From: an uncultured Desulfobacteraceae bacterium
GTDB taxonomy: Bacteria; Desulfobacterota; DSM-4660; Desulfatiglandales; HGW-15
Length of the DNA stretch: 64,000 nt
Reading direction: 5' to 3'
NCBI GenBank assembly: GCA_964418945.1
Contig: CAYQNR010000003.1
Location: 24,125 to 88,124, forward strand
In this document: positions 1 through 64,000 of the stretch, piece by piece
Layout of the letters: each line of letters begins with the position of its first letter
Position numbering within the stretch: the first letter of the stretch is position 1
Translations under genes and position numbers: made by a program
The notes under the pieces: generated by a model
Told to the model about the DNA's origin: nothing
What the model saw: only the letters and a program-made list of their open reading frames with translations
Database searches by the model: none

Positions 1-71
1 ATAGGCTTAAAGGTAATCGGTAAAATGTATCGGAAATCATTATTCTTAACAAGACAGGAGGTCATTACTCA

Positions 72-908
72 ATGAGAAAAGTCATAATAACGGTTTCATT
101 AACCGGCGGAGTTCAGACCAAAGCCAAGAATCCCAATCTACCGGAGCAACCGGATGAGATTGCCGAGGACGCTTATAATTGTTACAATGAGGGCGCAGCC
201 ATCGCCCATATTCATGCGCGTGATAAAGAGGGTAAACCCACCGGCGATGTGGAAGTATTCAAGGAGATACATGAGACGATTCGCGCAAAATGCAATATGA
301 TCCTTCAGGACAGCACGGGCGGCGGTCCGGGGCTTACTTTCGAACAGAGGCTCTCGTGCCTTGATGCCGCCCCTGAAATGGCGTCCTTGAACATGGGTTC
401 CATGCTGAGGACCATAGGAAAAACTGCTGGCACCACATGGGCCAATCCGCGGCATGAACTGGAAAGATTCGCACAGGAAATGGCAAAAAGGAACATCAAG
501 GCGGAGATGGAGATCTACCATCACGGCATGCTCAGGGAAATGAAGAATTTTATTGATAAAGGACTTATTCAAAAGCCTTACTATGTCAATCTGGTAATGG
601 GCATGGCCTATCAGGGCGCGGTTGACGCCACTGCGGAAAACCTGATCACCCTTACCAACCTATTGCCACCTGACACAATCTTTAATTGCTGTGCGATCGG
701 GAGAGCACAGATACCCATCACCACCCTTTCCGTGCTCCTGGGAGGCAACGCCAGGGTGGGTATGGAAGATAATATATATTATTCAAAGGGAGTACTTGCA
801 AAAAGCAACGCGCAGCTTGTGGGGAAAAGCGTCGGCATCATCAAGGAACTCGGTTATGAGATTGCTTCGCCACAGGAAGCACGTGAGATACTTGGTACCA
901 TTGCCTAG
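72..908 (+). CDS. beta-keto acid cleavage enzyme (BKACE/DUF849, 3-keto-5-aminohexanoate cleavage family)
   Basis: HIHARD Zn-binding motif, STGG, ASLNMGS, RVGMEDN and ASPQEAREILG, typical of the BKACE TIM barrel. Confidence 0.93.
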   Translation: MRKVIITVSLTGGVQTKAKNPNLPEQPDEIAEDAYNCYNEGAAIAHIHARDKEGKPTGDVEVFKEIHETIRAKCNMILQDSTGGGPGLTFEQRLSCLDAAPEMASLNMGSMLRTIGKTAGTTWANPRHELERFAQEMAKRNIKAEMEIYHHGMLREMKNFIDKGLIQKPYYVNLVMGMAYQGAVDATAENLITLTNLLPPDTIFNCCAIGRAQIPITTLSVLLGGNARVGMEDNIYYSKGVLAKSNAQLVGKSVGIIKELGYEIASPQEAREILGTIA

Positions 909-959
909 TATCTATGCGACAATAATCAATTAATCAATCTATAATAGGAGGAGATTATT

Positions 960-1847
960 ATGGCCTATATGCCTCTTGACAAAAGCAAATTGTATCTTGA
1001 CAGGAATAAGATGACAAAAATTTATGACCTCAGCCAGCCCTGGGGCGTGGACACGCCCCTGTGGCCTTTTCCCGGCCCCCGACAGGATCTTATTTTCCCC
1101 CGCGGACAGTATCTGGGTCGTTTCCACAAGCGTACCATGACCTATACCGGTACGCTCCACGCCGGCACTCATATAGATGCCCCTAACCACGTCCTGCATG
1201 AGGAGGAGGTCGACCGTGAACGAAACGGGTATTCTCTCAACGAGATTCCCCTTGAATACTGCATCGGCTCCGGCGTGATCCTGGATATGCGCCATCTGAG
1301 GGATGATTTCGAGAAGAACTTCGGTGACGGCTTCAACGGCGATCTGTGGACAATACTGATGCCCGAGGATTTCGATAAGGCCTGCAAAAAGGACGGTCTC
1401 GAGATCCGCGAGAACGACTGGGTAGTCGTCAATACAGGCTGGCACCACTACTGGAGAAAAAACAACGATAAGTACTATAACTACTATGCCGGCATGGGGC
1501 CCGAGCTCGCAAAGTGGCTCACCTATGAGAAGCACATCAAGGGTATCGGCGGTACATGGGGGGCGACCGACTCCCCTCTATGGCATTCTCCCCTCAAGGA
1601 GCAGATGCCCTGGCTTGACAAGGCGTATCGCAAGGCCACCGGTAAGGACCCGGATGTTGAGTTCCCGGATTATGAGCCCTGCCATCGCATCTACATGCAG
1701 GCCGGCGTCGTCACCGTTGAGAACGCCGGCGGCGACATCGACGATGTTACTGGCAAGCGCATGACTATCGCTGCTTTCCCGTTCCGCTGCGAGATGGCAG
1801 ACGGTGGGTTTGTGCGCCTAGTCGCCTGGGAAGAGGGATCATTCTAA
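960..1847 (+). CDS. cyclase-family metal-dependent hydrolase (kynurenine formamidase-like)
   Basis: HAGTHIDAPNH = HxGTHxDxPxH signature; N-terminal YDLS; C-terminal VEN and DGGFVR; AGGAGG RBS. Confidence 0.9.
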   Translation: MAYMPLDKSKLYLDRNKMTKIYDLSQPWGVDTPLWPFPGPRQDLIFPRGQYLGRFHKRTMTYTGTLHAGTHIDAPNHVLHEEEVDRERNGYSLNEIPLEYCIGSGVILDMRHLRDDFEKNFGDGFNGDLWTILMPEDFDKACKKDGLEIRENDWVVVNTGWHHYWRKNNDKYYNYYAGMGPELAKWLTYEKHIKGIGGTWGATDSPLWHSPLKEQMPWLDKAYRKATGKDPDVEFPDYEPCHRIYMQAGVVTVENAGGDIDDVTGKRMTIAAFPFRCEMADGGFVRLVAWEEGSF

Positions 1848-2009
1848 GCCGGCTTTCCCTTTCATTGCGAGATCCTGGAGGCCGGGTGTGTTTGACCTGT
1901 GCCTCCAGCCATAAGCCGTGTGCTGGCCGGCAAAATCTGGATGGCCTGTACAATCGGCAGATTATTCAAATAGCTTAATTATTATATAATCATATTTTCG
2001 GAGGTTGCT

Positions 2010-2768
2010 ATGTTCAGACTTGAAAATAAAATCGCTGTTGTCATAGGCGGAGCGGGTGGTATCGGTAAAGCCTGCTCAACCGCCCTGGCGCAACAGGGCG
2101 CAAAGGTAGTGGTTGCCGATATGAACCTAGAAAAAGGGAAGGAAGTCGCTGAAAAGATCAATTCGGATACGGATTCCCAAGCCGTTGCAATGCCGCTTGA
2201 TGTTGGGAAAGAGGAAAGCGTTGTAACTCTTGCGGATAATGTAATAAAGAAATACGGCACGATCGATATCCTGGTTAACTCACAGGGTATCAATGCCAAG
2301 ATGCCGGCAGTCGATATTGATATTAACACATGGGACTCTCTGTTCAATGTTAACGTAAGAGGGGTTGTCCTGCCATGTAAGATAATTGGTAAGATAATGG
2401 TAGAAAAGAAACAGGGCAAGATAATCAATCTCTCTTCGGTCCGTGGCATACGCGGGACAGACGGGGGTAACGTGACTTACGGCGCAACAAAAGGATCAGT
2501 GGACATGATTACCCGCATGCTCGCCGCGGAATGGGCTCCATACAATATCAACGTTAACGCGATCGGGCCTTCTGTTGTAATGACTGAGATGATCAAGAAG
2601 GCTATTCCACCGGAACGTTTGGAGATGCTCCTTTCCAAAACGCTTTTTAAAAGATTTGTCACACCGGAAGATGTGGCGGCTGCGTGTGTCTATCTTGCAT
2701 CCAATGAGGCGGATAACATAACCGGTCATATACTCTATGTTGACGGTGGACTTACGGCGATAGGTTAG
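2010..2768 (+). CDS. SDR-family NAD(P)-dependent oxidoreductase
   Basis: GGAGGIG nucleotide-binding motif, YGATK (YxxxK), NVNAIGP, C-terminal TGHILYVDGG. Confidence 0.95.
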   Translation: MFRLENKIAVVIGGAGGIGKACSTALAQQGAKVVVADMNLEKGKEVAEKINSDTDSQAVAMPLDVGKEESVVTLADNVIKKYGTIDILVNSQGINAKMPAVDIDINTWDSLFNVNVRGVVLPCKIIGKIMVEKKQGKIINLSSVRGIRGTDGGNVTYGATKGSVDMITRMLAAEWAPYNINVNAIGPSVVMTEMIKKAIPPERLEMLLSKTLFKRFVTPEDVAAACVYLASNEADNITGHILYVDGGLTAIG

Positions 2769-2796
2769 TGTTAATTAGCCGACTGCTGATCGCCTT

Positions 2797-2875
2797 TCGG
2801 CCCTGAGCGACGCGACATGAGCCATTCGGCCTCGAGCTCATGGCCGAGAGGCTCGTCGACATGTCTCAAGGCCGA
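2797..2875. repeat. nested imperfect palindrome (REP-like intergenic hairpin)
   Basis: Outer arms TCGGCCCTGAG / CTCAAGGCCGA; inner arms GAGCCATTCGGCC / GGCCGAGAGGCTC. Confidence 0.55.
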
Positions 2876-2957
2876 TGGGCTGACCGCTGAAAGTTTCATC
2901 CTGAGATCTCAGATTTATGGATGTAAAGCAGACAGAGAATCTTATTAGAGGATCATT

Positions 2958-3920
2958 ATGAAAATCAAAGATATAAAAAAGGTATTCATAGTCGGCGCGG
3001 GGACAATGGGCCACGGCATAGCCCAGGTATTCGCCACTGAAGGATATGATGTTTCCCTTTTTTCACGAACCCGCCAGACCCTGGACAGGGCTACATCCCT
3101 TCTGGAATCCAGCCTGGCTACCCTTACACAGGAAGGACTGGTGGATAAAGAAGATATCCCGGAAATAATGGGGCGGATCAATATGACGCAGTCCCTTGAG
3201 GAAGCGTCAGCCGATGCTGATATCGCCTTTGAAACGGTTGTGGAAAACAGGGAAGCAAAGACGGATATATTCAATAAGCTGGATCAGCTATGTCCTGAAA
3301 GGACTCTCCTTGCCAGCAACACAACGGCACTCAATATCTTTGATTTCGTGAAGACCTCCAGACCGGATAAGGTCCTTATAGGCCATTGGTATACACCTCC
3401 CCAATTGATACCTCTGGTGGATATTGTTAAGGGACCGGAGACCAGCGATGAGTCTGTTATGTTAATGGCAGAATTGATCAAACAGGTAGGGAAAACCCCG
3501 CTTCTTATGAAAAAATTCAGTTCAGGCTATGTTGTTCCACGCATCCAGATCGCCACCCTCCGCGAGATATTCTACCTCCTGGATAATGATATTGTTACCC
3601 CGGAGGGCTTAGATGAAGCAGCCAAAACCGGTCTTGCACTGCGCATGATGGTACTGGGGCTCGTACAGCGCATGGATTTCGGGGGCCTTGATCTGACCTA
3701 TAAAAGTGTAAATAATCCCTATGTTCAGAGCACCCTGACGCCTCTTGATTATAAGCCAAAAAAACTGGAAGAACTGGTGAAAGCGGGCCACCTGGGAGTA
3801 AAAACTGGCAAGGGTTTTTACGACTACGGAGGTCGAAGTGAAGCGGAACTTTGTGAGGAACGAGATATAAAATTGATCAGAATGCTTAAGGCCTTTAAGG
3901 CCACGGAAAAGGACAAATAA
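2958..3920 (+). CDS. 3-hydroxyacyl-CoA dehydrogenase family protein
   Basis: GAGTMGHGIA, ETVVE, ASNT, H..P..L.PLV(D), GVKTGKGFYDY. Confidence 0.93.
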   Translation: MKIKDIKKVFIVGAGTMGHGIAQVFATEGYDVSLFSRTRQTLDRATSLLESSLATLTQEGLVDKEDIPEIMGRINMTQSLEEASADADIAFETVVENREAKTDIFNKLDQLCPERTLLASNTTALNIFDFVKTSRPDKVLIGHWYTPPQLIPLVDIVKGPETSDESVMLMAELIKQVGKTPLLMKKFSSGYVVPRIQIATLREIFYLLDNDIVTPEGLDEAAKTGLALRMMVLGLVQRMDFGGLDLTYKSVNNPYVQSTLTPLDYKPKKLEELVKAGHLGVKTGKGFYDYGGRSEAELCEERDIKLIRMLKAFKATEKDK

Positions 3921-3931
3921 CAAAATAGAGG

Positions 3932-6520
3932 ATGAACAATAAAGCCCCCCGCGATACCAACGGTGAAAAAAAGATAATTAGAGGGCTGGGATTCTGTTCC
4001 ACTACCGCCGATAGTAACAGCGTTCAGGTGGAAGTAAGCGACGGTAAAATTGTCAGAATAAGGCCCCTGCATTACGATTGGGAATATAAAGATCTCAAGC
4101 CCTGGAAGATGAAGGCCAGGGGCAAGATCTTCCAGCCTCCCATGAAAACCCTCATTCCCCCATTCAGCCTAGGATACAAAAACCGCGTCTATTCCCCCAA
4201 TAGGATTCTCTATCCCATGAAAAGGGTGGACTGGGATCCTGACGGAGAAAGGAACCCCCAAAACAGGGGAGTCAGTAAATATGTCCGTATATCCTGGGAT
4301 GAGGCTATTGATATTATAGTCAAGGAAATAGAGAGGATAAAAAAACAATACGGCATGGAGGCCATACTCTCCCAATCCGACGGGCACGGGGAGACATATT
4401 GCGTGCACGCCGCTCATGGAACCCATAGAAGACTGCTCAGTCTTCTGGGCGGCTATACCCTTCAGACCAGGAACACGGACAGCTGGGAAGGCTGGTACTG
4501 GGGCGCCAAGCATGTATGGGGCTGTGAGACAAACGGGTTTATGGATCCCGTGACCAATGTTGTCTGGGATGTCTCCAAGAATTCAGACGCTGTTTTCTTC
4601 TGGGGCTGTGACCCCGAGACTACCCCATGGGCATTTGACGGACAACTGGCCAGCCGTTTATGCTATTGGTTTACGGATATAGGAATTAAGTCGGTCTACG
4701 TGTGCCCTGATCTCAACTACGGGGCAGCGGTTCATGCGGATAAATGGATCCCTATCCGGCCTAACACCGATGCCGCCCTTTATCTGGCGATTGCCTACAT
4801 GTGGATAACCGAGGGGTCCTATGACCAGGAGTACTTGAAAACCCATGCCGTAGGCTTTGAAAAATTTAAGGAATATATCCTGGGGATCGAGGACGGCACC
4901 CCTAAAACACCAAAATGGGCCGCAGACATAGCCGGGGTTCCATCATATACCATAAAGGCCCTGGCCAGGTACTGGGCCAGACACAGGGTGAGTATCGCCA
5001 TCGGTAATGGGGGACCCGGAATCAGGGGGCCCTATTCAACGGAACCTGCCAGGCTGCAGGTCTTGCTGCTCGCCATGCAGGGCTTAGGCAAACCCGGAGT
5101 CCATCAATTTAAAATGCTCGAATGGGGGTTATATAGTCAAAAGAGGAAAAATCCCCTTCCCTGGCCTAAATATATCCCTGACATACACAACATTCAGCGA
5201 GGCTGGAAATATACCGATACCCCACGTCAATTTATCCCCAAGAATCTGATACATGATGCTATATTGCGCCCTCCCATAACATGGTACGGGACCACGCTTT
5301 CCCGTGATTATACCGAACAACAATTTATCCAATACCGTTTTCCTTTGGAGGATGCCCCCGAGATACATATGATATGGACCGACAGTCCTTCCTGGGTAAC
5401 CTGCTGGAACAATACCAACGATTTTGCTCAGGCCATCAGGAGCCCCAAGATCGAATTCATGCTTGCCCAGCACCCATGGTTCGAGAACGACTGTCAGATG
5501 GCGGACATCATCCTCCCCACCCCTACGGTAATGGAATGTGATGATTTCGGTGTGGAGGCCATGAGCGGGCAGTTTTGCGCTGTTTTCCCCGAACCCCGGG
5601 CCATCGAACCCCTGGGAGAATCTAAAAGCCATTATGAAATCGCCTGCATGATCGCCGAAAGATTCGACCTGCTGGAAGAATATACGGAAGGCAAAGGCGT
5701 GGAAGAATGGATCAAGACAGCCTATGAAAACTGTGGCGCATCCTCTGATATAAGCTGGGAACAATTACAGGATAAAGGTTATTATGTAGTCCCTCCTGAT
5801 GAGAACTGGGAGATGTACGAACCAGGTCTTTCATCGTTTTATCAGGATCCGGAAAAGAATCCCCTTAGCACGCCCAGCGGGAAGATAGAGTTTTATTCCG
5901 AAAGATTGGCCGAAAAATTCCCGGGTGATAAGGAACGTCCCCCTGTGCCCCACTGGATATCTCAAGGCGAGCATCACCAGGAAACGCTTTCATGCAAGAG
6001 GGCTGAAACCTATCCACTACTCGTGGTTTCTAACCATCCCAGATGGAGGACCCATTCACAGCATGATGATATGACATGGCTCCGGGAAATACATACATGC
6101 AAGGTTAAGGGGCCCGACGGGTACCTCTACGAGCCGGTATGGCTTAACCCGGCAGATGCCCGCCCCAGAGATATAAAAGACGGGGATATAATAAAGATAT
6201 TCAATGATAGAGGCGCTCTTCTGGCCGGTGTATGGCTAACTGAAAGGATCAGGCCCGGGGTAATATATATAAACCACGGCGCGCGCTGGGATCCTATCGT
6301 CCCCGGCGAACTTGACAGAGGCGGGAGTATTAACACCATAACCCCCCACAAGACCACATCAAAGAACGCAACCGGCATGGTATCCAGCGGCTTCCTCGTA
6401 GATATCGCTGTGGCGGACTTAGATGAGATCAGGAAACAGCATCCGGAGCCTTTCCGCAGGCCGTATCACCAAGGAGCGGGTCTCAAGGTGGACCGCATGC
6501 TGATGCACGATGAATCGTAA
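3932..6520 (+). CDS. Mo-bisPGD oxidoreductase large subunit, pyrogallol transhydroxylase (AthL)-like
   Basis: ARGKIFQPP.KT, RILYPMKRVDWDPDGERNPQNRG, RISWDEA, DSWEGWYWG (Ser Mo ligand), ADIILP, TPSGKIEF, SNHPRWRTHSQ; no Tat signal and no N-terminal Fe-S motif. Confidence 0.85.
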   Translation: MNNKAPRDTNGEKKIIRGLGFCSTTADSNSVQVEVSDGKIVRIRPLHYDWEYKDLKPWKMKARGKIFQPPMKTLIPPFSLGYKNRVYSPNRILYPMKRVDWDPDGERNPQNRGVSKYVRISWDEAIDIIVKEIERIKKQYGMEAILSQSDGHGETYCVHAAHGTHRRLLSLLGGYTLQTRNTDSWEGWYWGAKHVWGCETNGFMDPVTNVVWDVSKNSDAVFFWGCDPETTPWAFDGQLASRLCYWFTDIGIKSVYVCPDLNYGAAVHADKWIPIRPNTDAALYLAIAYMWITEGSYDQEYLKTHAVGFEKFKEYILGIEDGTPKTPKWAADIAGVPSYTIKALARYWARHRVSIAIGNGGPGIRGPYSTEPARLQVLLLAMQGLGKPGVHQFKMLEWGLYSQKRKNPLPWPKYIPDIHNIQRGWKYTDTPRQFIPKNLIHDAILRPPITWYGTTLSRDYTEQQFIQYRFPLEDAPEIHMIWTDSPSWVTCWNNTNDFAQAIRSPKIEFMLAQHPWFENDCQMADIILPTPTVMECDDFGVEAMSGQFCAVFPEPRAIEPLGESKSHYEIACMIAERFDLLEEYTEGKGVEEWIKTAYENCGASSDISWEQLQDKGYYVVPPDENWEMYEPGLSSFYQDPEKNPLSTPSGKIEFYSERLAEKFPGDKERPPVPHWISQGEHHQETLSCKRAETYPLLVVSNHPRWRTHSQHDDMTWLREIHTCKVKGPDGYLYEPVWLNPADARPRDIKDGDIIKIFNDRGALLAGVWLTERIRPGVIYINHGARWDPIVPGELDRGGSINTITPHKTTSKNATGMVSSGFLVDIAVADLDEIRKQHPEPFRRPYHQGAGLKVDRMLMHDES

Positions 6521-7344
6521 TGGGCAAAGTCTTAATCATAGATCTTACCAAGTGCAATGGATGTCATAACTGCCAGATAGCCTGCAAGGATGAACATGTG
6601 GGCAATGATTGGTCTCCCATTGCCGCACCGGAGCCCTTAACCGGGCAATTCTGGGTCAAGGTCTCTGACACAGTCAGAGGATCCTTTCCCAAAGTCAAGG
6701 TGGCTTATCTCCTTACCATCTGCCAGCATTGTGATAATGCCCCATGCATAGACGCCTGCCCGAATGGGGCCATATATAAAAGATCCGACGGCATAGTGAT
6801 AATTGATCCTGAAAAATGTAAAGGGAGTAAGAATTGCATTGAGGCTTGCCCTTATGAAGGCGTGATTTATTTTAATGAGGATCTCAACATAGCACAGAAA
6901 TGCACCTTCTGTGCGCACCTTATTGATAAAGGCTGGGAAGAGACCAGATGCTCCGATGCCTGTCCCACGGGCGCCCTGACCTTTGGCGAAGAGGATGAAC
7001 TGGAAGATCTGATTGCCGAGGCCGAAACACTCAAGCCTGAATTGGGAACAAGGCCCAGAGTCTATTACAAAGGCCTGCCCAAGAGATTTATCGCGGGAAC
7101 CGTCTTTGATCCCAAAGCCGATGAGGTGCTGATAGACGCGGAAGTTGATATTCTCAATATTTCCAACGGGAAACACACATCGGCACGTACCGATGATTTC
7201 GGTGACTTCTGGGTGGATGGATTACTCCCGGACAGATATACCGTTATTATCAGAAAAAGCGGCTATTCTGAAAAAAGGTTGGACACTGACATTACCGGCA
7301 AAGATGTCAACCTCGGCGATATAGCCATGCACGGCGAGTTATGA
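6520..7344 (+). CDS. 4Fe-4S small subunit (DmsB/AthS-like) with C-terminal beta-sandwich domain
   Basis: CxxCxxCxxxC, CxxCxxxxCxxxC, CxxSxxCxxxC, CxxC..CxxxC; ELGTRPRVYY and TDDFGDF tail as in transhydroxylase beta subunits; start overlaps the upstream stop. Confidence 0.88.
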   Translation: MGKVLIIDLTKCNGCHNCQIACKDEHVGNDWSPIAAPEPLTGQFWVKVSDTVRGSFPKVKVAYLLTICQHCDNAPCIDACPNGAIYKRSDGIVIIDPEKCKGSKNCIEACPYEGVIYFNEDLNIAQKCTFCAHLIDKGWEETRCSDACPTGALTFGEEDELEDLIAEAETLKPELGTRPRVYYKGLPKRFIAGTVFDPKADEVLIDAEVDILNISNGKHTSARTDDFGDFWVDGLLPDRYTVIIRKSGYSEKRLDTDITGKDVNLGDIAMHGEL

Positions 7345-7649
7345 GGATAATAGTAAATATACACTCGGACCTGGCCGCCCAAATAGCAGGATGGAGGGCC
7401 AAGGCGGTTCAGGTTAATGATAAAAGGGAAGCTGAACTGGAGGAAGCGCTTAAAGCGGTCGCGCTTGCGGATGGGGGCAATCTGTATGACTACATCACCA
7501 ACGAAGATCGTTTAAGCTGTGATTGGCTATTATTCGTGAACGGAATCCGTATTCCTGTCAATTCCGCCCTTAAAAGAACAATTAAGGATAATGTCCAGAT
7601 CCACTTAATCGATAATCCGCAAATCACCCCTCTGCCTTCGGCGGGGTGA
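7341..7649 (+). CDS. MoaD/ThiS-like ubiquitin-fold protein (atypical C-terminus)
   Basis: Size about 100 aa, LFVNG..I....L....IKDNVQIHLI pattern, ends SAG; overlaps the upstream stop. Confidence 0.55.
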   Translation: MRIIVNIHSDLAAQIAGWRAKAVQVNDKREAELEEALKAVALADGGNLYDYITNEDRLSCDWLLFVNGIRIPVNSALKRTIKDNVQIHLIDNPQITPLPSAG

Positions 7650-7672
7650 GTTATTATCTGCTTGATATTGTT

Positions 7673-7809
7673 TTAAAGATACATGCCCCTATCAACAACC
7701 AATGCCGGTCCTGCTATGTGCCTTGAATCAGGGCTTTCCGGGATAATGACCGCTCCTAATCCCCTATTCGCACCTGTTATAATCGCGGCTTTTCCTTTGG
7801 TCTGTCCAT
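7673..7809 (-). pseudogene. internally deleted SDR remnant
   Basis: Minus strand reads MDR, then a frameshift, KGKAAIITGANRGLG joined to ESPDSRHIAGPALVVDRGMYL*, i.e. the N- and C-terminal SDR motifs with the middle missing. Confidence 0.65.
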
Positions 7810-8044
7810 TCCCATCCTTGGCGTTCACCTGAGTTTAGCCCGGCACGTAATAGTCAAATTACCAAAGCCTGTCTAACCAAAATTGATAATTACTTGATTT
7901 TTTTCTTGTTTTTTGTAATCTGTAATGAATTGCCTATGTTCATAAGTTATGGCATATTATGTTTCCATTGGAACATCATGCTGGAGGGGTGGTAGACATT
8001 CCGGAAAGCAAGATTACAAGACATTATTAAGATCCTGTTTTGTT

Positions 8045-8749
8045 ATGGAACAAAAAGGCTATTTAAACAAGAACGATAGCAAAAACCGCCTGAAAGCAAT
8101 TACCGCAGAATCACGGATCCTGCTTGTGGGATTGACCGGTGGGATCGCCACCGGCAAAAGCACGATCGCAAACATGCTGGAAAAGATGGGGGCCCATACT
8201 ATTGATTTTGATCTCCTGGCAAGGCGTGTGGTTGAAACTGGAAGACCTGCCCGGAAAGCAATAACCGATTATTTCGGCGAGCAGATCCTTCAAAACAACG
8301 GTGAAATTGACCGTAAAATGCTTTCACAGATCGTGTTCAGGGACAGCAAAAAAAGGGAAAAACTTGAGAACTTCACATATCCCCACATAGCCGTGGAGTT
8401 TATCGACCAGGTATATGAGATCGCATCCAATTATCCCGAGGGGATCATTCAAGCGGTTGTCCCCTTGCTTCTGGAGGCAGGGATGCAGGACCAGTTGCAT
8501 AAAACAGTTCTTGTTTACGCACCCAGGGAAAAACAAATTGAACGGCTGATTAATCGGGACGGCATCAGCTTCGAACATGCTGTGAATATTCTCCATTCCC
8601 AAATGGACATCGATGAGAAGACCGGGGCAGCAGATTTTGTGATATATAACGATAAATCCCTTGAAGAGACAAAAACACAGGTAAACGAGTTGTGGGATAA
8701 GCTGAAAGATCTGCAAAACATGAAGCATGGGACAACAGCAAGGCGTTAA
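8045..8749 (+). CDS. coaE: dephospho-CoA kinase
   Basis: VGLTGGIATGKST P-loop, IDFDLLAR, IDRKML..IVF, VPLLLE, SQM; start ATG 8045 preferred over 7949. Confidence 0.93.
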   Translation: MEQKGYLNKNDSKNRLKAITAESRILLVGLTGGIATGKSTIANMLEKMGAHTIDFDLLARRVVETGRPARKAITDYFGEQILQNNGEIDRKMLSQIVFRDSKKREKLENFTYPHIAVEFIDQVYEIASNYPEGIIQAVVPLLLEAGMQDQLHKTVLVYAPREKQIERLINRDGISFEHAVNILHSQMDIDEKTGAADFVIYNDKSLEETKTQVNELWDKLKDLQNMKHGTTARR

Positions 8750-8824
8750 AGACTAGCTGCCGCATACCCCCGTCCCTGCTAAGGTATGCATGATGCCTGA
8801 TGGCTGAGCAGGGGATTATGACCC

Positions 8825-8853
8825 TTGACAGTAATAACGTGAGATTCTAATAT
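8825..8853 (+). promoter_or_regulatory. sigma70-type promoter upstream of tRNA-His/selA
   Basis: TTGACA (8825-8830), 17-bp spacer, TAATAT (8848-8853). Confidence 0.5.
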
Positions 8854-8922
8854 TATATTCTTTCCTGCTCATGCGAGAGGGAGGTTTAAGCCGAGGATAA
8901 CAGGGGTTGCTGTAAATGATGA

Positions 8923-8999
8923 TGGGGTGAGTGATGGGACTTGAACCCACGACCGCTGGGGCCACAACCCAGTGCTCTTCCGACTGAGCTACACTCACC
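8923..8999 (-). tRNA. tRNA-His (GTG)
   Basis: Reverse complement GGTGAGTGTAGCTCAGTCGGAAGAGCACTGGGTTGTGGCCCCAGCGGTCGTGGGTTCAAGTCCCATCACTCACCCCA: cloverleaf, GTG anticodon, G-1, C discriminator, encoded CCA. Confidence 0.97.
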
Positions 9000-9072
9000 A
9001 CAGTATACGGTATATATTTAACATTCTTAAGACATTTTGCAACCATAAAATATACAAATTAGGAAAAAAGTC

Positions 9073-10512
9073 ATGTCATATAACAAGACAGATATGTTCA
9101 GGATGATACCGGCGGTAGACCGGTTGCTGGACAGCCCCGATTTAAAGGATATATCAGCATGTTATCCTAGAAATCTCATCCTCAGGGCCATAAACGAAGT
9201 GCTTGACGAGCTGCGTAAGGAGATAGGCAAAGACTCCGATATAACTGGCCCCTCAGCCCTGTCCATAGGAACTGTATCAGGCCTTGTAAAAAAAAGGCTG
9301 GAACTTATTTCTCGATCAAGCCTGCGCCAAGTTATAAACGCTACCGGCGTGGTTATCCATACAAACCTCGGCAGATCAATCCTTGCCCAAAGGGCCATTG
9401 AGATGTTCAGGCCCTTGACCGGCGGATACTCTAACCTTGAATACGATCTTGAACAGGGCAAAAGGGGCATCAGATATGTTCATGTCGAGGGAATCCTTAA
9501 GGAGCTTACCTCTGCGGAGGCAGCCATGGTGGTTAATAACAATGCCGCGGCAGTCCTTATATCCTTGGAAACGCTTGCCAAAGGTCGAGAGGTAATCGTA
9601 TCCAGGGGTGAACTCGTGGAGATAGGCGGTTCTTTCCGGATCCCCGACGTAATGAAAAAGAGCGGAGCAAAGATGGTAGAGGTGGGGACTACCAACAAGA
9701 CCCATATAGAAGACTATGAAGAGGTGATAGGCCCTGACACCGCCCTTATTCTGAAGGCCCATAAGAGCAATTTTCAGATCCTCGGTTTTGCCGAGGAAGT
9801 AGAGATCTCTAGGTTATCGGAACTCGGCAAAAAATACGGCATCCCTGTAATGGAGGATCTGGGCAGCGGGTGTTTGGTTGACCTGTCAAGGTATGGGCTT
9901 AAAAAGGAACCGACGGTACAGGAGGTCCTGGAGGCAGGCGCGGATCTGGTTACATTCAGCGGCGATAAACTGCTGGGCGGGCCTCAGGCGGGCATCATAC
10001 TGGGGAGGCAGGATCTGGTGGAAGCCATAAAGAGAAACCAGCTTAACCGGGCACTCAGGATAGATAAACTAACACTACTCGCCCTGGAGCAGACCCTTAA
10101 GATATACAGGGATGAAAGGGTAGCCCTGAAGGAGATACCTACGCTAAGAATGATATGTCAGCCTTACCCCGGCCTCAAAAAAAAGGCCGGTCGCCTACGC
10201 AGAATGATAGGAAATCTGGACTCCGGCAATTTCGATGTTGATCTCGCGGATGGGAATTCCATGGTGGGTGGGGGCGCTTTGCCCTTTACGGATCTGCCTA
10301 CGCGTCTTCTGTCCCTGATTCCAAAAAAAATATCGGCCCGTTCCATGGATGAATGGTTGAAATCTTACGACCCCCCCATTATTGTGAGGGTTGATCAGGA
10401 TAAAGTGGTTCTGGATGTAAGGACTATCCAAGATAACGAAATGAAGACGGTGGCCGGAGCAATCAAAAAACTGGCCTCCACCACGATGCCCAAGCACGAG
10501 GTATCTAGATGA
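9073..10512 (+). CDS. selA: L-seryl-tRNA(Sec) selenium transferase
   Basis: VINATGVVIHTNLGR, NNNAAAV, RGELVEIGGSFRIPDVM, VGTTNKT, FSGDKLLGGPQAG (PLP Lys). Confidence 0.97.
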   Translation: MSYNKTDMFRMIPAVDRLLDSPDLKDISACYPRNLILRAINEVLDELRKEIGKDSDITGPSALSIGTVSGLVKKRLELISRSSLRQVINATGVVIHTNLGRSILAQRAIEMFRPLTGGYSNLEYDLEQGKRGIRYVHVEGILKELTSAEAAMVVNNNAAAVLISLETLAKGREVIVSRGELVEIGGSFRIPDVMKKSGAKMVEVGTTNKTHIEDYEEVIGPDTALILKAHKSNFQILGFAEEVEISRLSELGKKYGIPVMEDLGSGCLVDLSRYGLKKEPTVQEVLEAGADLVTFSGDKLLGGPQAGIILGRQDLVEAIKRNQLNRALRIDKLTLLALEQTLKIYRDERVALKEIPTLRMICQPYPGLKKKAGRLRRMIGNLDSGNFDVDLADGNSMVGGGALPFTDLPTRLLSLIPKKISARSMDEWLKSYDPPIIVRVDQDKVVLDVRTIQDNEMKTVAGAIKKLASTTMPKHEVSR

Positions 10513-11114
10513 AAGAAATCATCAAAAATTCCCTTTATGACAGTCTAAAGGTAAAGGAGGCCTTTGTTAATAATAATATTTCAGAGATTATTCTTATAGC
10601 CGAGAAGATTGTTGTGGCCTTTACAAACGACCACAAGCTTATGCTTTGTGGAAACGGAGGCAGCGCCGCGGACGCCCAGCACATAGCAGCGGAATTTATA
10701 GGCCGTTTTGAACTGGAGCGCCCTCCCCTTCCGGCCATTGCACTTACTACAGATACATCCGTTATTACTTGCATCGGCAACGATTATTCCTTCAATGATA
10801 TATTTTCCAAACAGGTGAAGGCCATTGGTCTTGAAGACGATGTACTCATGGCCATAAGCACCAGTGGAAATTCCCCTAATATTATCTGCGCTGTCGAAGC
10901 GGCAAAGGATATGGGAATCTTTGTTGTGGGGCTCGCCGGGAATGATGGAGGAAAACTGAAGGATCTTTCTGATTCCTGTCTGGTCGTCAATAGTAATTCT
11001 ACAGCCCGTATACAGGAAAGCCATATTCTAGCAGGCCATATTATTCGCAGACTCGTTGACTACCTCCTTTTTCAAAAGCATATACCTAAGGATCAAGAAG
11101 GCACAGTGCAATGA
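10509..11114 (+). CDS. gmhA: D-sedoheptulose 7-phosphate isomerase
   Basis: CGNGGSAADAQH, ALTTD, GNDY, ISTSGNS, RIQESH. Confidence 0.95.
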   Translation: MKEIIKNSLYDSLKVKEAFVNNNISEIILIAEKIVVAFTNDHKLMLCGNGGSAADAQHIAAEFIGRFELERPPLPAIALTTDTSVITCIGNDYSFNDIFSKQVKAIGLEDDVLMAISTSGNSPNIICAVEAAKDMGIFVVGLAGNDGGKLKDLSDSCLVVNSNSTARIQESHILAGHIIRRLVDYLLFQKHIPKDQEGTVQ

Positions 11115-11136
11115 CAGGCAAGAGGATTAGAGCCCT

Positions 11137-12093
11137 ATGAAAAAATGGGAACCCATATCTCTTCAGGGCATAAAGACCTATCCCCTTAAACAAAGAAAGA
11201 GCAAGGTAGGAATTGATGATTTCGGGAAACCATGGACACCGGGCCAAGGCATGAGAACCTGGATCAAGTCACTTCCCGGGATACTGGCGGGGAATGATCT
11301 TATAGAAATCGCCGAGAGCATAATAAGAGCCGTAAAAACCGACAAGACGGTTCTCCTTGCCATGGGCGCCCACGCCATAAAAGTGGGGCTGAATCCACTT
11401 ATTATAGACCTGATGGAAAGGGGGGTCATCAGCGGTCTGGCAATGAACGGCGCCGGCATAATACATGATGCTGAACTGGCCATGGAAGGTTGTACCTCGG
11501 AAGATGTAACCACTTCTATCCGGGAGGGTGAATTCGGGATGGCCGAAGAAACCGCCACGTTTCTCAACGGAGCGATATCAGAGGGCGCCGAAAAGGGTTT
11601 AGGACTGGGTAAAGCGGTGGGAGCCATGCTTGTCACAGAAGATTTCCCTTACAACCGTTTCAGCCTCCTGGCAAGGGCATTTGATCTGAATATCCCGGTA
11701 ACGGTTCACGTGGCAATAGGAACCGATATTATTCACTTTCACCCCTCTTCGGACGGATCCTCAGTCGGTAAGACATCACACCTTGATTTCAGGATCTTTG
11801 CCGGTTTGGTCGCCAGTATGGAGGGCGGTGTGTTTATCAATATGGGTTCCGCTGTCATAATACCCGAGGTCTTCCTGAAGGCTCTAACTCTGGCAAGGAA
11901 CCTGGGGCATAAGGTAAAAAATATAACAACGGTGAATATGGATTTTATAAGGGGTTACCGGCCTATAACCAACGTTGTTCAAAGGGCCACGCTTGAGGGA
12001 GGGAAAGGTTATTCCCTGGTGGGGCATCACGAGATCATGTTCCCTCTTCTGGCTGCAGCTGTTATTGAAGGACTGGAAAAGAAGCCAGAATAA
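11137..12093 (+). CDS. conserved hypothetical protein, deoxyhypusine-synthase-like fold
   Basis: MGAHAIKVGL, AMNGAGIIHD, TVHVAIGTDIIH, GSAVIIPEVFLK, GHHEIMFPLL. Confidence 0.6.
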   Translation: MKKWEPISLQGIKTYPLKQRKSKVGIDDFGKPWTPGQGMRTWIKSLPGILAGNDLIEIAESIIRAVKTDKTVLLAMGAHAIKVGLNPLIIDLMERGVISGLAMNGAGIIHDAELAMEGCTSEDVTTSIREGEFGMAEETATFLNGAISEGAEKGLGLGKAVGAMLVTEDFPYNRFSLLARAFDLNIPVTVHVAIGTDIIHFHPSSDGSSVGKTSHLDFRIFAGLVASMEGGVFINMGSAVIIPEVFLKALTLARNLGHKVKNITTVNMDFIRGYRPITNVVQRATLEGGKGYSLVGHHEIMFPLLAAAVIEGLEKKPE

Positions 12094-12186
12094 TACAGGG
12101 TGTTCAACTTGTTCCAGCAGCAGTTATTCCTCCTGTCATTGATAATTAAATATCATTTTACAAACAATTAGAGATAAGGACAAACC

Positions 12187-12693
12187 TTGTTCCGGATAGG
12201 TTTAGGATATGACGCCCATCGTCTTGTAAAAGGACGCCCCCTTATTATAGGGGGCGTCCGAATACCATTCGATTCAGGCCTGGCGGGACATTCGGACTCG
12301 GATGTCCTGACACATGCTATCATTGACGCTTTGCTCGGTGCGCTGGCAATGGGAGATATCGGTGTCCATTTCCCTGATGATGATCCGGATTACAAGGATG
12401 CGGATAGTATAGTAATGCTGGAAAAGGTAATGGAAATGGTCAAGGGAGAGGGTTACATAATAAATAACCTGGACAATACCATAATAGCTGAAAAGCCTAA
12501 GCTCGTGCCCTACATCAGGGGAATAAAAGAAGGGTTGTCCGGGGTTCTGGGAATCCCCAGCAATAAGATAAGTATAAAGGCCACCACTACAGAGGGAATG
12601 GGATTCTGCGGCCGCGGGGAAGGGATAGCCGCCTTTTCTGTGGTCAGTCTTGTCAAATCGGATACAGGTGATTCAGCCGGGGGCGGAGGATGA
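12187..12693 (+). CDS. ispF: 2-C-methyl-D-erythritol 2,4-cyclodiphosphate synthase
   Basis: RIGLGYDAH, GHSDSDV, GDIGVHFP, KATTTEGMGF; TTG start. Confidence 0.96.
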   Translation: MFRIGLGYDAHRLVKGRPLIIGGVRIPFDSGLAGHSDSDVLTHAIIDALLGALAMGDIGVHFPDDDPDYKDADSIVMLEKVMEMVKGEGYIINNLDNTIIAEKPKLVPYIRGIKEGLSGVLGIPSNKISIKATTTEGMGFCGRGEGIAAFSVVSLVKSDTGDSAGGGG

Positions 12694-14153
12694 CAATACG
12701 GCTATACAATACAGCTTCTAGAAGCAAAGAGGACTTTACACCAATCACGGAGGGAAAGGTCGGTATCTATGTGTGCGGTGTCACGGTCTACGACCTTTGC
12801 CATATAGGCCATGCCAGATCGGCAATCGTATTCGATGTCTTGGTAAGGTACCTCCGGGCAAGAGGTTTTGATGTTACCTACGTACGGAATTTCACTGATG
12901 TAGATGACAAGATTATTGAAAGGTCCCTTCAGTTTGGCAAGGAGAGCACTGAACTGGCCCAGGAGTACATTGACGCTTTTTATAAAGACATGGACAGGCT
13001 GGGAGTCCTGAGCCCCGATAAAGAGCCTAGGGCTACCGAACATATCGATGACATGATAGGCATGATAAAGACATTAATAGAAAAGGGTTTTGCCTATGTT
13101 GAGGGTCCTGATGTCTTCTTCTCGGTCCAAAAATTCGAAACCTACGGAAGACTATCCGGGAGACGGCTGGAAGACATGAAGGCCGGAAGCAGGATCGCTG
13201 TAAATAAAAGGAAAAGACACCCCATGGATTTTGCCCTGTGGAAAGGGGCAAAACCCGGTGAACCCCGGTGGGAAAGCCCATGGGGTCCTGGGAGACCGGG
13301 GTGGCACATGGAATGTTCGGTCATGAGCAATTTTTATCTTGGTCCCACATTTGATATCCATGGCGGCGGCAAAGACCTCCTCTTTCCCCATCATGAGAAC
13401 GAGAGGGCCCAATCCATGGCTGCTAACGAAGACTCGGAATTCGCCCGTTACTGGGTTCATAACGGATTTGTAACTGTTGAGTCGGAAAAGATGTCAAAGT
13501 CATTGGGCAATTTCATTACCATACGAGACGCTCTTGACCAATACCATCCCGAGGTCTTGCGTCTCTTCCTCCTTTCCAGACATTACAGGAGCCCTTTGGA
13601 TTTTTCCAGAAAGGATATCTTGAACCTGCAACAGGGATTTATAAAAATATACAGGACCCTCCAACGATTTGACGTTATGACCGGGGAAGATGATGTAAAA
13701 GATGAGAAACCTTCCCTACCGGGCTCTCTCACAGGTAGCCAAGATGATGAATTCCTGAGAGAGTTCGTTAACACTATGGATGATGATCTCAATACAGCCG
13801 GCGCAGTTGGACTTTTATTTGAAAAGGTCAAGGAAATGAACAGGCTTATGAATAATCTTAATGGACAGACTGATCCACTCACCCTTAGTCGGCTGAAAAA
13901 TGACAGAAGGCATCTCCTGAGAGCGGCGGGTGTACTTGGAGTCCTGGGAAGCAGCCCTCAAGATTTCCTCGCGGATCTATCCCAAACATCCGATATTGAC
14001 CCGGCGGAGATTGATGCGATGGTCCGCGAAAGGGCAAAGGCAAGGGACCGCAAAAACTGGGCCGAAGCAGACGCCATAAGACAGGAGTTGAAGGAGAAAG
14101 ACATAATCCTGGAGGATGGTCCTGAAGGCACCTCCTGGAGGATGGATGTTTGA
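12690..14153 (+). CDS. cysS: cysteine--tRNA ligase
   Basis: [39 protein letters not shown]. Confidence 0.98.
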
Positions 14154-16134
14154 GATTGTCTCAGATCTCAAGCCATGCGGCGACCAGCCCCGGGCCATCG
14201 ACGATCTCTCAAGAGGCATAGAAAAGGGGCTCAAAGCCCAGGCCCTGTTGGGGGTGACCGGATCAGGAAAGACGTTTACCATGGCCCATGTCATAGCGCG
14301 CACCCGGAAATCCACCCTTATTATCGCTCCCAATAAGACCCTAGCCGCCCAGCTTTATGGAGAGTTTAAAAGACTCTTTCCCAATAACGCTGTAGAATAT
14401 TTCGTCAGCTACTACGATTACTATCAACCCGAGGCCTATATACCCCAATCTGACACCTATATTCAGAAAGATTCCAGCATTAACGAAAACATCGACAAGA
14501 TGAGACATTCCGCCACCCGCTCTCTTCTTGACAGGGATGACGTTATCATTGTCGCAAGCGTCTCGTGTATCTACGGGCTTGGTTCTCCCGAGGCATACCA
14601 CAACATGCTCCTTTACGTGGAAAAGGGAGCGACCCTTCCCAGGGAAGATGCCATAAAAAGGCTGGTAGATATACATTACCAGCGGGGAGATTATGACTTT
14701 TTCAGGGGCAAATTCAGAGTAAGGGGAGATGTGCTGGATATCTATCCCGCACACGAGGAGGAGAGGGCGATTCGCATCACGTTTTTCGGGGACGAGGTTG
14801 AATCCATACAGGAGATAGACCCTCTTACCGGAAAAGGGATGAAAGAATTGAATCGCGTCACAATCTATCCCGCCACCCATTATGTTACAACTGTGGAGAT
14901 ACGCGAAAAGGCTATAAGAGGAATCAAGGAGGAGCTAAAAGAGAGGATTGAGACCTTCCGTTCCCTTAACAAATATATCCAGGCCCAGAGGATTGAAGAA
15001 CGCACTCTATTTGACCTGGAGATGATGATAGAGATGGGTTACTGCCAAGGGATTGAAAACTATTCCCGACACCTGACAGGAAGGGCGCCCGGAGAACCGC
15101 CGCCGACCCTGCTTGACTATTTCCCCCGGGACTCCCTTGTTATAATAGATGAAAGCCATATCACTATCCCCCAGTTGAACGGGATGTACAATGGTGATCG
15201 ATCGAGGAAGGAGACCCTCGTGGAATTCGGCTTTCGTCTTCCCTCGGCGCTTGACAACAGGCCCCTTAAATTCGAGGAATTTGAGGGAAAGGTGAAACAG
15301 AGCATATATGTATCGGCAACTCCCGGCCCCTATGAACTGCGGGTAAGTGAGGCGCTTACCGAACAAATCATAAGACCCACAGGTCTGATGGATCCGGAGA
15401 TGGTTGTTTCAGAGGCGGCTGGTCAAGTCGATGATCTCCTCGGAAGGATAAGGGAGAACGTAAACAAAAATGAGCGTGTCCTCGTCACAACCCTCACAAA
15501 ACGAATGGCGGAAGATCTTGCAGAATACTATGCGGATCTGGGCATAAAGGTACAATATCTGCACTCTGACGTAAAAACTATTGAGAGAATGGAGATTATC
15601 AGGGATCTCCGACTGGGAATCTTTGACGTACTAATCGGTATCAATCTCTTAAGGGAAGGACTCGACCTGCCCGAGGTCTCCCTGGTAGCCATCCTGGATG
15701 CCGACAAGGAGGGTTTTCTTAGATCCGAAAAGTCCCTGATTCAGACCAGCGGAAGGGCCGCGAGAAATATCCACGGCACGGTGGTGCTTTACGCGGACCA
15801 GGTTACCGGCTCCATGAAGAGGGCCATAGATGAGTGCGATCGCCGCCGCCGCATACAGCTTGACCATAATCTTGATAATAATATTACCCCGGAGTCCATT
15901 CAAAAAAACATAGACAATATCCTTGTCTCTGCCTATGAGGCGGATTATGTAACCGTCCCTGTAGCGGCCGAAAAGGCGACAGAATATATGAGTCCCGATG
16001 TTATAAGACACATGATAAATAACCTCGAAAAAGAAATGAAGGAAGCCGCCGCCAAGATGAAGTTTGAAGAGGCCGCGCTACTGAGAGATGAAATAAAGGA
16101 ACTTCGAAACTATGAGCTTGAGGTAAGGGGATAA
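14146..16134 (+). CDS. uvrB: excinuclease ABC subunit B
   Basis: [53 protein letters not shown]-terminal UVR domain; ATG 14146 overlapping cysS end. Confidence 0.98.
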
Positions 16135-16177
16135 AAGAGCGATACTCAGAGATACTGGGCAGCCTACCATTATCTGT

Positions 16178-16672
16178 TCATGGTGTTGCTATCCCATACT
16201 CCTGATCCTCATGAATTACCCAATCCTTTACGTGATATGTGATCAGGTCTCCATTGGCTTTCCTTGTGATCACCTTCTCCAAACCCGCATTAATAATCAC
16301 TCTTTTACACAGCCTGCATGGTTCGGCTCCAGCGGGAAGCGGTTTCCCTTCTTTCTTGCTCACTCCCATAAGATACATGGTCCCACCTATCATATATCTC
16401 CTTGAGGAATGAATGACGGCATTCATCTCGGCATGTACGGATCTGCACAGCTCATATCTTTCGCCGGAAGGCACTCCCAACTGTGATCGGAGACAATATC
16501 CTATATCCACGCAGTTCCTTGTTCCCCTGGGGGCCCCAGTGTATCCGGTCGAAATGATCTCGTCATTATTTACAATAACGGCCCCATAATTTCTCCGGAG
16601 GCACGTGCCTCGTTGTAAGACCTCCAGGGCGATGTTGAGATAATAATCATCCTTACTGATTCGATCCATCAA
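16178..16672 (-). CDS. dCMP/cytidine deaminase family protein
   Basis: CLRRNYGAVIV, HAEMNA and PCRLC Zn-binding motifs. Confidence 0.9.
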   Translation of the reverse strand: MMDRISKDDYYLNIALEVLQRGTCLRRNYGAVIVNNDEIISTGYTGAPRGTRNCVDIGYCLRSQLGVPSGERYELCRSVHAEMNAVIHSSRRYMIGGTMYLMGVSKKEGKPLPAGAEPCRLCKRVIINAGLEKVITRKANGDLITYHVKDWVIHEDQEYGIATP

Positions 16673-16738
16673 CTCACCTTCCCTGCATCAACACCGGCAT
16701 GTTCTTGAGATTTTCCCTGAAAAGGTATGCTCCTGAAT

Positions 16739-17767
16739 TTACCCCCCTATACTGTTCATGGAGCGAGCGCATTTCCGCAGATTGTATATATTAATGCCAT
16801 GGTCTTCCGGTTTATTCTTGATCGTATCCTTTATCAATTCCAGCAAATAGCTGTCCTCTTTCCCCTGCCTCAGGGGTGTTTTGATATCCGTCTCATGATC
16901 AGAGAAAAGACATCCCCTCAAATTGCCATCCGCCGTTAAACGGAGCCGGTTGCACTTTTCGCAAAAATGATGGCTTAAGGCCCCTATGAATCCTATTTCC
17001 CCTTTGGCCCCTTCCAGGATATACCGCCGGGCAGGGCCGTCAAGGGACTCTGAATCCACACGCCTGAGAGGCCCCAAGCACCTGATCCGAGCAAGGATTT
17101 CTTCGACAGAGAGGAATATCTCGGGGTTCCATATATTTCTTTCACCAAGAGGCATCATTTCGATAAAACGCACATGGTAGGGCTTGTTATAGGTAAGCCG
17201 TGCAAAATCAAGTATCTCGTCGTCGTTTACCCCTTTCATTGCTACTATGTTGATTTTGATGGGATTTAATCCGACAGTCTCAGCTTCTTCAATCCCTCTC
17301 CATACCCGATCAAAATAATCCCGCCTCGTAATATGGCGGAATCTTTCCGGTCTCAGGGTGTCCATGCTCACGTTAATACGGCGAATTCCGCAATTATACA
17401 GGGGACGGGCAAATTCCTTGAGAAGAACACCGTTGGTGGTCAATGTGATCTCCTCCAATCCATCGATGTAACCAAGCCTCTCGATAAAGGATATAATACC
17501 CTTTCTAACTAAAGGCTCCCCGCCGGTGAGCCTTACCTTCCGGATACCGTGCATGGCACAGAGACCAACCACCTGGAGAATTTCTTCGTAACTCAATATT
17601 TCGCTGTGGGGAGTAAAACTTACGCCTTCCTCAGGCATGCAATAAATACACCTCAGGTTACAACGATCGGTCAGGGAAAGTCGCAGGTAGTTGATGATCC
17701 GGTGGTTGTTATCCAGGAAACCGTCCATCGAATTGGAAATATTTGGTGATATCATTTTCTGCATCAA
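16739..17767 (-). CDS. moaA: GTP 3',8-cyclase (Moco biosynthesis radical SAM)
   Basis: YLRLSLTDRCNLRCIYC, RLTGGEP, FCEKCNRLRLTADG..RGC, C-terminal IGG. Confidence 0.96.
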   Translation of the reverse strand: MMQKMISPNISNSMDGFLDNNHRIINYLRLSLTDRCNLRCIYCMPEEGVSFTPHSEILSYEEILQVVGLCAMHGIRKVRLTGGEPLVRKGIISFIERLGYIDGLEEITLTTNGVLLKEFARPLYNCGIRRINVSMDTLRPERFRHITRRDYFDRVWRGIEEAETVGLNPIKINIVAMKGVNDDEILDFARLTYNKPYHVRFIEMMPLGERNIWNPEIFLSVEEILARIRCLGPLRRVDSESLDGPARRYILEGAKGEIGFIGALSHHFCEKCNRLRLTADGNLRGCLFSDHETDIKTPLRQGKEDSYLLELIKDTIKNKPEDHGINIYNLRKCARSMNSIGG

Positions 17768-17808
17768 TCATTATCTCTCGAAGCAGCAAGACCAGCGATA
17801 ATCAAAGA

Positions 17809-18009
17809 TCAGGTGTTTTCCTGATTCTTGAGCGTCACAAAATGCCCGTCCATGAGGCTTACGATCTGGATGGCCCCTTCGATAAATCTCCTTTCTCCGA
17901 AAAGGTTCATCAGCCAGAAACCCCGGCCCTCGGCCTCGATCCGGGCAACATCTTTCATAATCTCCTCCTGCTTATCCCCGGAATCCATATAAACAGTGCT
18001 CAAACACAT
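17809..18009 (-). CDS. cooT: CooT-family nickel-binding protein
   Basis: MCLSTVY N-terminus (Cys2), IMKDV, NLFGE; 66 aa. Confidence 0.8.
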   Translation of the reverse strand: MCLSTVYMDSGDKQEEIMKDVARIEAEGRGFWLMNLFGERRFIEGAIQIVSLMDGHFVTLKNQENT

Positions 18010-18062
18010 ATCTACCTCCGATAAAATTACTCCTTAATCTGCTCAATCCATCTCCGGTTAGC

Positions 18063-18091
18063 ATTCTATAGTGATAACCCTTAATTCTCAA
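18063..18091 (-). promoter_or_regulatory. sigma70-type promoter for cooT-moaA-deaminase
   Basis: Minus strand TTGAGA, 17-bp spacer, TAGAAT. Confidence 0.55.
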
Positions 18092-18107
18092 GGTTTCTTT
18101 TCATGTC

Positions 18108-18866
18108 TTATTCTTCTGACAGTACGGCATCGCATATCTTCTCGGCCGAATTAAATGCCTCTCCCCGGTCAATGGCACGGCCTTCCAAACAGGAATCAAA
18201 CACCAGGGGATCATTTGGAATGGATCCAATAACCTCTATGTTCTTATTACTCAATTCCCTCTCCAGCTTGTGAGCGACCACATCCGAGGGAACCTTGTTT
18301 AATACGGCACGGGCTTTCTTGTCCATACCGGTGGCGAGGCTTTGTACCTTTTCAGCTACGGTCAGGGACTCAAAAGACGGTTCGACCACAAGGATAACCT
18401 GATCAATAGCCTCATCTATCCCCCGACCGAAATGCTCCACCCCTGCTTCCATGTCAACAATGGCAATCTCATCTTTCATCAGCCGCAGTTTCTTTAAAAA
18501 TTCCCGGGTTAATACACCCATAGGGCAGGCACATCCTTCAAATGATTGTAGGACCTTTCCTATGCTTACCAGCTTGACTCCATCCCTACCGTGGATATAT
18601 GGAGAAGGAATCGCCTCAACGGTAATTTCATCTTGCTCAAGCACATTAGGCTCCCCCATCTTTCTCCTCAGGGCGGCCTTGCCTCCCACAAGTTCCATGA
18701 GAGGAACAGGCGGGCTCTCTAAACCAAGCATCCTGAAAAGCCCTGAGTTCGACTCATCGGAATCGATGATCAAAACAGAAACACCCCGGTCTCTTATGGC
18801 GTTGGCCAACAGGGCAACAACGGTGCTCTTGCCGCTTCCCCCTTTTCCACAGACAGATACCTTCAT
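18108..18866 (-). CDS. cooC: CooC-type ATPase (CO dehydrogenase Ni insertion family)
   Basis: GKGGSGKS, IDSDE, GCACP (CxC), DMEAGVEHFGRG; ATGA overlap with upstream zinc-ribbon gene. Confidence 0.88.
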   Translation of the reverse strand: MKVSVCGKGGSGKSTVVALLANAIRDRGVSVLIIDSDESNSGLFRMLGLESPPVPLMELVGGKAALRRKMGEPNVLEQDEITVEAIPSPYIHGRDGVKLVSIGKVLQSFEGCACPMGVLTREFLKKLRLMKDEIAIVDMEAGVEHFGRGIDEAIDQVILVVEPSFESLTVAEKVQSLATGMDKKARAVLNKVPSDVVAHKLERELSNKNIEVIGSIPNDPLVFDSCLEGRAIDRGEAFNSAEKICDAVLSEE

Positions 18867-19114
18867 GGGTTCACACTCCGCCTGCAGCCCCATCCATCGC
18901 TACAGGGCGGGGTCTCACAGCGTTCCTCTTTCCCGCAGCAGGTTCTACCGGGCATGCGTCCGTAAGACTGCAACGTAAACGAAGAGGCGGACAGGATCCT
19001 GTTCATTTCATGACTGCCGCACTGCCTGCATGTTATTGGCTCGTCATTTCCCCTTCCCACCAGGTATTCCGATACGGCACCGCAGGTTTCACAACGATAT
19101 TCGTAGATAGGCAT
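18863..19114 (-). CDS. FmdB-family zinc-ribbon protein
   Basis: MPIYEYRCETCG...CRQCG...RILS, plus Cys-rich tail RTCCG..ERCETPPC. Confidence 0.88.
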   Translation of the reverse strand: MPIYEYRCETCGAVSEYLVGRGNDEPITCRQCGSHEMNRILSASSFTLQSYGRMPGRTCCGKEERCETPPCSDGWGCRRSVNP

Positions 19115-19139
19115 TTCAGTTCTCCTTTTGATTCCTTCC

Positions 19140-19769
19140 TCAGGAAGAGGCCTGTATCACCACAAAAGATCCTTCACCATACCCGGGCCTTACAGGTTCG
19201 TCTTCAGCAGTCTCGCCCAAGTTCCCGAAAATCGTTTGTTTAAAACGCGGATCGGTAAAGCCCGCATTATTCATGTGTTCAACAAGCTCGTCTACCGAAA
19301 AAAAAGTTGCCTTTTTATAGAACACGTTTTCTTCTTTGCGTTCCAGATAGATCCGCCCCATTTTACTGTTGCGATCCACAAAACCGATAATGATTGCGCG
19401 ACCGTCGGAAAGGACCCGATGGGCCTCTTCCAAGCTCTTGCCGATGTTGTCCACAAAGCAGACTGTCGTAACCATCAAAATAAAATCGAACCTTGAATCA
19501 CCGAATGGTAATTCCTCGGCCACGGCATTCAAGACCTGAATCCCCCGTTTTCGGGCGATATCAGCCATGCTTTTTGAAGGTTCTACACCGCTTTTGATAC
19601 CCAGGGGTCCTGCAAAGCGGCCCGTACCTACCCCTACTTCCAGGCCCAGGCCTCCGGTGGGAATCATGCCTCTTACCGCCCGCAACTCGGCTTCATAGAC
19701 CCGGCGATGTTGCACAAACCATTGCTCGTATTGATCCACGTACTTGTCAAAAGGGGATATTCTGGGCAT
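19140..19769 (-). CDS. class I SAM-dependent methyltransferase
   Basis: LEVGVGTGRF, GVEPS, AEELPF, FDFIL. Confidence 0.92.
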   Translation of the reverse strand: MPRISPFDKYVDQYEQWFVQHRRVYEAELRAVRGMIPTGGLGLEVGVGTGRFAGPLGIKSGVEPSKSMADIARKRGIQVLNAVAEELPFGDSRFDFILMVTTVCFVDNIGKSLEEAHRVLSDGRAIIIGFVDRNSKMGRIYLERKEENVFYKKATFFSVDELVEHMNNAGFTDPRFKQTIFGNLGETAEDEPVRPGYGEGSFVVIQASS

Positions 19770-19831
19770 CTATCATTCTTCTTTTTTCTAAGGATATACT
19801 TATTCCAGGCCCCCTAATGTCTTTTCTCCCT

Positions 19832-20131
19832 CTACATCATCCTGGGACGTAATGAAAGGGCACCCTGTGGGCATACATCAACACATGTGCCACAGCCTTT
19901 ACACCGCCGTGGATCTACGCGGGCAGTCCTGTTGACAATAATAGCCCCTTCAGGACATACATCTTCACAAATTCCGCAACCTACACACCGATCCGAATCG
20001 ACAACAGCCTTAAAATCGCGGATTCCCTGCCGGCCTTGGATCTCTCCTATTCGTTTGTCAAGTAAATGGAGGCGAGCTTTAATGGCCTGAGCCCTTTCTT
20101 TAAGACTATGCAATTCAGCTATCTGGTTCAT
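19832..20131 (-). CDS. 2x[4Fe-4S] ferredoxin with N-terminal coiled coil
   Basis: CVGCGICEDVCP and CKGCGTCVDVCP; ELHSLKERAQAIKARLHLLDKRI heptads. Confidence 0.85.
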   Translation of the reverse strand: MNQIAELHSLKERAQAIKARLHLLDKRIGEIQGRQGIRDFKAVVDSDRCVGCGICEDVCPEGAIIVNRTARVDPRRCKGCGTCVDVCPQGALSLRPRMM

Positions 20132-20314
20132 ATCCTTCTCTCTCTTTGCCTCCAGCCGGATCCGGTCCTTACGCGAGATACCCCTTTTTAAGCTTCCTGT
20201 TTCTTGTTTTCTACTCAGTAACCTTGAGCTAATCTATACCCTCCCTGTACCGCGGCAAGAATATCCTGGATATCGCCTGCATCCCCGATCGCAGGGAGAC
20301 GTGTTCACGCCAGC

Positions 20315-22234
20315 CTAATAATCGACCGAAGGGAAAAGCTTCCTGTCCGTGTGGGGAATGAACATGGCCGCCACATATTCATCCATGAACGGCTGATAAT
20401 TAGACAGCTCGAGATTGGTCATGTTTTTTGCCACCCACAGGGCACGTTCCATGGTATGCGTCGATAAAAGGCACATGCGGGCGCCCATAAGGGAGCTGTT
20501 GCCCACGAACTGTATCCTTTCCGGATCAATGTCCGGTAAGAGCCCTATGCCGATCGCTTTGGGTATATCCAGATAGCTCCCGAAACCGCCGGCCACATAG
20601 AAAATAGAGATATCCTCAAACCCCAAACCCACATAATCCATCAGGGATTTTATGGCCGCAAACACCGCTCCCTTGGATCGAATCAGATGGCTGACGTCCG
20701 ATTGGGTGATGACAATATCCCGGCCTGTTTCCGTTTGGTCGGCAGGGGCTACTAGGAACTGGATCTCGCCGTCTTTCTCCAGGAACCTCTCATCCTGTTC
20801 AGAGGGTCGAAATTTGCCTCCCCCGTCGATGAGATGATTTCGGGCCAGTTCATACAGGCAGTCTATCAACCCTGAACCACAAATACCATTGACCTTTGAT
20901 TTGCCGATAGTTTCATACTCTACCTGGCCGTCGGAGATTATAAGCTTCTCAATAGCTCCCCCGGTAGCACGCATTCCGTGGGTGATACCCCCGCCTTCGA
21001 AAGCCGGCCCGGCAGAGGCGGAGCAACACAGCATCCAGTCATTATTTCCTATGGCTATTTCGCCGTTGGTCCCTACATCAATAAGAACCTTGATTTCAGG
21101 TCTGTCGGCAATTCCGCAGGCAATGACCCCGGACACAATATCCCCGCCCACATAGCTGGCCACTCCGGGCAATACCTCAAGGATGGCCTCCGGGTGAATG
21201 TTAATCCCGATTTCGGCGGCACGCACCTGGGGATATGCATTCACAGTGGGCACATAAGGATTCAGACGAATCGAGCAAGGGATCAGAGAAAGCAGCAAAT
21301 GGCTCATGGTGGTATTTCCCGCCGCCACCATGCAGGTAATTTCGCTGGGATCAATCCCCTTCCCCTCTATAAGCCTGTTTATTAGTTGGTTTATATTCTT
21401 CACCACGGCCCTGTGTAAGGGATTGAGCCCTTCATCCTTGCCGCATGCGTATATCATCCTGGAGATGACATCCTCGCCAAAACGGGACTGCTGGTTGTAG
21501 CTTCCGGCCACGCTGAGAACATTTCCTGATTTCAGATGGATCAACTGGGCAACGATGGTTGTAGTGCCCACATCTACCGCAAGGCCATAGTTCTTCTCAG
21601 TAGTGTCCCCTCCCTCCACCTGCAGAATTCTATGGATATCGCCGTGTTTGGCAATGGTTGCCGTTGCCTTCCACTTGTTACTCCTCAATTTGTAGGCAAG
21701 TCCTTGAAGACAACGCAAAGAGATCTCGAAATCTTTATATCCCGTCTTCTTCCTCAACCCCCTGACGACCCGATCAATATCACTTATATTGTCATCAATC
21801 GAAGGTTCTTTGACCTCCACATAGATCTTTTGCACCAGAGGTTCATATAACGTCATGGGGTCGACGGCAACCCGGTGGAGAGAGATCTTCTCCGGTTCAC
21901 CATATTCAACGGGGGTGTGCTCCAGGAGTATCTGGGCTTCGGCAAGACGGGATTCGGCCGGGATCAACACCTCCATGTCTGAATCCACCTTTGTCTGGCA
22001 GGCAAGGACATAGCCTTCCATAACCTCTTCCTTGGACAGCAGGCTTATGGAGTGCTTATCTGCGCGTATCCTGCCGTTGCTTACTTTGACCCGACACCTC
22101 CCGCAGACGCCTTTCCCCCCGCAGAGATTATTGATATGGACCTCCGCCTTTTCCGCGGCCTCCATCAAGGTCTTGCCTTTTTCGATCTCCACAACCCTAT
22201 CATCTGGTAAGAATGTTACCTTACACGTTTCCAT
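20315..22234 (-). CDS. ASKHA/DUF4445 reductive corrinoid activator (RACo/AcsV-like) with N-terminal 2Fe-2S domain
   Basis: CGGKGVCGRC...LACQ, AVDVGTTT, FGEDVISR, AGNTTM, VGGD, DVGTNGE, AGPAFEG, GICGSG, AGGFG, GNSSL. Confidence 0.92.
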   Translation of the reverse strand: METCKVTFLPDDRVVEIEKGKTLMEAAEKAEVHINNLCGGKGVCGRCRVKVSNGRIRADKHSISLLSKEEVMEGYVLACQTKVDSDMEVLIPAESRLAEAQILLEHTPVEYGEPEKISLHRVAVDPMTLYEPLVQKIYVEVKEPSIDDNISDIDRVVRGLRKKTGYKDFEISLRCLQGLAYKLRSNKWKATATIAKHGDIHRILQVEGGDTTEKNYGLAVDVGTTTIVAQLIHLKSGNVLSVAGSYNQQSRFGEDVISRMIYACGKDEGLNPLHRAVVKNINQLINRLIEGKGIDPSEITCMVAAGNTTMSHLLLSLIPCSIRLNPYVPTVNAYPQVRAAEIGINIHPEAILEVLPGVASYVGGDIVSGVIACGIADRPEIKVLIDVGTNGEIAIGNNDWMLCCSASAGPAFEGGGITHGMRATGGAIEKLIISDGQVEYETIGKSKVNGICGSGLIDCLYELARNHLIDGGGKFRPSEQDERFLEKDGEIQFLVAPADQTETGRDIVITQSDVSHLIRSKGAVFAAIKSLMDYVGLGFEDISIFYVAGGFGSYLDIPKAIGIGLLPDIDPERIQFVGNSSLMGARMCLLSTHTMERALWVAKNMTNLELSNYQPFMDEYVAAMFIPHTDRKLFPSVDY

Positions 22235-22293
22235 ATGTTAAAGAATTCCCTCTAAAGTAAATACCAAAATAGCTTATCAAGCATAGTGTTTTA

Positions 22294-22575
22294 TCAAAAC
22301 AGTTCGTCCAGGCTATCTTGGTCCATTTTCAGCCAGACCCTGTACAACCTTTCCCCGGCCTCCTCGAAACACTTGAATCCTCTTGAGTCTATCTCTTCCA
22401 CCTGCACCTCTCCCAGCTCCTTGAACTGTTCAAGCCAATTCTTACAGTGCTCCCCGCCTCCGAAATAGATCTTCTGCCACCTTTTGCCGTCTTCATCGAT
22501 ACGCTCCCGGACACGGTCCTCTTCGGCCATACGTTCCTGAATGGTTTGGTCCTTTTTCCCCTCACCCGGATCCAT
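22294..22575 (-). CDS. conserved hypothetical protein
   Basis: 93-aa ORF co-directional in the operon, AGAGG RBS; no family recognised. Confidence 0.6.
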   Translation of the reverse strand: MDPGEGKKDQTIQERMAEEDRVRERIDEDGKRWQKIYFGGGEHCKNWLEQFKELGEVQVEEIDSRGFKCFEEAGERLYRVWLKMDQDSLDELF

Positions 22576-22602
22576 GTTCCTCTTCCTGATCTTTTGCCCT
22601 TT

Positions 22603-22851
22603 TTATTCCCTGGTCATGGCTGATCCGCACTTGGGACATTTCTGCTCATAACAGGCTTGCCCCAGCTGATGGGGTGCTTTTTCACCGCAATTGGGACAAA
22701 CGCAATAACCGCCCGGTCCAGCCGCAAAACCGCCTCCCAGGCCTTGTCCGCCGCCACCACCTCGGCCGCTGCCCGCGCCGCCTCTACCACGCATTCCTCT
22801 TCCTGTTCCTGGTCCCTGACCCCTAGGGCCCGTTCCGTCTCCTCTGGGCAT
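22603..22851 (-). CDS. Gly/Arg-rich DUF5320-like protein with C-terminal zinc ribbon
   Basis: MPRGDGTGPRGQGPGTGRG, then CVCPNCG...CPKCG. Confidence 0.8.
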   Translation of the reverse strand: MPRGDGTGPRGQGPGTGRGMRGRGGAGSGRGGGGGQGLGGGFAAGPGGYCVCPNCGEKAPHQLGQACYEQKCPKCGSAMTRE

Positions 22852-22903
22852 ATTGGTTAACCTCCTTTAATCAAACATTTTATGAAGCCAAAAGCTTCCC
22901 GAT

Positions 22904-23770
22904 TCATATCCCAAGGGCCTGTGCCACACCATCCCATAATTTTCTGACAGCCTCGGCCCCCTCGGAATGCCCGTCATATTCAAAGATATTCTTTCCCTGT
23001 ACCATAGACTTTGTAAAAATCGGATCAAAAGGAATTCGGCCCATTACCTTGATCTGCCTTTCCCGGGCAAAGTCTTCTATGGCCAATGCCTCATCAGGAT
23101 TAAGATCAAATTTGTTGACACAGACCATGGCCGGGATCTTGAAAAAGGCGGCCAGGTCCGCCACTCGCTCCATATCATGCCTGCCCGAGACCGTCGGTTC
23201 AGCCACGATGAGCACCGCCGTGGCCCCGCCAAGAGAGGCGATCACCGGGCAACCTATCCCCGGAGGACCATCCGTGATAAGCATATCCAGATTGTTCTTT
23301 TCCACAAGCTTCTTTCCTTCCTGCCGGATAAGGGTCACCAGTTTCCCCGAGTTTTCTTCCGCAATGCCCAGCATGGCATAGGCCATGGGGCCGAAGCGGG
23401 TGTCGGCGATAAACCACTCCCCGCATGTGTTAAGGGGAAAGTCAATTGCCTCTTCAGGACAAAAATAATAACAGACCCCACATCCCTCGCACTGGATCGG
23501 GTCCACTACAAACTCTTCGCTAATCGCATTCCACCTGCACAAATCTCTGCAAAGGCCGCATTGTGTACATTTATCCTGATTGACGACGGCGGTATGACCT
23601 GACTGAAAATCATGGCGCTCCCTGACCTGAGGATCCACAATCAAATGAAGATCAGCCGCATCCACATCCGCATCGCAAAGCACCTTATTCCTTGCCAGGG
23701 ACGCGAAGGCCGCCATGATGCTCGTTTTCCCTGTACCGCCCTTTCCGCTTATAACAACCAGTTCTTTCAT
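22904..23770 (-). CDS. MinD-like P-loop ATPase with 2x[4Fe-4S] insert (Orange-protein complex Orp3/4-like)
   Basis: SGKGGTGKT, DADVDAADL, CTQCGLC..LC, CEGCGVC...CP, ENSGKLV, DGPPGIGCP, EPTVSG. Confidence 0.9.
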   Translation of the reverse strand: MKELVVISGKGGTGKTSIMAAFASLARNKVLCDADVDAADLHLIVDPQVRERHDFQSGHTAVVNQDKCTQCGLCRDLCRWNAISEEFVVDPIQCEGCGVCYYFCPEEAIDFPLNTCGEWFIADTRFGPMAYAMLGIAEENSGKLVTLIRQEGKKLVEKNNLDMLITDGPPGIGCPVIASLGGATAVLIVAEPTVSGRHDMERVADLAAFFKIPAMVCVNKFDLNPDEALAIEDFARERQIKVMGRIPFDPIFTKSMVQGKNIFEYDGHSEGAEAVRKLWDGVAQALGI

Positions 23771-23889
23771 CCCAAAATACCCCGCCTTACTTTTTTGTTT
23801 ATAAGAGTGCATCTATCATGGACTTGATGGTTGACTCGGGCACAGCCCCTATGACCTGATCCGCCTCTTGTCCTTTTATAAACCCCTTC

Positions 23890-24735
23890 CTATTTCCGAC
23901 GGGAAGCGATTTCTTCAATTTGATGCAATAGATCCTTGAATCTCTCCTTCCACTCCGGGAAGGCCTCTACGATCATCTCTCCCTTTGAGTAGGCCTCCGC
24001 TATCTTACGATCAAAAGGGATCTCCATCAAAATGGGCATCCTCTCGGTATTTGCGTATTCCCTGACGTGATCATCCCCTATGTCGGACCGGTTGATAACC
24101 AGCCCGCAGGGGATCTTCAGGATTTTCACTGCTCCCACGGCCAGCTTGAGATCGTGCAGACCGAAAGGGGTTGGTTCCGTAACCAGTAAAACAAAATCCG
24201 CATCCTTCATGGAGGCAATTACAGGACATGAGGTCCCGGGCGGGGCATCGATAATAGTCAGGACACCCGGTCGGGTATATTCCCGCACCTTTCTGATCAG
24301 AGGGGGTGACATGGCCTCCCCTATCCTTAACCTTCCGTGTATGAATTCCAGGCCGTCCCTATGTCCATACTCAATCACCCCAAGTTCCCGATCTACTTCG
24401 GTGATAGCCTTCTCGGGGCATACCTCCACACACCCTCCGCAACTATGGCAGAGTTCGTGGAAGGGCAAAACAGTTTCACCAATAACCACAATGGCCTTAA
24501 ACTGGCAGATCTCGCCGCACTTTCCACACAGGGTGCATTTTTCCATATCCACCTCGGGTACTGGCGTGGATATAGTTTTAGTGCCTTCAACCAAAGGCCT
24601 GATAAAGAGATGACTGTTAGGTTCTTCCACGTCACAATCCAAGAGCTGAACGTCGTTTTCAAGTGATGCGGCCAGATTGGTAGCCACGGTGGTCTTTCCG
24701 GTCCCTCCTTTTCCGCTTGCTATGCTGATGATCAT
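23890..24735 (-). CDS. MinD-like P-loop ATPase with 2x[4Fe-4S] insert (Orp3/4-like partner)
   Basis: SGKGGTGKT, DCDVEEPN, CTLCGKC, CHSCGGC, DAPPGTSCP, EPTPFGLHDL. Confidence 0.9.
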   Translation of the reverse strand: MIISIASGKGGTGKTTVATNLAASLENDVQLLDCDVEEPNSHLFIRPLVEGTKTISTPVPEVDMEKCTLCGKCGEICQFKAIVVIGETVLPFHELCHSCGGCVEVCPEKAITEVDRELGVIEYGHRDGLEFIHGRLRIGEAMSPPLIRKVREYTRPGVLTIIDAPPGTSCPVIASMKDADFVLLVTEPTPFGLHDLKLAVGAVKILKIPCGLVINRSDIGDDHVREYANTERMPILMEIPFDRKIAEAYSKGEMIVEAFPEWKERFKDLLHQIEEIASRRK

Positions 24736-24811
24736 CTGTCGCTCCTGTTGTCTTTGTTAAATCTCGTTATCATATACATTATTGTCAGACCCACGGGTAA
24801 AAGGGACCCCC

Positions 24812-25342
24812 TCATCCATTTTCCATATCCCTGATCCTGGCTTCAATGGACTCTATCTGGTTGCGCAGATCCACAGCCATTTTCTTCAGGTCCTCTATCT
24901 TCTGTTTGCGGGAGGAATCGCCTATATCTACAGCCGTTTCCGGGTCCATTGACTGGCGAAAGCCCCCGCCTATGCCCCGCCCCATCCCGAAATGGCTCTG
25001 GGCGCTCGGGGCCGAAGAATAGGTCAACTTTTCTGCTTTAAACTGCTCAACCGCCTCCCGGACACGGCCGGAGACCCCGGTAATCACCTGGATACCCGCG
25101 GCCCCGAAGGTCCGGAAGGCATTGGGCCCGCAATTGCCGGTCAACACGACCGACACACCCTTGCTCGACATCAACTGAGCTGACTGGATTCCTGCGCCCC
25201 CACCCAGTGAGATATTGGGGTTCTGGATCGACTCTATTTCCATGGTCTCCGGTTCCACAATCAGAAAATAGGGACACCTTCCAAAACGGGCCTCCACTGT
25301 ATCCTCCAGTTTTGGCCCAGTGGATGTAACAGCTATCTTCAT
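24812..25342 (-). CDS. NifB/NifX-family (MTH1175/Orange protein-like) with coiled-coil tail
   Basis: MKIAVTS, RFGRCPYF, GGAGIQ, TGNCGPNA. Confidence 0.9.
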   Translation of the reverse strand: MKIAVTSTGPKLEDTVEARFGRCPYFLIVEPETMEIESIQNPNISLGGGAGIQSAQLMSSKGVSVVLTGNCGPNAFRTFGAAGIQVITGVSGRVREAVEQFKAEKLTYSSAPSAQSHFGMGRGIGGGFRQSMDPETAVDIGDSSRKQKIEDLKKMAVDLRNQIESIEARIRDMENG

Positions 25343-25406
25343 ATTTCTTGTCTCCTGTGATTGAAATACACTACTACTCTAATCATTATCTATGTCTTTT
25401 GCCAGA

Positions 25407-26384
25407 TCAATGTCCTTGTTTTCTACTGGGCTGCTCCGGCGCCGCCTTATCCTTCCTCCTTACGGCCGTATAATACACGGTATTGTTTTTCCGTTCCTCC
25501 CTGATTTGACCCAAGCGCATCAGATTGCCGAGATATTTTGAAACCTCATTAATATGCATCCCGAATGCGCTGGCGATCTGACCGGCCGTGCAAGGTCGAC
25601 GTCGCAACATAGACAGGACAGTCTCCTTATTTGCCTCTAACTTAAGATCTTTCTCTAAATTAAATTCCGCAATTACTTCCGCATTAGGGTGAAACAGGGG
25701 GCAAAGAGACAACATACGGTCCATGGAGAGGGGCTCGGCAAATCCTTCCGCCGGCGGCCTCACCGCCGTATTGATCTGGATCCGATCCGGCTTGATCTCA
25801 CCCGCCAGGGAGGCAATGCGGCTTACATCGGAAGGCGTGGAGTTCATTCCCCAGACCAGAAAGACTTCCATCCACAGTCCGCCCCGGAATTGTCTCCGAA
25901 AGGCCTTCTGCCCTTCCACCAGCTGGTGGAATTTCAATTGTGGATGTGGACGATTTACCCATTCATAAGATGCCTGGTCCCAGGCGCTCAGGGAAACCTT
26001 CACGATATCGGCATGTGATGCCGCATCCCTTACTTCAGGGAGATAAAGCAAGGTCCCATTGGTCAAGAGAACAGCAGGGATAGTACTTTTTGCCCGTATA
26101 AATTGGAGCACCTCCCCGAAGCGCGAATGGAGCGTGGGCTCGCCTGAACCGGAAAGGGTTATATAATCCGCCTCTTCTTTTGTTTTCAGCCACTCATCGA
26201 TCTCTTGGATAACATCCTCCGTAGAGACATATTCTTCCCGGTTGATGGTCTTGTTTGTGGTTCTCCCCAACTGACAGAACACGCAATCCAGATCGCATGT
26301 CTTGTAAGGTGTCAGGTCCACACCCAGCGATCTCCCCAACCGTCGAGAAGGCACAGGGCCGAATATGTTTTTCCTCTCTGCCAT
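25407..26384 (-). CDS. radical SAM protein (COG0731-like) with C-terminal HTH
   Basis: FGPVPSRRLGRSLG, CDLDCVFC, SGSGEPTL, LTNG, QINTAVRPP. Confidence 0.88.
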   Translation of the reverse strand: MAERKNIFGPVPSRRLGRSLGVDLTPYKTCDLDCVFCQLGRTTNKTINREEYVSTEDVIQEIDEWLKTKEEADYITLSGSGEPTLHSRFGEVLQFIRAKSTIPAVLLTNGTLLYLPEVRDAASHADIVKVSLSAWDQASYEWVNRPHPQLKFHQLVEGQKAFRRQFRGGLWMEVFLVWGMNSTPSDVSRIASLAGEIKPDRIQINTAVRPPAEGFAEPLSMDRMLSLCPLFHPNAEVIAEFNLEKDLKLEANKETVLSMLRRRPCTAGQIASAFGMHINEVSKYLGNLMRLGQIREERKNNTVYYTAVRRKDKAAPEQPSRKQGH

Positions 26385-26398
26385 AGATCCGTTTTTAT

Positions 26399-26651
26399 CT
26401 ATAATGTTGTATCGTTACCAGTTTCACATCCCGGCATTCTGTAATCTTTTCTATAAATATTGCCGTTAACATACGCCTCAAGGATCTCGTCAACAGCACC
26501 CGCTGCAAACGATACAATCTTGATCCCGCGCCTCTCCGCCCAGCACCCTGCCTTTCTCGTCCTTGAGTAAAGAGGTACATACCACCACCGGGATCCGGCG
26601 TTTCTGGCTATCCACAATATATGTAGAGGTATCAGCAAAGGCCTTTCCCAT
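26399..26651 (-). pseudogene. chimeric remnant: PAS-domain fragment fused to NifB/NifX C-terminal fragment
   Basis: Frame 1: MGKAFADTSTYIVDSQKRRIPVVVCTSLLKDEKGRVLGGE (PAS C-terminal strands). Frame 2 from about 26535: RRGIKIVSFAAGAVDEILEAYVNG...YRMPGC (NifB/NifX tail). Confidence 0.65.
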
Positions 26652-26709
26652 TTGCTAGTCGACCTCCAGTGAAAACCTGGACATAAAAGAATTAAATTTA
26701 AAACGTAAT

Positions 26710-26738
26710 AGTATACTAAATATATCAACATAATTCAA
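26710..26738 (-). promoter_or_regulatory. sigma70-type promoter facing the remnant and the ATPase operon
   Basis: Minus strand TTGAAT, 17-bp spacer, TATACT. Confidence 0.55.
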
Positions 26739-26827
26739 TATTAAACCTCCCCAAACACCCAGCCTCGGCTTGAGGTGCTGCCAGTGTCCATGATGGATAA
26801 TTTGGGAAAATCAAGGCCCTAAAAAGA

Positions 26828-27139
26828 TGGTTCATCCGGTTAATGAGTACACCTAATTATAAAAACCTTTTAACCTTGGAAAGGGTCATGGTGTCTTTTC
26901 GGAGTGACTGGCGGAAGGCCTTCGTCATTTCAGGATGTTAGAGAATGGGGGACCCCCTGGCCCCGAGCGGAAGCGAGGGGAACAGCGGAGGGGGGAGGGT
27001 TCACCCGTCTCTAACATCTTGAAATGACCAGGCCGTGAGACTTAGAAACGGAGAAAAGATACCATGGCCAGTGGCGGCTTTTAGCACTAATTTTGAATAT
27101 ATTTACCCCTTCTATCGTACTCGTTAACCGGATAAACCA
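26828..27139. repeat. non-coding element: 23-bp terminal inverted repeats around a 186-bp palindromic cassette (MITE/REPIN-like)
   Basis: TGGTTCATCCGGTTAATGAGTAC (26828-26850) vs GTACTCGTTAACCGGATAAACCA (27117-27139), 21/23; inner arms 26924-26944 / 27008-27028, 20/21. Confidence 0.8.
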
Positions 27140-27171
27140 AAAAATAATGAGCATAATATGTAAAAAAACTA

Positions 27172-27199
27172 TTGACATTTATTGGATAAATTCTATATT
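27172..27199 (+). promoter_or_regulatory. sigma70-type promoter of the DUF134 operon
   Basis: TTGACA (27172-27177), 16-bp spacer, TATATT (27194-27199). Confidence 0.55.
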
Positions 27200-27218
27200 A
27201 TGGGCATACGCTCATAAT
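27197..27218. promoter_or_regulatory. operator-like palindrome
   Basis: ATTATGGGC-ATAC-GCTCATAAT, arms 8/9 complementary, overlapping the -10 and the likely start site. Confidence 0.45.
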
Positions 27219-27229
27219 AGGAAAAAGGA

Positions 27230-27568
27230 ATGCCAAGACCTAGAAAGCCAAGATTCGTTCAGGGACATCCTATTGTGGAGGCCTTTGTCCCTGCCAGCAC
27301 GCCTCCATGGGGCAGAAAAGAGGCCTTTCTTACCATTGAGGGGCTTGAGGCCATCAGGTTAATCGATTTTCAGGGGATGGATCAGGAGACAGCCGCTAAG
27401 ATGATGAATGTCTCTCGCCAGACCTTTGGGAGAATCTTGGCTGAGGCCAGGGCAATTGTTGCTGATGCCCTGGTTATGGGCAAGATACTCAGGATAGAGG
27501 GTGGACATTTTGACATGCCGCCCAGAGGAAGGGGCCGGCACGGCCGCGGTTGGGGCGGCAGATTTTAG
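27230..27568 (+). CDS. DUF134 (UPF0251) HTH DNA-binding protein
   Basis: MPRPRKPR, EGLEAIRLID, QETAAKMMNVSRQTF.RIL..AR...ADAL..GK..RIEGG. Confidence 0.92.
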   Translation: MPRPRKPRFVQGHPIVEAFVPASTPPWGRKEAFLTIEGLEAIRLIDFQGMDQETAAKMMNVSRQTFGRILAEARAIVADALVMGKILRIEGGHFDMPPRGRGRHGRGWGGRF

Positions 27569-27587
27569 AGAAAAGGAGGTGTTTATT

Positions 27588-27980
27588 ATGCCAGGATTGA
27601 ATGGAACAGGACCCAGGGGCGAAGGCCCCATGACCGGTGGTGCTCGCGGTTATTGCAACCCGGCCTATGCAGGTTACGGTGCCCCATATGGCCGAGGATA
27701 CGGACTAGGCGGGGGTAGAGGTTTCAGGAGAGGCTCCGGACCCGGCTTCGGTTGGGGCCGCGGCTACGGTTATGGAAGAGGTTTTGGCCGGAGAGGTGCT
27801 TATCCTCCTGCCGGAGGATGGTATGGACCAGCCTACGATGCCCCGTATGGAAACCCCTATGGCATGAAACCCGAGGATGAAGTCAATATGCTTAAGAACG
27901 ACGCATCAGCCATAAAGGACGAACTCGATGCGATAAACAAACGTATCGAAGAGATTGAGTCGCAATCTTCGGAATCATAA
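27588..27980 (+). CDS. DUF5320-family protein
   Basis: MPGLNGTGPRGEGPMTGGARGYC, GRG repeats, C-terminal coiled coil; AAGGAGG RBS before ATG 27588. Confidence 0.88.
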   Translation: MPGLNGTGPRGEGPMTGGARGYCNPAYAGYGAPYGRGYGLGGGRGFRRGSGPGFGWGRGYGYGRGFGRRGAYPPAGGWYGPAYDAPYGNPYGMKPEDEVNMLKNDASAIKDELDAINKRIEEIESQSSES

Positions 27981-28115
27981 TCATGACCGAGGGGAAAATA
28001 GTGGCCGGGCCTAAGGATACCTATCTCAAGATATCTTATCCTGGGCCCGGTGCCTCTAACTGGCCGGCATATAACAGATAACGGTTAACAGAGACACCGG
28101 AAAGACGGCGAAAAG

Positions 28116-28961
28116 ATGAGGAATATTTCAACAATAATCTCCAAGGTGCTTCCGCCCGCCATATTAATACCAATAGTATTGATTACATTTTCATTGCAAT
28201 ACAATCAGGCATGGACAGGGCCAGTCCATAAGGACACAGCACAGCTTGTAATAGTCTATGACAACAATATATGGGAACAGGGTTTAACACCCGCCTGGGG
28301 CTTTTCATGCCTGGTAATCCTTCCTGAATATCGTATCCTCTTTGATACAGGGGGTGACCCCTCCATATTGCTTGAGAATATGGATGAGATGGGTATTGAT
28401 CCCGAAGACATAGAAAGCGTGGTACTATCGCATATACACGGGGACCATATAGGCGGCCTTTCAGGGTTGCTTTCCCATAAAAACCGTCCCGTCACCGTCT
28501 ACCTCCCTGAATCCTTCCCTCATAACACCAAGGAACAGATAGCCCTTATGGAGGCCGATATTAAGGAAGTGGGAGGCCCCTTGATGATCCATCCGGGTGT
28601 TCACACTACCGGGGAACTCGGGGAGACCATAAAAGAGCAATCCCTTGTCCTTCAAACCCGCAAAGGCCTTGTGGTTATTACCGGTTGCGCTCACCCCGGT
28701 ATCGTGGAGATCGTTGATTTCGCCCGAAGCCATTTTAAGGAAAATGTCTATCTTCTTATCGGCGGCTTTCATCTCATAGGAAAATCTCAGAATGAGATAA
28801 AAGGAATCGCGGAGCAGTTAGATAAACTGGAGATAGACAGGATAGCTCCATGTCATTGCAGCGGAGATACGGCAAGGGAGGTTTTCAGGGATTATTATGG
28901 AGAAAACTACATTGAATGCGGGGCGGGCCTGGTATTGAATATTCCGGATATTAGAGAATGA
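28116..28961 (+). CDS. MBL-fold metallo-hydrolase (COG1237-like)
   Basis: VYDN, WGFSC, LFDTG, SHIHGDHIGG, GCAHPG, GGFH, HCSG. Confidence 0.9.
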   Translation: MRNISTIISKVLPPAILIPIVLITFSLQYNQAWTGPVHKDTAQLVIVYDNNIWEQGLTPAWGFSCLVILPEYRILFDTGGDPSILLENMDEMGIDPEDIESVVLSHIHGDHIGGLSGLLSHKNRPVTVYLPESFPHNTKEQIALMEADIKEVGGPLMIHPGVHTTGELGETIKEQSLVLQTRKGLVVITGCAHPGIVEIVDFARSHFKENVYLLIGGFHLIGKSQNEIKGIAEQLDKLEIDRIAPCHCSGDTAREVFRDYYGENYIECGAGLVLNIPDIRE

Positions 28962-29745
28962 AAGGGGGCCTTTCCAGATACGACCTGGCCCGCTCATAGA
29001 TCTCCGAAACACGGGTGGATTCTTTGGGAAGTGCGTTTCGGATCTTTTCAAGATATCCACGTTCCCGGACGATTTGAAATGTCCGCGGGAAGTTTAAATC
29101 ATATACCCACCCCATCTGAAGTAACTTGAAATCGTTCAGTGTCTTGAGGTCGGCCATCTGCGCCAGCTTCCCGTTCATAAGCGCATTATAGACCGGTTCC
29201 GAAACCCGATCTGTATCAGGCAAATCCAATTCAATAGTATGGTTACGTTTTTCCCCCCTACGTTGATAGTAGTCTGTTACCACACGCCAGATATCGACTT
29301 TATCAGCATCCCTGAGGAGTTTCAGGAAAAAGAGGCAACGCTCTTCTTCTCCTGGTGGCAAAGAGGCACGATTATGGTATCCCACAACCTTCAGGATTAT
29401 TTGGGCCGTACCCGGTTCAAGTCCAGCCAGGAGCCGGTTATCTTTTATAACTTTGACTCCAAGGGCAGCATGGTCCTCCGACCGGTAATCCGAAAATGTC
29501 CTATACTGGATATATTGTTGGAATCGACCGATATCGTGTAACAACGCGGATGCCTCAGCCACGCACAGGTCTTCTTCGCATAGATCGAGGCTCCCCCCAA
29601 TATCTATGATTGCCTCGCAGACACGGAGGGTGTGGGCTACTTTTAGATCAATGTTTTCCCGGATAACCGGGTCATCGGAAGAGAACTGACCGACATAGCC
29701 CTCAAATCGTTCTTTAAGCCTCGGAAGCATGGACTGCGCGTTCAT
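28951..29745 (-). CDS. HD-domain metal-dependent phosphohydrolase
   Basis: LKVAHTLRV, LLHDIGRF.QY, DHA..G, RDADK.D. Confidence 0.88.
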   Translation of the reverse strand: MNAQSMLPRLKERFEGYVGQFSSDDPVIRENIDLKVAHTLRVCEAIIDIGGSLDLCEEDLCVAEASALLHDIGRFQQYIQYRTFSDYRSEDHAALGVKVIKDNRLLAGLEPGTAQIILKVVGYHNRASLPPGEEERCLFFLKLLRDADKVDIWRVVTDYYQRRGEKRNHTIELDLPDTDRVSEPVYNALMNGKLAQMADLKTLNDFKLLQMGWVYDLNFPRTFQIVRERGYLEKIRNALPKESTRVSEIYERARSYLERPPFIL

Positions 29746-29794
29746 CTTTGCTTCTCATCCCTGCCCGCCCGGCAGGCCATTAATACCTGATTCG

Positions 29795-29968
29795 TCATGA
29801 AGGGCACGCCCCCGGGCCTATCCTCGATTTCTTGGTCCCCCTCGCGATCCATTCTAAAAGCCTGTGCATGAATCCCTGTTTTTGAGTTCCCTGCAGGGAG
29901 GGATCGCTATGCGAAGGTTTAATAGCGCTGTTTCCTTCTGGGTTTTTAACTCTTTCCTTGATCTCCAT
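29795..29968 (-). CDS. small hypothetical protein (57 aa), below the ORF-track cutoff
   Basis: MEIKERVKNPEGNSAIKPSHSDPSLQGTQKQGFMHRLLEWIARGTKKSRIGPGACPS*; AAGGA RBS; fills the gap between DUF89 and HD genes. Confidence 0.45.
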   Translation of the reverse strand: MEIKERVKNPEGNSAIKPSHSDPSLQGTQKQGFMHRLLEWIARGTKKSRIGPGACPS

Positions 29969-30812
29969 TAAATCCTTCGGCTTTCAAGACAATATCACCT
30001 TCATTAACGCCGATATCGGCGGCAATTACATTACACTTAGCCTTTAACAAAAACAATATGGGCCGTCTTTTCCCTGACAGGGCCTCATAGTTGCCCTGCC
30101 CCTTACTTATGATTAATTCTGAATTGTCATAAAGTCTCTTGAATCCATCATTACAAGTTTCAAGGACGGTCCCGGGCGCGTCGGTCCCGGAAGATAATAT
30201 GGTGGCAACCTTATCAATACCTGCTTCTGCTGCGTCTTCGTATATGGCGTCATTTATAACCGGCACCTCCCTTACTATATATATAACCGGTTTCTTTATT
30301 TCCTCTATCAGAATTCTGTCAAAGACACATTCACCGGCATTATCTCCAATATATAAGATTGTGCTGACTTTATTCAGGTTTTCTTTGAATGTCCCATAGT
30401 CACATATGGCGAAATCCTTATCAAGGACATCATCCATATCATCCTTCAGATCAAAATTCGAATTAACTCCAAAGTCTATCACATTTCCGGCAATAGCAAT
30501 TCTAATAGCGCTCAGAAGTCTGTCCTTTGACTTCTCCAGATGTTTTTTCATATAGGGATAAAGAGACAGCGCCTTTTTGGTATTTTCCTTTTTTATTTCT
30601 CTATAGGGGTCAGGATTCCCCGTAATCTCACTTATCTTTTTATAGATTATCCTCCCGGTTTCAGGGGGAGAGCTCTCCAGAGGGATCTCCCTAAGCATCA
30701 TGCCCACTTCGTCTAATACCTCCTTGATCTTCTTTTTATCATCTGTTGCTATCCTCGCGGCTCGGAGCGCCTGGGACATAAAGCAGGGGAAACAGTCAAG
30801 ATATGTCTTCAT
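29946..30812 (-). CDS. ARMT1/DUF89-family metal-dependent phosphatase
   Basis: MKTYLDCFPC, DPY...K, GNVIDFG, DNAGE, SKGQGNYE. Confidence 0.92.
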   Translation of the reverse strand: MKTYLDCFPCFMSQALRAARIATDDKKKIKEVLDEVGMMLREIPLESSPPETGRIIYKKISEITGNPDPYREIKKENTKKALSLYPYMKKHLEKSKDRLLSAIRIAIAGNVIDFGVNSNFDLKDDMDDVLDKDFAICDYGTFKENLNKVSTILYIGDNAGECVFDRILIEEIKKPVIYIVREVPVINDAIYEDAAEAGIDKVATILSSGTDAPGTVLETCNDGFKRLYDNSELIISKGQGNYEALSGKRRPILFLLKAKCNVIAADIGVNEGDIVLKAEGFNGDQGKS

Positions 30813-30838
30813 TTTCCCAAATCCTATCTTCAAAAATG

Positions 30839-31720
30839 TGGTTCATCCGCTTAATGAGTACATAAAGAAATAAAAGATCAGACCTTATTTTCTGAGTAGG
30901 TTAATGGCCCATGGAGGCTCTCTTTTACGCGGCGAAAGTATTAACAGCATGCTAATTACGCAAGGTGCCACCCAGGCGGGCGGAATAGTTATGAGATAAT
31001 AGAGAATTTTTGACTGGGGCCAAGTCTGACAAAGGGTACCCGCCCGCCTCGTCTTGTCTTATGCAGGGTCACTGCACATAAACGAGTTCGCCGCTTAAAA
31101 CAGAACCCCATGGCCCATATAGCACAATATATCATCACGTAAGGTCACGGCTGTTCTTGGAAAGACGACATCTCAAAAAGAATTCCACCCAAGGCCTGCA
31201 GTGGGCTTATTTTCAAGGGTTTGCTCTACCAGACCCCTGGCAGAATATACCGTTGGAACCAGGAAAAGGTTTGCCAAACCCTTGAAAATAAGAGCACGTC
31301 CACTGAATGCCATAGATGTCGTCTTGAAAAGAACCAGCTGTGACCGGATATTAGGGATACCTTTATCCAGTCATGATATTTTGGTCCAATCGGTTAATGA
31401 GTACGTAAAGAAATAAAAGATTAAACCTTATTGTAAGTACCTTAATGGCCCATGGAGGCTCTCTTTTACGCGGCGAAAGTATTAACAGCATGCTAATTAC
31501 GCAAGGTGCCACCCAGGCGGGCGGAATAGTTATGAGATAATAGAGAATTTTTGACTGGGGCCAAGTCTGACAAAGGGTACCCGCCCGCCTCGTCTTGTCT
31601 TATGCAGGGTCACTGCACATAAACGAGTTCGCCGCTTAAAACAGAACCCCATGGCCCATATAGCGCAAAATGTTTAGTTTAGATATCATCAACTAGCGTA
31701 CTCATTAACCGGATGAACCA
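30839..31720. repeat. non-coding array: 23-bp motif, cassette A, cassette B, 23-bp motif, identical cassette A', inverted 23-bp motif
   Basis: 30901-31123 identical to 31442-31664 (223/223 by eye); cassette B 31143-31345 with perfect arms 31206-31223/31275-31292 and 31162-31173/31314-31325; motif copies at 30839, 31382 and 31698 (inverted). Confidence 0.85.
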
Positions 31721-31791
31721 AAATGTCTTGTTTTATTTTTCCGGTCTTCGTCGAGATCATATATAATTATTTACCTTTTTCTTTCAAGGCA

Positions 31792-32028
31792 CTAATTAAT
31801 ATGCCTTATTGTAATGGCATGTAATCGACAGGCCTCCAAACAATCCCCGCAGCCCATGCACATATCCTGAAATACAATGGGAGGCTCGAAAGCTCCGTCT
31901 ATCTGGGTCAGAACCTTATGTGTACACGCCTTTGCTGCTTCGCAAATACCTGTCTCCGGGTTGCACTTGCTTGGATCACATATATCGTAATCTACAAAAG
32001 CGAATTCCTTTTTTGGCTGAATAGACAT
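31792..32028 (-). CDS. small 4Fe-4S ferredoxin (RLI-type N-terminus)
   Basis: AFVDYDICDPSKC...C...C and CMGCGDCLEAC. Confidence 0.8.
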   Translation of the reverse strand: MSIQPKKEFAFVDYDICDPSKCNPETGICEAAKACTHKVLTQIDGAFEPPIVFQDMCMGCGDCLEACRLHAITIRHIN

Positions 32029-32375
32029 TTGAACCTTCTATTAAATATAATATTTAACATAAATATAAAAGTGGCACATTTCAAGATGGGCGAATCCTAT
32101 ATTAAGTCGTTTTAATGCTTAGAATCATATAAGTATCAAATATCTAAACATGTAAAATGCTCAAAACATCCTTCTGTTAGGAATAAGAGGGACCAATCTT
32201 CCTAAAGAAATAGACGCCGACCATCTATAATCAGGAGAATTAGATAAACTTATGAATGGTAGGGGGTCCGAATCAAACAGGGAATTAGATGGAGGCTCTT
32301 ACAGATTAGTATTACGCAAGATTTTAACCGGGCCCTGTTGCTTCTAATTCAGTTCATTAAGGAGCCCGCAAATAA

Positions 32376-34247
32376 TCAAGAAGATAAATGTCTGTCTATT
32401 CCCTCCGCGGCTATTTTGGCGTCAGCAATGGCGGTTACCGCATCCAGATTTGTATTGACAATATCGCCGCCGGCAAAGACCTTTTCTATGGTGGTCTGTC
32501 CGTTCTCATCAACCTTAACCTTCCTTCTCTCGGTAAACTCAAGTTTCGCGAAAAGTTCTTCAGGTATAAATGAAAAATCTGTCCTCTGGCCGATGGCCTC
32601 GATTATCATATTCCCTTCCAGGAACATCTCTTTATCCTCATAAAAGGTAGGACTGAATCTGCCTTGCTCATCAAACACCGATTTTACCTTCACGCACTGA
32701 AGACCTTTTACCTCTCCTTCTTCACCTAAGACGACCTCCTTCGGCCCCCAGGCGGGATTAAAGCGGATTCCCTCCTCTTTTGCCTCTTCTATCTCATCTT
32801 CTTTTGCCGGCATTATATCCCAGTCTTCCAGAGACACGGTCTGGGTCATAATCTCTTTTCCCGGGTGCTGAATATTCTGCAGTCGGAGGGCCACCCTGGC
32901 CACATCCATGGCTACATTACCTCCGCCTATCACAACGGTCTTTTCACCTACTTCAACGGCCCTCCCGAGCTTATTATCTTCCAAGAAATTAAGCGCCAAA
33001 AGGCACTTTTCAGCATTCTTGACCCTGGTTGAATTGCTCCTGGTAGTCCCTATTCCCAGATAGACCGCATCGTAATCTCTCCTAATATCCTCGAATAGAA
33101 GATCTTCCCCCACAGTTGTATTAAACCTGAATTCAACCCCAAGAGAAGCAATATAATCCACATCTTGATCAATCGCCTCTATGGGCAATCTATAAACCGG
33201 GGGACCGATTCTCATGGTTCCTCCTCCACCCGGCAGAGAATCAAATACTGTTACCTCATGTCCTTTAAGCCTCAAAAAATAGGCCACTGACAGGCCCCCT
33301 GGTCCCGCGCCGATAACAGCAACCTTTTTGCCCGTAGGTTTACCCGGTTTAAGCTCTAAAGCAGTCTTGTAATCCCCAATAATATCAGCGACATATCTCT
33401 TCAGCCACCTTACAGCTACGGCCTCTCCTCTTATACTCAGGGAACATGCGTCTTCACAGTATTTCATGCATACCCTTCCACAGATAGCAGGAATCGGATT
33501 ATCTTCAAATATCTTCTTTAAAGACTCTTCCGGTTTATCTTCGTAGATTGCCCGGATATAGTCGGAAATCTTTAAATGGGCCGGACAGGCCTCTTCACAT
33601 AATCTACATTCCAGGCATCTGGATGCCTCCTTCTTTGCCTCCTCTTTGCTATAACCTATAACCTGCTCTATAAAGGATAGTTTCCTTGCCTCAGGCCTTA
33701 CCTCAGGCATTGGGACTCGTTCCGGTTCAAATAAGGAATATTCGAGATCGGATGAAAACCCCTCATAATCCTTTTTACGGTGGCTCAGGCTTGCCTTGAG
33801 CACGGAATATTCCTCAGCAGGGAAAAAATGTTCATTGTCCAACTTTTCATCTTTGGGGATGAAAGTAAAAGTGTCTGTATCAAAATGGATATGAAAATAG
33901 TCCCTGGAGAGGCTTAAGGACCCGGGAGGACATATATCTACACAGAGACCGCAAAAACAGCATCTGCCATAGTCAAGCCTGGGTCTTTCATTTTTTATCC
34001 CCTCTTTTGGTTTGCTCGCTAATTCAGGTATCTCTACCATCTCAATTGCTTCGTTAGGGCATATATCAGCACAATTACCGCACCCGGTGCATTTATCCCA
34101 GTCGTTAAGATGGAAACCCCTATATCTTAAAGCAGGCTCTTTAGGTTCGAAAGGATACCTCAAGGTCTTCGGTCTCTTCCAGAGAAACCTGATAGCTTTG
34201 AATGCCCCTAAAAAACTCCCTTTGTTTTTTTCTAATTTTTCCATCAT
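32376..34247 (-). CDS. NuoI/MbxN-like ferredoxin fused to GltD-like FAD/NAD(P)H oxidoreductase
   Basis: T..YPFE, CTGCGNCADICP, CCFCGLCVDICP; then SRCLEC..CEEACP, ICGRVC..YCE..C, GAGPGG, GGGNVAMD, FAGGD. Confidence 0.9.
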   Translation of the reverse strand: MMEKLEKNKGSFLGAFKAIRFLWKRPKTLRYPFEPKEPALRYRGFHLNDWDKCTGCGNCADICPNEAIEMVEIPELASKPKEGIKNERPRLDYGRCCFCGLCVDICPPGSLSLSRDYFHIHFDTDTFTFIPKDEKLDNEHFFPAEEYSVLKASLSHRKKDYEGFSSDLEYSLFEPERVPMPEVRPEARKLSFIEQVIGYSKEEAKKEASRCLECRLCEEACPAHLKISDYIRAIYEDKPEESLKKIFEDNPIPAICGRVCMKYCEDACSLSIRGEAVAVRWLKRYVADIIGDYKTALELKPGKPTGKKVAVIGAGPGGLSVAYFLRLKGHEVTVFDSLPGGGGTMRIGPPVYRLPIEAIDQDVDYIASLGVEFRFNTTVGEDLLFEDIRRDYDAVYLGIGTTRSNSTRVKNAEKCLLALNFLEDNKLGRAVEVGEKTVVIGGGNVAMDVARVALRLQNIQHPGKEIMTQTVSLEDWDIMPAKEDEIEEAKEEGIRFNPAWGPKEVVLGEEGEVKGLQCVKVKSVFDEQGRFSPTFYEDKEMFLEGNMIIEAIGQRTDFSFIPEELFAKLEFTERRKVKVDENGQTTIEKVFAGGDIVNTNLDAVTAIADAKIAAEGIDRHLSS

Positions 34248-35341
34248 CTGTCTATTTCCGGAGCAACAACATATAGGCTTATCATGATATTGCCCACATC
34301 GGCAATGCTGGCATCTTTTAACAACCTTTCCAGAATGGTCAACCCATGAGTATATGAAGGGGTCCTAAAGTTTACCCTATAGGGTTTATCCCCGCCATTG
34401 CTTACCATATAAAGACCTAACTCTCCTCTGGAAGACTCAATTCTTACATAGGCCTCTCCTTTTGGAATTTTCCATTTGAACGGGTTAAGCACCTTACTAT
34501 ATGCCTTTCCTTGAGGCATAGCGTCAAGGAGCTTGAATATCATATGAACGCTTTCTATCATCTCGTTCCTTATTACCCATATCCTCGAATAGGCGTCACC
34601 GTCTTCCCTTGTATGAACATCCCAGTCTATACTATCATAAGCGGCATAGCTTTCGACTTTCCTTACGTCATATTTTACGCCTGTAGCCCTCAGGACCTGG
34701 CCCATCGCCCCGAGCTTCTTTGCGTCTTCCCGGGTTATTTTCCCTATATCCTTGGCCCTATCGTAAAATAAACGGTTGTTAAAAAAGGTGGAATCATAAT
34801 CCGGCACACAGCCCCCTATGGAATGCAGGGTATTCACAATCCTATCCTTGAATCCCTCCGGGAAATCGCGCCTTACTCCACCGGGCCAGATATATATATG
34901 ATATACCCTCCCCCCTGTAAGTTCCTCAAAAAGGTCCAGGATAAGATCCCTGTGATACATGGCCCATTGAGCAACAGTATCAAAACCAAGCATATTGGAA
35001 TAGGCCCACAAACCAAACAGGTGGGAAGAGACCCTGGAAAGCTCCAGATATACGCTCCTTATATAGTGCGCCCTTTCCGGGACCTCTATATTGGCCAGTT
35101 TCTCAACGGCCATTGCATATACCATTTCCATTGGATCAGGTTCCACCACATTTATCCTGCATACCAATGGAAAGTTCTGTATCCAGGTCCTCAGTTCCAT
35201 GAGTTTTTCAAAACCTCTATGCAAATACCCGGGGTTGGCAGTCGCCTCCAGGATACGATCGCCTTCAACCTTTAAGGTAATGCTGAAGTTGCCTACCATC
35301 CCCAGATGCTGGGGTCCAAAATATAGTTCAAGTTCTCTCAT
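34244..35341 (-). CDS. mbxL: NuoD-like subunit, MbxL/MbsL type, without NiFe-binding CxxC motifs
   Basis: FGPQH, ANPGYLHRGFEKL, EELTGGRVYHIY..PGGVRRD, ES.RGE, KPYRV, C-terminal PEIDR. Confidence 0.85.
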   Translation of the reverse strand: MRELELYFGPQHLGMVGNFSITLKVEGDRILEATANPGYLHRGFEKLMELRTWIQNFPLVCRINVVEPDPMEMVYAMAVEKLANIEVPERAHYIRSVYLELSRVSSHLFGLWAYSNMLGFDTVAQWAMYHRDLILDLFEELTGGRVYHIYIWPGGVRRDFPEGFKDRIVNTLHSIGGCVPDYDSTFFNNRLFYDRAKDIGKITREDAKKLGAMGQVLRATGVKYDVRKVESYAAYDSIDWDVHTREDGDAYSRIWVIRNEMIESVHMIFKLLDAMPQGKAYSKVLNPFKWKIPKGEAYVRIESSRGELGLYMVSNGGDKPYRVNFRTPSYTHGLTILERLLKDASIADVGNIMISLYVVAPEIDR

Positions 35342-35892
35342 TTCTCTTTATTCTCTACAAACGGGATTTCGTCAAAAAAGTCCTTAACATATTTTCTCGT
35401 ATCAAAATCCTTTCTAAAAGGAGGTATTTCATATTCCCTTTCCAGAAAAAGCGGAATCAGTCTTGGATGCCCCTCAAAATCTATTCCGAAGAGCTCGTGT
35501 ATCTCACGCTCATAGGCTTCAGCGTTTTCAAAAACAGGGATTGCGGTAATAAATCTGGGGTCTTCCCTGGGGATTCTTGTCTTCAAGATTATGTTTAACC
35601 TGTTATCAACACCTGCCCTTTGATCAACCGGTTCATCAGGCATCTTGTTTCCAACCGGGGTTATGTCTGCTTTATAAGAACTGATTATGTAAATCAGCTC
35701 GAATTCGTTTTCTTCTATCCAGTCCGTACAGGATATTAGGGCCAGGTGGTCATATCCCTTATCCTTAAGAAAATTCAGTATGGTCAGGATCATAGCCCCC
35801 CGGGCGCTTATAATCAGCCTGCTGTTCTCTGGAACGAATATTTGAATGTCTTTAAATATAGATTCCAACTCATTTTTTAAAGCGCTAATCAT
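35338..35892 (-). CDS. NuoC/MbxK-like subunit
   Basis: DHL..ISC.DW, YEREIHELFGI.FEGHP.L, PPFRKDF. Confidence 0.88.
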   Translation of the reverse strand: MISALKNELESIFKDIQIFVPENSRLIISARGAMILTILNFLKDKGYDHLALISCTDWIEENEFELIYIISSYKADITPVGNKMPDEPVDQRAGVDNRLNIILKTRIPREDPRFITAIPVFENAEAYEREIHELFGIDFEGHPRLIPLFLEREYEIPPFRKDFDTRKYVKDFFDEIPFVENKEK

Positions 35893-36445
35893 TCCCGCCC
35901 CCTATTGAGTATAATGGCGGCCAATCAAGCTTGCCAAGCACCCTTTCCTGGTTCTCTCGATAATACTTGTATTTCTCCCTGTAGTTTACATACGCCTTGG
36001 CCTTTCCCTGATCAATTAATGTCCAGAGGTGTGTTACAGCGACAAATATTGCCTCGGGCCTGGGCATACACCCGGCAATCCAGCCATCTATAGGGATATA
36101 TTTGTCAAGATGCTTTATGGTATTGTATGAATCCCAGTACATGCCGCCGTTTATAGGGCAGGAGCCGAAACCTACTGCGTATTTTGGATCAGGCATCTGT
36201 TCATATGTCCTTATAATGGCCCTCAGGGTCTTTACCGAGACATATCCTGTAATTAGAAATAGATTTGCCTGCCTGGGAGTAGCTACAGGTATAACCCCAA
36301 ACCTTTCCGCGTCCCACCTTGCGGTTATAACCGGGGGTATCTCTATAATCCCGCAACCTGTACAAAAGTATATGGCCCAGAGGGAATACTTGTGTCCCAT
36401 CTTGCCGGGAGCTTTAAACCATTTTTTAATATCTTTTCTGTCCAT
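35885..36445 (-). CDS. mbxJ: NuoB-like Fe-S subunit, MbxJ/MbsJ type
   Basis: SLW...FCTGCG.IE, ERFG, ITGYV..KTL, GSCPINGG.YWD.YN, AGCMPRPEA. Confidence 0.88.
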   Translation of the reverse strand: MDRKDIKKWFKAPGKMGHKYSLWAIYFCTGCGIIEIPPVITARWDAERFGVIPVATPRQANLFLITGYVSVKTLRAIIRTYEQMPDPKYAVGFGSCPINGGMYWDSYNTIKHLDKYIPIDGWIAGCMPRPEAIFVAVTHLWTLIDQGKAKAYVNYREKYKYYRENQERVLGKLDWPPLYSIGGGND

Positions 36446-36449
36446 TGAA

Positions 36450-37340
36450 TTATCTTATTATCATAACCAGGATTAATCCCAAGAGAGATATGATCACAGG
36501 CCATTTCCACAGGTATTTAATTGCCTGCTCGATTCTAAATCTCGGGAAGACTCCATGAATAAAGGTTAATAAAATAAACACAACTAACATCTTTATAAAG
36601 AAGGTCAACGGGTTACTCCCGCCTCCCAGGAATAGATCCACGAATAAGGCGATATAAATAAATAAGCTGAAGGCGTGCCATATGTGAAATAGACCCAGAT
36701 GCCTGCCCCCGTATTCTACCGCGGGTCCTGATGAAATCTCTTGTGGCGCGCCTGCAACATCAAAAGGCCGAATCCCCAACATGGCCGGCAGGATTAAAAA
36801 ATAGGCTATCCCTGATAAGGCCAGCGGTGAGAACAAGGCCCACTGAAAATTCCTTTGATTCTCAACTATATCCACAATAGAGATCGTATTATAATAGGTC
36901 ATCAATGTAAGCAATACTAATAGAAATGAAACCTCATATCCCAAGGCTAATATAAGCTTCCTGGAAACCCCAATGCTGATATTCGGATTTGCGCCCTCGC
37001 CGCCGGATAGGGCAATCCCTAAAGGCGCAAAAAGCATAATATAAAGTATAACAAGTAATCCTCCTGAATTGCTCAGGGGGCATATTCCGCCAAATGGAAT
37101 AAAAAGCACCAGAATTATAGAACCTGCTAAAGCTAGGATTATGCCCAGATCAAAAACAGGGCCATGCGAGAACCCCTGCTGGTGAAATAATTTAATCAAA
37201 TCCAAAACGGGCTGAATGATCGGCGGACCGTAACGCCAATGGAGCCTTGCTGTAATCTTTCTGAACAGGCCTAAGAAAAATACCCCGACTATAAAGGCTA
37301 AAATGGGTGATACAATTATTTCCAATACTTTTATTACCAT
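36450..37340 (-). CDS. NuoH/MbxM-like membrane subunit
   Basis: RKITARLHWRYGPPI.QP, PFD...A.QEI..GP..EY.G, FPRFRIEQ. Confidence 0.9.
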   Translation of the reverse strand: MVIKVLEIIVSPILAFIVGVFFLGLFRKITARLHWRYGPPIIQPVLDLIKLFHQQGFSHGPVFDLGIILALAGSIILVLFIPFGGICPLSNSGGLLVILYIMLFAPLGIALSGGEGANPNISIGVSRKLILALGYEVSFLLVLLTLMTYYNTISIVDIVENQRNFQWALFSPLALSGIAYFLILPAMLGIRPFDVAGAPQEISSGPAVEYGGRHLGLFHIWHAFSLFIYIALFVDLFLGGGSNPLTFFIKMLVVFILLTFIHGVFPRFRIEQAIKYLWKWPVIISLLGLILVMIIR

Positions 37341-39178
37341 AGCTTCAATCCCATCTTAAGAATAATTAAGACGGCAAAAAACAGTACGATATAGGTTATA
37401 TAGTAACCCAGGTCTCCACAATATATCTTTCTTGTCTTATCACTTACGTTCTTAACTCCATTTGCCAGCCATTGGTAAAAGTCATCTACAAAATCCCTGA
37501 AATAGGGCCTGATCATTGCTGATAACGGGTTGTAAAATTCAACCGTGTGATGATATTTATCCCTTGGCACATGGGCCCCTGCCGCGTAACTGTTATCCTG
37601 GGAGATATTTACCTTTTTATCTCCTATAAAAAACAACAGCCAGGCAATGATTAATGCCACGCAGATTGCGGCAAATATGTTTACCATGTTCAAGATCCCT
37701 GTTTCGGAAGCGATCCCCCAGATTTCAACATTCTGAGGCTGAAAGCCAAAAGAAGTCGAGATCGTATCTATAACTTTAAGAGGGATTCCGGGGAGGATCC
37801 CAAAGACTACAACAACAAGGCTTAAAAAAATTACCGGGATCCTCATGGTAACAGGGGACTTTTGGACATTGCTGAATTTTTCCGGCAACTGCCCTAAGAA
37901 TATATTATGGATAAGCTTATATGAATAAAGGATTGTTCCCCATGTTCCAAAAAGAGCTATAAAGGCAAGGAACGGATGTTTCCCTAAAATCAAGGTCTTG
38001 TATATCAGCCACTTGGATACAAAACCATTAGTTGACGGGACACCAATTAAGCCTAATGCCCCTATCAAGGCACAAGTGAAGGTTATGGGCATTCTTTTTA
38101 TCAGGCCGCCAAGAGAATTTAGATCTCTTGTCCCTGTCCTGTATTCTACCGCGCCTATGCTCAAGAAAAGCAAGGATTTAAATGCGGCATGATTGAAGAA
38201 ATGGAATACCCCTCCCACAAAACCCAGACTCGTCCCGATAGTTATGCCTAAGATTATATATCCTACCTGGGCGATGCTTGACCAGGCCAGGAGTCTTTTG
38301 GCATCATCCTGTAAAACAGCAATGAACGTGGGGACAATAATAGTTATCGCTGCCAGTACGCAAAACAGGTAATGGAAACTTCCTCCTCCTATATTCAGAA
38401 ACAGGTTTAAGCCCGCGATTGCGTACATAAAAAGGATAAAACCATATGTGCCCATTTTAATTAATATCCCGGAAAGAACAGCACTAAAAGGAGAAGGTGC
38501 TTCGGAGTGGGCATCAGGAAGCCAGGTATGAAAAGGCGCAATCGCGTTCTTAATCCCAAAGGCAATACAAAAGGAAATTAAAATAAACAAGGTGTAGCCG
38601 GAGGAGGCTTGTGTAATAAAGGAAGAAACTAGTGTTATATCCAGACTTCCACAGTTTGCATAAAGGGATAATATCCCGATAAGCATAGCTACGGAGCCGA
38701 TAATAGACATGATAATATATTTCATGCCTGCCTGCAATGCAGGACCTTTATTATAACTTATTAAAAGAAATGTGGACCAGGACATAATCTCCCAGAAGAT
38801 ATAGAAGGAAACCAGGTCAGCGCTGAGAACAATGCCTAACATTCCGGCATTCACTAAAAGTAGCATTAAATAATAAAAGTCAAGCCTCTCTCTTCCCTTC
38901 ATATAGCTTAAAGAAAAGATCACAGAAAGAGATGTTATTGTCTGAATAGCTATGGCAAAAATCCAGGAAAGAGGGTTTATCCTTAAAAGAAGGGGTAGCC
39001 CTAAAAAAGAGAAATAGGTTAATTCCTCGGTTTTTCCATAGAAATACAAGATAGGAATAATCAGGATCAAAGAGATAAAGACGGCGAAAGCATCCCTTAA
39101 CTTGGATGAGACCTTACCCAAAAGATAGGTAAGAAATGCGCCACCAAAAGAAATAAAACCTAACTGTGCTAAATTCAC
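37334..39178 (-). CDS. MrpD/NuoL-like antiporter-type subunit (MbxH'-like)
   Basis: FYIFWEIM, PFHTWLPDAHSEAPSP.SAVLSG, KRLLAWSSI, NHAAFKSLLFL. Confidence 0.9.
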   Translation of the reverse strand: MNLAQLGFISFGGAFLTYLLGKVSSKLRDAFAVFISLILIIPILYFYGKTEELTYFSFLGLPLLLRINPLSWIFAIAIQTITSLSVIFSLSYMKGRERLDFYYLMLLLVNAGMLGIVLSADLVSFYIFWEIMSWSTFLLISYNKGPALQAGMKYIIMSIIGSVAMLIGILSLYANCGSLDITLVSSFITQASSGYTLFILISFCIAFGIKNAIAPFHTWLPDAHSEAPSPFSAVLSGILIKMGTYGFILFMYAIAGLNLFLNIGGGSFHYLFCVLAAITIIVPTFIAVLQDDAKRLLAWSSIAQVGYIILGITIGTSLGFVGGVFHFFNHAAFKSLLFLSIGAVEYRTGTRDLNSLGGLIKRMPITFTCALIGALGLIGVPSTNGFVSKWLIYKTLILGKHPFLAFIALFGTWGTILYSYKLIHNIFLGQLPEKFSNVQKSPVTMRIPVIFLSLVVVVFGILPGIPLKVIDTISTSFGFQPQNVEIWGIASETGILNMVNIFAAICVALIIAWLLFFIGDKKVNISQDNSYAAGAHVPRDKYHHTVEFYNPLSAMIRPYFRDFVDDFYQWLANGVKNVSDKTRKIYCGDLGYYITYIVLFFAVLIILKMGLKLW

Positions 39179-40722
39179 CTCAGTACTCCCTGGATGTATT
39201 TTATTCTATCAAGAAGCTCCAGGGAGGAAGAATTGAGAATATCACCCAAAAACTTCGGATAGATACCTATACCGATAATAAGCAATACGAGAATAACCAT
39301 GGGGATCAAAGCCACTATAGGTGCCCCTGTCTTTACAGCGTTAGAACTCTTTACCTCTTGTACCACAGAGGCTTCCGGGATCTTATTTACGATGGGGTCT
39401 GTCTCTTCGGTGTCTCCCTTGAAATAGAGAACCTGAATTACTTTAAAAAAATATGCCGCCTCGATCACTGTCCCCAACAGGACAATCCCTATAAAAACAA
39501 TGTATAAAGTACTATGTTTTTCCAAGACAGAGAGCACAATCCAAAATTTGCTGGGAAAGCCTACAAAAGGCGGAAGCCCTATCAAGGAAAAAGCGCCGAT
39601 GGTAAAACATAACGAAGACAGCGGCATCTTTTTCCCTATTCCTTCCAATGAAGAGATTTCCATCGAGCCTACTCGATAGATCATGTATCCTGTAGCCAAA
39701 AACAGAAGGGACTTAGAAAGGGCATGGGTTATAAACTGAAACAGGCCGGCAGCTATTCCATAATCCGTACCGATTCCTAAGGCAAAAAGGATAAGTCCTA
39801 TCTGGCCGATACTGGAGTAGGCAAGCATCCTTTTTATATTGTTTTGGCTGAACGCAGATAACTCTCCCACCAACAGGGTTAAAAGACCTAAAAGGACCAG
39901 GAAAAGCAACATATCAGATGCCCCAAAAATGGTGAACACCACCCTTGCTATGGCATAAATCCCTATCTTTATGGCTATCCCTGAAAGAACAGCGCTTATG
40001 GTGGAAGGAGCGGAAGAATGGGCATCCGGAAGCCAGGCATTCAAAGGAAAGATGGCCCCTTCAATTCCAAATCCGACGATGAATAGAACAAGAGGTATGA
40101 ATATTTGAATCGGGCTTACTGAATGTATATTTCCGGCGATATCAGCCATGTTGAGGGTCCCGAACTGTCCGTACAGAAGCGCGATCCCGATCAAAATAAA
40201 GGCAGAGCCTACGGAACCCTGAATCAGGTATTTGGCGGCAGATTCTACGCCCGCTCTATTTCCTAAATAACCTACCAGGGCGTAAGAGGAGATGCATAGG
40301 ATCTCAAAAAAGACAAAAAGATTGAATATATCCCCTGTCAAAACAACCCCTGTGGCACCTGTAAGAAGCGACAGATAAAGCATGTGATACTTCTCTTCAG
40401 CACCTTCCTTTATATAATCAAGCGCATATATGGAGACAAGAAAACCAACCAGGGCGATAACAGCGGAAAATAGGATACCTACCGGGCCCGCAAACAGGTT
40501 TATGCAGAAAGGGGGAGGGAATCCCGCAAGGGACACGACTATAGGTCTTTTGATAACTTCCGGCATTAGAATAAGAGAGATAACCAGATTAAACAGCATG
40601 GCAAGGGGAGGGATGAACCTTTCCACCCTTTTAGAAATAAATCCAAACAGAGGAATAGAAAAGGCAAATGCCAGAGGAACAGCTATAAGAAGGATGGGGT
40701 TTACCCAATTAGAGATTTCCAT
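39175..40722 (-). CDS. mnhD: MrpD/MnhD antiporter subunit
   Basis: GDIFNLFVFFEI, WLPDAHSSAP, IKRMLAYSSI, HALSKSLLF. Confidence 0.9.
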   Translation of the reverse strand: MEISNWVNPILLIAVPLAFAFSIPLFGFISKRVERFIPPLAMLFNLVISLILMPEVIKRPIVVSLAGFPPPFCINLFAGPVGILFSAVIALVGFLVSIYALDYIKEGAEEKYHMLYLSLLTGATGVVLTGDIFNLFVFFEILCISSYALVGYLGNRAGVESAAKYLIQGSVGSAFILIGIALLYGQFGTLNMADIAGNIHSVSPIQIFIPLVLFIVGFGIEGAIFPLNAWLPDAHSSAPSTISAVLSGIAIKIGIYAIARVVFTIFGASDMLLFLVLLGLLTLLVGELSAFSQNNIKRMLAYSSIGQIGLILFALGIGTDYGIAAGLFQFITHALSKSLLFLATGYMIYRVGSMEISSLEGIGKKMPLSSLCFTIGAFSLIGLPPFVGFPSKFWIVLSVLEKHSTLYIVFIGIVLLGTVIEAAYFFKVIQVLYFKGDTEETDPIVNKIPEASVVQEVKSSNAVKTGAPIVALIPMVILVLLIIGIGIYPKFLGDILNSSSLELLDRIKYIQGVLR

Positions 40723-40787
40723 TTATACCGACCATGCTCCTTGAAAAAACATAATCATTGTCACCAACATAACATTTCTAACAGGTC

Positions 40788-41147
40788 TTACCACCTCTGC
40801 TCTTTGATCTTTCTCATATCAAGGGTTCCATAATGCTGATACAACCTGATGGCTAGAGACAAGGCCATGGCCATGACCGCCACACCAATAACAATCGCTG
40901 TTAAGACAAGCGCCTGGACGGTCGGATCGACCATATTCTCTGAAGCAAGTCCCGGCTTAGAAAATATAGGCGCTGTTCCATCCTTTATATATCCTAAAGA
41001 TACAAGTAAAAGGTTAACCCCTGTATCCAAGACACAAATTCCTATTATCATCTTGATCAGATTATGTTTGGTTAAAAGGATATATAATCCGATCAATATA
41101 AGACCGAAAGCCCCGATGTAATAGATATAATCGGCCAAAAAACTCAT
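40788..41147 (-). CDS. mnhC: MrpC/MnhC antiporter subunit
   Basis: NLIKMIIG, GVNL, DPTVQALVLTAIVIG. Confidence 0.92.
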   Translation of the reverse strand: MSFLADYIYYIGAFGLILIGLYILLTKHNLIKMIIGICVLDTGVNLLLVSLGYIKDGTAPIFSKPGLASENMVDPTVQALVLTAIVIGVAVMAMALSLAIRLYQHYGTLDMRKIKEQRW

Positions 41148-41827
41148 TCGCTTTCCTCTATCAAGCCATCGATGATTCCGGTCAACTCGGAACCTACCTT
41201 AAAACCGATGGCGATATATATTATGGGGATGATGCCAGCGCTCAAAAGGGTATTTGGAATTCCCCTGGGCAGAAAATTAAAAAGAAAATACCCGCTTACA
41301 GCCAATCCTAAAAACCCTATAATTACGAATATCAATCCTGCCGAGGATTCTATAGCTTTGATACTCCTCTCTTTTACCCTTCTTTCACGACAACCTAAAT
41401 AGACCAAAAGGAAAGCCGAAGCAATAATTGCTCCACCCTGAAAACCACCTCCTGGCGTGAGGTGTCCGTGTAAAAATATGTAAGCGGCAAAGAGCAAGAT
41501 AAAAGGGAAAAGGGATCTACAACCCGTACTAAGCACAAGGCTTGAAGGCACAAATTCCCTTCCGGGTTTTTTCTTGACGGTGGCAAGGATAGCGCCCAAT
41601 CCCGTGGCAGCGATAAAAAGCACGGTAACCTCGCCGAGGGTATCAAATCCCCTATAGTTTAAAACTACCGATGTCACTATATTTACGGCGCCCGTCTGAT
41701 CGATCCCTTTATCTATATAATACCTGCCTACCTTGGTTTTTGGTACGGCAAAGGGGATTTCCGTAAGAGATAAACCAAACCCTAAAGCTATAATTATCAA
41801 TAAAATAAGGCCTATTATTCTTCTCAT
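41144..41827 (-). CDS. mnhB: MrpB/MnhB antiporter subunit
   Basis: N.VTSVVLNYRGFDTLGE, HGHLTPGGGFQGG. Confidence 0.92.
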   Translation of the reverse strand: MRRIIGLILLIIIALGFGLSLTEIPFAVPKTKVGRYYIDKGIDQTGAVNIVTSVVLNYRGFDTLGEVTVLFIAATGLGAILATVKKKPGREFVPSSLVLSTGCRSLFPFILLFAAYIFLHGHLTPGGGFQGGAIIASAFLLVYLGCRERRVKERSIKAIESSAGLIFVIIGFLGLAVSGYFLFNFLPRGIPNTLLSAGIIPIIYIAIGFKVGSELTGIIDGLIEESE

Positions 41828-42072
41828 TCTTCTCTCTTTGTTCTCCTGATCGCAATGACAAAAATAGCGGTTACCAACGCCGCGCCGATAGAGGCTTCAG
41901 CCATAGCCACATCCGGCGCCTGTAAAAGGAAAAAAAGTATGGCGGCTATCAAACTAACAATACAGCAGGCAATTACCGCACTCAGTAAATCCGAAAATAT
42001 ACAGGCGGAGATGGCGGCCACTAACATGACAAATACCAAAAGGACAATAAAGATCATATCTTTCTCCTCCAC
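41824..42072 (-). CDS. DUF4040 (MrpA C-terminal/MbxD-like) membrane subunit
   Basis: LQAPDVAMAEASIGA motif. Confidence 0.88.
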   Translation of the reverse strand: MEEKDMIFIVLLVFVMLVAAISACIFSDLLSAVIACCIVSLIAAILFFLLQAPDVAMAEASIGAALVTAIFVIAIRRTKREE

Positions 42073-42090
42073 CCGTTTAGAAATATATTT

Positions 42091-42420
42091 CTAATGGGTC
42101 TTGTATTCGTCGAATTCCTCACTTTTATCCACCACGCTTATTTTACACAAAGGCACCCCTATCTTTTTAGACGCCCTGCCTAAGGCATGATTGGATATCG
42201 GATTAGTCAAAAGGATGAATAAGGCAATAATTAAGGTCTTCCAAAACCAGGAAGGCTCCATTATGCCTACCCCGATAATGGTAAAGAAGGAACCGAAGGT
42301 GGTACACTTTGTCCCTGCCTGGAGCCTATTATAGACATCGGGTAACCTGAATATTCCCAGACTCCCCAAAAAGAGAAACATCGTGCCGATTCCGGTGACA
42401 ATCACCCCTACCACGTGCAT
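42091..42420 (-). CDS. mnhG: MrpG/MnhG antiporter subunit
   Basis: G..RLPDVYNRLQA.TK, TNPISNH. Confidence 0.92.
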   Translation of the reverse strand: MHVVGVIVTGIGTMFLFLGSLGIFRLPDVYNRLQAGTKCTTFGSFFTIIGVGIMEPSWFWKTLIIALFILLTNPISNHALGRASKKIGVPLCKISVVDKSEEFDEYKTH

Positions 42421-42672
42421 CTAAATCCCTCTTTCTAAAAATCTAGCTATGGCCACAGAACCCACAAAAATTAGAACCGCATACACCAGAGAAACATCCA
42501 GATAGACACTTCTTTTATAAAAATAACCCAACAGGACAAGTAAACCGACAGTAACCGTGGAAAGCGTATCTAATGCTACAGCCCTGTCCGGAGCAGTAGG
42601 CCCTTTAAGCATTCTCAGGAGACAAAGCACGATTCCGGCACCCACAAAACCAAGAAAGATAATCTCAATCAT
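42421..42672 (-). CDS. mnhF: MrpF/MnhF antiporter subunit
   Basis: GPTAPDRAVALD, DVSLVYA. Confidence 0.92.
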   Translation of the reverse strand: MIEIIFLGFVGAGIVLCLLRMLKGPTAPDRAVALDTLSTVTVGLLVLLGYFYKRSVYLDVSLVYAVLIFVGSVAIARFLERGI

Positions 42673-42745
42673 AAGGTAATCCTCTTAATATTCTAATATA
42701 CAAATAATGCTATATACACATAATAGGATATATATCTCAAAAAAA

Positions 42746-43012
42746 TTATCCTTTATCGATAATTTTCATAAATTCTTTCGTCCACTTGTTGACCACCTTG
42801 TAACATACCCTTGTGCCTTCTCTCCTCCCCCTGATTATCCCGCCGTCTTTTAAAATCCTTAGATGTTGCGAAATGGTGGATTGAGGAAGTCCCAAAGACT
42901 GCTGAACCTGAGAAACATTACATTCATTTTTAAGGAGCCCTGCTACAATCTGTAACCGGGCTGGATGAGCTAATGTCTTTAATACCCTACTCATTCGCTC
43001 AAATTTTTTCAT
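42746..43012 (-). CDS. ArsR/SmtB-family transcriptional regulator
   Basis: LKTLAHPARLQI, QSTISQHLRILK, RREG..V.Y. Confidence 0.92.
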   Translation of the reverse strand: MKKFERMSRVLKTLAHPARLQIVAGLLKNECNVSQVQQSLGLPQSTISQHLRILKDGGIIRGRREGTRVCYKVVNKWTKEFMKIIDKG

Positions 43013-43512
43013 TCAAATAACACCTTCAAATATTTTTCGAATTTTTCCCCTATGATTTTTGTCGCCTCCTCTATATCTTCCGCCTTTACATTAATCCAAT
43101 GAACAACTAGATTATCACCCAATATATCTAAGGTAAAAGTCCCCGGCGTAAGCGTAATAGAATTTGCTAAAAACAGCTTTGCTATATCTTGCTTTAATCC
43201 TGTCTTAATAGTCACAATCCCCGGTTTTATAGGCATCTTGGGGTGTAATATCCTATAAGCAACATCTAAATTTGCTTTGACAATCTCTTTAAAAAGAACA
43301 GCTATATAAACTATAAGATATACCAATCTTTTGAGGCTTAAAGAAGGGAGTCCCAGGTCGAGGTAAAATTTATTGCAGAATAACGCCAGGATAAAACTAA
43401 CAACAAGCCCTGTTAAAAGCTCCTGAATCCTTAAGGATGAAGTGAGGCATAGCCATACTAAAAAAAGAAATAAAAATAAGTAAATAAAATTTTTAGCTTT
43501 TTCTTTTATCAT
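43009..43512 (-). CDS. mnhE: MrpE/MnhE antiporter subunit
   Basis: AN.DVA..IL.P...IKPG, LANSITLTPGT. Confidence 0.93.
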   Translation of the reverse strand: MIKEKAKNFIYLFLFLFLVWLCLTSSLRIQELLTGLVVSFILALFCNKFYLDLGLPSLSLKRLVYLIVYIAVLFKEIVKANLDVAYRILHPKMPIKPGIVTIKTGLKQDIAKLFLANSITLTPGTFTLDILGDNLVVHWINVKAEDIEEATKIIGEKFEKYLKVLFE

Positions 43513-43722
43513 ACACTTGCTCTAAAAAATTGCATTACGATAATCTTCACACCATTTTCAATGATTAGAAAAATATTTGATATATTCGCATACCACAAAA
43601 TTTCCGTATTGCAAACAAAAATATCTTCGCATCGGAGCCCCTGTGTATCCGATCATTACGAGCATAGCCCCTTTAACATAAAGAGAGATCTTGTGTCAAG
43701 GTCATTTTTAACGCTTAAATAT

Positions 43723-45063
43723 TTACCCTTTTCTAGCCTTGTTTGCAGCAATCAGGATAGGATCCCATGCCGGTGCAAAGGGCGGTGCATAACCCAGATC
43801 CAGATGATACACATCCTCTGCCGTCATTCCTGCTTGTAAGGCCGCAGCCATCACATCGATTCTATGGGCAACTCCTTCCCTGCCTATCATCTGAGCGCCC
43901 AGTAATCTACGGATACCTGTTTCCGTGATAAAATGAACGGTTATTAAATAACCCCCCGGATAATGCTTGGATCTGGACCTGTGACGTATAGTGGTTGCAT
44001 AGGCATCGAATCCCTCCCGTTCCGCCTCTTTTAGACTGAGCCCGGTTCGTGCAACCTCCAGGTCAAATATCTTTGATACGGCGGTACCCACAATACCGGG
44101 GAATTCGGTATTAAGCCCTCCGATATTCTCACCTGCCACCCTTCCCGCCTTATTGGCTGTGGTTCCAAGCGGTATATACGCCGGTTTCCTGCTTATTATA
44201 TGATATGCCTCGGCACAATCACCCCCTGAATACACCCGATCCAGATTTGTTTGCTGGCGCTTGTTTACAGCAATCGCACCTGTCGCCCCTATTTCCACTC
44301 CTATTTGCTTTCCGAGAGCTGTGTTGGGAAGAGCGCCCTTTGCAACAAGTACCGTCTCACTCTTTACCTCCCCATGGTTGGTCACTACCTTCTCCACCCT
44401 TCCGGAACCCTCGAAGGAAAGCACATCCGTATCAGTATGAATCTCCACCCCCTTTGATCTCACCTCTTCCTCAACCAAAGCGGACATTTCCGGATCAAAG
44501 TTCAACAGCATCTGGGATGTCTTCTTCAATATGGTAACATGCTTTCCCATACTCACAAAAGCCTCTGCCATCTCAAGGCCTATATACCCTCCACCACAAA
44601 TTACAACATTCCCCGCATGGCGGGCGCTGTCCCGAATAGCAATAGCGTCCTCCACGGTCCGCAAGGTATATACACCCGTCAATTCTTCTCCATCAACACC
44701 CAGTGTTTTACCGGTAGCCCCGGTGGCAATCATGAGGTAATCGAACGGTTCCCGGAAAGTCCTATGTCCACCCAAATCCTCCACAACCACATACCCATTC
44801 TTATAGTCTATCTCAACTACCTCATGTCTCCTGTGGATGGGGATGGAACGTTTCCGTTCAAATTCCTCCGGGGTGACCTCGATAAGATCTTCCGGCTGAG
44901 GGACAAGGCCTGACACAAAATAGGGCTCAGAACACGCCCCATAAGATATATACCCCGATCTTTCAAAGACTACGGCGTTCATCTCTTCCTTTTTAAGCCG
45001 CTTAGCAGCGCTTGCAGCAGATAGCCCTGCAGCAACCCCGCCTACCACCACCAATCTATCCAC
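43723..45063 (-). CDS. CoA-disulfide reductase / NADH oxidase-like flavoprotein
   Basis: GGVAAGLSAA, SYGAC (active Cys), ATG, GGGYIGLE, GDC, PLGTTA.K.G, LGAQ, DL.YAPPF. Confidence 0.9.
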   Translation of the reverse strand: MDRLVVVGGVAAGLSAASAAKRLKKEEMNAVVFERSGYISYGACSEPYFVSGLVPQPEDLIEVTPEEFERKRSIPIHRRHEVVEIDYKNGYVVVEDLGGHRTFREPFDYLMIATGATGKTLGVDGEELTGVYTLRTVEDAIAIRDSARHAGNVVICGGGYIGLEMAEAFVSMGKHVTILKKTSQMLLNFDPEMSALVEEEVRSKGVEIHTDTDVLSFEGSGRVEKVVTNHGEVKSETVLVAKGALPNTALGKQIGVEIGATGAIAVNKRQQTNLDRVYSGGDCAEAYHIISRKPAYIPLGTTANKAGRVAGENIGGLNTEFPGIVGTAVSKIFDLEVARTGLSLKEAEREGFDAYATTIRHRSRSKHYPGGYLITVHFITETGIRRLLGAQMIGREGVAHRIDVMAAALQAGMTAEDVYHLDLGYAPPFAPAWDPILIAANKARKG

Positions 45064-45198
45064 AATCGTACCTCCTTAATCCCTTACTAATATGTTTTTC
45101 CATTCTACTGTCTAACAGGCTTACCATGGATTATAGGACTCAAAACAAATTGGTGACAGGAATGTCCGTCATAATTTCACCTCAATGTTCTTCAATTA

Positions 45199-45555
45199 TC
45201 ATTCACGAAGCAACTCGATCTCTTGTAGTGTCTTTTCTGCAATGATCTTTTCACTGTTAAAATGCTTTATCATTCGATTTAGGCACTTCTGCCGTTCTTC
45301 GGCATTACCGAGATATTTCTCGCAGGCCTCCATAAAATATTTTGTCTCTTCCACATTCGCTTCAACTCTATCGCCTATCTTTTCGCTGTCATGTCGTACT
45401 GCTCCCTGCTCACAACCATCGTGGCATATACCACAGTGAATACATTTATCCATGTGGATTTCCACCACATCATCTTCCATTATTATGGCGTCTACGGGGC
45501 ATTCTTCAACGCAAATCCCGCAGCCGATACATATATTCCCGTCTACCCACGGCAT
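45199..45555 (-). CDS. 2x[4Fe-4S] ferredoxin with C-terminal helical extension
   Basis: CIGCGICVEECP and CIHCGICHDGC. Confidence 0.85.
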   Translation of the reverse strand: MPWVDGNICIGCGICVEECPVDAIIMEDDVVEIHMDKCIHCGICHDGCEQGAVRHDSEKIGDRVEANVEETKYFMEACEKYLGNAEERQKCLNRMIKHFNSEKIIAEKTLQEIELLRE

Positions 45556-45654
45556 CTCTATTCCTCCTTTATAACACTGTTAATGCTTATACCGGACTAT
45601 GTACGTGCATATCGCATACCAACTTCTTGTTTCCGTACCGGCAGCAGTATGTCT

Positions 45655-46290
45655 TCAGGGTGATAATCCAGATACCACCGATGGATTCAGTTCATAGATC
45701 GGCGATCCTTCTCTGTTGACCTCCGGGACCGACCGCAACCTGGGGCTTATAATACCTGCCGCCTTAAGACCGGCAATGAGGCCATCTATCCTATTACCGA
45801 GACCTAGCTGGAAGCAAATTATCTTTACCTTATCAGCGGTAATTCTACGGTTAAGCGCCTCTTGGAAAATGTCCCTTACCAGTCCGGGAATCTGTTTATA
45901 ATCTGGATCCTCCAGTTCTTTAAAGAGCGTAAGAATGCCCTTCTCAGGTTGCCATTTTCCTGTATCAAGGCTGTCTTGTAACAGATAGTGTATTATATTG
46001 GGGATCTCGTATAGCTCTCCATGTTTCAGCAATAACAACCGATCCTCCCAACTCGAGCTCTTTGTTGTGCTAATCGGCAAAAGCAATCTCCATTCAAAAG
46101 CCAGGAAAACAACCTCCTCTGGATCATCCCTGATAATCTCCGTGATCTCTTCATAAGAAACTACGTCCTTTCCAACAGCATAGGCAAGCACCTGAGATAG
46201 ATCCCTGGTAACCCCGGCACGACCGAGCATCGCGCTCAGGGCATCTTCTAAACGATCGGAATAATTTCGCCTTGCTTGTCTGTCTCCCAT
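45655..46290 (-). CDS. hypothetical protein
   Basis: 211-aa ORF co-directional in the operon; no family recognised. Confidence 0.65.
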   Translation of the reverse strand: MGDRQARRNYSDRLEDALSAMLGRAGVTRDLSQVLAYAVGKDVVSYEEITEIIRDDPEEVVFLAFEWRLLLPISTTKSSSWEDRLLLLKHGELYEIPNIIHYLLQDSLDTGKWQPEKGILTLFKELEDPDYKQIPGLVRDIFQEALNRRITADKVKIICFQLGLGNRIDGLIAGLKAAGIISPRLRSVPEVNREGSPIYELNPSVVSGLSP

Positions 46291-46300
46291 GTAACAGCCT

Positions 46301-46942
46301 TTAGATGGTTAAGACCTTGCCCGCTCCACCACCAACATATTTCTCGGGGTATAGCGCCTTTATCTCTGATTTATATTGGGTACAATGACAGGGGCAGATC
46401 ATGTTGAGGTCTTTAACAACATCGAACTGTCGGAAGCCATGAAGCCCCCCCACAAGGGCATGGAGAGGGCCGAACCGGGATGCCGTTTTGAGAATACTCT
46501 CCACACCCGGGTGGGAACACCCGGCAATGACTGTCAGACCTTTTTCTGTTCTGACAGCTAAGGACTGCTCAATCCCCTTGAGTTCACCTGTAGAGAAGAC
46601 ACCCTCGCTAATCTCTAAGGCTTCCTTAACTACGATCACCTCTCTTGCTCCCTTTGGCTCAGGACATGTAGCGGGGATGTAGACCTTCACTTCCTTATTT
46701 TCATCCAAAAGCCGCGAAAGCCCGCCTGTATGATCCCAATGAGCATGGGAGATAACAACTATACCGATTGAGAGAGGATCCAATCCAAGCTTTTTCATGT
46801 TGGACAGAAGGATTGAACCGTTTGCGCCTGTATCAAAAAGGATATTGGGGGTATCTTCCCTTTCTATAAGGCAAGAGAAACCCCAATCCGGTTCCAGGCC
46901 CGTGGTATGGACCTCGTTATCATAGACAAGTGTTATCTTCAT
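46301..46942 (-). CDS. MBL-fold metallo-hydrolase (COG1237-like)
   Basis: VYDN, WGFSC, FDTG, SHAHWDHTGG, GCSHPG, GGLH, CHCT. Confidence 0.9.
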   Translation of the reverse strand: MKITLVYDNEVHTTGLEPDWGFSCLIEREDTPNILFDTGANGSILLSNMKKLGLDPLSIGIVVISHAHWDHTGGLSRLLDENKEVKVYIPATCPEPKGAREVIVVKEALEISEGVFSTGELKGIEQSLAVRTEKGLTVIAGCSHPGVESILKTASRFGPLHALVGGLHGFRQFDVVKDLNMICPCHCTQYKSEIKALYPEKYVGGGAGKVLTI

Positions 46943-47013
46943 TCTATTCTGTTCCCCCTTCCTTCAGTGAAAAAACTGGATATCCGGGTTCATAGACACC
47001 ATAACCTTTATGC

Positions 47014-48042
47014 TCACACGCCTATTACATAGCAGGCCAATCCTATCAATAGACCTACGATAAAATTAATAATCTTGACAAATACAAAACCTCTCTTTGA
47101 CTCCGCAAGCAACGGAAGCATTCCATGCCCATCCTGCACGATAGAGCTCGCCAGAAGGACACCAAAGGGAATCGTCCCTCCTGCAAACATGGTTACCAGT
47201 ATCATATGGGGCCCTGACTCCGGAATAAGCCCGATAAGGCAACCAATCACCATAATTGTCAAGTAATTTGCCTCTATCCAGGAACCGATCTCTAGATAAT
47301 CAAGCAAGACATGCATTAGCAGCATGGCGCCGAATGTCCACAAAAATACCCTGGGCACATGGACCTTTACTATATGTTGCCAGAGGTGTTCTTCCAGAAA
47401 ATGTTCAGGCACAGTGGACACGATAAAAAGGGCCAGCAATGAACCTATAAGGAATGTTATCTTTATCCAGTTCCATGCATGGGGTCCTAATTGACCGGCC
47501 AGTAATCCCAAGATGAATAGTGTCAGGACAATTATCAATAATCCGCGTTGAAGGGTCAGATCCTTTAACTGGGTCAATACCTCACCCTTCGGAAAACAGA
47601 CGCATTCATCCTCATCACCATGAAAGGCCAGTTCTCCACCCAAATTTTTTACTATTATTGAGCCCGGCTTAAATATCATATCCGTCACGAGGCCGGCGGC
47701 AATCGCTACTAAAAATTGTATGAGGAATATAAGCAATGACTTTTCCGGAAACAACGAAAGCATCACATAGGCTTCATCACCGCTGGTTGCAATCATCACC
47801 GTCACCAATGCGCCGACACTGACAATCTTGTGTGCATACAGAGCGACAACCGTAAATGCTCCCAGACAGCCGGGTATAACACCGAGGAAGGCGGACAAGA
47901 TATACTGACCCCATCTTGATTTTTGCAGTGAAGTCTGCCAACTTCCCTTGGTCTGTACATTAATATACTCGATGGCGAGCATCATCACAAAAACAAAGCC
48001 GGTAATCATCAAGGCCTGTTTGAGGGATTCAATAATCATCAC
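47014..48042 (-). CDS. putative metal transporter (DUF2899-like)
   Basis: GVIPGC.G, ATSGDEA, GLIPESGPH, QDGH.MLPL; about 10 TM segments. Confidence 0.7.
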   Translation of the reverse strand: MMIIESLKQALMITGFVFVMMLAIEYINVQTKGSWQTSLQKSRWGQYILSAFLGVIPGCLGAFTVVALYAHKIVSVGALVTVMIATSGDEAYVMLSLFPEKSLLIFLIQFLVAIAAGLVTDMIFKPGSIIVKNLGGELAFHGDEDECVCFPKGEVLTQLKDLTLQRGLLIIVLTLFILGLLAGQLGPHAWNWIKITFLIGSLLALFIVSTVPEHFLEEHLWQHIVKVHVPRVFLWTFGAMLLMHVLLDYLEIGSWIEANYLTIMVIGCLIGLIPESGPHMILVTMFAGGTIPFGVLLASSIVQDGHGMLPLLAESKRGFVFVKIINFIVGLLIGLACYVIGV

Positions 48043-48138
48043 GAGATCCTATAATTAATCTGTAGGTGTCAGCGTCTTTCCGGATGGAGCCTATTCAGCT
48101 AGCTCTTTCTTTTATAGATCTTTTTCCAGGCCAATTCT

Positions 48139-48786
48139 TTATAATAATTGAGCCTGTTCAATAAGCAGGGACTTGAATCTATCCAGGGAGATAGGATACC
48201 CTTGCATAGGGATACTCATCCAGTCGGAATATTCAAGGAATTCTTCCGGCTTTTCCGCCATATACTTGTCAACGTAACCAATGGCATCCAATACTATGGC
48301 CCCTCCGGTATGCTTGGGAAAGTTCTCGTTGGCCAGACCCTGGTCCCAGCCCTTGAAGACGTGGTGGCGGAACTTGATCCATCCCGGGGTCATCCACCAT
48401 ACCTTTTCCCCTCCCGCCACCTCCTGTGCGATCTTTTCCCGTTCCGTCTCGCTCGCCAGCATGTCCATGCAGTGCGTGGCATCTACCCTTGCCACACCCC
48501 CTCCCTGCTCTTCGATGATTTCACTCATGGTTCTCGTGGGCTTGTCGGCATTAACATAACAAAACTTCCCTCCATAGACCACGAGCACTTTGTCTACCTT
48601 TCCCTTGGCCTTTTCTATCCGGTCCATGAGCTGACGTTCCAGTTCGCGGGGATCCTCATGAAGACCTGGTGTCGTGTAAAACAGGTGGTTGGTGTCCAGG
48701 AAACCCTGTTCTTTCAGATAGTTCAATTCCAAGCTCAGGGTGCCACAGGAAACAACCGCAATATCGGAAAAAGTTATATTATTCAT
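48139..48786 (-). CDS. DUF1638-domain protein
   Basis: IAVVSCG.L..E, PGLH..P..L, YG..C, ATHC.DML, TPGW. Confidence 0.75.
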   Translation of the reverse strand: MNNITFSDIAVVSCGTLSLELNYLKEQGFLDTNHLFYTTPGLHEDPRELERQLMDRIEKAKGKVDKVLVVYGGKFCYVNADKPTRTMSEIIEEQGGGVARVDATHCMDMLASETEREKIAQEVAGGEKVWWMTPGWIKFRHHVFKGWDQGLANENFPKHTGGAIVLDAIGYVDKYMAEKPEEFLEYSDWMSIPMQGYPISLDRFKSLLIEQAQLL

Positions 48787-48847
48787 GGAGCACCTCCTTT
48801 AAAAATAACGGGATATCTTCTTAGAGAACTCTGAATTATATAGCCGC

Positions 48848-49888
48848 TCAACACCCTTGAAGGGCCCTGAGCTTTAGGATGCCGCAAACATTATCATCGA
48901 CTGAAAGATTGAGGGTCCTGAGATATTCCATGGTGATTTTCGCTTCTATGCTTTCATCGCCCACCTCTACTTCTATTATGGCCATACCCTCGGACTCCCT
49001 GACCTTTTTAATCCTGCCTTGAAACCTGTTTACCGGCGGACCCGGGGGGGTAAGATTGGATATAAATACCTCTCGGGGGCTTATGGCGACTCTCTCAAAG
49101 GGCTTCCCCTCATCCGGAACAACAAAGCTATGACCCGCCCACTCCACCTCGATTAAACCGTTACCGGTCTCCCTGTGATTGCTGACAAACAGGATGTTGG
49201 TCTTTTCCAGAAAAGATTCCTCCGCGGGATCGGCACTCAGCCAGAGGTCATCAGGCTTTACAACCTGGATCAGCCTTCCGTCATTGAGCACGCCTACTCG
49301 ATCCGCCAATTCCGCGGCCTCCCTCATATTATGTGTCACAAACAGGGCGTTAAACCCCAGCAGTTTTTGAAGACGCTTGAATTCCAGGCGCAGATATCTG
49401 GCAATTCGAAAATCCAGGCTGCTGAATGGTTCGTCCAGGAGAAGGATTTCAGGAGAGCTTGCCAGGGCCCTGGCCAATGCTACCCTCTGCTTTTCTCCTC
49501 CGCTTAACTCATGGGGGAAACGCCTGACCAGCGGAGCAATCCCCATCAGTTCAAGGAGTTCCGCCGCCCGTTCCATCTTTCGTCTCTTCCCCGCCGTCTC
49601 CCGTCCCATAGCAATAATTAGATTTCCTTCCACTGTGAGGTGAGGGAAAAGCAGCAGGTCCTGGAAAAGGTATCCCATACCTCGTTTATAGGGAGGGACC
49701 CCGTCCAGGGGCCTGGCGTCGGAAAATATCCGACCCGAGTAGGGGGCAAGGCCGGCCAGCACCTGTAACAGGGTGGTCTTACCCGCACCCGACGGCCCCA
49801 CCAGCGCGAAGATCTCTCCATCATTAATATCAAAGGATATATCTTTCAGGATCAGGTTCCGTACATTGACCAGGGAGATAACGGCCAT
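48848..49888 (-). CDS. modC: molybdate/tungstate ABC transporter ATP-binding subunit
   Basis: GPSGAGKT, LSGGEKQR, LLLDEP, VTH, C-terminal TOBE domain. Confidence 0.85.
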   Translation of the reverse strand: MAVISLVNVRNLILKDISFDINDGEIFALVGPSGAGKTTLLQVLAGLAPYSGRIFSDARPLDGVPPYKRGMGYLFQDLLLFPHLTVEGNLIIAMGRETAGKRRKMERAAELLELMGIAPLVRRFPHELSGGEKQRVALARALASSPEILLLDEPFSSLDFRIARYLRLEFKRLQKLLGFNALFVTHNMREAAELADRVGVLNDGRLIQVVKPDDLWLSADPAEESFLEKTNILFVSNHRETGNGLIEVEWAGHSFVVPDEGKPFERVAISPREVFISNLTPPGPPVNRFQGRIKKVRESEGMAIIEVEVGDESIEAKITMEYLRTLNLSVDDNVCGILKLRALQGC

Positions 49889-50691
49889 TACTCTATCCCT
49901 TTCATCGGCAGTTCACGCCTGTGATTATTGCCGATCTGTTTGAGTATAAGGAGGATAATTAAACCCATCGCGATCAATAAAAGGGCACAGGAAAGGGCGA
50001 TACCCAGTTCACCGCTTGAAATGTTAAGAAAAACCGCGATAGGAAGGGTCTCTGTCTTCATCCTGGTGGCGCCGGCCACCATAAGTGTGGCTCCGAATTC
50101 TCCGATGGCCCTGGCCCAGGCCAGTACGATCCCGGACAGTATGCCTTGCCTTGCCATAGGAAGGGTCACCCTGAAAAAGGTCCGAAATGGTCTGAGTCCC
50201 AGGGTCTGGGCCGCCCATTCATAACGTGGACTGACCTCCTCAAAGGCCGCCTTGCTGCTCCTGGCCACGATAGGAGCGGCAATAAACGCCTGGGCAATGA
50301 CAGCCCCCCAGGGAGAGAATATAAAATTTATGCCTACACGGGCGAGATATTTACCCAGATAGGTTTGACCGAAAAGCAGGAGCAGTCCCACTCCGGCCAC
50401 AAGGGGAGTCATGACAAGTGGTATGTCAATAAGGGTGTCCAGTATGACCTTACCCCGAAAGTTCCTCCTAGCCAGAAGATATCCAGAAGGAAGGCCCAGG
50501 ATTAAGGCTATTATTATGGCGGCAAGTGAGGTCCAGAGACTCAGGCGAAGTGCAAAGAGGACCTCCGGGGAACTTATAGCGTCTCCCAGTTCTTTGAAGG
50601 AAATGCGGAAGATAAGGGCAAACAGCACCCCCGCCACGAGAAGGGCCAGGAGGAAAAGGGCTATGAAACAGAGGCGATGCAACCCTTTCAT
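49888..50691 (-). CDS. modB: molybdate ABC transporter permease
   Basis: DIPLV.TP.VAG..LL, WARAIGEFGAT. Confidence 0.88.
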   Translation of the reverse strand: MKGLHRLCFIALFLLALLVAGVLFALIFRISFKELGDAISSPEVLFALRLSLWTSLAAIIIALILGLPSGYLLARRNFRGKVILDTLIDIPLVMTPLVAGVGLLLLFGQTYLGKYLARVGINFIFSPWGAVIAQAFIAAPIVARSSKAAFEEVSPRYEWAAQTLGLRPFRTFFRVTLPMARQGILSGIVLAWARAIGEFGATLMVAGATRMKTETLPIAVFLNISSGELGIALSCALLLIAMGLIILLILKQIGNNHRRELPMKGIE

Positions 50692-50705
50692 ATTAAACCG
50701 ACCTT

Positions 50706-51536
50706 TTATCTTTCCGCCCCGTCAAGATGCAAGAAGCCGAAATGCCGAAAGACCTCTATAGCGTTCTCGCTGCCCATGAAATCACGAAACCTTATGACCT
50801 CGGGCCTGTCGGCGGCCTTCTTCAGTAGGGCTATAGCAATGATCTCGGCTTCAAAATATTCTTCCGGTACGGGGATAATCTTTATCCTGTCTTGGTATTG
50901 AATTGCGTCCGCGCGACCGATAATGGAAGCGTCCGCGTCTCCCTGCGCCACGTACAGGGCCATTTGTTTACTCGTGGCACCATAGACTACCACATTCTTC
51001 ACGATCTCGTCCTTTATCTTTGACTTTTCCAGTATCTCCATGGCCACCCTGCCGAAGGCCATTGCCTCGGGATCGCCCAGGGCAAGTCGCACCCCGGGCC
51101 GGGCCAGGTCCTGGAAGGAACTGATCAAGTGAGCCTTGCCGCGGTTCACGCCTATCACAGGCGTGTGATACGCGATTATGCTAAAAGAATCAACCAGGCC
51201 CTCCTGTTCAAGCCTCTTAATATAATAAAAGGACCCCGGCATGAACAGGTCGCCATGACCGGAGGCTATGATACGCGCCAGTAGATTGCCGGCGCCCGCG
51301 TAATCTACAATGACCCTGCATCCGGTCTGTTCCCGGAATAAATCGATCAATTGATCCACTGGCTGGCGAAGCCCGGCGCCCGCGAGCAGATGTATATCTT
51401 CGCACCTGGCTTCCCCTCCCGGCCGGGATAAACCCAGTAGAGACAGAAAAGAGAAAAACAATATAAATATCTTAATATTACTTCTTATCATCAGCCCTGC
51501 CGGAACGAAAAAAAGCAGCATTTTTTCAAAAGACAA
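50706..51536 (-). CDS. modA: molybdate ABC transporter substrate-binding protein
   Basis: AGAGL, YAGAGNL, DLF.PG, GDP.....GR. Confidence 0.85.
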   Translation of the reverse strand: MSFEKMLLFFVPAGLMIRSNIKIFILFFSFLSLLGLSRPGGEARCEDIHLLAGAGLRQPVDQLIDLFREQTGCRVIVDYAGAGNLLARIIASGHGDLFMPGSFYYIKRLEQEGLVDSFSIIAYHTPVIGVNRGKAHLISSFQDLARPGVRLALGDPEAMAFGRVAMEILEKSKIKDEIVKNVVVYGATSKQMALYVAQGDADASIIGRADAIQYQDRIKIIPVPEEYFEAEIIAIALLKKAADRPEVIRFRDFMGSENAIEVFRHFGFLHLDGAER

Positions 51537-51548
51537 GTTCCCAAATCT

Positions 51549-52295
51549 TTACTTGCTCTTTTCACAGAACCTATCCCACCCCATCAGGCAAGCTGCACCC
51601 GCTATGGTGGTCCCGTAAAAGATTACGGGTTTGCCGCCCAGAAACTTTTCTATGGTGCCGTTTACAAGGGTGGTACCTGTTACCAGCAGGATATCAGCCC
51701 ATCTCACAGCATCATTGGTGGCCTCCGGAGCCTCAATATCCACCCCGAATTTTCGGGCGCCTATGTTATCAGTATCCATATCAATAAGGCGAAAAGGGAA
51801 ATGGGGCGCCAGATATTCCACCATGCGGGGCTGGAATCCGATCTGCAGAACCCTTTTCATCCCATAACGGTCATCTATGTAAGCCCTCAGCACCTCCGCG
51901 CACCGGGCGGGCTCATTGTCACGGCAATGGATCGTCTTGTCGGCCACCCCCATATACCGTAATACCGCGTTCAGGGTGGCCACGAACACGGCCCTCCTGT
52001 AATTGTTTTCAAGGGGCATCTCCAGTATCTCCTGGAGTGTCCCTTCAAAATCCCCGTATTGGTCGGTAAATGCCTGTCCCAGAGCATGATTAAAATCCGC
52101 CTGCATGAGCTTCTCATTACCTTTCTGCAAAGGGAAATCATCCTCTTCAGGGTTGCCGATCGCTTCTTCAGTGCTCAGGGGACGGGCCTTTACCCACACC
52201 TTCTGGTCCAGGAGGTCCTTTCCCTGCAATAAGCTGCGAGTGCGTCTTTTTATTTCCTTAAAAACATCATCCGACACTCCACGACCTCCGATCAC
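51549..52295 (-). CDS. DUF364-like Rossmann-fold protein
   Basis: RA...A.LNA, IGFQP, TGTTLVNGT, YGTT. Confidence 0.75.
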   Translation of the reverse strand: MIGGRGVSDDVFKEIKRRTRSLLQGKDLLDQKVWVKARPLSTEEAIGNPEEDDFPLQKGNEKLMQADFNHALGQAFTDQYGDFEGTLQEILEMPLENNYRRAVFVATLNAVLRYMGVADKTIHCRDNEPARCAEVLRAYIDDRYGMKRVLQIGFQPRMVEYLAPHFPFRLIDMDTDNIGARKFGVDIEAPEATNDAVRWADILLVTGTTLVNGTIEKFLGGKPVIFYGTTIAGAACLMGWDRFCEKSK

Positions 52296-52344
52296 TCTTC
52301 ATCAATGTTCCACGGTCTCGACAGCCATTTTGCTCATAGGCCTC

Positions 52345-53181
52345 TCATAACAGCTTAAACTGACTGCCGGCATTATTCAGGAAGAACATATCTCCAAATT
52401 CCTTTGCCAGCCACGCTGCAGCCTCGAAACCAGTGCAATGGGAAACCCCTATCCTCTGCACCCCAATTCTTCTCAGATCCGTCACAGTCCGGGTCAGTCT
52501 TTCATGGGTGGCACTTATCAGATGGGTTCCACCCATAACGCAATAGACCTGTTCATCCCCTGTGATTTTCTGGAAATGGCGGATGGTATTGATCATTCCC
52601 CGATGTGCACACCCCAGTATTATTATCAGGCCTTTATCGGTCCTGATTGCCATGGCAAGATCGTCGGGCAGATCGTCAGGAACTAGATTCCCATCTTTCT
52701 TTACATACATTGAACGGTCAACATCTTCATACCCGGTTGTTAAGGATATCTCTCCCGAGGTAACCACATTACGGGTAATCCACACCGGCTCCTTACTCAT
52801 GCTGAATCGTGCTCCCAGACTCTCCAGTTCCTCCCTGCAAAAAGGGATGCCTATATATCTGGCCCTGTTCTCCCGAACAGCATATTTAGCCTCCCAAACA
52901 GCCGGGTGCGATATGATATCAAAGCCATGAGTACCCCTTAAAACACCCCTTAATCCACCTGTATGATCATAATGTCCATGGCTGAGTACTATCCTGTCGA
53001 TCATTCTAAAATCAACACCGAGGAGTTTTGCGTTATACACCGTGGAGGTACCAGGGCCGGTATCAAGTAGTATCCGCTGGCCCTCCACCTCTATCATTAT
53101 ACTCAAACCCCATTCGGCTATAAACCCAGGGTTCGCGGTATTCTCGACCAATGTTGTAATACTGACCTCCATTAATGACAC
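52345..53181 (-). CDS. MBL-fold metallo-hydrolase (COG1237-like)
   Basis: LVEN, EWGLS, LLDTG, SHGHYDHTGG, DD, GCAHRG, GGTH, HCTG. Confidence 0.9.
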   Translation of the reverse strand: MSLMEVSITTLVENTANPGFIAEWGLSIMIEVEGQRILLDTGPGTSTVYNAKLLGVDFRMIDRIVLSHGHYDHTGGLRGVLRGTHGFDIISHPAVWEAKYAVRENRARYIGIPFCREELESLGARFSMSKEPVWITRNVVTSGEISLTTGYEDVDRSMYVKKDGNLVPDDLPDDLAMAIRTDKGLIIILGCAHRGMINTIRHFQKITGDEQVYCVMGGTHLISATHERLTRTVTDLRRIGVQRIGVSHCTGFEAAAWLAKEFGDMFFLNNAGSQFKLL

Positions 53182-53191
53182 CTCCCTAAGA

Positions 53192-53917
53192 CTATCTTTT
53201 TAACATGGTCAGTCTCCGGATCCCTTTTATCTGTCTGAAATTGGCGCCCTGGCTTACACATCTTAACGCGATCTCGCTGTTTATCACCTTTGTGCCGGAA
53301 ATGGCGTCCACCCCATAGTCGAACAGGACCGGTGATAAGGGGGCAGAATCACCGAGAACAACCACGAATGCCCGCGGGTCACAGAGTTCCAGCAGGGATT
53401 CCATAGTATGATTGGTCAGGGCGGTCCCTGTGATCCCCACAACATGGGCATTAGGAAGCAGATTACCTCTATCTCCTTCCAAAAAATCCCCCTGACGTGG
53501 GTTTTTTTCAATGACCCAGAGTTCCTTCGCGGTTTCACGGAGATCGGGTATAAACGGGAAATGCCCGATGATGGCCACCCTCTTTCCTTTACCCTTGTCA
53601 GTTATGAGGTCCTGGGCGTTAAGCTCCAGGCAGTTTTTCTCTTCTACCTCCAGCAGGGAATTTATTGTGGCCATGCCGATAGCCGCCTCAAGAAGCCTGT
53701 CGGAATAGGCCATCCGCGCCAATTCAGATACATCTATATCCAGCAGAGAGCCGGGTTGTCTTACCAGGGGCGGGTCTTCTCTCAGGGCGTCTCTTGGGAG
53801 AGTTGCAGCCAAACCACAATAACGGGTAAGAACTCCGGTGTGAAATACTCCCTGGCGGATATCCTTAACGGTTGTTTTAGAATCCAATAATGAAATCAGG
53901 TCTTCAAGAATTTTCAT
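53192..53917 (-). CDS. DUF364 (with DUF4213) Rossmann-like protein
   Basis: AIGMATINS, IGHFP, ITGTAL.NHT, LG.SAPL. Confidence 0.85.
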   Translation of the reverse strand: MKILEDLISLLDSKTTVKDIRQGVFHTGVLTRYCGLAATLPRDALREDPPLVRQPGSLLDIDVSELARMAYSDRLLEAAIGMATINSLLEVEEKNCLELNAQDLITDKGKGKRVAIIGHFPFIPDLRETAKELWVIEKNPRQGDFLEGDRGNLLPNAHVVGITGTALTNHTMESLLELCDPRAFVVVLGDSAPLSPVLFDYGVDAISGTKVINSEIALRCVSQGANFRQIKGIRRLTMLKR

Positions 53918-53970
53918 GTATCCCCAAACTTGCAATGAATAAAAAGGTTATTGAGCCGTGTACAGCGAGC

Positions 53971-54000
53971 GAAGAGCAAGATTACCTGCTCTTCTTTATT
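53971..54000 (+). terminator. possible intrinsic terminator hairpin
   Basis: GAAGAGCA-agattacc-TGCTCTTC followed by TTTATT; orientation opposite to the local genes. Confidence 0.3.
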
Positions 54001-54208
54001 CAAATCCCTAATACGTGTTTACAGGCAGCCGGGCTGATACATACAGATGTAAATAGACAGGTGACAGGGCTTTCCAGATTAATTAAAATAGCAAAGCCCT
54101 TAAAAAGCTTTGCTATCTTTGTCAAAACAAAACCCTGTTCTCCTGATCAAGTTAATCGTCGCCGATAATTCCCATCAAGATGCTTTTCTGAAAGACAGGA
54201 TCCTTGCA

Positions 54209-54655
54209 TCAACTTTTTCTATTCCCTCTTTCCTTAATCATATAATCACTCAGGGCCTCTTGGAGCGTCTCAGCGGAAAGGAATGCGCAATGTCCATCCT
54301 CTTTTGGCAGTCCCCCCAGCTTTTTCAGTATGGCCTCGCCTGTTATATCTATTAGTTCGTCCGGGCTCTTGCCCAAGGCCATCTCAGCAGCAAATGACCC
54401 GCAGACATGACTTGATCCGCAACCGTCCGTCTGGTATAAGGCCTCCCGGACACGTTCGTCTTCAAACTTTAAAAACATCTCTATGGTGTCTCCGCATGTC
54501 CCTGTTACTCTAGCGTATCCGTCAGGATCATCCATGGTTCCCATATAAAGAGGATTCAACCAACGTTCAAAAGCCAGCATGCCATAGGCCTTTCTGGTCT
54601 CTTCGTAAATCTGCTCCTGTAATTCTTGAACAAAGTCATCAAAGTCGTTGTCCAT
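54209..54655 (-). CDS. NifU/IscU-like Fe-S scaffold protein
   Basis: GTCGD, DGCG....C, HCA; GAGG RBS before ATG 54655. Confidence 0.88.
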   Translation of the reverse strand: MDNDFDDFVQELQEQIYEETRKAYGMLAFERWLNPLYMGTMDDPDGYARVTGTCGDTIEMFLKFEDERVREALYQTDGCGSSHVCGSFAAEMALGKSPDELIDITGEAILKKLGGLPKEDGHCAFLSAETLQEALSDYMIKERGNRKS

Positions 54656-54810
54656 ATATTTCCTCACTCCTGCATTACCTATAAGCTCATTGTTAAAACC
54701 ATTCTCAACCATAATCATATGTGCCGGATATATCTCCAGTCCGGATTATTCGTCAGTATTTCACCCGGCTTTTCCGCATTGCTGTAAGGAAATACCTGAG
54801 ATAAATCCTC

Positions 54811-56058
54811 CTAATGGTCACATAGATTATCACCACTTTCCAGGGTGTTTGACAGATATTGGCTAACCAACGACTCCGGAGACTCCATAGGGGCACCTAT
54901 TATGACCTTGATGCCGTTCTGTTCGAAAAGATGCCGGGCGCTTTCCCCCATGCCTCCTGCTATAATAATATCCGCTCCCTGCTCATGAAGCCACCTGGGT
55001 AAAACACCGGGTTGATGGGCGGGAGGTGTATGAGACGATTTACTTTTAATCGTTCCATTTTCTGTTTCAATCAACACAAACTGTTTACAATGCCCAAAAT
55101 GTTCACATAGCTTCCCTTCTTCTGCGGGTACTGCAATAACCACTTTATCATTTGTGGTAGCTTCGCCTTTTTCTTCATCCTTATCTTGTTGCTGGATGCT
55201 TGTAGAATCTCTTTTTACAGCAAGTTCTTCAATTTGATCAACTAATTTTTGAAATTCTTCGGTAAAAGGAAGATCTTCTTTATCAAGACATGATAGATCC
55301 CCCATATCCCCTTTCTTTACAACCTCCGGTTCTATGGGCAGGCTGGCAAGAAGCCTTAAGCCTTCCTTTTTTGCCATCAACTGGCCCCCGTCGCTCCTGA
55401 AAAGGTCAATAATCTTTCCGCAGTAAGGACACTTCAGCCCGCTCATATTTTCCACAATCCCCAGTATCCGCATTTTAACCTCACGGCAAAAATTTATTGA
55501 CTTTCGGACGTCCGCCAGGGATACCTCCTGTGGGGTTGTTACTATCACAGCGCTGGCGTCGGGGATGGTTTGTGCCACCGTGAGAGGTTCATCTCCTGTT
55601 CCCGGAGGCGAATCAATAATCAGATAATCAAGATCAGACCATTCAATATCCGAAATGAACTGTCTGATGACTCCTATCTTAAGGGGCCCCCGCCATATAG
55701 TGGCGGTGTCCTTGTTTTCACCCATCAGGACCTCGATGGATATAACATGCAGGTTAGGCAATACCTCCACGGGAATTGCTTTTCCCGGAACGGATGAGGG
55801 CTGAAGGTTTCCTTTCATACCAAGCATTCGCGGTATGCTCGGACCATGCAGGTCCACATCCATAAGCCCTATCTTTTTGCCCCTTCTAGCCAAAGCTACC
55901 GAAAGATATGTTGCGACACTACTCTTTCCAACACCTCCCTTACCGCTCAAGATAAGGATCTTGTTGTCAATATGATGCAATCTGTCTTCAATTTCAACAT
56001 TCTGGAGTTTATTTTGCTCCTCCCTGCTCAACCCTCCACTCTCTGTTCCTGTAGACAT
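54811..56058 (-). CDS. Mrp/NBP35 Fe-S carrier ATPase with C-terminal NifB/NifX domain (MrpORP-like)
   Basis: SGKGGVGKS, DVDLHGPS, WRGP, DSPPGTGD, ENMSG..CP.C; then HFGHC, GGMG. Confidence 0.92.
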   Translation of the reverse strand: MSTGTESGGLSREEQNKLQNVEIEDRLHHIDNKILILSGKGGVGKSSVATYLSVALARRGKKIGLMDVDLHGPSIPRMLGMKGNLQPSSVPGKAIPVEVLPNLHVISIEVLMGENKDTATIWRGPLKIGVIRQFISDIEWSDLDYLIIDSPPGTGDEPLTVAQTIPDASAVIVTTPQEVSLADVRKSINFCREVKMRILGIVENMSGLKCPYCGKIIDLFRSDGGQLMAKKEGLRLLASLPIEPEVVKKGDMGDLSCLDKEDLPFTEEFQKLVDQIEELAVKRDSTSIQQQDKDEEKGEATTNDKVVIAVPAEEGKLCEHFGHCKQFVLIETENGTIKSKSSHTPPAHQPGVLPRWLHEQGADIIIAGGMGESARHLFEQNGIKVIIGAPMESPESLVSQYLSNTLESGDNLCDH

Positions 56059-56204
56059 TACTAAGTCTCCTCCTTATTTATTGACTTCCATGAATCCCAA
56101 CAATTAAAAGTCTCAAGGCCGTATCAAAGACACGCGTAACCTCTTCTTCCCATATAGAAATAGCCATCTTCATGGAATTGGACCCTTCTCACCTTTTTCA
56201 GGGC

Positions 56205-56891
56205 CTATTCTAAATCATCCTTTTCCAGGCTTTTTATTTTTTCTTCAATCTCTTCCATTTGCTTTAATAATTCCACGGACTGTTTTTTAAGAAGATCCAA
56301 TTCCTGATCCTTTGAAATATTCCTTTGGGAAAACTCCTCTGGTCTATTTCCACCTGCCTTGCCTGTTCCCAAGCCCATGCCCATACCTCGACCGCCGCCC
56401 ATGCCCATACCGCGACCCATGCCACCGCCGCCGCCCATACCCATACCTCGGCCCATACCAGGACCGCGAGTTGAGAATTGAGCAGGCCCTGTGTTTGCAA
56501 ACCCCTGTCCGGATGAAATGTCTCCACCCTTGATACCAAAATGATCAGGCACATTGGCTCCGGCCGCCGCTTCCAGCTCGTTATTTTTCATCCTTTCCAC
56601 AGCCTCTCTCACCGTACCTGATTGGCCTACAAATATCTTTATCCCCGCAGCCCCCAAGGTTCTGTCTGCATTGGGACCGCAGTTACCGGTAACTACAGCC
56701 TGAACACCTTTGGAGGCAACAAACTGAGCGGACTGTATCCCGGCTCCGCCACCAAGTAAAGCACTTTCATTTTCAAAGGCCTCACCTTTCATATCATCAG
56801 TATCACATATTATAAAATATGCGCATCTCCCGAAACGGGGATCAACTTGTGAATCAAGGTCTTTCCCACTCGAACTGACCGCAACTCTCAT
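56205..56891 (-). CDS. NifB/NifX-family protein with GMGRG repeats and coiled-coil tail
   Basis: MRVAVSS, RFGRC, GGAGIQ, TGNCGPNA; GMGRGMGMGGGGGMGRGMGMGGGRGMGMG. Confidence 0.9.
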   Translation of the reverse strand: MRVAVSSSGKDLDSQVDPRFGRCAYFIICDTDDMKGEAFENESALLGGGAGIQSAQFVASKGVQAVVTGNCGPNADRTLGAAGIKIFVGQSGTVREAVERMKNNELEAAAGANVPDHFGIKGGDISSGQGFANTGPAQFSTRGPGMGRGMGMGGGGGMGRGMGMGGGRGMGMGLGTGKAGGNRPEEFSQRNISKDQELDLLKKQSVELLKQMEEIEEKIKSLEKDDLE

Positions 56892-57345
56892 ATCCGTCCT
56901 CCTTATATTATTCTAAAGAAATTTAATAATCCTATAAAATTGTCTAAATTAGATATCCGACCAACATAAGCACATTTGCATCATGTCTGGCCGAATGATG
57001 TCTAGTATAACTATTATATTATATACTTTAATCAACCCTTGTACAAAAACAAGTCCGCACCACAAAGAGCATTGGCTGCCCCAATGGTGTAAAGGATTAT
57101 ATGTGTCTGATTAATAATAATCCAGCCCTATCAGATATATCTAAATAACCATAAGAACCAAACAGCATTTTGTCAATTATAACCATATTTTTTGTCTCCG
57201 GCCTGAACCCGGAATTGTCAAACAATGATGCATATCTTGCCTTAAAATAAACACAAAAGTAATATTTCTATAACGGACCAGGACTTACTCACTTGCGAGA
57301 CTAAAGAGGAACGGGTAATTTCCCGGATATTCAAGGATCAGGGTC

Positions 57346-58119
57346 CTATTTCACGATTCTCAAGGCATGAGTCTCTTTTAACCTTTTCCATAACTCTCCT
57401 ATTATAAGGGCGAAGATCTCATCTTCATGAACCTCATATCTCTTCAGTGTGTATCGACAGGATTGCATTAATGCCTCGTTTCCCGATAATAAACCGAATT
57501 CTGCTTCAATGCGTTTACCCAAGGTCGATTGCAGCGACTCCAGTTCATGTTTGTCCATCCTGGCAATAACAGTCTTTTCCGTCATAGGCACTCTATCCAG
57601 GAGAACATGCACCGCCTCCTGAATATCATGCGGAAATCTCCCTGCGATAGCTTCGGGGGGAGGATAAAACAAGGACCTCAGCACGTCTTTTACGTCCTCA
57701 TAGATCCCGGCGTCCTCACTCGCCCGTGAGCCGGCCACATTTAGCACCTCGATTTGTCTGGCGTCAATCCATCCTTTTATTATCTCCACAGCCTCATACT
57801 TGCTCAATTCATCAAGATTTATATGAAGACAGGATTTGTTATGTTTTTTAGCCAGCATCAGTGTCCGTGCGGACCCACCTTTCAAACTCCCGTGGGAAAA
57901 AATCACCGTGCCGTCGGAGTCTACCACATTCAATTCTGTTCTTTGATTGTAATCAATGGAATTAATCTCTTTCAGGCGGTATTTTTCAGGCAGTCTTCCG
58001 GCCTCGGTCTTCCGGCCTTTGGCTATCCAACCCCCGTGCCGGATGCCCATCTCCATGGCCACATCAAGGGCGGCCTGATCGGCTCCGGTCTGACCTCCTG
58101 ACACTACCTTTTTGATCAT
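57346..58119 (-). CDS. putative molybdenum carrier (SLOG fold) with C-terminal extra domain
   Basis: KVVSGGQTGADQAALD, GGW, RTELNV.DSDGT, LNVAGSRAS. Confidence 0.85.
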   Translation of the reverse strand: MIKKVVSGGQTGADQAALDVAMEMGIRHGGWIAKGRKTEAGRLPEKYRLKEINSIDYNQRTELNVVDSDGTVIFSHGSLKGGSARTLMLAKKHNKSCLHINLDELSKYEAVEIIKGWIDARQIEVLNVAGSRASEDAGIYEDVKDVLRSLFYPPPEAIAGRFPHDIQEAVHVLLDRVPMTEKTVIARMDKHELESLQSTLGKRIEAEFGLLSGNEALMQSCRYTLKRYEVHEDEIFALIIGELWKRLKETHALRIVK

Positions 58120-58322
58120 CCCTCTCTGCTCCTCTGATCCTCGACCGCTGGAATCTTCCTGGTCTACCATTAATCTTCCAGCTTATTTTAAACCCTTCTG
58201 TTCCCGGATTCGATATTCTTTTTAATGTTTTACACTCGACCCCTTGCATCCTAAAACATAACCACACAAAAAGCACCAAGACCTACACCTTGATAACCAA
58301 TATAATAAAATCTTGAACCGCA

Positions 58323-58656
58323 GGTCCCGGCTGGTCTTGACAAGAGCAGCCGGGACCGTAGCACATTTATTCCGTTATCCGGCCATGATACTTTTTTCAA
58401 GGTGATATCTATAGCATCCTCAGCAAGCGGTCAGATTTCAGGGGTTTAAAATACATCATCTTTATCATAACGGGAAATTCTTCGTGTTATTACGGGGCGT
58501 TAAACCCCTGAAATCAGACCGCGGCTATGCTTGGTTGCACTCTTTTTTTGAGATATCACCTCTCAAAAAGCACCATGACCTTCATATAGGTAAAGCAACC
58601 ACATTCCTCTTTAGCAACGAAGATCCCGGCTGGTCTTGAAAAGAGCAGGCGAGACC
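58323..58656. repeat. non-coding element: two direct 35-bp hairpins flanking a 200-bp palindromic cassette
   Basis: 58323-58357 vs 58622-58656, 31/35; cassette 58381-58580 with arms 58427-58449/58500-58522 (22/23) and 58400-58410/58551-58561 (11/11). Confidence 0.8.
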
Positions 58657-58693
58657 AGCAGCCCCGATATTCTTTTTAAACCATTCCATCTTA

Positions 58694-59806
58694 TCACATG
58701 AAGAAATATAGAGGCAACCTATCCGCCACAACGTATCCCTCCCTTGTGGGTATCACCCTGTCGTTAAAGATCTTAACATGCCCTGATTCAATCAGCACCT
58801 TTATCTTCCCACTCAATCCCGGATCATGTCCCAACTCTCTCATATCAACACCGCGTCGGGTCCTCAAGCCGAGAGATATTATCTCCATCCTTTTCTGCTC
58901 ATCACTCAGTTCCTCATCACCCTCAACAGGCATGTTACCCTGTTCGAGTGCCTCGCAATATCTACGGATTGACCTGTAATTCCACCATCTCTTGTCTCCA
59001 TTAAACGAGTGTGCCGAAGGACCTAGACCCAGATAGGGCACGCGTCTCCAATACTTGCAATTATGCCGGGAAAAGCGGGAGCTTTTCCTTGCAAAGTTGG
59101 AGATTTCATAATGTATGTAGCCCTTATCTTCCAGAAACCCTGATGTGGCAACAAAAAAGGATCTTTCCTCTTCTTCTGTCAAGGGCTCGAGAATCCCTTT
59201 CTCCTTCATGCGCCAGAACACTGTGCCTCCTTCAATGGTCAACTGATAGCAGGATAGATGTTCCGGGGCAAAGGACACGGCCTTCTTCAGGGTTTCCATC
59301 CATCCTTTGATGGTTTGACCGTACAGCCCGTATATCAGATCCATTCCCATGTTATCAAAGCCGGCCAAGCGCAGCCCCTCCAGGGCATCTTCAGCCTCTC
59401 TCCCATTGTGCCTTCTCCCTAAAAACGCAAGCTCCTCGTCATTAAAGGACTGGACCCCCAGGTTGATCCTGTTGAATCCCAGCAGCCTTAAACCCGAGAT
59501 TTTTTCATGGGTCATATCACAGGGGTTGGCCTCTATGGTCCTCTCCATATCCACGGAAAAGTCAAAATTTTCATACAGGCAGTTTAGTGTCCCCTCAAGA
59601 TCTTTCACCTCCAGCAGGGTGGGTGTGCCCCCGCCGAGGTAGAGGCTGTCAAAAGGCCCAAACCGCCCCTTATAAAAGGCAATCTCTTTTTTTAGGGCTG
59701 CCAGATATCTTGAGACATGGGAAGAAGACGCTATGGAATAGAAGCCGCAGTATGGGCACTTGGACCGGCAAAAAGGGATATGGATATAAAGGCCTGGATT
59801 TGACAT
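58694..59806 (-). CDS. hemW: radical SAM heme chaperone HemW (HemN-like)
   Basis: LYIHIPFC..KC.YC.F, GGGTP, EANP, GVQSF, HLSCYQL, YEISNF. Confidence 0.9.
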   Translation of the reverse strand: MSNPGLYIHIPFCRSKCPYCGFYSIASSSHVSRYLAALKKEIAFYKGRFGPFDSLYLGGGTPTLLEVKDLEGTLNCLYENFDFSVDMERTIEANPCDMTHEKISGLRLLGFNRINLGVQSFNDEELAFLGRRHNGREAEDALEGLRLAGFDNMGMDLIYGLYGQTIKGWMETLKKAVSFAPEHLSCYQLTIEGGTVFWRMKEKGILEPLTEEEERSFFVATSGFLEDKGYIHYEISNFARKSSRFSRHNCKYWRRVPYLGLGPSAHSFNGDKRWWNYRSIRRYCEALEQGNMPVEGDEELSDEQKRMEIISLGLRTRRGVDMRELGHDPGLSGKIKVLIESGHVKIFNDRVIPTREGYVVADRLPLYFFM

Positions 59807-59819
59807 ATGTTTATTTTGC

Positions 59820-61616
59820 CTACTTATCCTCCGACTTGAACACCGCAACAAAGGCGCTCTGGGGTATTGCTACCGATCCAACCATCTTCATCCTCTTTTT
59901 ACCCCTTTTCTGCTTTTCAAGGAGCTTTCGTTTCCTGGTAATATCTCCACCATAACATTTTGCAGTGACATCCTTTCTAAAGGGGGAAATAGTGGTGCGG
60001 GCAATAATGTTTCCGCCTATAGCACCCTGGATAGCTATCTTGAACATGTGCCTGGGAATCTCTTCCTTCAGCCTTTCACAGATATGCAGGGCCCTTGCCC
60101 TTGCTCTGTCCCTGCATACTATCTGTGAAAGGGAATCCACCCTCTCCCCGTTAACAAAAATATCCACTTTTACCAGGTCGGTTTCCCTGTAATCCAACAT
60201 ATCGTAATCAAAAGAACCGTAGCCCTGGGTTACCGTCTTTAGGCGGTCGTAGAAATCATAGAGCACCTCTGCCAGGGGAAGATCAAACCTTGCCTCCACC
60301 CGGCCGGGGGTGGGATAGCTGAATCTGGTGTTTTCCCCCCTCCTCTCCAGGCAAAGTTCCATTACAGCTCCCATATATTTCTCCGGAATCAGTATGCTTG
60401 TCCTGATATAGGGCTCCAGGGACTTTTCAATGGCAGCAGGGTCGGGGTAGTAAAGTGGATTATCGACCTTTATCTCTTCCCCGCTGTTGAGTCTGAAGTG
60501 ATACTCCACTGATGGAACGGTCATTATGATGGACTGGCCGAACTCCCTTTCAAGACGTGCTTGAACAATCTCCAGGTGGAGGAGCCCCAAAAACCCGCAG
60601 CGGAAACCAAGCCCCAGGGCGGCGGAAGAGTCCTTTTGATAAACAAGGGCGGCATCATTAAGCTTGTATTTTTCAAGGGAATCCGCGAGTGTGCTGTAGT
60701 CTTCCGAAGATATAGGATATATCGATGAAAAAACCACGGGCTTGGCTTCCCTGAATCCCGACAGAGGCTCAGGAGCCGGGGAATTATCCAGTGTTACTGT
60801 ATCACCTATCCTGACATCGCTCACCGCCTTGATACCGGCGATAATATAGCCCACCTGGCCGGCTACAATGCCTTTGGTCGGCACACGCTTCAAGTGAAAG
60901 ATGCCTGTTTCTTCCACCTTATATCCGGATTTGTTGGACATAAAACGAATCATGTCGCCCTGCCTGAGTGTGCCGGAAAAAAGCCTGCAACTAACAATAG
61001 TCCCTCTAAAAGAATCATAATGGGCATCAAATACCAATGCCTTTAAAGGATCCTCGATTCTACCTGCTGGCGGAGGGATCTTTTCCACTATGGCTTCCAT
61101 AACATCTTCTATCCCTCTCCCTTCTTTGGCGGAGCAGAGTATAGTCTGATCGGAATCCAGACCTAGGTCCACCTCGATCTGCTCCTTAACCATTTCTATA
61201 TCCGCGGACGGCAAATCGATCTTGTTGATAACCGGAATAATCTCCAGATCATATTCCATTGCTGCGTAAAGATTTGCCACTGTCTGGGCCTCCACCCCCT
61301 GGGAGGCGTCTATCACCAGCAATACCCCTTCGCAGGACGCCAGGGCGCGGGATACCTCATAGGAAAAATCCACATGACCCGGCGTATCGATTAGATTTAA
61401 CTCGAAATCTTCTCCTTTGCTGTTCTTGTACGCGAGGGTGATAGATCTGCTTTTTATGGTAATCCCCCTCTCTCTCTCGATATCCATGTCATCCAGGATC
61501 TGGTCGCGAAACTCACGCTCATCCACAAGACCGGACATCTGAATAAGGCGATCCGCAAGCGTGGATTTCCCATGGTTAATATGGGCAATAATGCTGAAGT
61601 TCCTTATGTTCGGCAT
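59820..61616 (-). CDS. lepA: translation elongation factor 4
   Basis: IRNFSIIAH, ERERGITIK, DTPGHVDF, NKID, GFRCGFLGLLH, KDVTAKCYGGDITRK. Confidence 0.97.
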   Translation of the reverse strand: MPNIRNFSIIAHINHGKSTLADRLIQMSGLVDEREFRDQILDDMDIERERGITIKSRSITLAYKNSKGEDFELNLIDTPGHVDFSYEVSRALASCEGVLLVIDASQGVEAQTVANLYAAMEYDLEIIPVINKIDLPSADIEMVKEQIEVDLGLDSDQTILCSAKEGRGIEDVMEAIVEKIPPPAGRIEDPLKALVFDAHYDSFRGTIVSCRLFSGTLRQGDMIRFMSNKSGYKVEETGIFHLKRVPTKGIVAGQVGYIIAGIKAVSDVRIGDTVTLDNSPAPEPLSGFREAKPVVFSSIYPISSEDYSTLADSLEKYKLNDAALVYQKDSSAALGLGFRCGFLGLLHLEIVQARLEREFGQSIIMTVPSVEYHFRLNSGEEIKVDNPLYYPDPAAIEKSLEPYIRTSILIPEKYMGAVMELCLERRGENTRFSYPTPGRVEARFDLPLAEVLYDFYDRLKTVTQGYGSFDYDMLDYRETDLVKVDIFVNGERVDSLSQIVCRDRARARALHICERLKEEIPRHMFKIAIQGAIGGNIIARTTISPFRKDVTAKCYGGDITRKRKLLEKQKRGKKRMKMVGSVAIPQSAFVAVFKSEDK

Positions 61617-61698
61617 ACAATCCTAAACGACGTTTAAAATTTTAAGAAAGGAGTATAGGGAAAACAGTCTCGGTCGTCGAGGGAAAAAGAAACACAGA

Positions 61699-62085
61699 TC
61701 ATAAAAAGAAGTGCTCGTAAAAGATTATGCCCCAGACAATTACTGCTATACAGATACTCAGGAGCACAGCCGCTGATCCCAGGTCTTTGGCCCTGCCCGA
61801 CAACAGATTGCGCTCAGGCCCCATTCGATCAACAATGGATTCAATTGCTGAATTTATTAGTTCCACAAGCGGTATAATAAGGTAGACGCCTATTAGTAAA
61901 GCCCTCTGTGTTCCCGTGGTACCGACCCATAATCCTGCTGGAATCAGCAGTATCGCCAGAATGATCTCCTGGCGAAATCCCTCTTCGTTAACCCAGGCCG
62001 CTTTAAACCCGGCCAGGGAATACCAGAATGCCTTAATTAGACGACTAATTCCTCTGTTTTGGTGTTTTGTCATAATCAAATCCAT
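61699..62085 (-). CDS. dgkA: diacylglycerol kinase
   Basis: E..FRQE, ELINSAIE..VDR, SGRAKDLGSAAV. Confidence 0.93.
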   Translation of the reverse strand: MDLIMTKHQNRGISRLIKAFWYSLAGFKAAWVNEEGFRQEIILAILLIPAGLWVGTTGTQRALLIGVYLIIPLVELINSAIESIVDRMGPERNLLSGRAKDLGSAAVLLSICIAVIVWGIIFYEHFFL

Positions 62086-62108
62086 TCTTTAACACTCATC
62101 CTGTTTTG

Positions 62109-63278
62109 TCAATCTTCGCACCGGGAAAAATCTATTACCGTAACCTCGGGAAAGGCAAGGAACCTTATGGGAGGCCCCCATGTCCCCGTGCCTCTGCTTA
62201 CATACAGATATGAACCATCACCCAAATCAAAGAACCCATTCATATATGGATAAAACAGAGAAACGATGAGAGTGAAGGGGAATATCTGCCCCTTGTGGGT
62301 ATGACCGGAGAGCTGTATATCGAATTTCCCGATGCTTTTCTTCTCTATTCGAGGTTGGTGTTTCAGAAATATACTAATCCGGTCAGATGAAAGTGTCTCC
62401 AGCACACTCTCTTCAGGAACAGGGATTTCATTCCCGAATCTGCCCCCCGTCGGCTCGTCTATTGCCGCTATATTCAAAAAATCGCTCACCTCAACACTCT
62501 CATTCCTTAGCAACCTAAATCCGGCCTTTTCGGTGAATTCGCTGCTAGCTTCAATCCCTGCAATAAATTCATGGTTGCCTGTTGTGGCAAATTTTCCGTA
62601 CGGGGCGTCAATATCCCTCAAAAGTGCGGCGATCTCCTCGACATCCCTAGCTCCCCTGTCTATTAGATCTCCACTAGAAACCACAAGGTCCGGTTCAAGT
62701 GCTTTAACTATCTTATAAATCTTCCGCGCCAGCCTAATGCCGCTTGTTGAGCTGAAATGGGTGTCGGACAACTGAACCACCCTGAAGTCTCTCATCTCAG
62801 GAGGAAGCTTAGAACTATTAAGACTGATCCTTTCAATCCCTATATTCCCGGCCTCAAACCATCCATATATATTGATCCCCGCTATTATCAAAAGGACTAT
62901 TATGAAGGTAGTCCTTTCTTCCGGAATATATCTCAAGAATACCGGAGAAAAGAACCGGGACGAGATATGGACAACCATCCGATAGATATCAATGAAGATA
63001 TGTACGGAGAAAAAAAGGAACAGGACGGACATCCAAAGATAACCGACAAAGGCGAGGATATTGAGCGGAAGAGAGTAATCGGCACCCATGTATATATTCG
63101 TGAGAACCGGAGAAAGAAGCAGCAACAGGAGGACCAGTATAAACAACAGGTGCCAGGGCGGACCTATTGCAAATGTGCTTAGGGTTTTTATATAAACATA
63201 GAAATGGAGGAAAGCGTAAATGGAGAAGAATATTGTAAAGAATATAATAACTGAGGCTAGTTTATGCAATGGGGTCAA
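62109..63278 (-). CDS. membrane-anchored metallophosphoesterase (YkuE-like)
   Basis: N-terminal TMs, SDTH, GDLID, GNHE, HQP, GHTH.GQ, VSRGTG. Confidence 0.9.
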   Translation of the reverse strand: MTPLHKLASVIIFFTIFFSIYAFLHFYVYIKTLSTFAIGPPWHLLFILVLLLLLLSPVLTNIYMGADYSLPLNILAFVGYLWMSVLFLFFSVHIFIDIYRMVVHISSRFFSPVFLRYIPEERTTFIIVLLIIAGINIYGWFEAGNIGIERISLNSSKLPPEMRDFRVVQLSDTHFSSTSGIRLARKIYKIVKALEPDLVVSSGDLIDRGARDVEEIAALLRDIDAPYGKFATTGNHEFIAGIEASSEFTEKAGFRLLRNESVEVSDFLNIAAIDEPTGGRFGNEIPVPEESVLETLSSDRISIFLKHQPRIEKKSIGKFDIQLSGHTHKGQIFPFTLIVSLFYPYMNGFFDLGDGSYLYVSRGTGTWGPPIRFLAFPEVTVIDFSRCED

Positions 63279-64000
63279 ACCTTGATTTGTGATTTAAGCA
63301 TATGATATTGACCTCTGAGCCTAGGTTCAATAGAAACCCTATCATTAATTATTTTGACACGTTGACTAACTGCCGAATAAGTCAGCCCAAAGTAGGCTCC
63401 AATTTCTCTATTCGAAAGCCGTCCTGTTTTCCAAAGTAAATAGATTATTAAATCGCGCTTGTCTTTCTCACCGCTTCCAATCTTTTTAGTATTGCGGGCA
63501 GATTTAAGATCCAAACCCAAAATCTTCGAAGCTTCTTCTAATAGCGACTCAGAATCAAATTCTCTAAACAGGCTGTTGTATTGAGGTAACTCTAACTCTC
63601 TTTTTCCCTCCAAAAACCGGGCTTTCAAATCTGTAACAAAATCTTGACTACCATAAATGAACCCATGCTTTAAATCCTCCCAAAAACTCTCTTCTTCATT
63701 TGAATAATACCCGACCACTCTTCTATAGGCCTTATCCCGTTCAGCACCGGTTACTTGGTCCAGAATGGTTTTGGTTTTTAGCCAAATAGGAGGTTTTCTC
63801 TTGTAGGCATAAAACTGATAGCTGCTCAATTGATACTCGGCAAGTCGCTCTATGATTCTAGCCCGTAGTGGATTGCGATGAATATAACAGGATAACCGTA
63901 AAAGATAGCGATCATTTTCTACAATGATACTTTTAAACCGCCCCTGGAAAAGATGGCCTCTGGTGTGATTATTCAGATTAAACTTACATGTAAAGCTCGT
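63275..64000 (-). mobile_element. RAYT-type HUH (Y1) transposase, 5'-truncated by the window edge, with C-terminal DnaA-C-like HTH
   Basis: Minus strand from 64000: FN..H.RGHLFQGRFKSIIVE.D.YLL.L..YIHRNP.RA.I......Y..SSY, then RDL.IYL...TGRLSN.EIG..FG..YSAVS. Confidence 0.88.

Follow-up and report, generated by a model that had tools for sequence, protein, structure and literature searches.

Here we ask what substrate is served by a group of co-directional genes at the left end of a 64,000-nucleotide stretch of DNA (hereafter the window), in which a molybdenum enzyme is encoded beside four smaller catabolic proteins. The source population is an uncultured salt-marsh member of the 'Deltaproteobacteria' (Desulfobacterota). 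NCBI labels proteins at least 90% identical to those encoded here 'Deltaproteobacteria bacterium', which agrees with an earlier note on this DNA that had proposed a probable member of the Desulfobacterota.

Layout and extent of the cluster

Seven genes lie in one direction (+) at 72–7649 (Table 1): those for a beta-keto acid cleavage enzyme (BKACE), a cyclase-family hydrolase, an SDR, a 3-hydroxyacyl-CoA-dehydrogenase-family enzyme (HAD), an AthL-like Mo subunit and an AthS-like Fe-S subunit (TH1L and TH1S), and a 102-residue ORF (orf102). The ORF positions given by the earlier note, 72–7344, were reproduced exactly on re-examination. Its gene set stands, but its right edge moves outwards, as the seventh, coupled ORF at 7341–7649 also belongs to the cluster. 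The note had also proposed that the cluster is complete; the genes it named are present, but the window start cuts the cluster on the left, and an AraC regulator and a further AthL/AthS-like pair (TH2L and TH2S) lie upstream. These are contained in L001, a set of near-identical contigs (4 mismatches in 10.9 kb) in which the window starts at position 9930. The full gene order is AraC, TH2 (L/S), BKACE, cyclase, SDR, HAD, TH1 (L/S) and orf102. Together with the upstream genes, these genes form an operon-like catabolic cluster of about 12.4 kb, most of it at the left end of the window.

Table 1 Genes and spacer of the cluster. Positions are those of the window except where L001 is given.
Feature	Position	Strand	Evidence or remark
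AraC regulator	L001 5204-6100		Directly upstream part of cluster
TH2L, second AthL-like gene, 838 aa	L001 6280-8796
TH2S, second AthS-like gene, 279 aa	L001 8799-9638
End of 362-bp spacer from upstream AthS-like gene to BKACE gene	1..71	+	Comparison with L001
BKACE-family beta-keto acid cleavage enzyme, 278 aa	72..908	+	PF05853, E 3e-95
Cyclase-family metal hydrolase ('type B' cyclase), 295 aa	960..1847	+	PF04199, E 3e-30
Classical SDR, 252 aa	2010..2768	+	Pfam adh_short, adh_short_C2
3-Hydroxyacyl-CoA-dehydrogenase-family enzyme (HAD), 320 aa	2958..3920	+	Pfam 3HCDH_N + 3HCDH
TH1L, large bis-MGD Mo subunit, 862 aa	3932..6520	+	PF21423 (AhtL-like_1st), PF00384 (Molybdopterin), PF01568 (Molydop_binding)
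TH1S, small Fe-S subunit, 274 aa	6520..7344	+	Fer4_11 (4Fe-4S dicluster) and C-terminal beta-barrel CarboxypepD_reg
orf102, coupled 102-aa ORF	7341..7649	+	ATGA overlap with TH1S stop codon

The last four genes (HAD, TH1L, TH1S and orf102) are translationally coupled: the HAD stop codon is followed by AGAGGA and then by the ATG at 3932, the TH1S start overlaps the TH1L stop codon at 6520 (TAATG), and the TH1S/orf102 junction is an ATGA overlap at 7341. The orf102 product has no Pfam or NCBIfam match and its AF2 model is of low confidence (pLDDT 42.6). Homologues with 34–36% identity lie 3′ of the closest TH1 genes in two other loci (L007 and L031). A promoter-like TTGACA-17-TATTTT at L001 9756–9784, just before window position 1, is a candidate promoter of the BKACE-to-orf102 unit.

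Two molybdenum enzymes of separate lineages

The earlier note had treated the in-window Mo enzyme as the counterpart of AthL from Pelobacter acidigallici. The best PDB match of TH1L is the large subunit of pyrogallol hydroxytransferase from that organism (4v4c_A; 465 bits, E 4e-138, 35% identity), compared with 267 bits for DMSO reductase and 60 bits for acetylene hydratase, and residues 5–268 of TH1S match the small subunit best (4v4c_B; E 1.5e-55). TH1L keeps the equivalents of His144, Asp174 and Ser175 (AthL numbering), whereas Tyr152, Arg153 and Tyr404 are absent, and it has N- and C-terminal extensions relative to AthL. In a neighbour-joining (NJ) tree it is placed in clade II, which is large and separate from AthL. 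With this identity, clade and residue pattern the equation with AthL does not hold: by its sequence, TH1 is not an AthL orthologue and belongs to a sister clade of AthL. The AthL-type pair of the cluster is, by the same comparison, TH2, just outside the window. TH2L aligns with P. acidigallici AthL over its full length (880 bits, 47% identity) and keeps His144, Tyr152, Asp174, Ser175 and Tyr404, with Arg153 replaced by Lys. TH2 falls in subclade Ib, characterized by R153K, H154M/L and S155G adjoining the substrate residues; P. acidigallici AthL itself falls in subclade Ia, with enzymes encoded beside canonical dihydrophloroglucinol cyclohydrolase (DPGC). A twin-arginine (Tat) motif is missing from both TH1L and TH2L, and no gene for a membrane anchor accompanies them, consistent with a cytoplasmic enzyme like the P. 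acidigallici transhydroxylase.

The clade II enzymes, including TH1, form a large and widespread sister lineage without a characterized member. Their genes stand beside both types of ring-opening module described below, those beside type B coming from at least two subclades. Members of clade II, at 52% identity, are encoded in Gordonibacter too. We predict that TH1 is paralogous and differs in its substrate pocket; its probable role is to feed a further polyhydroxybenzene, for example hydroxyhydroquinone or a tetrahydroxybenzene, into the same funnel, or to handle the tetrahydroxybenzene co-substrate.

Public JGI names for cluster members ('S/N-oxide reductase-like', 'TMAO reductase') and a score of 395 bits with the NCBIfam bisC_fam model would fit a quite different role, in which the Mo/Fe-S pairs, as DMSO/TMAO-type enzymes, reduce S- or N-oxides in respiration or detoxification and have nothing to do with aromatics. 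We consider this very improbable. The bisC_fam score is far under the cutoff of 1017, pyrogallol hydroxytransferase outscores DMSO reductase among the PDB entries, and both the AthL-specific N-terminal domain (PF21423) and the AthS-specific C-terminal beta-barrel are present. The lack of a Tat signal and membrane anchor, and the conserved synteny with ring-opening modules, also speak against it.

A conserved putative ring-opening module

BKACE, cyclase, SDR and HAD form a distinct, conserved module, 'type B', whose proteins belong to widespread sister lineages of the characterized enzymes. The order BKACE-CYC-SDR-HAD is kept in many metagenome contigs, and the gene set of the cluster, in several orders, is found in MAGs of Actinomycetota, Chloroflexota, Bacillota and Desulfobacterota and in many further metagenome contigs. 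Given this recurrence, the grouping is not due to chance. The earlier note had named the enzyme families of the Clostridium scatologenes phloroglucinol pathway, and these are as described by Zhou et al. 2023 (mBio, PMC10470551): DPGC belongs to the cyclase family, TfD is a 3-hydroxyacyl-CoA-dehydrogenase homologue and TAL is a BKACE. Its placing of the window proteins as a PGR/DPGC/TfD/TAL-type lower pathway fails at the level of orthology, as the following comparisons of the cyclase, HAD and BKACE show.

The cyclase is a candidate ring-opening retro-Claisen hydrolase, comparable to DPGC, its nearest characterized relative (30% identity to CsDPGC over the full length, E 1e-27); the match to isatin hydrolase is only partial. 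The enzyme retains the metal ligands and the DPGC-specific Trp: the HxGTHxDAPxH, EPCH and VEN motifs are kept, as is the Trp of the WPY motif (WPF here). The type-B cyclase lacks the DPGC insertion of about 26 residues, and its counterpart of the DPGC substrate residue Tyr22 is Phe. Its family is compact (19 representatives at E≤1e-30). Canonical DPGCs encoded beside AthL-type genes are 79–85% identical to CsDPGC across Clostridia, Actinomycetota and Dehalococcoidales. The SDR is a candidate for reducing the ring substrate in its keto-tautomer form. As read from the translation, it has a Tyr-x3-Lys motif and an Asp after beta-2, the latter suggesting a preference for NAD(H). No NCBIfam equivalog scores above cutoff for it, and its relatives at 51–71% identity are conserved beside type-B cyclases.

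The HAD is a candidate dehydrogenase of 3-hydroxy-5-oxohexanoate or an analogue. It is no closer to CsTfD (35% identity) than to Hbd (36%), and it carries the HWYTPPQLIPLVD motif, as do TfD and free-acid HADs. GYVVPR stands where GF[IV]ANR is expected, the Asn of GFxxNR being Pro or Ser in type-B HADs. The BKACE is a candidate for the triacetate (3,5-dioxohexanoate):acetyl-CoA cleavage step of the module. It is of the short Kce-like type, and its relatives at 58–83% identity adjoin type-B cyclases. Its score with the NCBIfam TAL model (NF053538) is 229 bits, where the cutoff is 430, and does not bear out the TAL role suggested in the earlier note.

Among NCBIfam models the BKACE scores highest with Kce (297 bits), its best PDB match is Kce 2y7d, and the HAD family includes carnitine dehydrogenases. 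From these facts it could be argued that the four small genes serve amino-acid or osmolyte catabolism (lysine fermentation through Kce, or carnitine dehydrogenase and dehydrocarnitine cleavage) and are chance neighbours of the Mo enzymes. The likelihood of this is slight: the Kce score is below the cutoff of 382, the carnitine dehydrogenase models score 93–116 bits against cutoffs of 414–592, and the 10 kb to each side contain no kamA, kamDE, kdd, kal or carnitine genes. These results give no sign of the branching with lysine- or carnitine-pathway homologues that the earlier note had named as refuting its proposal. The cyclase-family hydrolase and SDR, moreover, have no role in those pathways, and 12 loci contain all four genes alongside AthL-type genes.

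Physical linkage of an AthL-type gene to a ring-opening module was seen in 16 loci, and this recurrent synteny supports the earlier proposal that upper and lower pathways are joined in one operon. Subclade Ia occurs with the canonical module (type A; four loci) and subclade Ib with type B (12 of 12 loci), with no crosses. Loci with a type-B cyclase also encode the acetoacetate-type CoA-transferase subunits (7 loci each), thiolase (4 loci) and ADP-forming acetyl-CoA synthetase (5 loci), and their downstream logic is that of the C. scatologenes cluster. TRAP transporters, MmgE/PrpD proteins and a cupin are encoded in some stand-alone type-B loci, suggesting that the substrate of this sub-lineage is carboxylated.

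Predicted pathway and its substrate

With somewhat more belief than doubt, we read the cluster as encoding a variant pathway from pyrogallol or another trihydroxybenzene, through a phloroglucinol-type intermediate, to acetoacetate. Its four ring-opening genes would be the 'type B' of the C. scatologenes phloroglucinol pathway, alike in families and logic and separate in lineage. TH2 would use Mo-dependent hydroxyl transfer to isomerize pyrogallol-type 1,2,3-trihydroxybenzenes to the 1,3,5 pattern, and the SDR would use NAD(P)H to reduce the ring in its keto-tautomer form. The cyclase-family metal hydrolase would then open the cyclic beta-diketone to a 3-hydroxy-5-oxo acid by a retro-Claisen reaction, the HAD-family enzyme would oxidize this to a 3,5-dioxo acid, and the BKACE would turn the latter and acetyl-CoA into acetoacetate and acetoacetyl-CoA.

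Several observations count against pyrogallol and phloroglucinol as the actual compounds. None of the lower-module proteins is orthologous to a characterized enzyme, so the analogous substrate that the earlier note had named as a fallback is a live alternative. The type-B module and its Ib transhydroxylase may have kept logic and architecture while acting on an analogue: hydroxyhydroquinone or tetrahydroxybenzene, an alkyl-substituted phloroglucinol, a hydroaromatic acid, or a carboxylated ring (gallate to 2,4,6-trihydroxybenzoate without prior decarboxylation). We regard this, the main rival reading, as possible but rather doubtful. The exclusive Ia–A and Ib–B pairing may mean a different substrate/product pair, although inheritance of whole operons would give the same pattern with no functional difference. 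Ib differs from Ia beside the substrate residues, but none of the catalytic residues proposed for AthL is lost from TH2. Across phyla, canonical DPGC is conserved at about 80%, whereas the type-B cyclase is only 30% identical to it, lacks the insertion and has the Tyr-to-Phe change. The gut Clostridia F. plautii, E. ramulus, E. timonensis and Clostridium sp. SY8519 encode canonical DPGC as well as divergent (F7V3T2-type) cyclases (Data set S3 of Zhou 2023, PMC10470551); this suggests non-redundant functions, although the F7V3T2 type may not be type B. The TRAP (carboxylate-type) transporters, MmgE/PrpD proteins and cupin of stand-alone type-B loci, and the loss of the GFxxNR Asn from type-B HADs, also weigh against a phloroglucinol substrate, as does the lack of a gallate decarboxylase gene in the cluster or near it and of CoA-transferase, thiolase and transporter genes in the window cluster. 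On chemical grounds, however, the HAD and BKACE need a 3-hydroxy acid that can become a 3-keto acid; ring opening of dihydrophloroglucinol supplies it, and dihydro-hydroxyhydroquinone or 1,3-cyclohexanedione would not. The acetoacetate CoA-transferase and thiolase of type-B loci, in turn, fit a C6 to 3×C2 conversion.

Comparison with known systems

Both Mo enzymes resemble P. acidigallici AthL/AthS (PDB 4v4c; Messerschmidt et al. 2004) in their paired heterodimer genes, a large bis-MGD subunit with an AthL-like first domain, a small subunit with Fe-S clusters and a C-terminal beta-barrel, and the absence of a Tat signal. Both paralogues retain the Mo ligand Ser, Asp174 and His144; in lineage they differ from AthL (Ia), TH2 being Ib and TH1 clade II. 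An organism that channels two or more trihydroxybenzene isomers into phloroglucinol must transfer hydroxyl groups with more than one specificity, and here two paralogues stand beside a phloroglucinol-type module. Brune, Schnell and Schink reportedly described, in 1992, sequential transhydroxylations of hydroxyhydroquinone in Pelobacter massiliensis, a comparable case. We know of no genes or sequences for those activities.

Other relatives act in different settings. RehLS (resorcinol hydroxylase, Azoarcus anaerobius) and DbhLS (3,5-dihydroxybenzoate hydroxylase, Thauera aromatica AR-1), reportedly treated by Molina-Fuentes in 2015, are members of the AthL-like Mo family that act on meta-hydroxylated aromatics. 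In denitrifiers their products enter an oxidative hydroxyhydroquinone/hydroxybenzoquinone route rather than a reductive ring-opening module. The catechol dehydroxylases of Eggerthella and Gordonibacter share the bis-MGD cofactor, the modification of aromatic hydroxyl groups and the occurrence as large multi-copy families in anaerobes. Maini Rekdal et al. (2020, eLife, PMC7028382) placed them beside acetylene hydratase and apart from pyrogallol hydroxytransferase, whereas TH1 is far closer to AthL than to acetylene hydratase.

The C. scatologenes pathway (PGR, DPGC, TfD and TAL; PMC10470551) differs from the window cluster in that the latter has no transporter, thiolase or CtfAB gene, is flanked by two Mo enzymes, and encodes lower-module proteins that are only 30–35% identical (cyclase and HAD) or below the TAL cutoff (BKACE). 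The two are alike in the co-clustering of SDR, cyclase, 3HCDH-type enzyme and BKACE, in the predicted logic of reduction, hydrolytic ring opening, oxidation and acetyl-CoA cleavage, and, through related type-B loci, in accessory CoA-transferase and thiolase genes. The survey of Zhou 2023 (PMC10470551) had already counted clusters in which a divergent cyclase adjoins homologues of PGR, TfD and TAL, some of them in sulfate reducers, as putative phloroglucinol clusters.

Organization and extent of the cluster

Seven ORFs running in one direction at positions 72–7649 of the window form most of a candidate trihydroxybenzene catabolic cluster, the features of which are listed in the table. Their positions and Pfam families bear out the earlier note, which had described BKACE, cyclase, SDR, 3-hydroxyacyl-CoA-dehydrogenase-family (HAD) and transhydroxylase-like molybdenum-enzyme genes as co-directional. 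The extent proposed there (72–7344) is correct for the genes it contains, but the cluster continues to orf102 (7649) and, upstream, into sequence beyond the window. This upstream part was recovered from a near-identical contig (L001), which has 4 base differences from the window in 10.9 kb and reaches 9.9 kb further left. In L001, an AraC-family regulator gene and a second pair resembling the AthL/AthS pyrogallol hydroxytransferase of Pelobacter acidigallici (TH2L/TH2S) directly precede the BKACE gene, and the window thus starts mid-cluster. The complete unit is ~12.4 kb long and comprises AraC, TH2LS, BKACE, cyclase, SDR, HAD, the in-window pair TH1LS and orf102. It is bordered by unrelated genes farther upstream of AraC (rubrerythrin, inositol monophosphatase and AsmA) and by housekeeping genes on the 3′ side (CoaE, tRNA-His, SelA, GmhA, CysS and UvrB). 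The tRNA-His(GTG), at window 8923–8998 (−) between coaE and selA, is the sole Rfam/ARAGORN match in the window.

Features of the cluster (window coordinates unless L001 is named)
Feature	Position	Strand	Family match or remark
BKACE	72–908	+	Pfam
Cyclase-family protein	960–1847	+	Pfam
SDR	2010–2768	+	Pfam
3-Hydroxyacyl-CoA-dehydrogenase-family protein (HAD)	2958–3920	+	Pfam
TH1L, molybdopterin protein, 862 aa, 'AhtL-like first domain'	3932–6520	+	PF21423, PF00384, PF01568
TH1S, poly-ferredoxin, 274 aa, C-terminal CarboxypepD_reg beta-barrel	6520–7344	+	Fer4_11 + CarboxypepD_reg
orf102, 102 aa	7341–7649	+	no family match
AraC-family regulator + TH2L (838 aa) + TH2S (279 aa)	L001 5204–9638 (TH2, 6280–9638)		immediately left of window position 1

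The HAD, TH1L, TH1S and orf102 genes are translationally coupled: an 11-nt spacer with AGAGGA lies before the TH1L ATG at 3932, TH1L and TH1S overlap by TAATG at 6520, and orf102 starts at 7341 in an ATGA overlap with the TH1S stop codon. We infer co-transcription of the cluster from spacing and overlaps only; a promoter and terminator scan gave counts barely above chance (31 versus 21.5 and 22 versus 14.2 expected). Homologues of orf102 (34–36% identity) lie directly 3′ of the two closest TH1 relatives (L007 and L031). Its single-sequence AlphaFold model was unusable (pLDDT 42.6). The pattern of secondary structure in orf102 would be compatible with a small protein of the beta-grasp type.

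The two molybdenum enzymes

Both pairs have the same domain set and the same best PDB matches, namely 4v4c_A for the large and 4v4c_B for the small subunit (4e-138 and 1.5e-55 for TH1). TH1 has the fold features of AthL/AthS, with a bis-MGD protein carrying the AthL-like first domain and a small subunit with Fe–S clusters and a C-terminal beta-barrel. TH2L aligns with AthL over its full length (880 bits, 47% identity); for TH1L the score is 465 bits and the identity 35%, and the two are 39% identical to each other. The active sites were compared in AthL residue numbering, which was confirmed from the PDB sequence. TH1L and TH2L both retain His144, Asp174 and Ser175, the Mo ligand, and both, like all clade members examined, carry D-S-W-E-G-W and the aligned His. 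Tyr152, Arg153 and Tyr404 are reportedly the residues of AthL that bind substrate and co-substrate (Messerschmidt, 2004). TH2L keeps both tyrosines and has Lys for Arg153; TH1L has Ala-Ala at 152/153 and lacks an alignable FPGY(404) motif. Judged by these three residues, TH2L would come close to an AthL-type enzyme and TH1L would not.

A neighbour-joining tree of 114 large subunits, built from distances without bootstrap and without RehL or DbhL sequences, separates an AthL-like clade I from a much larger clade II that holds TH1L. Clade I splits into Ia, with AthL, and its sister Ib, with TH2L. Motif signatures agree with these clades: SSHHMWGNVGYRH / FPGYAEGGISGD in Ia, SSHHNWGxVGYK / FPGYADP in Ib and SDGHGETxxVHAAHG in II. 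The in-window enzyme had been proposed as the equivalent of AthL; its place outside the AthL clade in this tree, its 35% identity and the loss of Tyr152, Arg153 and Tyr404 contradict that proposal.

The GTDB species-genome scan returned more than 580 relatives of TH1L, the best 80 of which are 51–69% identical to it and come from Actinomycetota, Dehalococcoidia, Anaerolineales, Clostridia, Eggerthellaceae/Gordonibacter, Desulfobacterota and Bathyarchaeia. Prompted by the Gordonibacter/Eggerthellaceae matches, we considered a catechol dehydroxylase identity for clade II and rejected it, because catechol dehydroxylases cluster with acetylene hydratase (PMC7028382), and AthL is by far the better match to TH1L. 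In the Actinomycetota loci L018 (1–17400), L029 and L020, up to four tandem clade II pairs accompany one AthL-type pair and a canonical DPGC gene (dihydrophloroglucinol cyclohydrolase), an expansion resembling that of the catechol dehydroxylase paralogues. A DMSO/TMAO reductase reading was likewise discarded (bisC_fam 395 against a cutoff of 1017; TorA 305 against 909). The RR (Tat) motif is absent from the N-termini of both TH1L and TH2L. Clade II, with hundreds of genes in Dehalococcoidia, Actinomycetota, Clostridia, Desulfobacterota and Bathyarchaeia and often several copies per locus, may be a large cytoplasmic molybdenum-enzyme family. Elsewhere in the window are a MoaA-type radical-SAM Moco biosynthesis gene and a gene for a ModC-like ABC ATPase with a TOBE domain (16739–17767 (−) and 48848–49888 (−)), which would fit a heavy demand for molybdenum cofactor.

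The ring-opening proteins

The SDR, cyclase, 3HCDH-family and BKACE genes lie together, as do those of the Clostridium scatologenes phloroglucinol pathway. Family assignments given in the earlier note for the cyclohydrolase, dehydrogenase and lyase agree with Zhou et al. 2023, where DPGC belongs to the cyclase family, TfD is homologous to 3-hydroxyacyl-CoA dehydrogenases and TAL is a BKACE (PMC10470551). The window cyclase, HAD and BKACE are, however, not orthologues of these enzymes, at ~30% identity for the cyclase, ~35% for the HAD and a BKACE score below the TAL cutoff.

The 295-aa window cyclase aligns with C. scatologenes DPGC (CsDPGC) over its full length at ~30% identity (E 1e-27); this and the other identities to CsDPGC, FpDPGC and CsTfD are approximate, as those sequences were rebuilt from the OCR'd alignment of a supplement. 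Canonical DPGCs (UniRef50_E3PU66) have 310–345 aa, and those in the loci L018, L028, L036, L037 and L040 are ~79–85% identical to the rebuilt CsDPGC. The cyclases adjoining Ia genes in Actinomycetota and Dehalococcoidales MAGs are of this canonical type, and we term modules containing them type A; the divergent, window-like BKACE–cyclase–SDR–HAD module is type B. The window cyclase family is compact (19 representatives at E<=1e-30), and canonical DPGC, whose representatives rank ~46th among the matches, is a more distant neighbour on the same branch of the cyclase family. The window cyclase conserves the metal-binding motifs HxGTHxDAPxH, EPCH and VEN. Of the two DPGC substrate residues, the DPGC-specific Trp20 is retained and Tyr22 is Phe, and the ~26-aa DPGC insertion is missing.

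The window HAD is about equally close to the rebuilt CsTfD (~35% identity) and to Clostridium Hbd (36%); HADs of type-A clusters reach ~48–52% to CsTfD. It has the TfD-like NPP..IPLV motif, and GYVVPR replaces GF[IV]ANR (residues ~196–201). Among type-B HADs, the Asn of GF[IV]xNR is Pro or Ser in the window's clade and is retained in the sub-lineage of L082, L092 and L096. Substitutions next to substrate residues, in Ib as in the type-B HAD, and the ~80% conservation of canonical DPGC against ~30% for the type-B cyclase support the main rival reading, rather unlikely in our estimate, in which Ib and type B act on an analogous ring. However, the HAD and BKACE need a 3-hydroxy acid that is converted to a 3-keto acid, and dihydrophloroglucinol supplies this.

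The window BKACE scores 229 bits against a cutoff of 430 on NCBIfam NF053538 (3,5-dioxohexanoate:acetyl-CoA acetone transferase, TAL). This score is a weak discriminator, because the BKACEs of two Actinomycetota clusters, L036, which has a canonical DPGC, and L029, also miss the cutoff (190–204 bits), as does that of L040 (410 bits). L029 is type-A-like (an Ia transhydroxylase and a TfD-like HAD), with no cyclase within the fetched stretch. A lysine or carnitine reading of the ring-opening genes was rejected on NCBIfam scores (297 bits against a cutoff of 382 for the lysine-fermentation Kce, NF052387); kam, kdd and kal genes were absent among the cluster neighbours. No chain named phloroglucinol reductase occurs in the best 60 of 100 PDB matches to the window SDR (E<=1e-30) or in the three matches to a type-A-cluster SDR (E<=1e-40).

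Linkage of molybdenum enzymes and ring-opening modules

Across all loci fetched, 4 pair an Ia gene with a type-A cyclase and 12 an Ib gene with a type-B cyclase, with no Ia/type-B or Ib/type-A cross. Recurrent synteny supports the proposal that upper and lower pathways are joined in one cluster. Clade II genes adjoin both module types, and those adjoining type B represent no fewer than two separate subclades of clade II. Because of these varied partners, and because gene orders differ among loci (for example L093, L090, L120, L040 and L036), the association of molybdenum enzyme and module appears to be functional rather than one inherited arrangement. Strict co-variation of Ib with type B favours the reading in which the two handle an analogous ring, but operons inherited as whole units could produce it alone.

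Distribution of the type-B module

A scan with type-B cyclases of metagenome contigs, including human-gut and bioreactor ones, showed that BKACE, cyclase, SDR and HAD genes recur together, mostly in the window's order; one clade is 75–86% identical and another ~60%. Accessory genes recurring in type-B loci encode CoA-transferase A (7 loci) and B (7), thiolase (4), ADP-forming acetyl-CoA synthetase (5), a small cupin (13), GntR and MerR regulators, and SSF and TRAP transporters. CoA-transferase and thiolase, which also accompany the C. scatologenes cluster (PMC10470551), fit acetoacetate and acetoacetyl-CoA as products.

Because numerous long-flank type-B loci (for example L118, L140 and L127) contain no molybdenum enzyme, the module is self-contained and able to take input from different upstream routes. 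In the stand-alone loci L118 (8295–19608) and L140 (8630–16716), a gene for a 111-aa cupin separates those of the SDR and the HAD, and the loci also encode a GntR regulator, a TRAP transporter, a LUD-domain protein and members of the MmgE/PrpD family. This gene complement suggests a carboxylated substrate in their sub-lineage, a further point for an analogous ring.

Short cyclases in tandem pairs (~260 and 277 aa) adjoin an Ib-type gene in L076 (6519–8155), from a Desulfocapsaceae MAG, and a type-B cyclase in L089 (6012–7800). In length and arrangement they match the paired UniRef50 groups A0A2E7F5Q4 and X7EAG0 (Zhou 2023 Data set S3), and they may represent a heteromeric third type of ring hydrolase.

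Proposed function

The most economical reading of sequence and synteny, to which we give a slight preference, is a trihydroxybenzene catabolic cluster. TH2 (Ib) would carry out a pyrogallol-type hydroxyl shift, and the type-B module would then reduce the ring, open it by hydrolysis, oxidise the product and cleave it with acetyl-CoA; TH1 (clade II), coupled to the module, would widen the substrate range or service the co-substrate. The absence of a gallate decarboxylase gene counts towards an analogous ring instead. Ib with type B may, for example, handle gallate via 2,4,6-trihydroxybenzoate, a route with no need of a decarboxylase. Clade II may include enzymes for hydroxyhydroquinone/tetrahydroxybenzene conversion, or for net hydroxylation or dehydroxylation via the Fe–S subunit. 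That clade II performs a polyphenol hydroxyl chemistry different from that of AthL and, jointly, that Ib/type B is a second, non-phloroglucinol reductive ring-cleavage pathway is a doubtful combination.

Host population and horizontal transfer

The population carrying the cluster is present in more than 20 salt-marsh metagenomes, and the exact BKACE protein is encoded by 22 of the metagenome contigs read. Its taxonomy follows NCBI labels: proteins sharing at least 90% identity with those of the cluster are labelled 'Deltaproteobacteria bacterium'. The closest relatives of the cluster genes are spread across four phyla, and this scatter points to horizontal transfer. The 90%-identity cluster of the window cyclase (members P0036 and P0039) has 120 members, including MAGs labelled Syntrophorhabdales and Acidobacteriota; the genes neighbouring the cyclase have their best relatives in other phyla, a sign that the cyclase or the entire module has recently spread by horizontal transfer.

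Farther along the window, a gene for a RACo-type corrinoid activase and an Mrp/complex-I 49-kDa-type membrane complex beside an Fe–S/flavin oxidoreductase (20315–22234 (−); 32376–40722 (−)) would indicate anaerobic energy metabolism, possibly acetogenic or hydrogen-cycling. The Mrp/complex-I-like genes lie within a stretch (30001–44000) with a G+C content of 0.39–0.44, compared with 0.47–0.53 elsewhere.

Relation to known systems

In anoxic peat, sediments, rumen and gut, carbon from polyphenols enters the food web to a large part as trihydroxybenzenes, which derive from tannins, flavonoids and the phlorotannins of brown algae. To our knowledge, only one ring-opening gene set (C. scatologenes) and only one transhydroxylase (P. 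acidigallici) have been assayed so far. Annotation pipelines give the genes generic or misleading names such as 'kynurenine formamidase' and 'TMAO reductase-like', so that surveys of metagenomes probably underestimate or misjudge the capacity to degrade polyphenols.

The kind of system is already known. The Zhou survey, which used six UniRef50 clusters and took in sulfate reducers, Archaeoglobus and Mycobacterium, had counted as putative phloroglucinol clusters those divergent cyclase groups that lie near homologues of PGR (phloroglucinol reductase), TfD and TAL (PMC10470551), and earlier papers noted multiple 'pyrogallol hydroxytransferase' operons in Chloroflexi without functional resolution (PMC3971608, PMC4959651). 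In the literature searched, we found no description of the joined arrangement, the two co-varying versions or the recurrent third molybdenum enzyme. Relative to these systems, the loci presented here physically link the transhydroxylase step to the ring-opening steps in many uncultured anaerobes, with the whole pathway in two co-varying versions (Ia/type A and Ib/type B) and a third, much larger molybdenum-enzyme clade (II) recurring beside both.

Follow-up and report, generated by a model that had tools for sequence, protein, structure and literature searches.

Intergenic arrays of different palindromic modules, split by a short conserved repeat, are known as BIMEs (REP clusters) in E. coli and as NIMEs (dRS3-flanked RS units) in Neisseria; BIMEs are tied to RAYT (Y1) transposases, and NIMEs to phage/IS110-type integration at dRS3. 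Bacterial MITEs, for which Correia/CREE of Neisseria, ERIC/IRU of enterobacteria, RUP of Streptococcus pneumoniae and Nezha of cyanobacteria may serve as examples, are small, non-coding, TIR-bounded elements that carry target duplications (TSDs), form long hairpins and occur in many copies between genes. REP, ERIC and Correia elements act as mRNA-stabilising or mRNA-terminating elements and can affect the expression of their neighbours. The insertion sequences (IS) of the ISL3 family typically make duplications of 8 bp (ISfinder). The open literature searched on ISL3-derived or Desulfobacterota MITEs consisted of general MITE surveys, with no account of the family described below.

The present analysis concerns an array of 882 bp, reaching from the motif L1 to the inverted motif R, situated between the genes of a ferredoxin and a DUF89 protein in a 64,000-nt stretch of DNA from an uncultured Desulfobacteraceae bacterium (this whole stretch is called the window hereafter). 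The array is non-coding, and it is very probably a composite of non-autonomous MITEs derived from an ISL3-family IS that is widespread in Desulfobacterota and common among Deltaproteobacteria of sulfate-reducing or syntrophic habit.

Anatomy of the array and its autonomous partner

The order of parts given in the first-pass annotation (L1, A, B, L2, A', R) was recovered completely, with every part in place (Table 1). The exact repeat of 223 nt shared by the cassettes A and A' was likewise borne out, as was the divergence of their leaders, with 79% identity over the roughly 60 nt of TIR and leader that make up each left end. When extended, the A/A' repeat measures 241 nt at 98% identity, and the direct repeats are spaced by 541–543 bp. 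The 23-nt motif TGGTTCATCCGGTTAATGAGTAC was found at five sites with up to three mismatches in the 64-kb window, where shuffled sequences would be expected to give none.

Table 1 Positions of the array parts, the target duplications, element C and the adjoining genes in the window
Feature	Position	Strand	Remarks
Motif TGGTTCATCCGGTTAATGAGTAC site	26828-26850	+	0 mismatches
Motif TGGTTCATCCGGTTAATGAGTAC site	27117-27139	-	2 mismatches
Element C, separate complete MITE, 312 bp	26828-27139	+	TIRs 26828-26850 and 27117-27139
DUF89/ARMT1-like gene	29946-30812	-	Start codon at 30812
TSD, left copy	30834-30838	.	AAATG on +, CATTT on -; 5 nt unambiguous, 6 nt only when the ambiguous terminal A shared with the TIR is counted
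L1, outer left TIR	30839-30861	+	1 mismatch vs the ISL3-type consensus TIR
Leader 1, AT-rich subterminal sequence	30862-30905	+	Position matches the 5' UTR of the parent IS
Cassette A, 210-nt imperfect hairpin	30906-31115	+	Base GGCCCATGG...CCATGGCC; identity tract 30901-31123
Recurrent A-to-B junction, equal to the left flank of the B module	31124-31142	+	Expected right TIR missing
Cassette B, 203-nt hairpin, second repeat family	31143-31345	+	Base GGTCACGG...CTGTGACC
B right flank/spacer GGATATTAGGGATACCTTTATCCAGTCATGATATTT	31346-31381	+	Followed across loci by the start of an L-type TIR
L2, internal left TIR	31382-31404	+	3 mismatches vs consensus; left end of a complete 339-bp MITE
Leader 2	31405-31446	+	From the alignment with family copies
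Cassette A'	31447-31656	+	Same sequence as A; identity tract 31442-31664
Tail of the A-type MITE	31657-31697	+	Kept in family members
R, outer right TIR	31698-31720	-	0 mismatches; codes for the C-terminal ...YSLTG and the stop of the transposase in the autonomous IS
TSD, right copy	31721-31725	.	AAATG; from the empty-site comparison
Small 4Fe-4S ferredoxin gene	31792-32028	-	

The observation that R is the exact reverse complement of a motif copy 4.9 kb away was confirmed by the inverted-repeat pair that the two form. What had been overlooked is that this copy possesses an inverted partner of its own, only 266 nt away, and that the two enclose a third hairpin (element C). A special link between R and the distant copy was considered and rejected; the exact consensus TIR makes up 67 of the 69 matches in reference genomes, and R is identical to the distant copy because both represent the family consensus.

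The nature of the motif was established by comparing its degenerate 23-bp form with one genome per species (GTDB species set), which gave matches in 68 stretches of reference genomes, many of them no more than about 150 nt from a contig end. The titles of the matches were mostly those of Deltaproteobacteria/Desulfobacterota taxa (Syntrophus, Desulfobacteraceae, Desulfocapsa, Desulfatiglandales, Syntrophobacteraceae and Desulfoferrobacter among the named ones), a few read just "bacterium", and one was a Leptolinea MAG. Inverted pairs of the motif fell into two length classes, 1305–1318 bp and 108–537 bp. The long class (about 1.31 kb) encodes a single protein of 400–401 aa with the DDE_Tnp_ISL3 domain, and full copies were seen in Syntrophus, in Desulfoferrobacter suflitae and in Desulfatiglandales and Desulfobulbaceae MAGs. 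In two IS copies scanned from other genomes, PF01610 (DDE_Tnp_ISL3) was matched at E = 4e-78 and 1.4e-79; the ISL3 zinc ribbon PF14690 scored above the curated threshold in one copy (31.0 vs 25.5 bits) and below it in the other (22.6 bits), and the helix-turn-helix PF13542 (20.8 bits) fell short of its own. A protein 96% identical to the transposase carries the NCBI name "ISL3 family transposase [Syntrophus aciditrophicus]", and its relatives on contigs of 1.3–2 kb number in the thousands. Since the TIR pairs bound an ISL3 transposase gene, the motif is the TIR of an ISL3-family insertion sequence. Judged by its transposase, the partner IS is a bona fide member of that family, and the short class of inverted pairs is, by sequence, a class of MITEs belonging to it. 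The right TIR itself forms the final transposase codons (...RYSLTG and stop), which helps to explain the conservation of the TIR across genera.

Mobilisation of the short elements would need an ISL3 transposase acting in trans and binding the TIRs. No transposase was found by tblastn in the window or in 754 kb of metagenome loci with A-type copies. The copies agree at about 88%, and in this lineage the family may be an old one that is no longer active, a fossil.

The interiors of A, B and C showed no detectable nucleotide similarity to the autonomous IS, and the internal ORFs (at most 71 aa) gave no Pfam match. The predicted folding of the hairpins is stable, with z = -3.4 for A, -8.9 for B and -6.0 for the interior of C (26851–27116), and the whole array reaches -318.8 kcal/mol (z = -10). 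The IS also has a hairpin in its 5' UTR, about 20 nt inside the left TIR (base GGACATGGC...GCCATGTCC), and the 3' arm of this hairpin holds the Shine-Dalgarno sequence and the AUG of the transposase. By their position and an 8–9 nt resemblance of the stem base (for C, GGTCATGG...CCATGGCC; for A and B, see Table 1), the cassettes may be expanded descendants of the 5'-UTR hairpin, which in the IS would sequester the ribosome-binding site and the start codon of the transposase.

Family members, composites and the insertion site

Within the array, the segment L2-A'-R (31382–31720) is a complete MITE of 339 bp, collinear from end to end (TIR, leader, hairpin, tail, TIR) with MITEs of two other MAGs (L019 and L055). 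The first A has neither the tail nor the right TIR; its junction, CATATAGC followed by ACAATATATCATCACGTAAG and GGTCACGG, runs into B, and L1-A is the left part of a MITE fused to B. Element C is the second MITE locus of the window besides the array, and its hairpin is 78–83% identical to MITEs in at least nine other Desulfobacterota MAG contigs. A scan of metagenomes with a 20-nt core of A as the query gave 88 stretches; apart from four chance matches in GC-rich genes, these represent about 55 distinct loci. Nearly all of the stretches have the contig prefixes Ga03074xx and Ga03155xx, as do the contigs that bear the DUF89 gene of the window. Both TIRs are kept in 34 of the A copies, typically 327–339 bp apart. 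IS-matching TIRs, a TSD, small non-coding size, dispersed copies and an empty site, which together characterise MITEs, were thus all found; the whole array of 882 bp exceeds the usual MITE size and is composite.

The composite structure is not peculiar to this locus. The same type of A-to-B junction occurs at eight or more other loci, and wherever the right flank of B (…TATCCAGTCATGATATTT) genuinely occurs (18 of 18 cases), a left TIR begins after it. This TIR is either whole, like that of the window, or truncated after 10–14 nt, with the 3' half of A joined to it. The architecture L-A-B-L-(A)-R recurs at L077/L107, L098, L082 and L103 with 83–87% identity; window positions 30840–31455 are matched collinearly at 85–87% by L077/L107 (678 bp) and L098 (692 bp), and L082 and L103 are variants. 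Such composites have duplications of their own, for example ATATTT/ATGTTT and TAATCT/TAATTT. Since the outer TIRs of the array are its best-kept ones (one mismatch in L1 and none in R, vs three in L2) and similar composites recur, the array can be assigned to a TIR-bounded composite subfamily; it is therefore a member of a subfamily that moved, or at least was seeded, as a TIR-bounded unit.

At locus L078, the first MITE retains an intact right TIR directly before B, which suggests that the composite arose from adjacent elements through loss of their inner ends. In the window, L1-A is what is left of a second MITE copy: its right TIR has been lost, and B, to which it is joined, is a hairpin repeat from a related module family. 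The idea that B had been inserted into the right TIR that the first MITE now lacks, with GTA...CCGGAT as the remnants, was tried and rejected because CCGGATAT... belongs to the B repeat at unrelated loci. In L078 (1002–1260) B stands between two copies of CGGATGAACCA, which is the right TIR's last 11 nt; outside L078, the right side of B abuts at least the first 10 nt of a left TIR throughout. Extra hairpin modules (C-type, GGGTTCAAGGGGTC-type and CCCCTCTTAGGGGAGG-type) were observed at L103, L144, L118, L161 and L104, sometimes nested in the apex of the B stem, and TIR-bounded composites there extend up to 1148 bp.

Target duplications were assessed in 76 distinct L..R units from reference genomes and metagenomes by comparing the hexamers directly outside the TIRs. 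These were identical in 34 units and differed by one mismatch in 19 more, against 0.5% of identical pairs among shuffled partners; units with perfect 6-bp TSDs include composites of 480–842 bp. Full-length IS copies have a perfect 6-bp TSD in all cases but one (TAATTG, GAATTG, TAAATC, TAAGTT, CAATTC), so that the IS and the MITEs have the TSD length of 6 bp in common, and the targets of both are AT-rich. The flanks of element C match imperfectly (AAAAGA vs AAAAAT). An independent insertion of L2-A'-R with a duplication of its own was rejected, its flanks (ATATTT/AAATGT) being mismatched where those of the outer L1/R pair match.

An alignment of the DUF89–ferredoxin spacers of relatives, a check set beforehand, provided the corresponding empty site. 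The closest relative found, contig CAYUYB010000041 (L164) of a Desulfobacteraceae MAG, encodes a DUF89 protein 84% identical to that of the window, and its gene order is the same (Nuo-like genes, GltD-like gene, ferredoxin, DUF89, HD). Its ferredoxin–DUF89 spacer of 90 bp aligns across the insertion point and contains a single CATTT, reading ...AAAACGAGACATTTTTGAAGATAGGATTT..., whereas the window spacer on the same strand reads ...AAAACAAGACATTT, then the array from R to L1, then CATTTTTGAAGATAGGATTT..., that is, CATTT, array, CATTT. Deletion of the whole 882 bp (30839–31720) together with one CATTT restores the sequence of the relative, and the 882 bp between L1 and R therefore occupy one insertion site with a TSD. 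The array is carried by all strains sampled and is absent from this relative. Either the 882-bp unit would have been inserted whole into a CATTT/ACATTT target upstream of DUF89, or one insertion there would have seeded growth in place.

Identity of the two A cassettes and alternative readings

Comparison of 41 distinct A copies (820 pairs) gave a median hairpin identity of 88%, with the 95th percentile at 92%. The A/A' pair of the window is the single outlier at about 100%, and the next highest pair is at 96.8%. At 79%, the left ends of A and A' resemble each other as random family members do (median 72%), and each has nearer matches at other loci (up to 90% and 88%) than in its neighbour. In other arrays with two A copies, these are 80–84% alike. 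These comparisons exclude both a simple recent tandem duplication and the inheritance of already identical copies from an old composite.

The A/A' identity would best be explained by a recent event within this array, gene conversion or gap repair, that involved the two direct copies. The right end of the identity tract is the end of homology between the units (31124), and the left end lies 5 nt outside the stem base, near the palindromic CCATGG; these would be the limits of the converted tract. At L077/L107, L098 and L161 the second hairpin is precisely missing, and the residue GGCCCATGGCCC reads as a deletion between the direct CCCATGG repeats that the palindromic CCATGG base creates. The same repeats could delimit the re-acquisition of a hairpin by conversion, a behaviour that would look cassette-like without independent mobility.

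A more far-reaching possibility, which we regard as unlikely, is that the hairpins of about 200 nt (A, B, C and others) are exchangeable modules, gained, lost and swapped at a palindromic stem base of the CCATGG/CCGTGACC type that derives from the translational-control hairpin of the IS. The MITEs would then be modular, self-assembling mosaics, and ISL3 transposition would be accompanied by hairpin-directed recombination or repair, or by a second mobilising enzyme active on B-type hairpins that lack TIRs.

It had been proposed in the first-pass annotation that the cassette was copied or converted recently and independently of its leader, the cassette itself being the mobile unit. The copying agrees with the outlier identity and the diverged left ends. 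The mobility of the cassette is not supported: leader, hairpin and tail are collinear across genomes, and the TSDs and the empty site are found at the TIRs and not at the hairpin. The mobile unit is therefore the TIR-bounded element and not the cassette. Movement or exchange of a hairpin cassette between TIR/leader scaffolds, directed by the hairpin or its palindromes, would account for an identity tract that is almost exactly the hairpin, for the loss of exactly the hairpin in sister copies, for the shared position of the hairpin types A, B, C and others behind the same TIR, and for a lone B-like hairpin without TIRs at 58381–58580. It is nevertheless very unlikely, since every A hairpin found retains at least part of its own leader (an A hairpin without any leader was absent among the metagenome A-type loci), the two A copies of other arrays have diverged, and slippage between direct CCCATGG repeats explains the precise loss. 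No recombinase or integrase was found among the 10 flanking genes scanned. The lone hairpin (200 nt, base GGCCATGATAC...GCACCATGACC) lies in an intergenic region (58210–58680) that repeats CAAAAAGCACCA(A/T)GACC and holds smaller hairpins at 58320–58365 and 58620–58660; no ISL3 TIR was found in this region, and in its sequence features the hairpin is a TIR-less relative of the array modules.

Stable folding, stems conserved between species and the location of the array inside a probable co-directional transcription unit would also be expected if the cassettes were structured ncRNA genes or cis-regulatory RNAs, with the motif as their promoter or operator, retained because they serve the host, for instance by stabilising or terminating mRNA between ferredoxin and DUF89. 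This appears highly improbable. Rfam searches at gathering and permissive thresholds (E up to 10) returned tRNA and chance matches only, with no family matching the cassettes, and compensatory change was found in just 5 of 34 predicted pairs among the 41 A copies (covariation term 0.12 kcal/mol). Scans for consensus promoters and terminators gave no signal above chance, and the motif is demonstrably an IS end; a regulatory role would be secondary and exapted at most. The sole Rfam match at the gathering threshold in the window is a tRNA-His (GTG) at 8923–8998 on the minus strand.

Of 17 public contigs that encode the DUF89 protein, one, the independent 36-kb JGI contig L001, is 99.96% identical to the window over 26600–32100, array included, and L003, which has a different JGI sample id, agrees with the window array up to its contig end at 31564. 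Four shorter contigs end inside A (30913–31091), as expected at a repeat. All of the assemblies are short-read ones, and the 223/223 identity of A and A' is accordingly an identity as assembled, not provable base for base. Both junctions of A' (leader 2 and tail 2) combine copy-specific bases within a few nucleotides, which requires the support of real reads. A recent tandem duplication of a unit of about 541 bp, or an assembly artefact in which a repeat was collapsed or copied, would fit the regular spacing of the direct repeats and a 223-nt tract that exceeds short-read k-mers and inside which several contigs break, but it is scarcely credible given the left-end divergence, the same architecture with diverged copies at other loci and the agreement of two contigs from different samples.

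Genomic context and comparison with known systems

On the minus strand, to which both genes belong, the insertion lies 71 nt downstream of the ferredoxin stop codon, and L1 is 26 nt upstream of the ATG of DUF89, one less than the 27 first reported. The insertion has moved any promoter that the ancestral 90-bp spacer held upstream of this point to a distance of about 0.9 kb, and transcripts from the ferredoxin side must cross three hairpins predicted to be very stable. REP, ERIC and Correia elements offer a parallel that makes a change in DUF89 expression plausible.

The other flanking genes encode HD, metallo-beta-lactamase, DUF134, DUF5320 and radical-SAM proteins. Element C sits between a 110-aa ORF and DUF134, and the ORFs of DUF134 (27230–27568) and DUF5320 (27501–27980) overlap by 68 nt in different frames. 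The genes upstream of them (radical-SAM, Nitro_FeMo-Co-like and CbiA/ParA-ferredoxin) form a cluster that is conserved on the contigs of relatives. In the strain variant L003 (reverse complement, 1540–1890) the left TIR of C is degenerate and the apex of its hairpin bears a 31-nt insertion; synteny breaks exactly at this TIR, where an aminotransferase gene, on a flank absent from the window, replaces the radical-SAM side, which suggests a MITE-associated rearrangement. On the other side of the array, a long minus-strand operon (32376–41827) encodes Nuo-like subunits (49-kDa, 30-kDa, NuoB-like and NuoH-like). It ends with a 623-aa protein (455 aa in L164), in which 4Fe-4S domains are fused to a GltD-like NAD(P)H oxidoreductase, directly upstream of the ferredoxin gene. 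Elsewhere in the window, a 25-nt inverted repeat with a 6-nt gap (12218–12273), just inside the start of the ORF 12187–12693, has the look of a terminator-type hairpin.

What appeared to be a cassette array becomes annotatable as part of an ISL3-derived MITE family that litters the intergenic regions of uncultured Desulfobacterales. The family explains the fragmentation of assemblies at such sites, its 23-bp signature can be used for masking or annotating these repeats, and it flags sites of possibly altered expression (DUF89) and gene order (L003). The modular hairpin interiors and TIR-bounded composites make a modest case of MITE diversification; no new biological principle is demonstrated. 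The array is an ordinary kind of mobile DNA, and its family is one without a description in the literature searched.

With the autonomous ISL3-family IS, the window elements share identical 23-bp TIRs, the same 6-bp TSD and AT-rich targets, and the subterminal hairpin base resembles that of the 5'-UTR hairpin of the IS; they differ in having no transposase or recognisable IS interior. The present IS group itself departs from the typical ISL3 family by making duplications of 6 instead of 8 bp. The elements resemble the Correia/CREE, ERIC/IRU, RUP and Nezha MITEs in all of the traits listed at the outset and, by analogy, likely also in their influence on neighbouring transcripts. Unlike those MITEs, they have a branched hairpin interior of about 200 nt that is unrelated to the IS body and occurs in several exchangeable types, and their units are often joined in TIR-bounded composites of 500–1150 bp that still have TSDs. 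The likeness to BIMEs and NIMEs lies in the intergenic arrangement of different palindromic modules around a short conserved repeat. Here, however, that repeat is the end of an ISL3 (DDE) transposon, which argues against membership in the REP/BIME group, and whole arrays are flanked by TSDs.

Follow-up and report, generated by a model that had tools for sequence, protein, structure and literature searches.

A 13-gene operon for a membrane-bound respiratory complex of the MBS/Mbx type lies on the minus strand of the window, the 64,000-nucleotide stretch of DNA from an uncultured Desulfobacteraceae bacterium analysed here. Its large subunit has lost both vestigial active-site cysteines and its NuoI-like subunit is fused to an NfnB/GltD-type flavoprotein. 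We tentatively read the complex as an ion-pumping, NADH-fed derivative of MBS, probably reducing sulfane sulfur, and put the probability of this reading at about 0.42.

Operon layout and distribution

Pfam and PDB searches identified 13 structural genes in MBS order, with an ArsR-type gene inside the operon. The membrane arm is Mrp-type and complete, comprising two MrpD-like pumps, a Na+/H+ antiporter module and a NuoH-like anchor. The first operon gene encodes an MnhE/MrpE-like membrane subunit in the MbsA position (43009..43512; Pfam PF01899 MNHE, 1.2e-42), syntenic across 41 related loci, and is followed by the ArsR-family HTH regulator with its two conserved cysteines (42746..43012; Pfam HTH_5, 1.2e-12). 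The next genes encode an MrpF-like subunit in the MbsB position (42421..42672; Pfam PF04066, 1.3e-21), an MrpG-like subunit in the MbsC position (42091..42420; Pfam PF03334, 5.5e-25), an MbhD-like subunit in the MbsD position (41824..42072; Pfam PF13244, 2.8e-18), an MbhE/MnhB-like subunit in the MbsE position (41144..41827; Pfam PF20501 and PF04039) and a NuoK/MrpC-like subunit in the MbsG position (40788..41147; Pfam PF00420, 2.9e-25). Two putative proton pumps come next, the MrpD-type antiporter-like subunit H (39175..40722; Pfam Proton_antipo_M, 3.9e-63) and a second antiporter-like subunit, the MrpA/NuoL-like H' (37334..39178; Pfam Proton_antipo_M, 3.6e-67, and Proton_antipo_N), with the NuoH-like membrane anchor M (36450..37340; Pfam PF00146, 3.6e-59) completing the arm.

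The peripheral arm consists of J, K, L and N. Region 34244-36445 holds three of its open reading frames: J, NuoB/MbsJ-like and bearing the proximal [4Fe-4S] cluster (35885..36445), K, NuoC/MbsK-like (35338..35892; Pfam PF00329, 4e-28), and L, a NuoD/MbsL-like protein of 365 amino acids (34244..35341). Matches of L and J to chains of P. furiosus MBS (PDB 6u8y) bear out an earlier note on this DNA, made from the sequence alone, in calling the complex MBS/Mbx-type. The adjoining gene (32376..34247), overlooked in that first reading, encodes N, in which Pfam, NCBIfam and PDB matches reveal a NuoI-like part joined to the NfnB/GltD-type flavoprotein with its FAD and Fe-S domains.

Synteny extends over the entire operon in 80 genomes, whose labels span many phyla, and the fusion N was found after L in related loci wherever the contig extends that far. 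The window sequence was found in salt-marsh sediment metagenomes, and related complexes occur in anoxic-sediment MAGs. L (83%) and J (82%) have the highest median identity across loci, with the other subunits at 55-70% and K the least conserved (55%); L, J and N are each conserved above every membrane subunit.

The missing cysteines and the L/J chamber

By phmmer alignment of L with MbsL (6u8y chain L; E 1.5e-99, 45% identity), Asn64 of FPLVC61-R-I-N64-V-V-E67 stands opposite Cys85 of MbsL ('RICVPE'), and Val359 of the C-terminal S-L-Y357-V-V359-A-P-E362-I-D-R365 opposite Cys385 ('SLDNCPPDIDR'), motifs and numbering that the earlier note had given correctly. All 81 sequences compared (from the window and 80 related genomes) have Asn at position 64, and position 359 is Val, Thr or Ile, never Cys, with neither Cys61 nor any other cysteine aligned at either vestigial NiFe position. 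No frameshift or stop codon was found in the L genes of 80 loci, and the missing cysteines are neither a one-off nor a sequencing error. L has 0/4 Ni-Fe cysteines, and the complex is, as first proposed, not a NiFe hydrogenase. The new Cys61 is likewise real: it is clade-specific, adjoins the vestigial site in sequence and is present in 81/81 sequences, when only 36% of L positions are invariant.

The earlier note had also assigned Cys85 and Cys385 of MbsL a part in polysulfide reduction and taken their loss to argue against a canonical sulfane reductase, and here the published and sequence evidence goes the other way. The MbsL C85A/C385A variant retains wild-type reductase activity on DMTS, a model trisulfide and in-vitro MBS substrate (Yu et al. 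2020, PMC7684303), and the catalytic site of MBS has been placed at the proximal [4Fe-4S] cluster of MbsJ, a cluster ligated by just three cysteines (PMC7684303, PMC8165549). The two lost cysteines correspond to vestigial NiFe ligands dispensable for the in-vitro activity of MBS. J matches MbsJ without gaps (6u8y_J; E 1.5e-65) and carries the MbsJ-type motifs reported in the first reading, FCTGCG and GGMYWDSYN (FCTGCG and GGIYWDAYN in MbsJ); of its cluster ligands, C31 and C126 never vary and C96 is kept in 67/68 sequences, as is C28, equivalent to the non-ligand C25 of MbsJ, in 66/68. Because the J cluster has this MbsJ-type shortened CxxC, its Fe site is probably open. Since the C85A/C385A enzyme is active and the J cluster motif is conserved, losing two L cysteines is no argument against sulfane reduction, and the loss by itself says little about the role of the complex.

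The L clade has a signature of its own (C61, N64, W112, Y114, N116, D121, H130 and Y357). Fifteen clade-invariant L residues are absent from 7/7 MBS-like relatives, and eight of the 15 are concentrated at what were the NiFe motifs and in a helix hairpin equivalent to Nqo4 residues 134-152, which in complex I lines the Q chamber. L has one extra residue in the beta1-beta2 loop compared with MbsL, and the AF2 model of L (pLDDT 95.3) superposes with a TM score of 0.96 on MbsL as well as on complex I 49-kDa subunits. The replacement of the cysteines, together with about a dozen further clade-specific invariant residues, indicates a chamber remodelled yet strongly constrained, not dead.

Because of these 15 residues, and the position of eight of them, the substrate of the L/J chamber may differ from that of MBS. 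A NADH-fed complex could then reduce an acceptor other than inorganic polysulfide, such as an organic persulfide or disulfide (e.g. CoA-persulfide), thiosulfate or another hydrophobic carrier, with Cys61, Asn64, Tyr357 and the W112-H130 segment as the would-be new binding site. The extreme conservation of L, the invariance of Cys61 and the presence of CoADR/CoA-persulfide-reductase-like neighbours suit such an enzyme, but the catalytic motif of J is the same as in MBS and the sequence names no candidate substrate; we regard this alternative as unlikely.

Electron input, regulation and acceptor

Residues ~5-130 of N are NuoI/MbsN-like, with two [4Fe-4S] clusters (N-terminal part to 6u8y_N, 1.9e-29), and residues ~176-622 form the NfnB/GltD-type flavoprotein (Pfam Fer4_20, FAD and NAD(P)H domains, Pyr_redox_2), with NfnB-like proteins as its best PDB matches (9bov, 9n5u, 8oh5, 4ylf_B and 5jca_L). 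N aligns end to end with NCBIfam PRK13984 at a score of 697, below the cut-off of 946. The fusion makes the complex non-canonical. The beta2 motif of N is VSLEDW, and the clade has SLE[DS]W where five NADPH-binding PDB relatives have YRR[TS]; the Leu-Glu pair is found in 68/68 aligned sequences (67 clade members and one relative, L081, also with a fused N, 44% identical over its full length), and a 5-7-residue insertion precedes beta2. Because SLE stands in place of the YRR (NADPH) motif, N is predicted, by the general Rossmann-fold rule, to use NADH rather than NADPH.

We propose that the FAD of the fused domain would oxidise NADH, and that electrons would reach J by way of N, first through the two [4Fe-4S] clusters of the flavoprotein and then through the pair of NuoI-type clusters, and arrive at the proximal [4Fe-4S] cluster, at whose probably open Fe site a sulfane-sulfur compound (polysulfide or S0-derived) would be reduced in the L/J/M chamber, this reduction powering H+/Na+ translocation. 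NADH (-320 mV) and polysulfide (about -260 mV) lie close together in potential for a reaction that would have to drive two pumps and an antiporter module, and this counts against the proposal.

The operon is immediately preceded by a rex gene in 13 loci and immediately followed by one in three, and within 1.2 kb upstream of mnhE in 41 loci there are 27 Rex-box-like palindromes, in 20/41 loci, against ~3.6 expected. Rex-controlled genes typically consume rather than produce NADH, and the association fits an electron sink consuming NADH. In 12 loci ArsR homologues are found in the operon or next to it, and both ArsR cysteines (NEC[NS]V and xCY[KR]V) are kept in all close homologues. Directly upstream on the same (minus) strand of the window is a flavoprotein gene of the CoADR/NSR/NADH-oxidase family (43723..45063; Pfam Pyr_redox_2 and Pyr_redox_dim; PDB 6ruz, 3.7e-124; Pyrococcus CoADR 3kd9/4fx9, 1e-112), possibly an accessory gene rather than a conserved part of the operon; a different CoADR-like gene lies within the operon in five loci. 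The sulfane reading draws support from the CoADR/NSR-like neighbours (the window and those five loci), the salt-marsh sediment source and the two-Cys ArsR-type regulator. Counting against it, the CoADR association is confined to a minority of loci, and neither rex nor a Rex box was found in the window. In its favour, too, S0 raises expression of mbxA in the 13-gene MBX cluster of T. maritima 4.4-fold, with nsr induced alongside (PMC9431562), and a bacterial MBS, that of strain 3DAC, is also induced by S0 (PMC10356935).

Bifurcating NfnB-type proteins are the nearest relatives of the fused domain, and a part for ferredoxin is therefore still conceivable. The complex might alternatively be an ion-translocating ferredoxin:NAD(P)+ oxidoreductase, Rnf-like in function, with reduced ferredoxin feeding electrons into the Fe-S chain, NAD(P)+ reduced at the GltD-like FAD, and an L/J chamber lacking any external acceptor. 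The nicotinamide-binding flavoprotein fused to N would suit this role, as would the origin of the MAGs in anoxic sediments, whose host organisms we take to be probably fermenters producing reduced ferredoxin. Mbx and 'mbx-like' operons were formerly interpreted in this way, and the same role has been proposed for those mbx-like operons of Thermotoga and proteobacteria that contain GltD (PMC4758237) and for Mesotoga (10.1101/322537). On a route from ferredoxin to FAD, however, electrons need not visit the proximal cluster between L, J and M; this leaves the link to the membrane arm unaccounted for, although L and J are conserved beyond all other subunits. Rex control is typical of NADH consumers, and for P. 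furiosus Mbx the ferredoxin reading has been superseded by sulfane reduction (PMC7684303); we consider it, too, unlikely here.

The quinone-reducing intermediate between MBS and complex I suggested in the first reading appears very improbable. All four NiFe cysteines are gone, as in complex I, the end of L (SLYVVAPEIDR) resembles LDVVFGEIDR of complex I, L matches the NCBIfam model for NADH-quinone oxidoreductase subunit D (NF004739; 410, cut-off 360), and Tyr357 occupies the position of Nqo4 D401, near the quinone head-group site (PMC4758237). The Nqo4 quinone ligands His38 and Tyr87 are nonetheless replaced by Val16 and Val65 (79-80/81 sequences), and J has CxxC where complex I/NDH has tandem Cys-Cys. 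The clade falls within the MBS-like group in a rough neighbour-joining tree (59-68% bootstrap), among near relatives that all keep both cysteines, and the loss is therefore derived and independent; 20/136 representative relatives lack both cysteines as well as His/Tyr, so cysteine loss recurs without quinone use. Many source lineages are presumably fermenters, often without menaquinone. A decayed, non-catalytic peripheral arm on what is only an Mrp-type cation/proton antiporter, to which the vanished vestigial cysteines and the lack of an acceptor legible in the sequence might point, is hardly credible, given that L, J and N are conserved beyond all membrane subunits, that the Fe-S ligands and FAD/NAD motifs are all intact and that the L genes are uninterrupted.

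Comparison with known systems

The NADH-fed sulfane reductase proposed here is closest to MBS of P. furiosus, sharing its 13-subunit gene set and order, its best matches among 6u8y chains for L, J and the N-terminal part of N, FCTGCG with three ligand cysteines, two MrpD-like subunits with the Mrp module, and the absence of the quinone His/Tyr. Unlike archaeal MBS, the clade complex is bacterial and widespread, in salt-marsh and other sediment metagenomes, its operon contains an ArsR-type gene, and its L has Asn64 and Val/Thr/Ile359 for Cys85/Cys385 in addition to its own signature residues. Because N is fused to the NfnB/GltD-type flavoprotein, NADH, and not ferredoxin (alone), is probably the donor, in contrast to MBS.

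Bacterial MBX and mbx-like operons (Thermotoga, proteobacteria; Degli Esposti 2015, PMC4758237; PRK13984) share the Mrp-Mbx core and a NuoI-like subunit with a GltD-like NAD(P)-binding flavoprotein, but their NuoD homologues (PMC4758237), like the fused relative P0005, retain the vestigial cysteines that clade L lacks. Relative L081 differs from the clade in having H and H' fused and a DHO_dh gene after N. With complex I/NDH-1 the complex shares the NuoD-like fold (TM 0.96-0.97 to many 49-kDa subunits), the absence of NiFe cysteines, the predicted NADH-type input and an L-shaped modular design; it lacks His38/Tyr87, the tandem NuoB cysteines and NuoEFG, its NADH module is an unrelated GltD/NfnB-type flavoprotein, its membrane arm is Mrp-type with MrpE/F/G/B homologues, and its phylogenetic place is with MBS.

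The Ehr concept (summarised in PMC4758237 and PMC6349859), with which comparison is by concept only, likewise involves a group-4-hydrogenase-related large subunit without Ni-Fe ligands, but the clade has all MBS subunits and, as a fusion, an NAD(H) module, and among 136 representative relatives clade L has its sequence affinity with MbsL, not with other Cys-less clusters. The C-terminal 450 residues of N resemble NfnB/GltD/SudA flavoproteins in their Fer4_20, FAD and NAD(P) domains, and differ from them in being fused to a NuoI-like domain, without an NfnA-like partner gene, in having SLE for the YRR 2'-phosphate motif and in the insertion ahead of beta2.

Operon architecture and the loss of cysteines from subunit L

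ORF calls and family profile searches in the window revealed a minus-strand operon of 14 ORFs (43512..32376), encoding in order MnhE-like, ArsR-type, MrpF-like, MrpG-like, MbhD-like, MbhE/MnhB-like and NuoK/MrpC-like proteins, followed by H and H' (both MrpD-type antiporter-like), M (a NuoH-like anchor), J, K, L and, as the last subunit, N (623 aa). The overlapping ORFs of NuoB-like J (35885-36445, minus strand), NuoC-like K (35338-35892, minus strand) and NuoD-like L (34244-35341, minus strand; 365 aa) together fill the span 34244-36445 near the end of the operon. This gene order recurs in 80 related loci. A scan for promoters and terminators was uninformative, its counts not exceeding those expected after shuffling.

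The closest PDB match of L was MbsL (6u8y_L; E 1.5e-99, 45% identity) of the Pyrococcus furiosus sulfur-reducing membrane complex MBS, formerly Mbx. Asn64 of L, in the motif VC61-R-I-N64-V-V-E67, aligned with MbsL Cys85 (RICVPE), and Val359, in the C-terminal S-L-Y357-V-V359-A-P-E362-I-D-R, aligned with Cys385 (SLDNCPPDIDR). The earlier note, made from the sequence alone, had given the MbsL motifs and their numbering correctly and had reported both cysteines absent from L; the alignment bore this out, as it placed Asn64 and Val359, not Cys61 or any other cysteine, at the vestigial NiFe positions. In the window and the best 80 of 173 relatives, position 64 was Asn and position 61 Cys in 81/81 sequences, with Val, Thr or Ile at position 359, and the loss of the cysteines is thus real and fixed within the clade. 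A sequencing error or pseudogene was excluded as its source by the 81/81 agreement, and selenocysteine was excluded at both positions, the ORF being continuous and the residues Asn and Val. Group 4 [NiFe] hydrogenase large subunits carry two CxxC motifs whose four cysteines ligate Ni-Fe, a ligation missing from L (0/4 cysteines; N64, E67, V359, E362). Elsewhere in L, C178 was Cys in 69/81 sequences and another column (Ile ~301 in the window) was Cys in 57/81.

Beyond the clade, the next relatives of L among representatives of 50%-identity clusters, found by HMMER search, were 45-46% identical (P0002, P0004 and P0005), all with both cysteines. In a neighbour-joining tree of L (corrected p-distances, 145 taxa, 362 columns, 100 bootstraps) the window clade was monophyletic (bootstrap 100%) and lay inside an MBS-like group with MbsL, P0002, P0004, P0005, P0085, P0009 and P0006 (59-68%), apart from complex-I-type sequences; support at deeper nodes was modest (37-68%), and the tree is not a rigorous phylogeny. 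As the clade is nested among MBS-like sequences and its nearest relatives have both cysteines, the loss is best read as a derived change that took place within the MBS radiation.

The proximal cluster of J, the flavoprotein fusion in N and links to regulators

Subunit J aligned without gaps to MbsJ (6u8y_J, E 1.5e-65), its FCTGCG and GGMYWDSYN standing opposite FCTGCG and GGIYWDAYN, so that the MbxJ-type motifs named beforehand were upheld. In MBS the proximal cluster is ligated by just three cysteines, C28, C93 and C123 of MbsJ (PMC7684303; the review PMC8165549 agrees), since the CxxC loop falls three residues short of that in MBH, and activity was lost and then regained when the cluster was taken from [4Fe-4S] to [3Fe-4S] and back to [4Fe-4S] (PMC7684303). 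By loop length and motif, known here from sequence alone, J keeps this shortened CxxC of the three-Cys proximal [4Fe-4S], the catalytic site of MBS. The ligand cysteines C31 and C126 of J were invariant and C96 was present in 67/68 clade sequences; the non-ligand C28 was Gly or Ala in two of the 68. In L081, a relative that keeps the L cysteines and has a fused N of the P0005 type, J reads FGTGCG, and the non-ligand Cys has therefore already been lost there.

The premise that MbsL Cys85 and Cys385 serve polysulfide reduction was contradicted by the C85A/C385A enzyme, which reduces dimethyltrisulfide at wild-type level; both residues are conserved in MBS, yet dispensable for in-vitro activity (PMC7684303). 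Given this active mutant and the motif retained in J, loss of the vestigial cysteines is therefore no argument against sulfane-sulfur reduction. The earlier description of the complex as neither a hydrogenase nor a canonical sulfane reductase stood insofar as all NiFe cysteines are gone and the MBS is non-canonical, but the reason offered for it did not. Judged by its motifs, the complex is neither a hydrogenase nor a canonical MBS.

A feature overlooked in the first picture of the complex is the fusion that makes up N. Residues ~5-130 are MbsN/NuoI-like (6u8y_N, 1.9e-29), and residues ~176-622 form a flavoprotein of the NfnB/GltD/SudA type, made up of Fer4_20, FAD and NAD(P)H domains (PF14691, 9.8e-28; PF07992, 5.7e-25), the closest PDB matches of which were NfnB-like chains (9bov, 9n5u, 8oh5 StnC, 4ylf_B and 5jca_L). 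As in the NfnB/GltD family, this C-terminal part has a Fer4_20 domain with two [4Fe-4S] as well as Rossmann domains for FAD and NAD(P)H. The fused N followed L in related loci wherever the contig reached far enough. It also ends the operon of P0005 (44% identity over full length), which has both L cysteines, and the fusion is therefore older than the loss of the cysteines; N stands alone in P0002, P0004 and P0009. In L081, a single 1046-aa protein (4340-7480) combines both antiporter-like subunits, and a dihydroorotate-dehydrogenase-family gene (PF01180; 13074-14054) comes after the fused N in a DPD/PreTA-like pairing.

After beta2 of the nicotinamide domain, N of the window reads V-S-L-E-D-W-D-I-M, a stretch that is Y-R-R-[T/S]-x-x-E-M in five relatives that bind NADPH; the Y-R-R-[TS] of the NfnB/GltD NADPH domain is thus absent, and the Leu-Glu of V-S-L-E-[DS]-W was found in 68/68 aligned sequences (67 clade members and the L081 relative). 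In Rossmann folds, an acidic residue in place of the Arg pair classically marks a preference for NAD(H), and we infer that N uses NADH rather than NADPH.

Independent support for NADH as the donor came from the neighbourhood of Rex, an NADH/NAD+-sensing repressor. A rex gene immediately precedes the operon in 13 loci (L006, L016, L020, L023, L037, L043, L044, L045, L047, L068, L069, L073 and L075) and immediately follows it in three (L036, L051 and L067), and clustering of flanking genes in the related loci returned only rex as conserved outside the operon. Upstream of rex or mnhE, 27 Rex-box-like palindromes were present in 20/41 loci (~3.6 expected from the background rate), often as two overlapping copies and, without adjacent rex, 59-236 nt upstream of mnhE. 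Neither a rex gene nor a Rex box was found in the window. Taken together, motif and regulator suggest that the clade complex probably takes its electrons from NADH.

The window and 12 loci (L010, L014, L031, L034, L038, L040, L041, L058, L064, L068, L076 and L079) have an ArsR-type gene in the operon between mnhE and mrpF, where that of the window lies (42746-43012, minus strand), or directly after N. Its Cys pair (NEC[NS]V, xCY[KR]V) was kept in all close homologues and gone in distant ones, and the protein could act as a sensor of redox state or persulfide through its thiols.

Constraint, distribution and genomic setting

Median identity to the window across loci was highest for L (83%) and J (82%), followed by the two halves of N (75-76%), the small Mrp-like subunits (61-70%), H, H' and M (60-64%) and K (55%), and the L/J interface is thus where the complex is under the strongest constraint. 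Relatives were collected by scanning GTDB, one genome for each species, with exact 8-mers of the query as seeds, and the best 80 of 173 were analysed, so that the identity range of L (78-91% in these 80) and the phylum spread are biased towards close relatives. The clade occurs in at least 80 species-level genomes from sulfidic sediments, the MAG labels of which, given as deposited and partly unreliable, include Planctomycetota, Bacteroidales, Spirochaetota, Zixibacteria, WOR-3, Aerophobetes, Fermentibacteria, Desulfobacterota and others. Across these variously labelled MAGs, L and J were 80-90% identical against ~60% for membrane subunits, and the operon is richer in AT (GC 0.426 for 32376-43512, 0.481 for the rest of the window); both features suggest an old lateral spread together with a redox core held under very strong constraint. 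The window region was present in salt-marsh sediment metagenomes at 0.99 word share, and none of the RNA-seq runs searched contained the locus.

Just upstream of the operon lies a CoADR/NSR/NADH-oxidase-family gene (43723-45063; 6ruz 3.7e-124, Pyrococcus CoADR 1e-112), not conserved as such in related loci. In five loci (L005, 1177-2523; L038, 1125-2477; L031; L076; L078) the operon itself contains a different CoADR-like gene, placed between mnhE and arsR/mrpF; its 450-aa CoADR/NSR-like product has the active-site motif PCGIPY, is only 27% identical to that of 43723-45063 and had Pyrococcus CoADR and a CoA-persulfide reductase as closest PDB matches. In T. maritima, S0 co-induces mbxA and nsr (PMC9431562), and it induces a bacterial MBS in strain 3DAC (PMC10356935).

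A 78-aa Cys-rich ORF (31792-32028, minus strand), 348 nt downstream of N, gave a weak Fer4 match (3.6e-05) and was not a conserved neighbour among related loci. Three paralogous ORFs (28116-28961, plus strand; 46301-46942 and 52345-53181, minus strand) with VYDN..GL.P.WGFS N-terminal motifs and SHxHxDH appeared metallo-beta-lactamase-like by eye, as ORFs in 48848-51536 resembled ABC-transporter components. Further genes, at 3932-6520, 9073-10512, 16739-17767, 20315-22234 and 22904-24735, encode a molybdopterin oxidoreductase whose N-terminal domain is AhtL-like, selenocysteine synthase SelA, MoaA, a RACo-type corrinoid activase and two Fer4-containing MinD/ParA-like NTPases; this set marks an anaerobic, Sec-using chromosome.

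A proposed NADH-oxidising complex and its relation to known systems

On the architecture, motifs, Rex link and distribution observed here, we tentatively propose, with a probability of about 0.4, an NADH-oxidising, sulfane-sulfur-reducing complex coupled to H+/Na+ translocation. Donor, direction of flow, acceptor and pumping would be as follows: the FAD of N would oxidise NADH, two GltD-type and then two NuoI-type [4Fe-4S] would carry the electrons to J and its three-Cys proximal cluster, a sulfane-sulfur compound would be reduced there, in the L/J/M chamber, and the reduction would be coupled to H+/Na+ translocation via the Mrp-type arm. If so, this would be a major route by which fermenters pass NADH electrons to sulfur (or another acceptor) with energy conservation, and an NADH-input module would have been added to an MBS-type scaffold more than once in evolution. 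The potential gap between NADH and polysulfide is small, and this, with the remodelled pocket of L, is the main weakness of the reading.

The same pocket keeps alive the alternative of an acceptor other than inorganic polysulfide, which we consider unlikely but the best of the rivals. Invariant positions make up only 36% of L, and just 15 of these are missing from every one of the seven MBS-like relatives, among them C61, N64 and Y357 in the two former NiFe motifs (Y357 at the Nqo4 D401 position) and W112, Y114, N116, D121 and H130 on the helix hairpin equivalent to Nqo4 134-152. Such residues are compatible with a changed substrate pocket, and this alternative is retained for that reason. A wider and doubtful proposal would make the complex a Rex-controlled, widespread NADH-driven ion pump, formed from MBS and a GltD/NfnB NADH module recruited independently of the NuoEFG of complex I, with the L/J chamber rebuilt (Cys61, Asn64, Tyr357, W112-H130 hairpin) for an acceptor other than inorganic polysulfide; if true, it would be a second, convergent 'complex-I-like' solution in sediment anaerobes labelled as many phyla. 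Slightly less credible than another acceptor is an Fd:NAD(P)+ oxidoreductase, the older Mbx model, which is weakened because electrons would skip L/J, the most conserved site.

Quinone reduction by a complex I intermediate, raised in the earlier note, is very improbable. L scores 410 bits against NCBIfam NF004739 'NADH-quinone oxidoreductase subunit D' (cut-off 360), and automatic annotation therefore names it a quinone reductase subunit despite the absent quinone ligands, a name that is probably wrong. Its AF2 model (pLDDT 95.3) fits MbsL and complex I 49-kDa subunits equally (TM 0.96-0.97), so that the fold does not discriminate. The quinone head-group ligands of complex I/NDH-1, His38 and Tyr87 in Nqo4 numbering, are replaced in L by Val16 (in 79/81, otherwise Ile) and by Val65 (in 80/81); the tandem Cys-Cys of cluster N2 in NuoB ('sCC' in NdhK) is C-T-G-C in J; the operon has a GltD-type module in place of NuoE/F/G genes; and the clade falls among MBS-like sequences whose near members keep both cysteines, so neither quinone nor intermediate found support. 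Least probable of all is a decayed peripheral arm, against which the strongest constraint at L/J argues.

MBS/Mbx-type complexes are viewed as stepping stones among Mrp antiporters, membrane-bound hydrogenases and complex I, and to our knowledge biochemistry has been done only on the archaeal, ferredoxin-dependent MBS enzyme. The complex of the window is of the known MBS/Mbx-like kind that carries a GltD-type NAD(H) module, and its Cys-less clade is tight and widespread. Large subunits lacking both Cys and His/Tyr made up 20/136 full-length representatives and correspond to the 'Ehr' concept of the literature (PMC4758237; PMC6349859); Ehr large subunits, here compared through second-hand descriptions, share with L the absence of NiFe and quinone ligands. 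The window operon matches the 13-subunit set of Pyrococcus MBS (MrpE/F/G/B/C-like, two MrpD-like and NuoH/B/C/D/I-like) and its gene order, but MbsL retains two of four NiFe cysteines where the clade has neither, and a stand-alone MbsN (2x[4Fe-4S]) takes ferredoxin electrons where a 623-aa flavoprotein fusion is found here. N scored 697 bits over its full length against PRK13984, the NCBIfam model of the fused protein, below the equivalog cut-off of 946. 'Mbx-like' operons in which a GltD-related flavoprotein replaces NuoI were described in Thermotoga and proteobacteria, and the window operon likewise closes its Mrp-Mbx genes with a NuoI-like domain linked to a GltD-like flavoprotein that binds NAD(P), whereas their NuoD homologue keeps vestigial NiFe cysteines (Degli Esposti 2015, PMC4758237) and L of the window clade does not.
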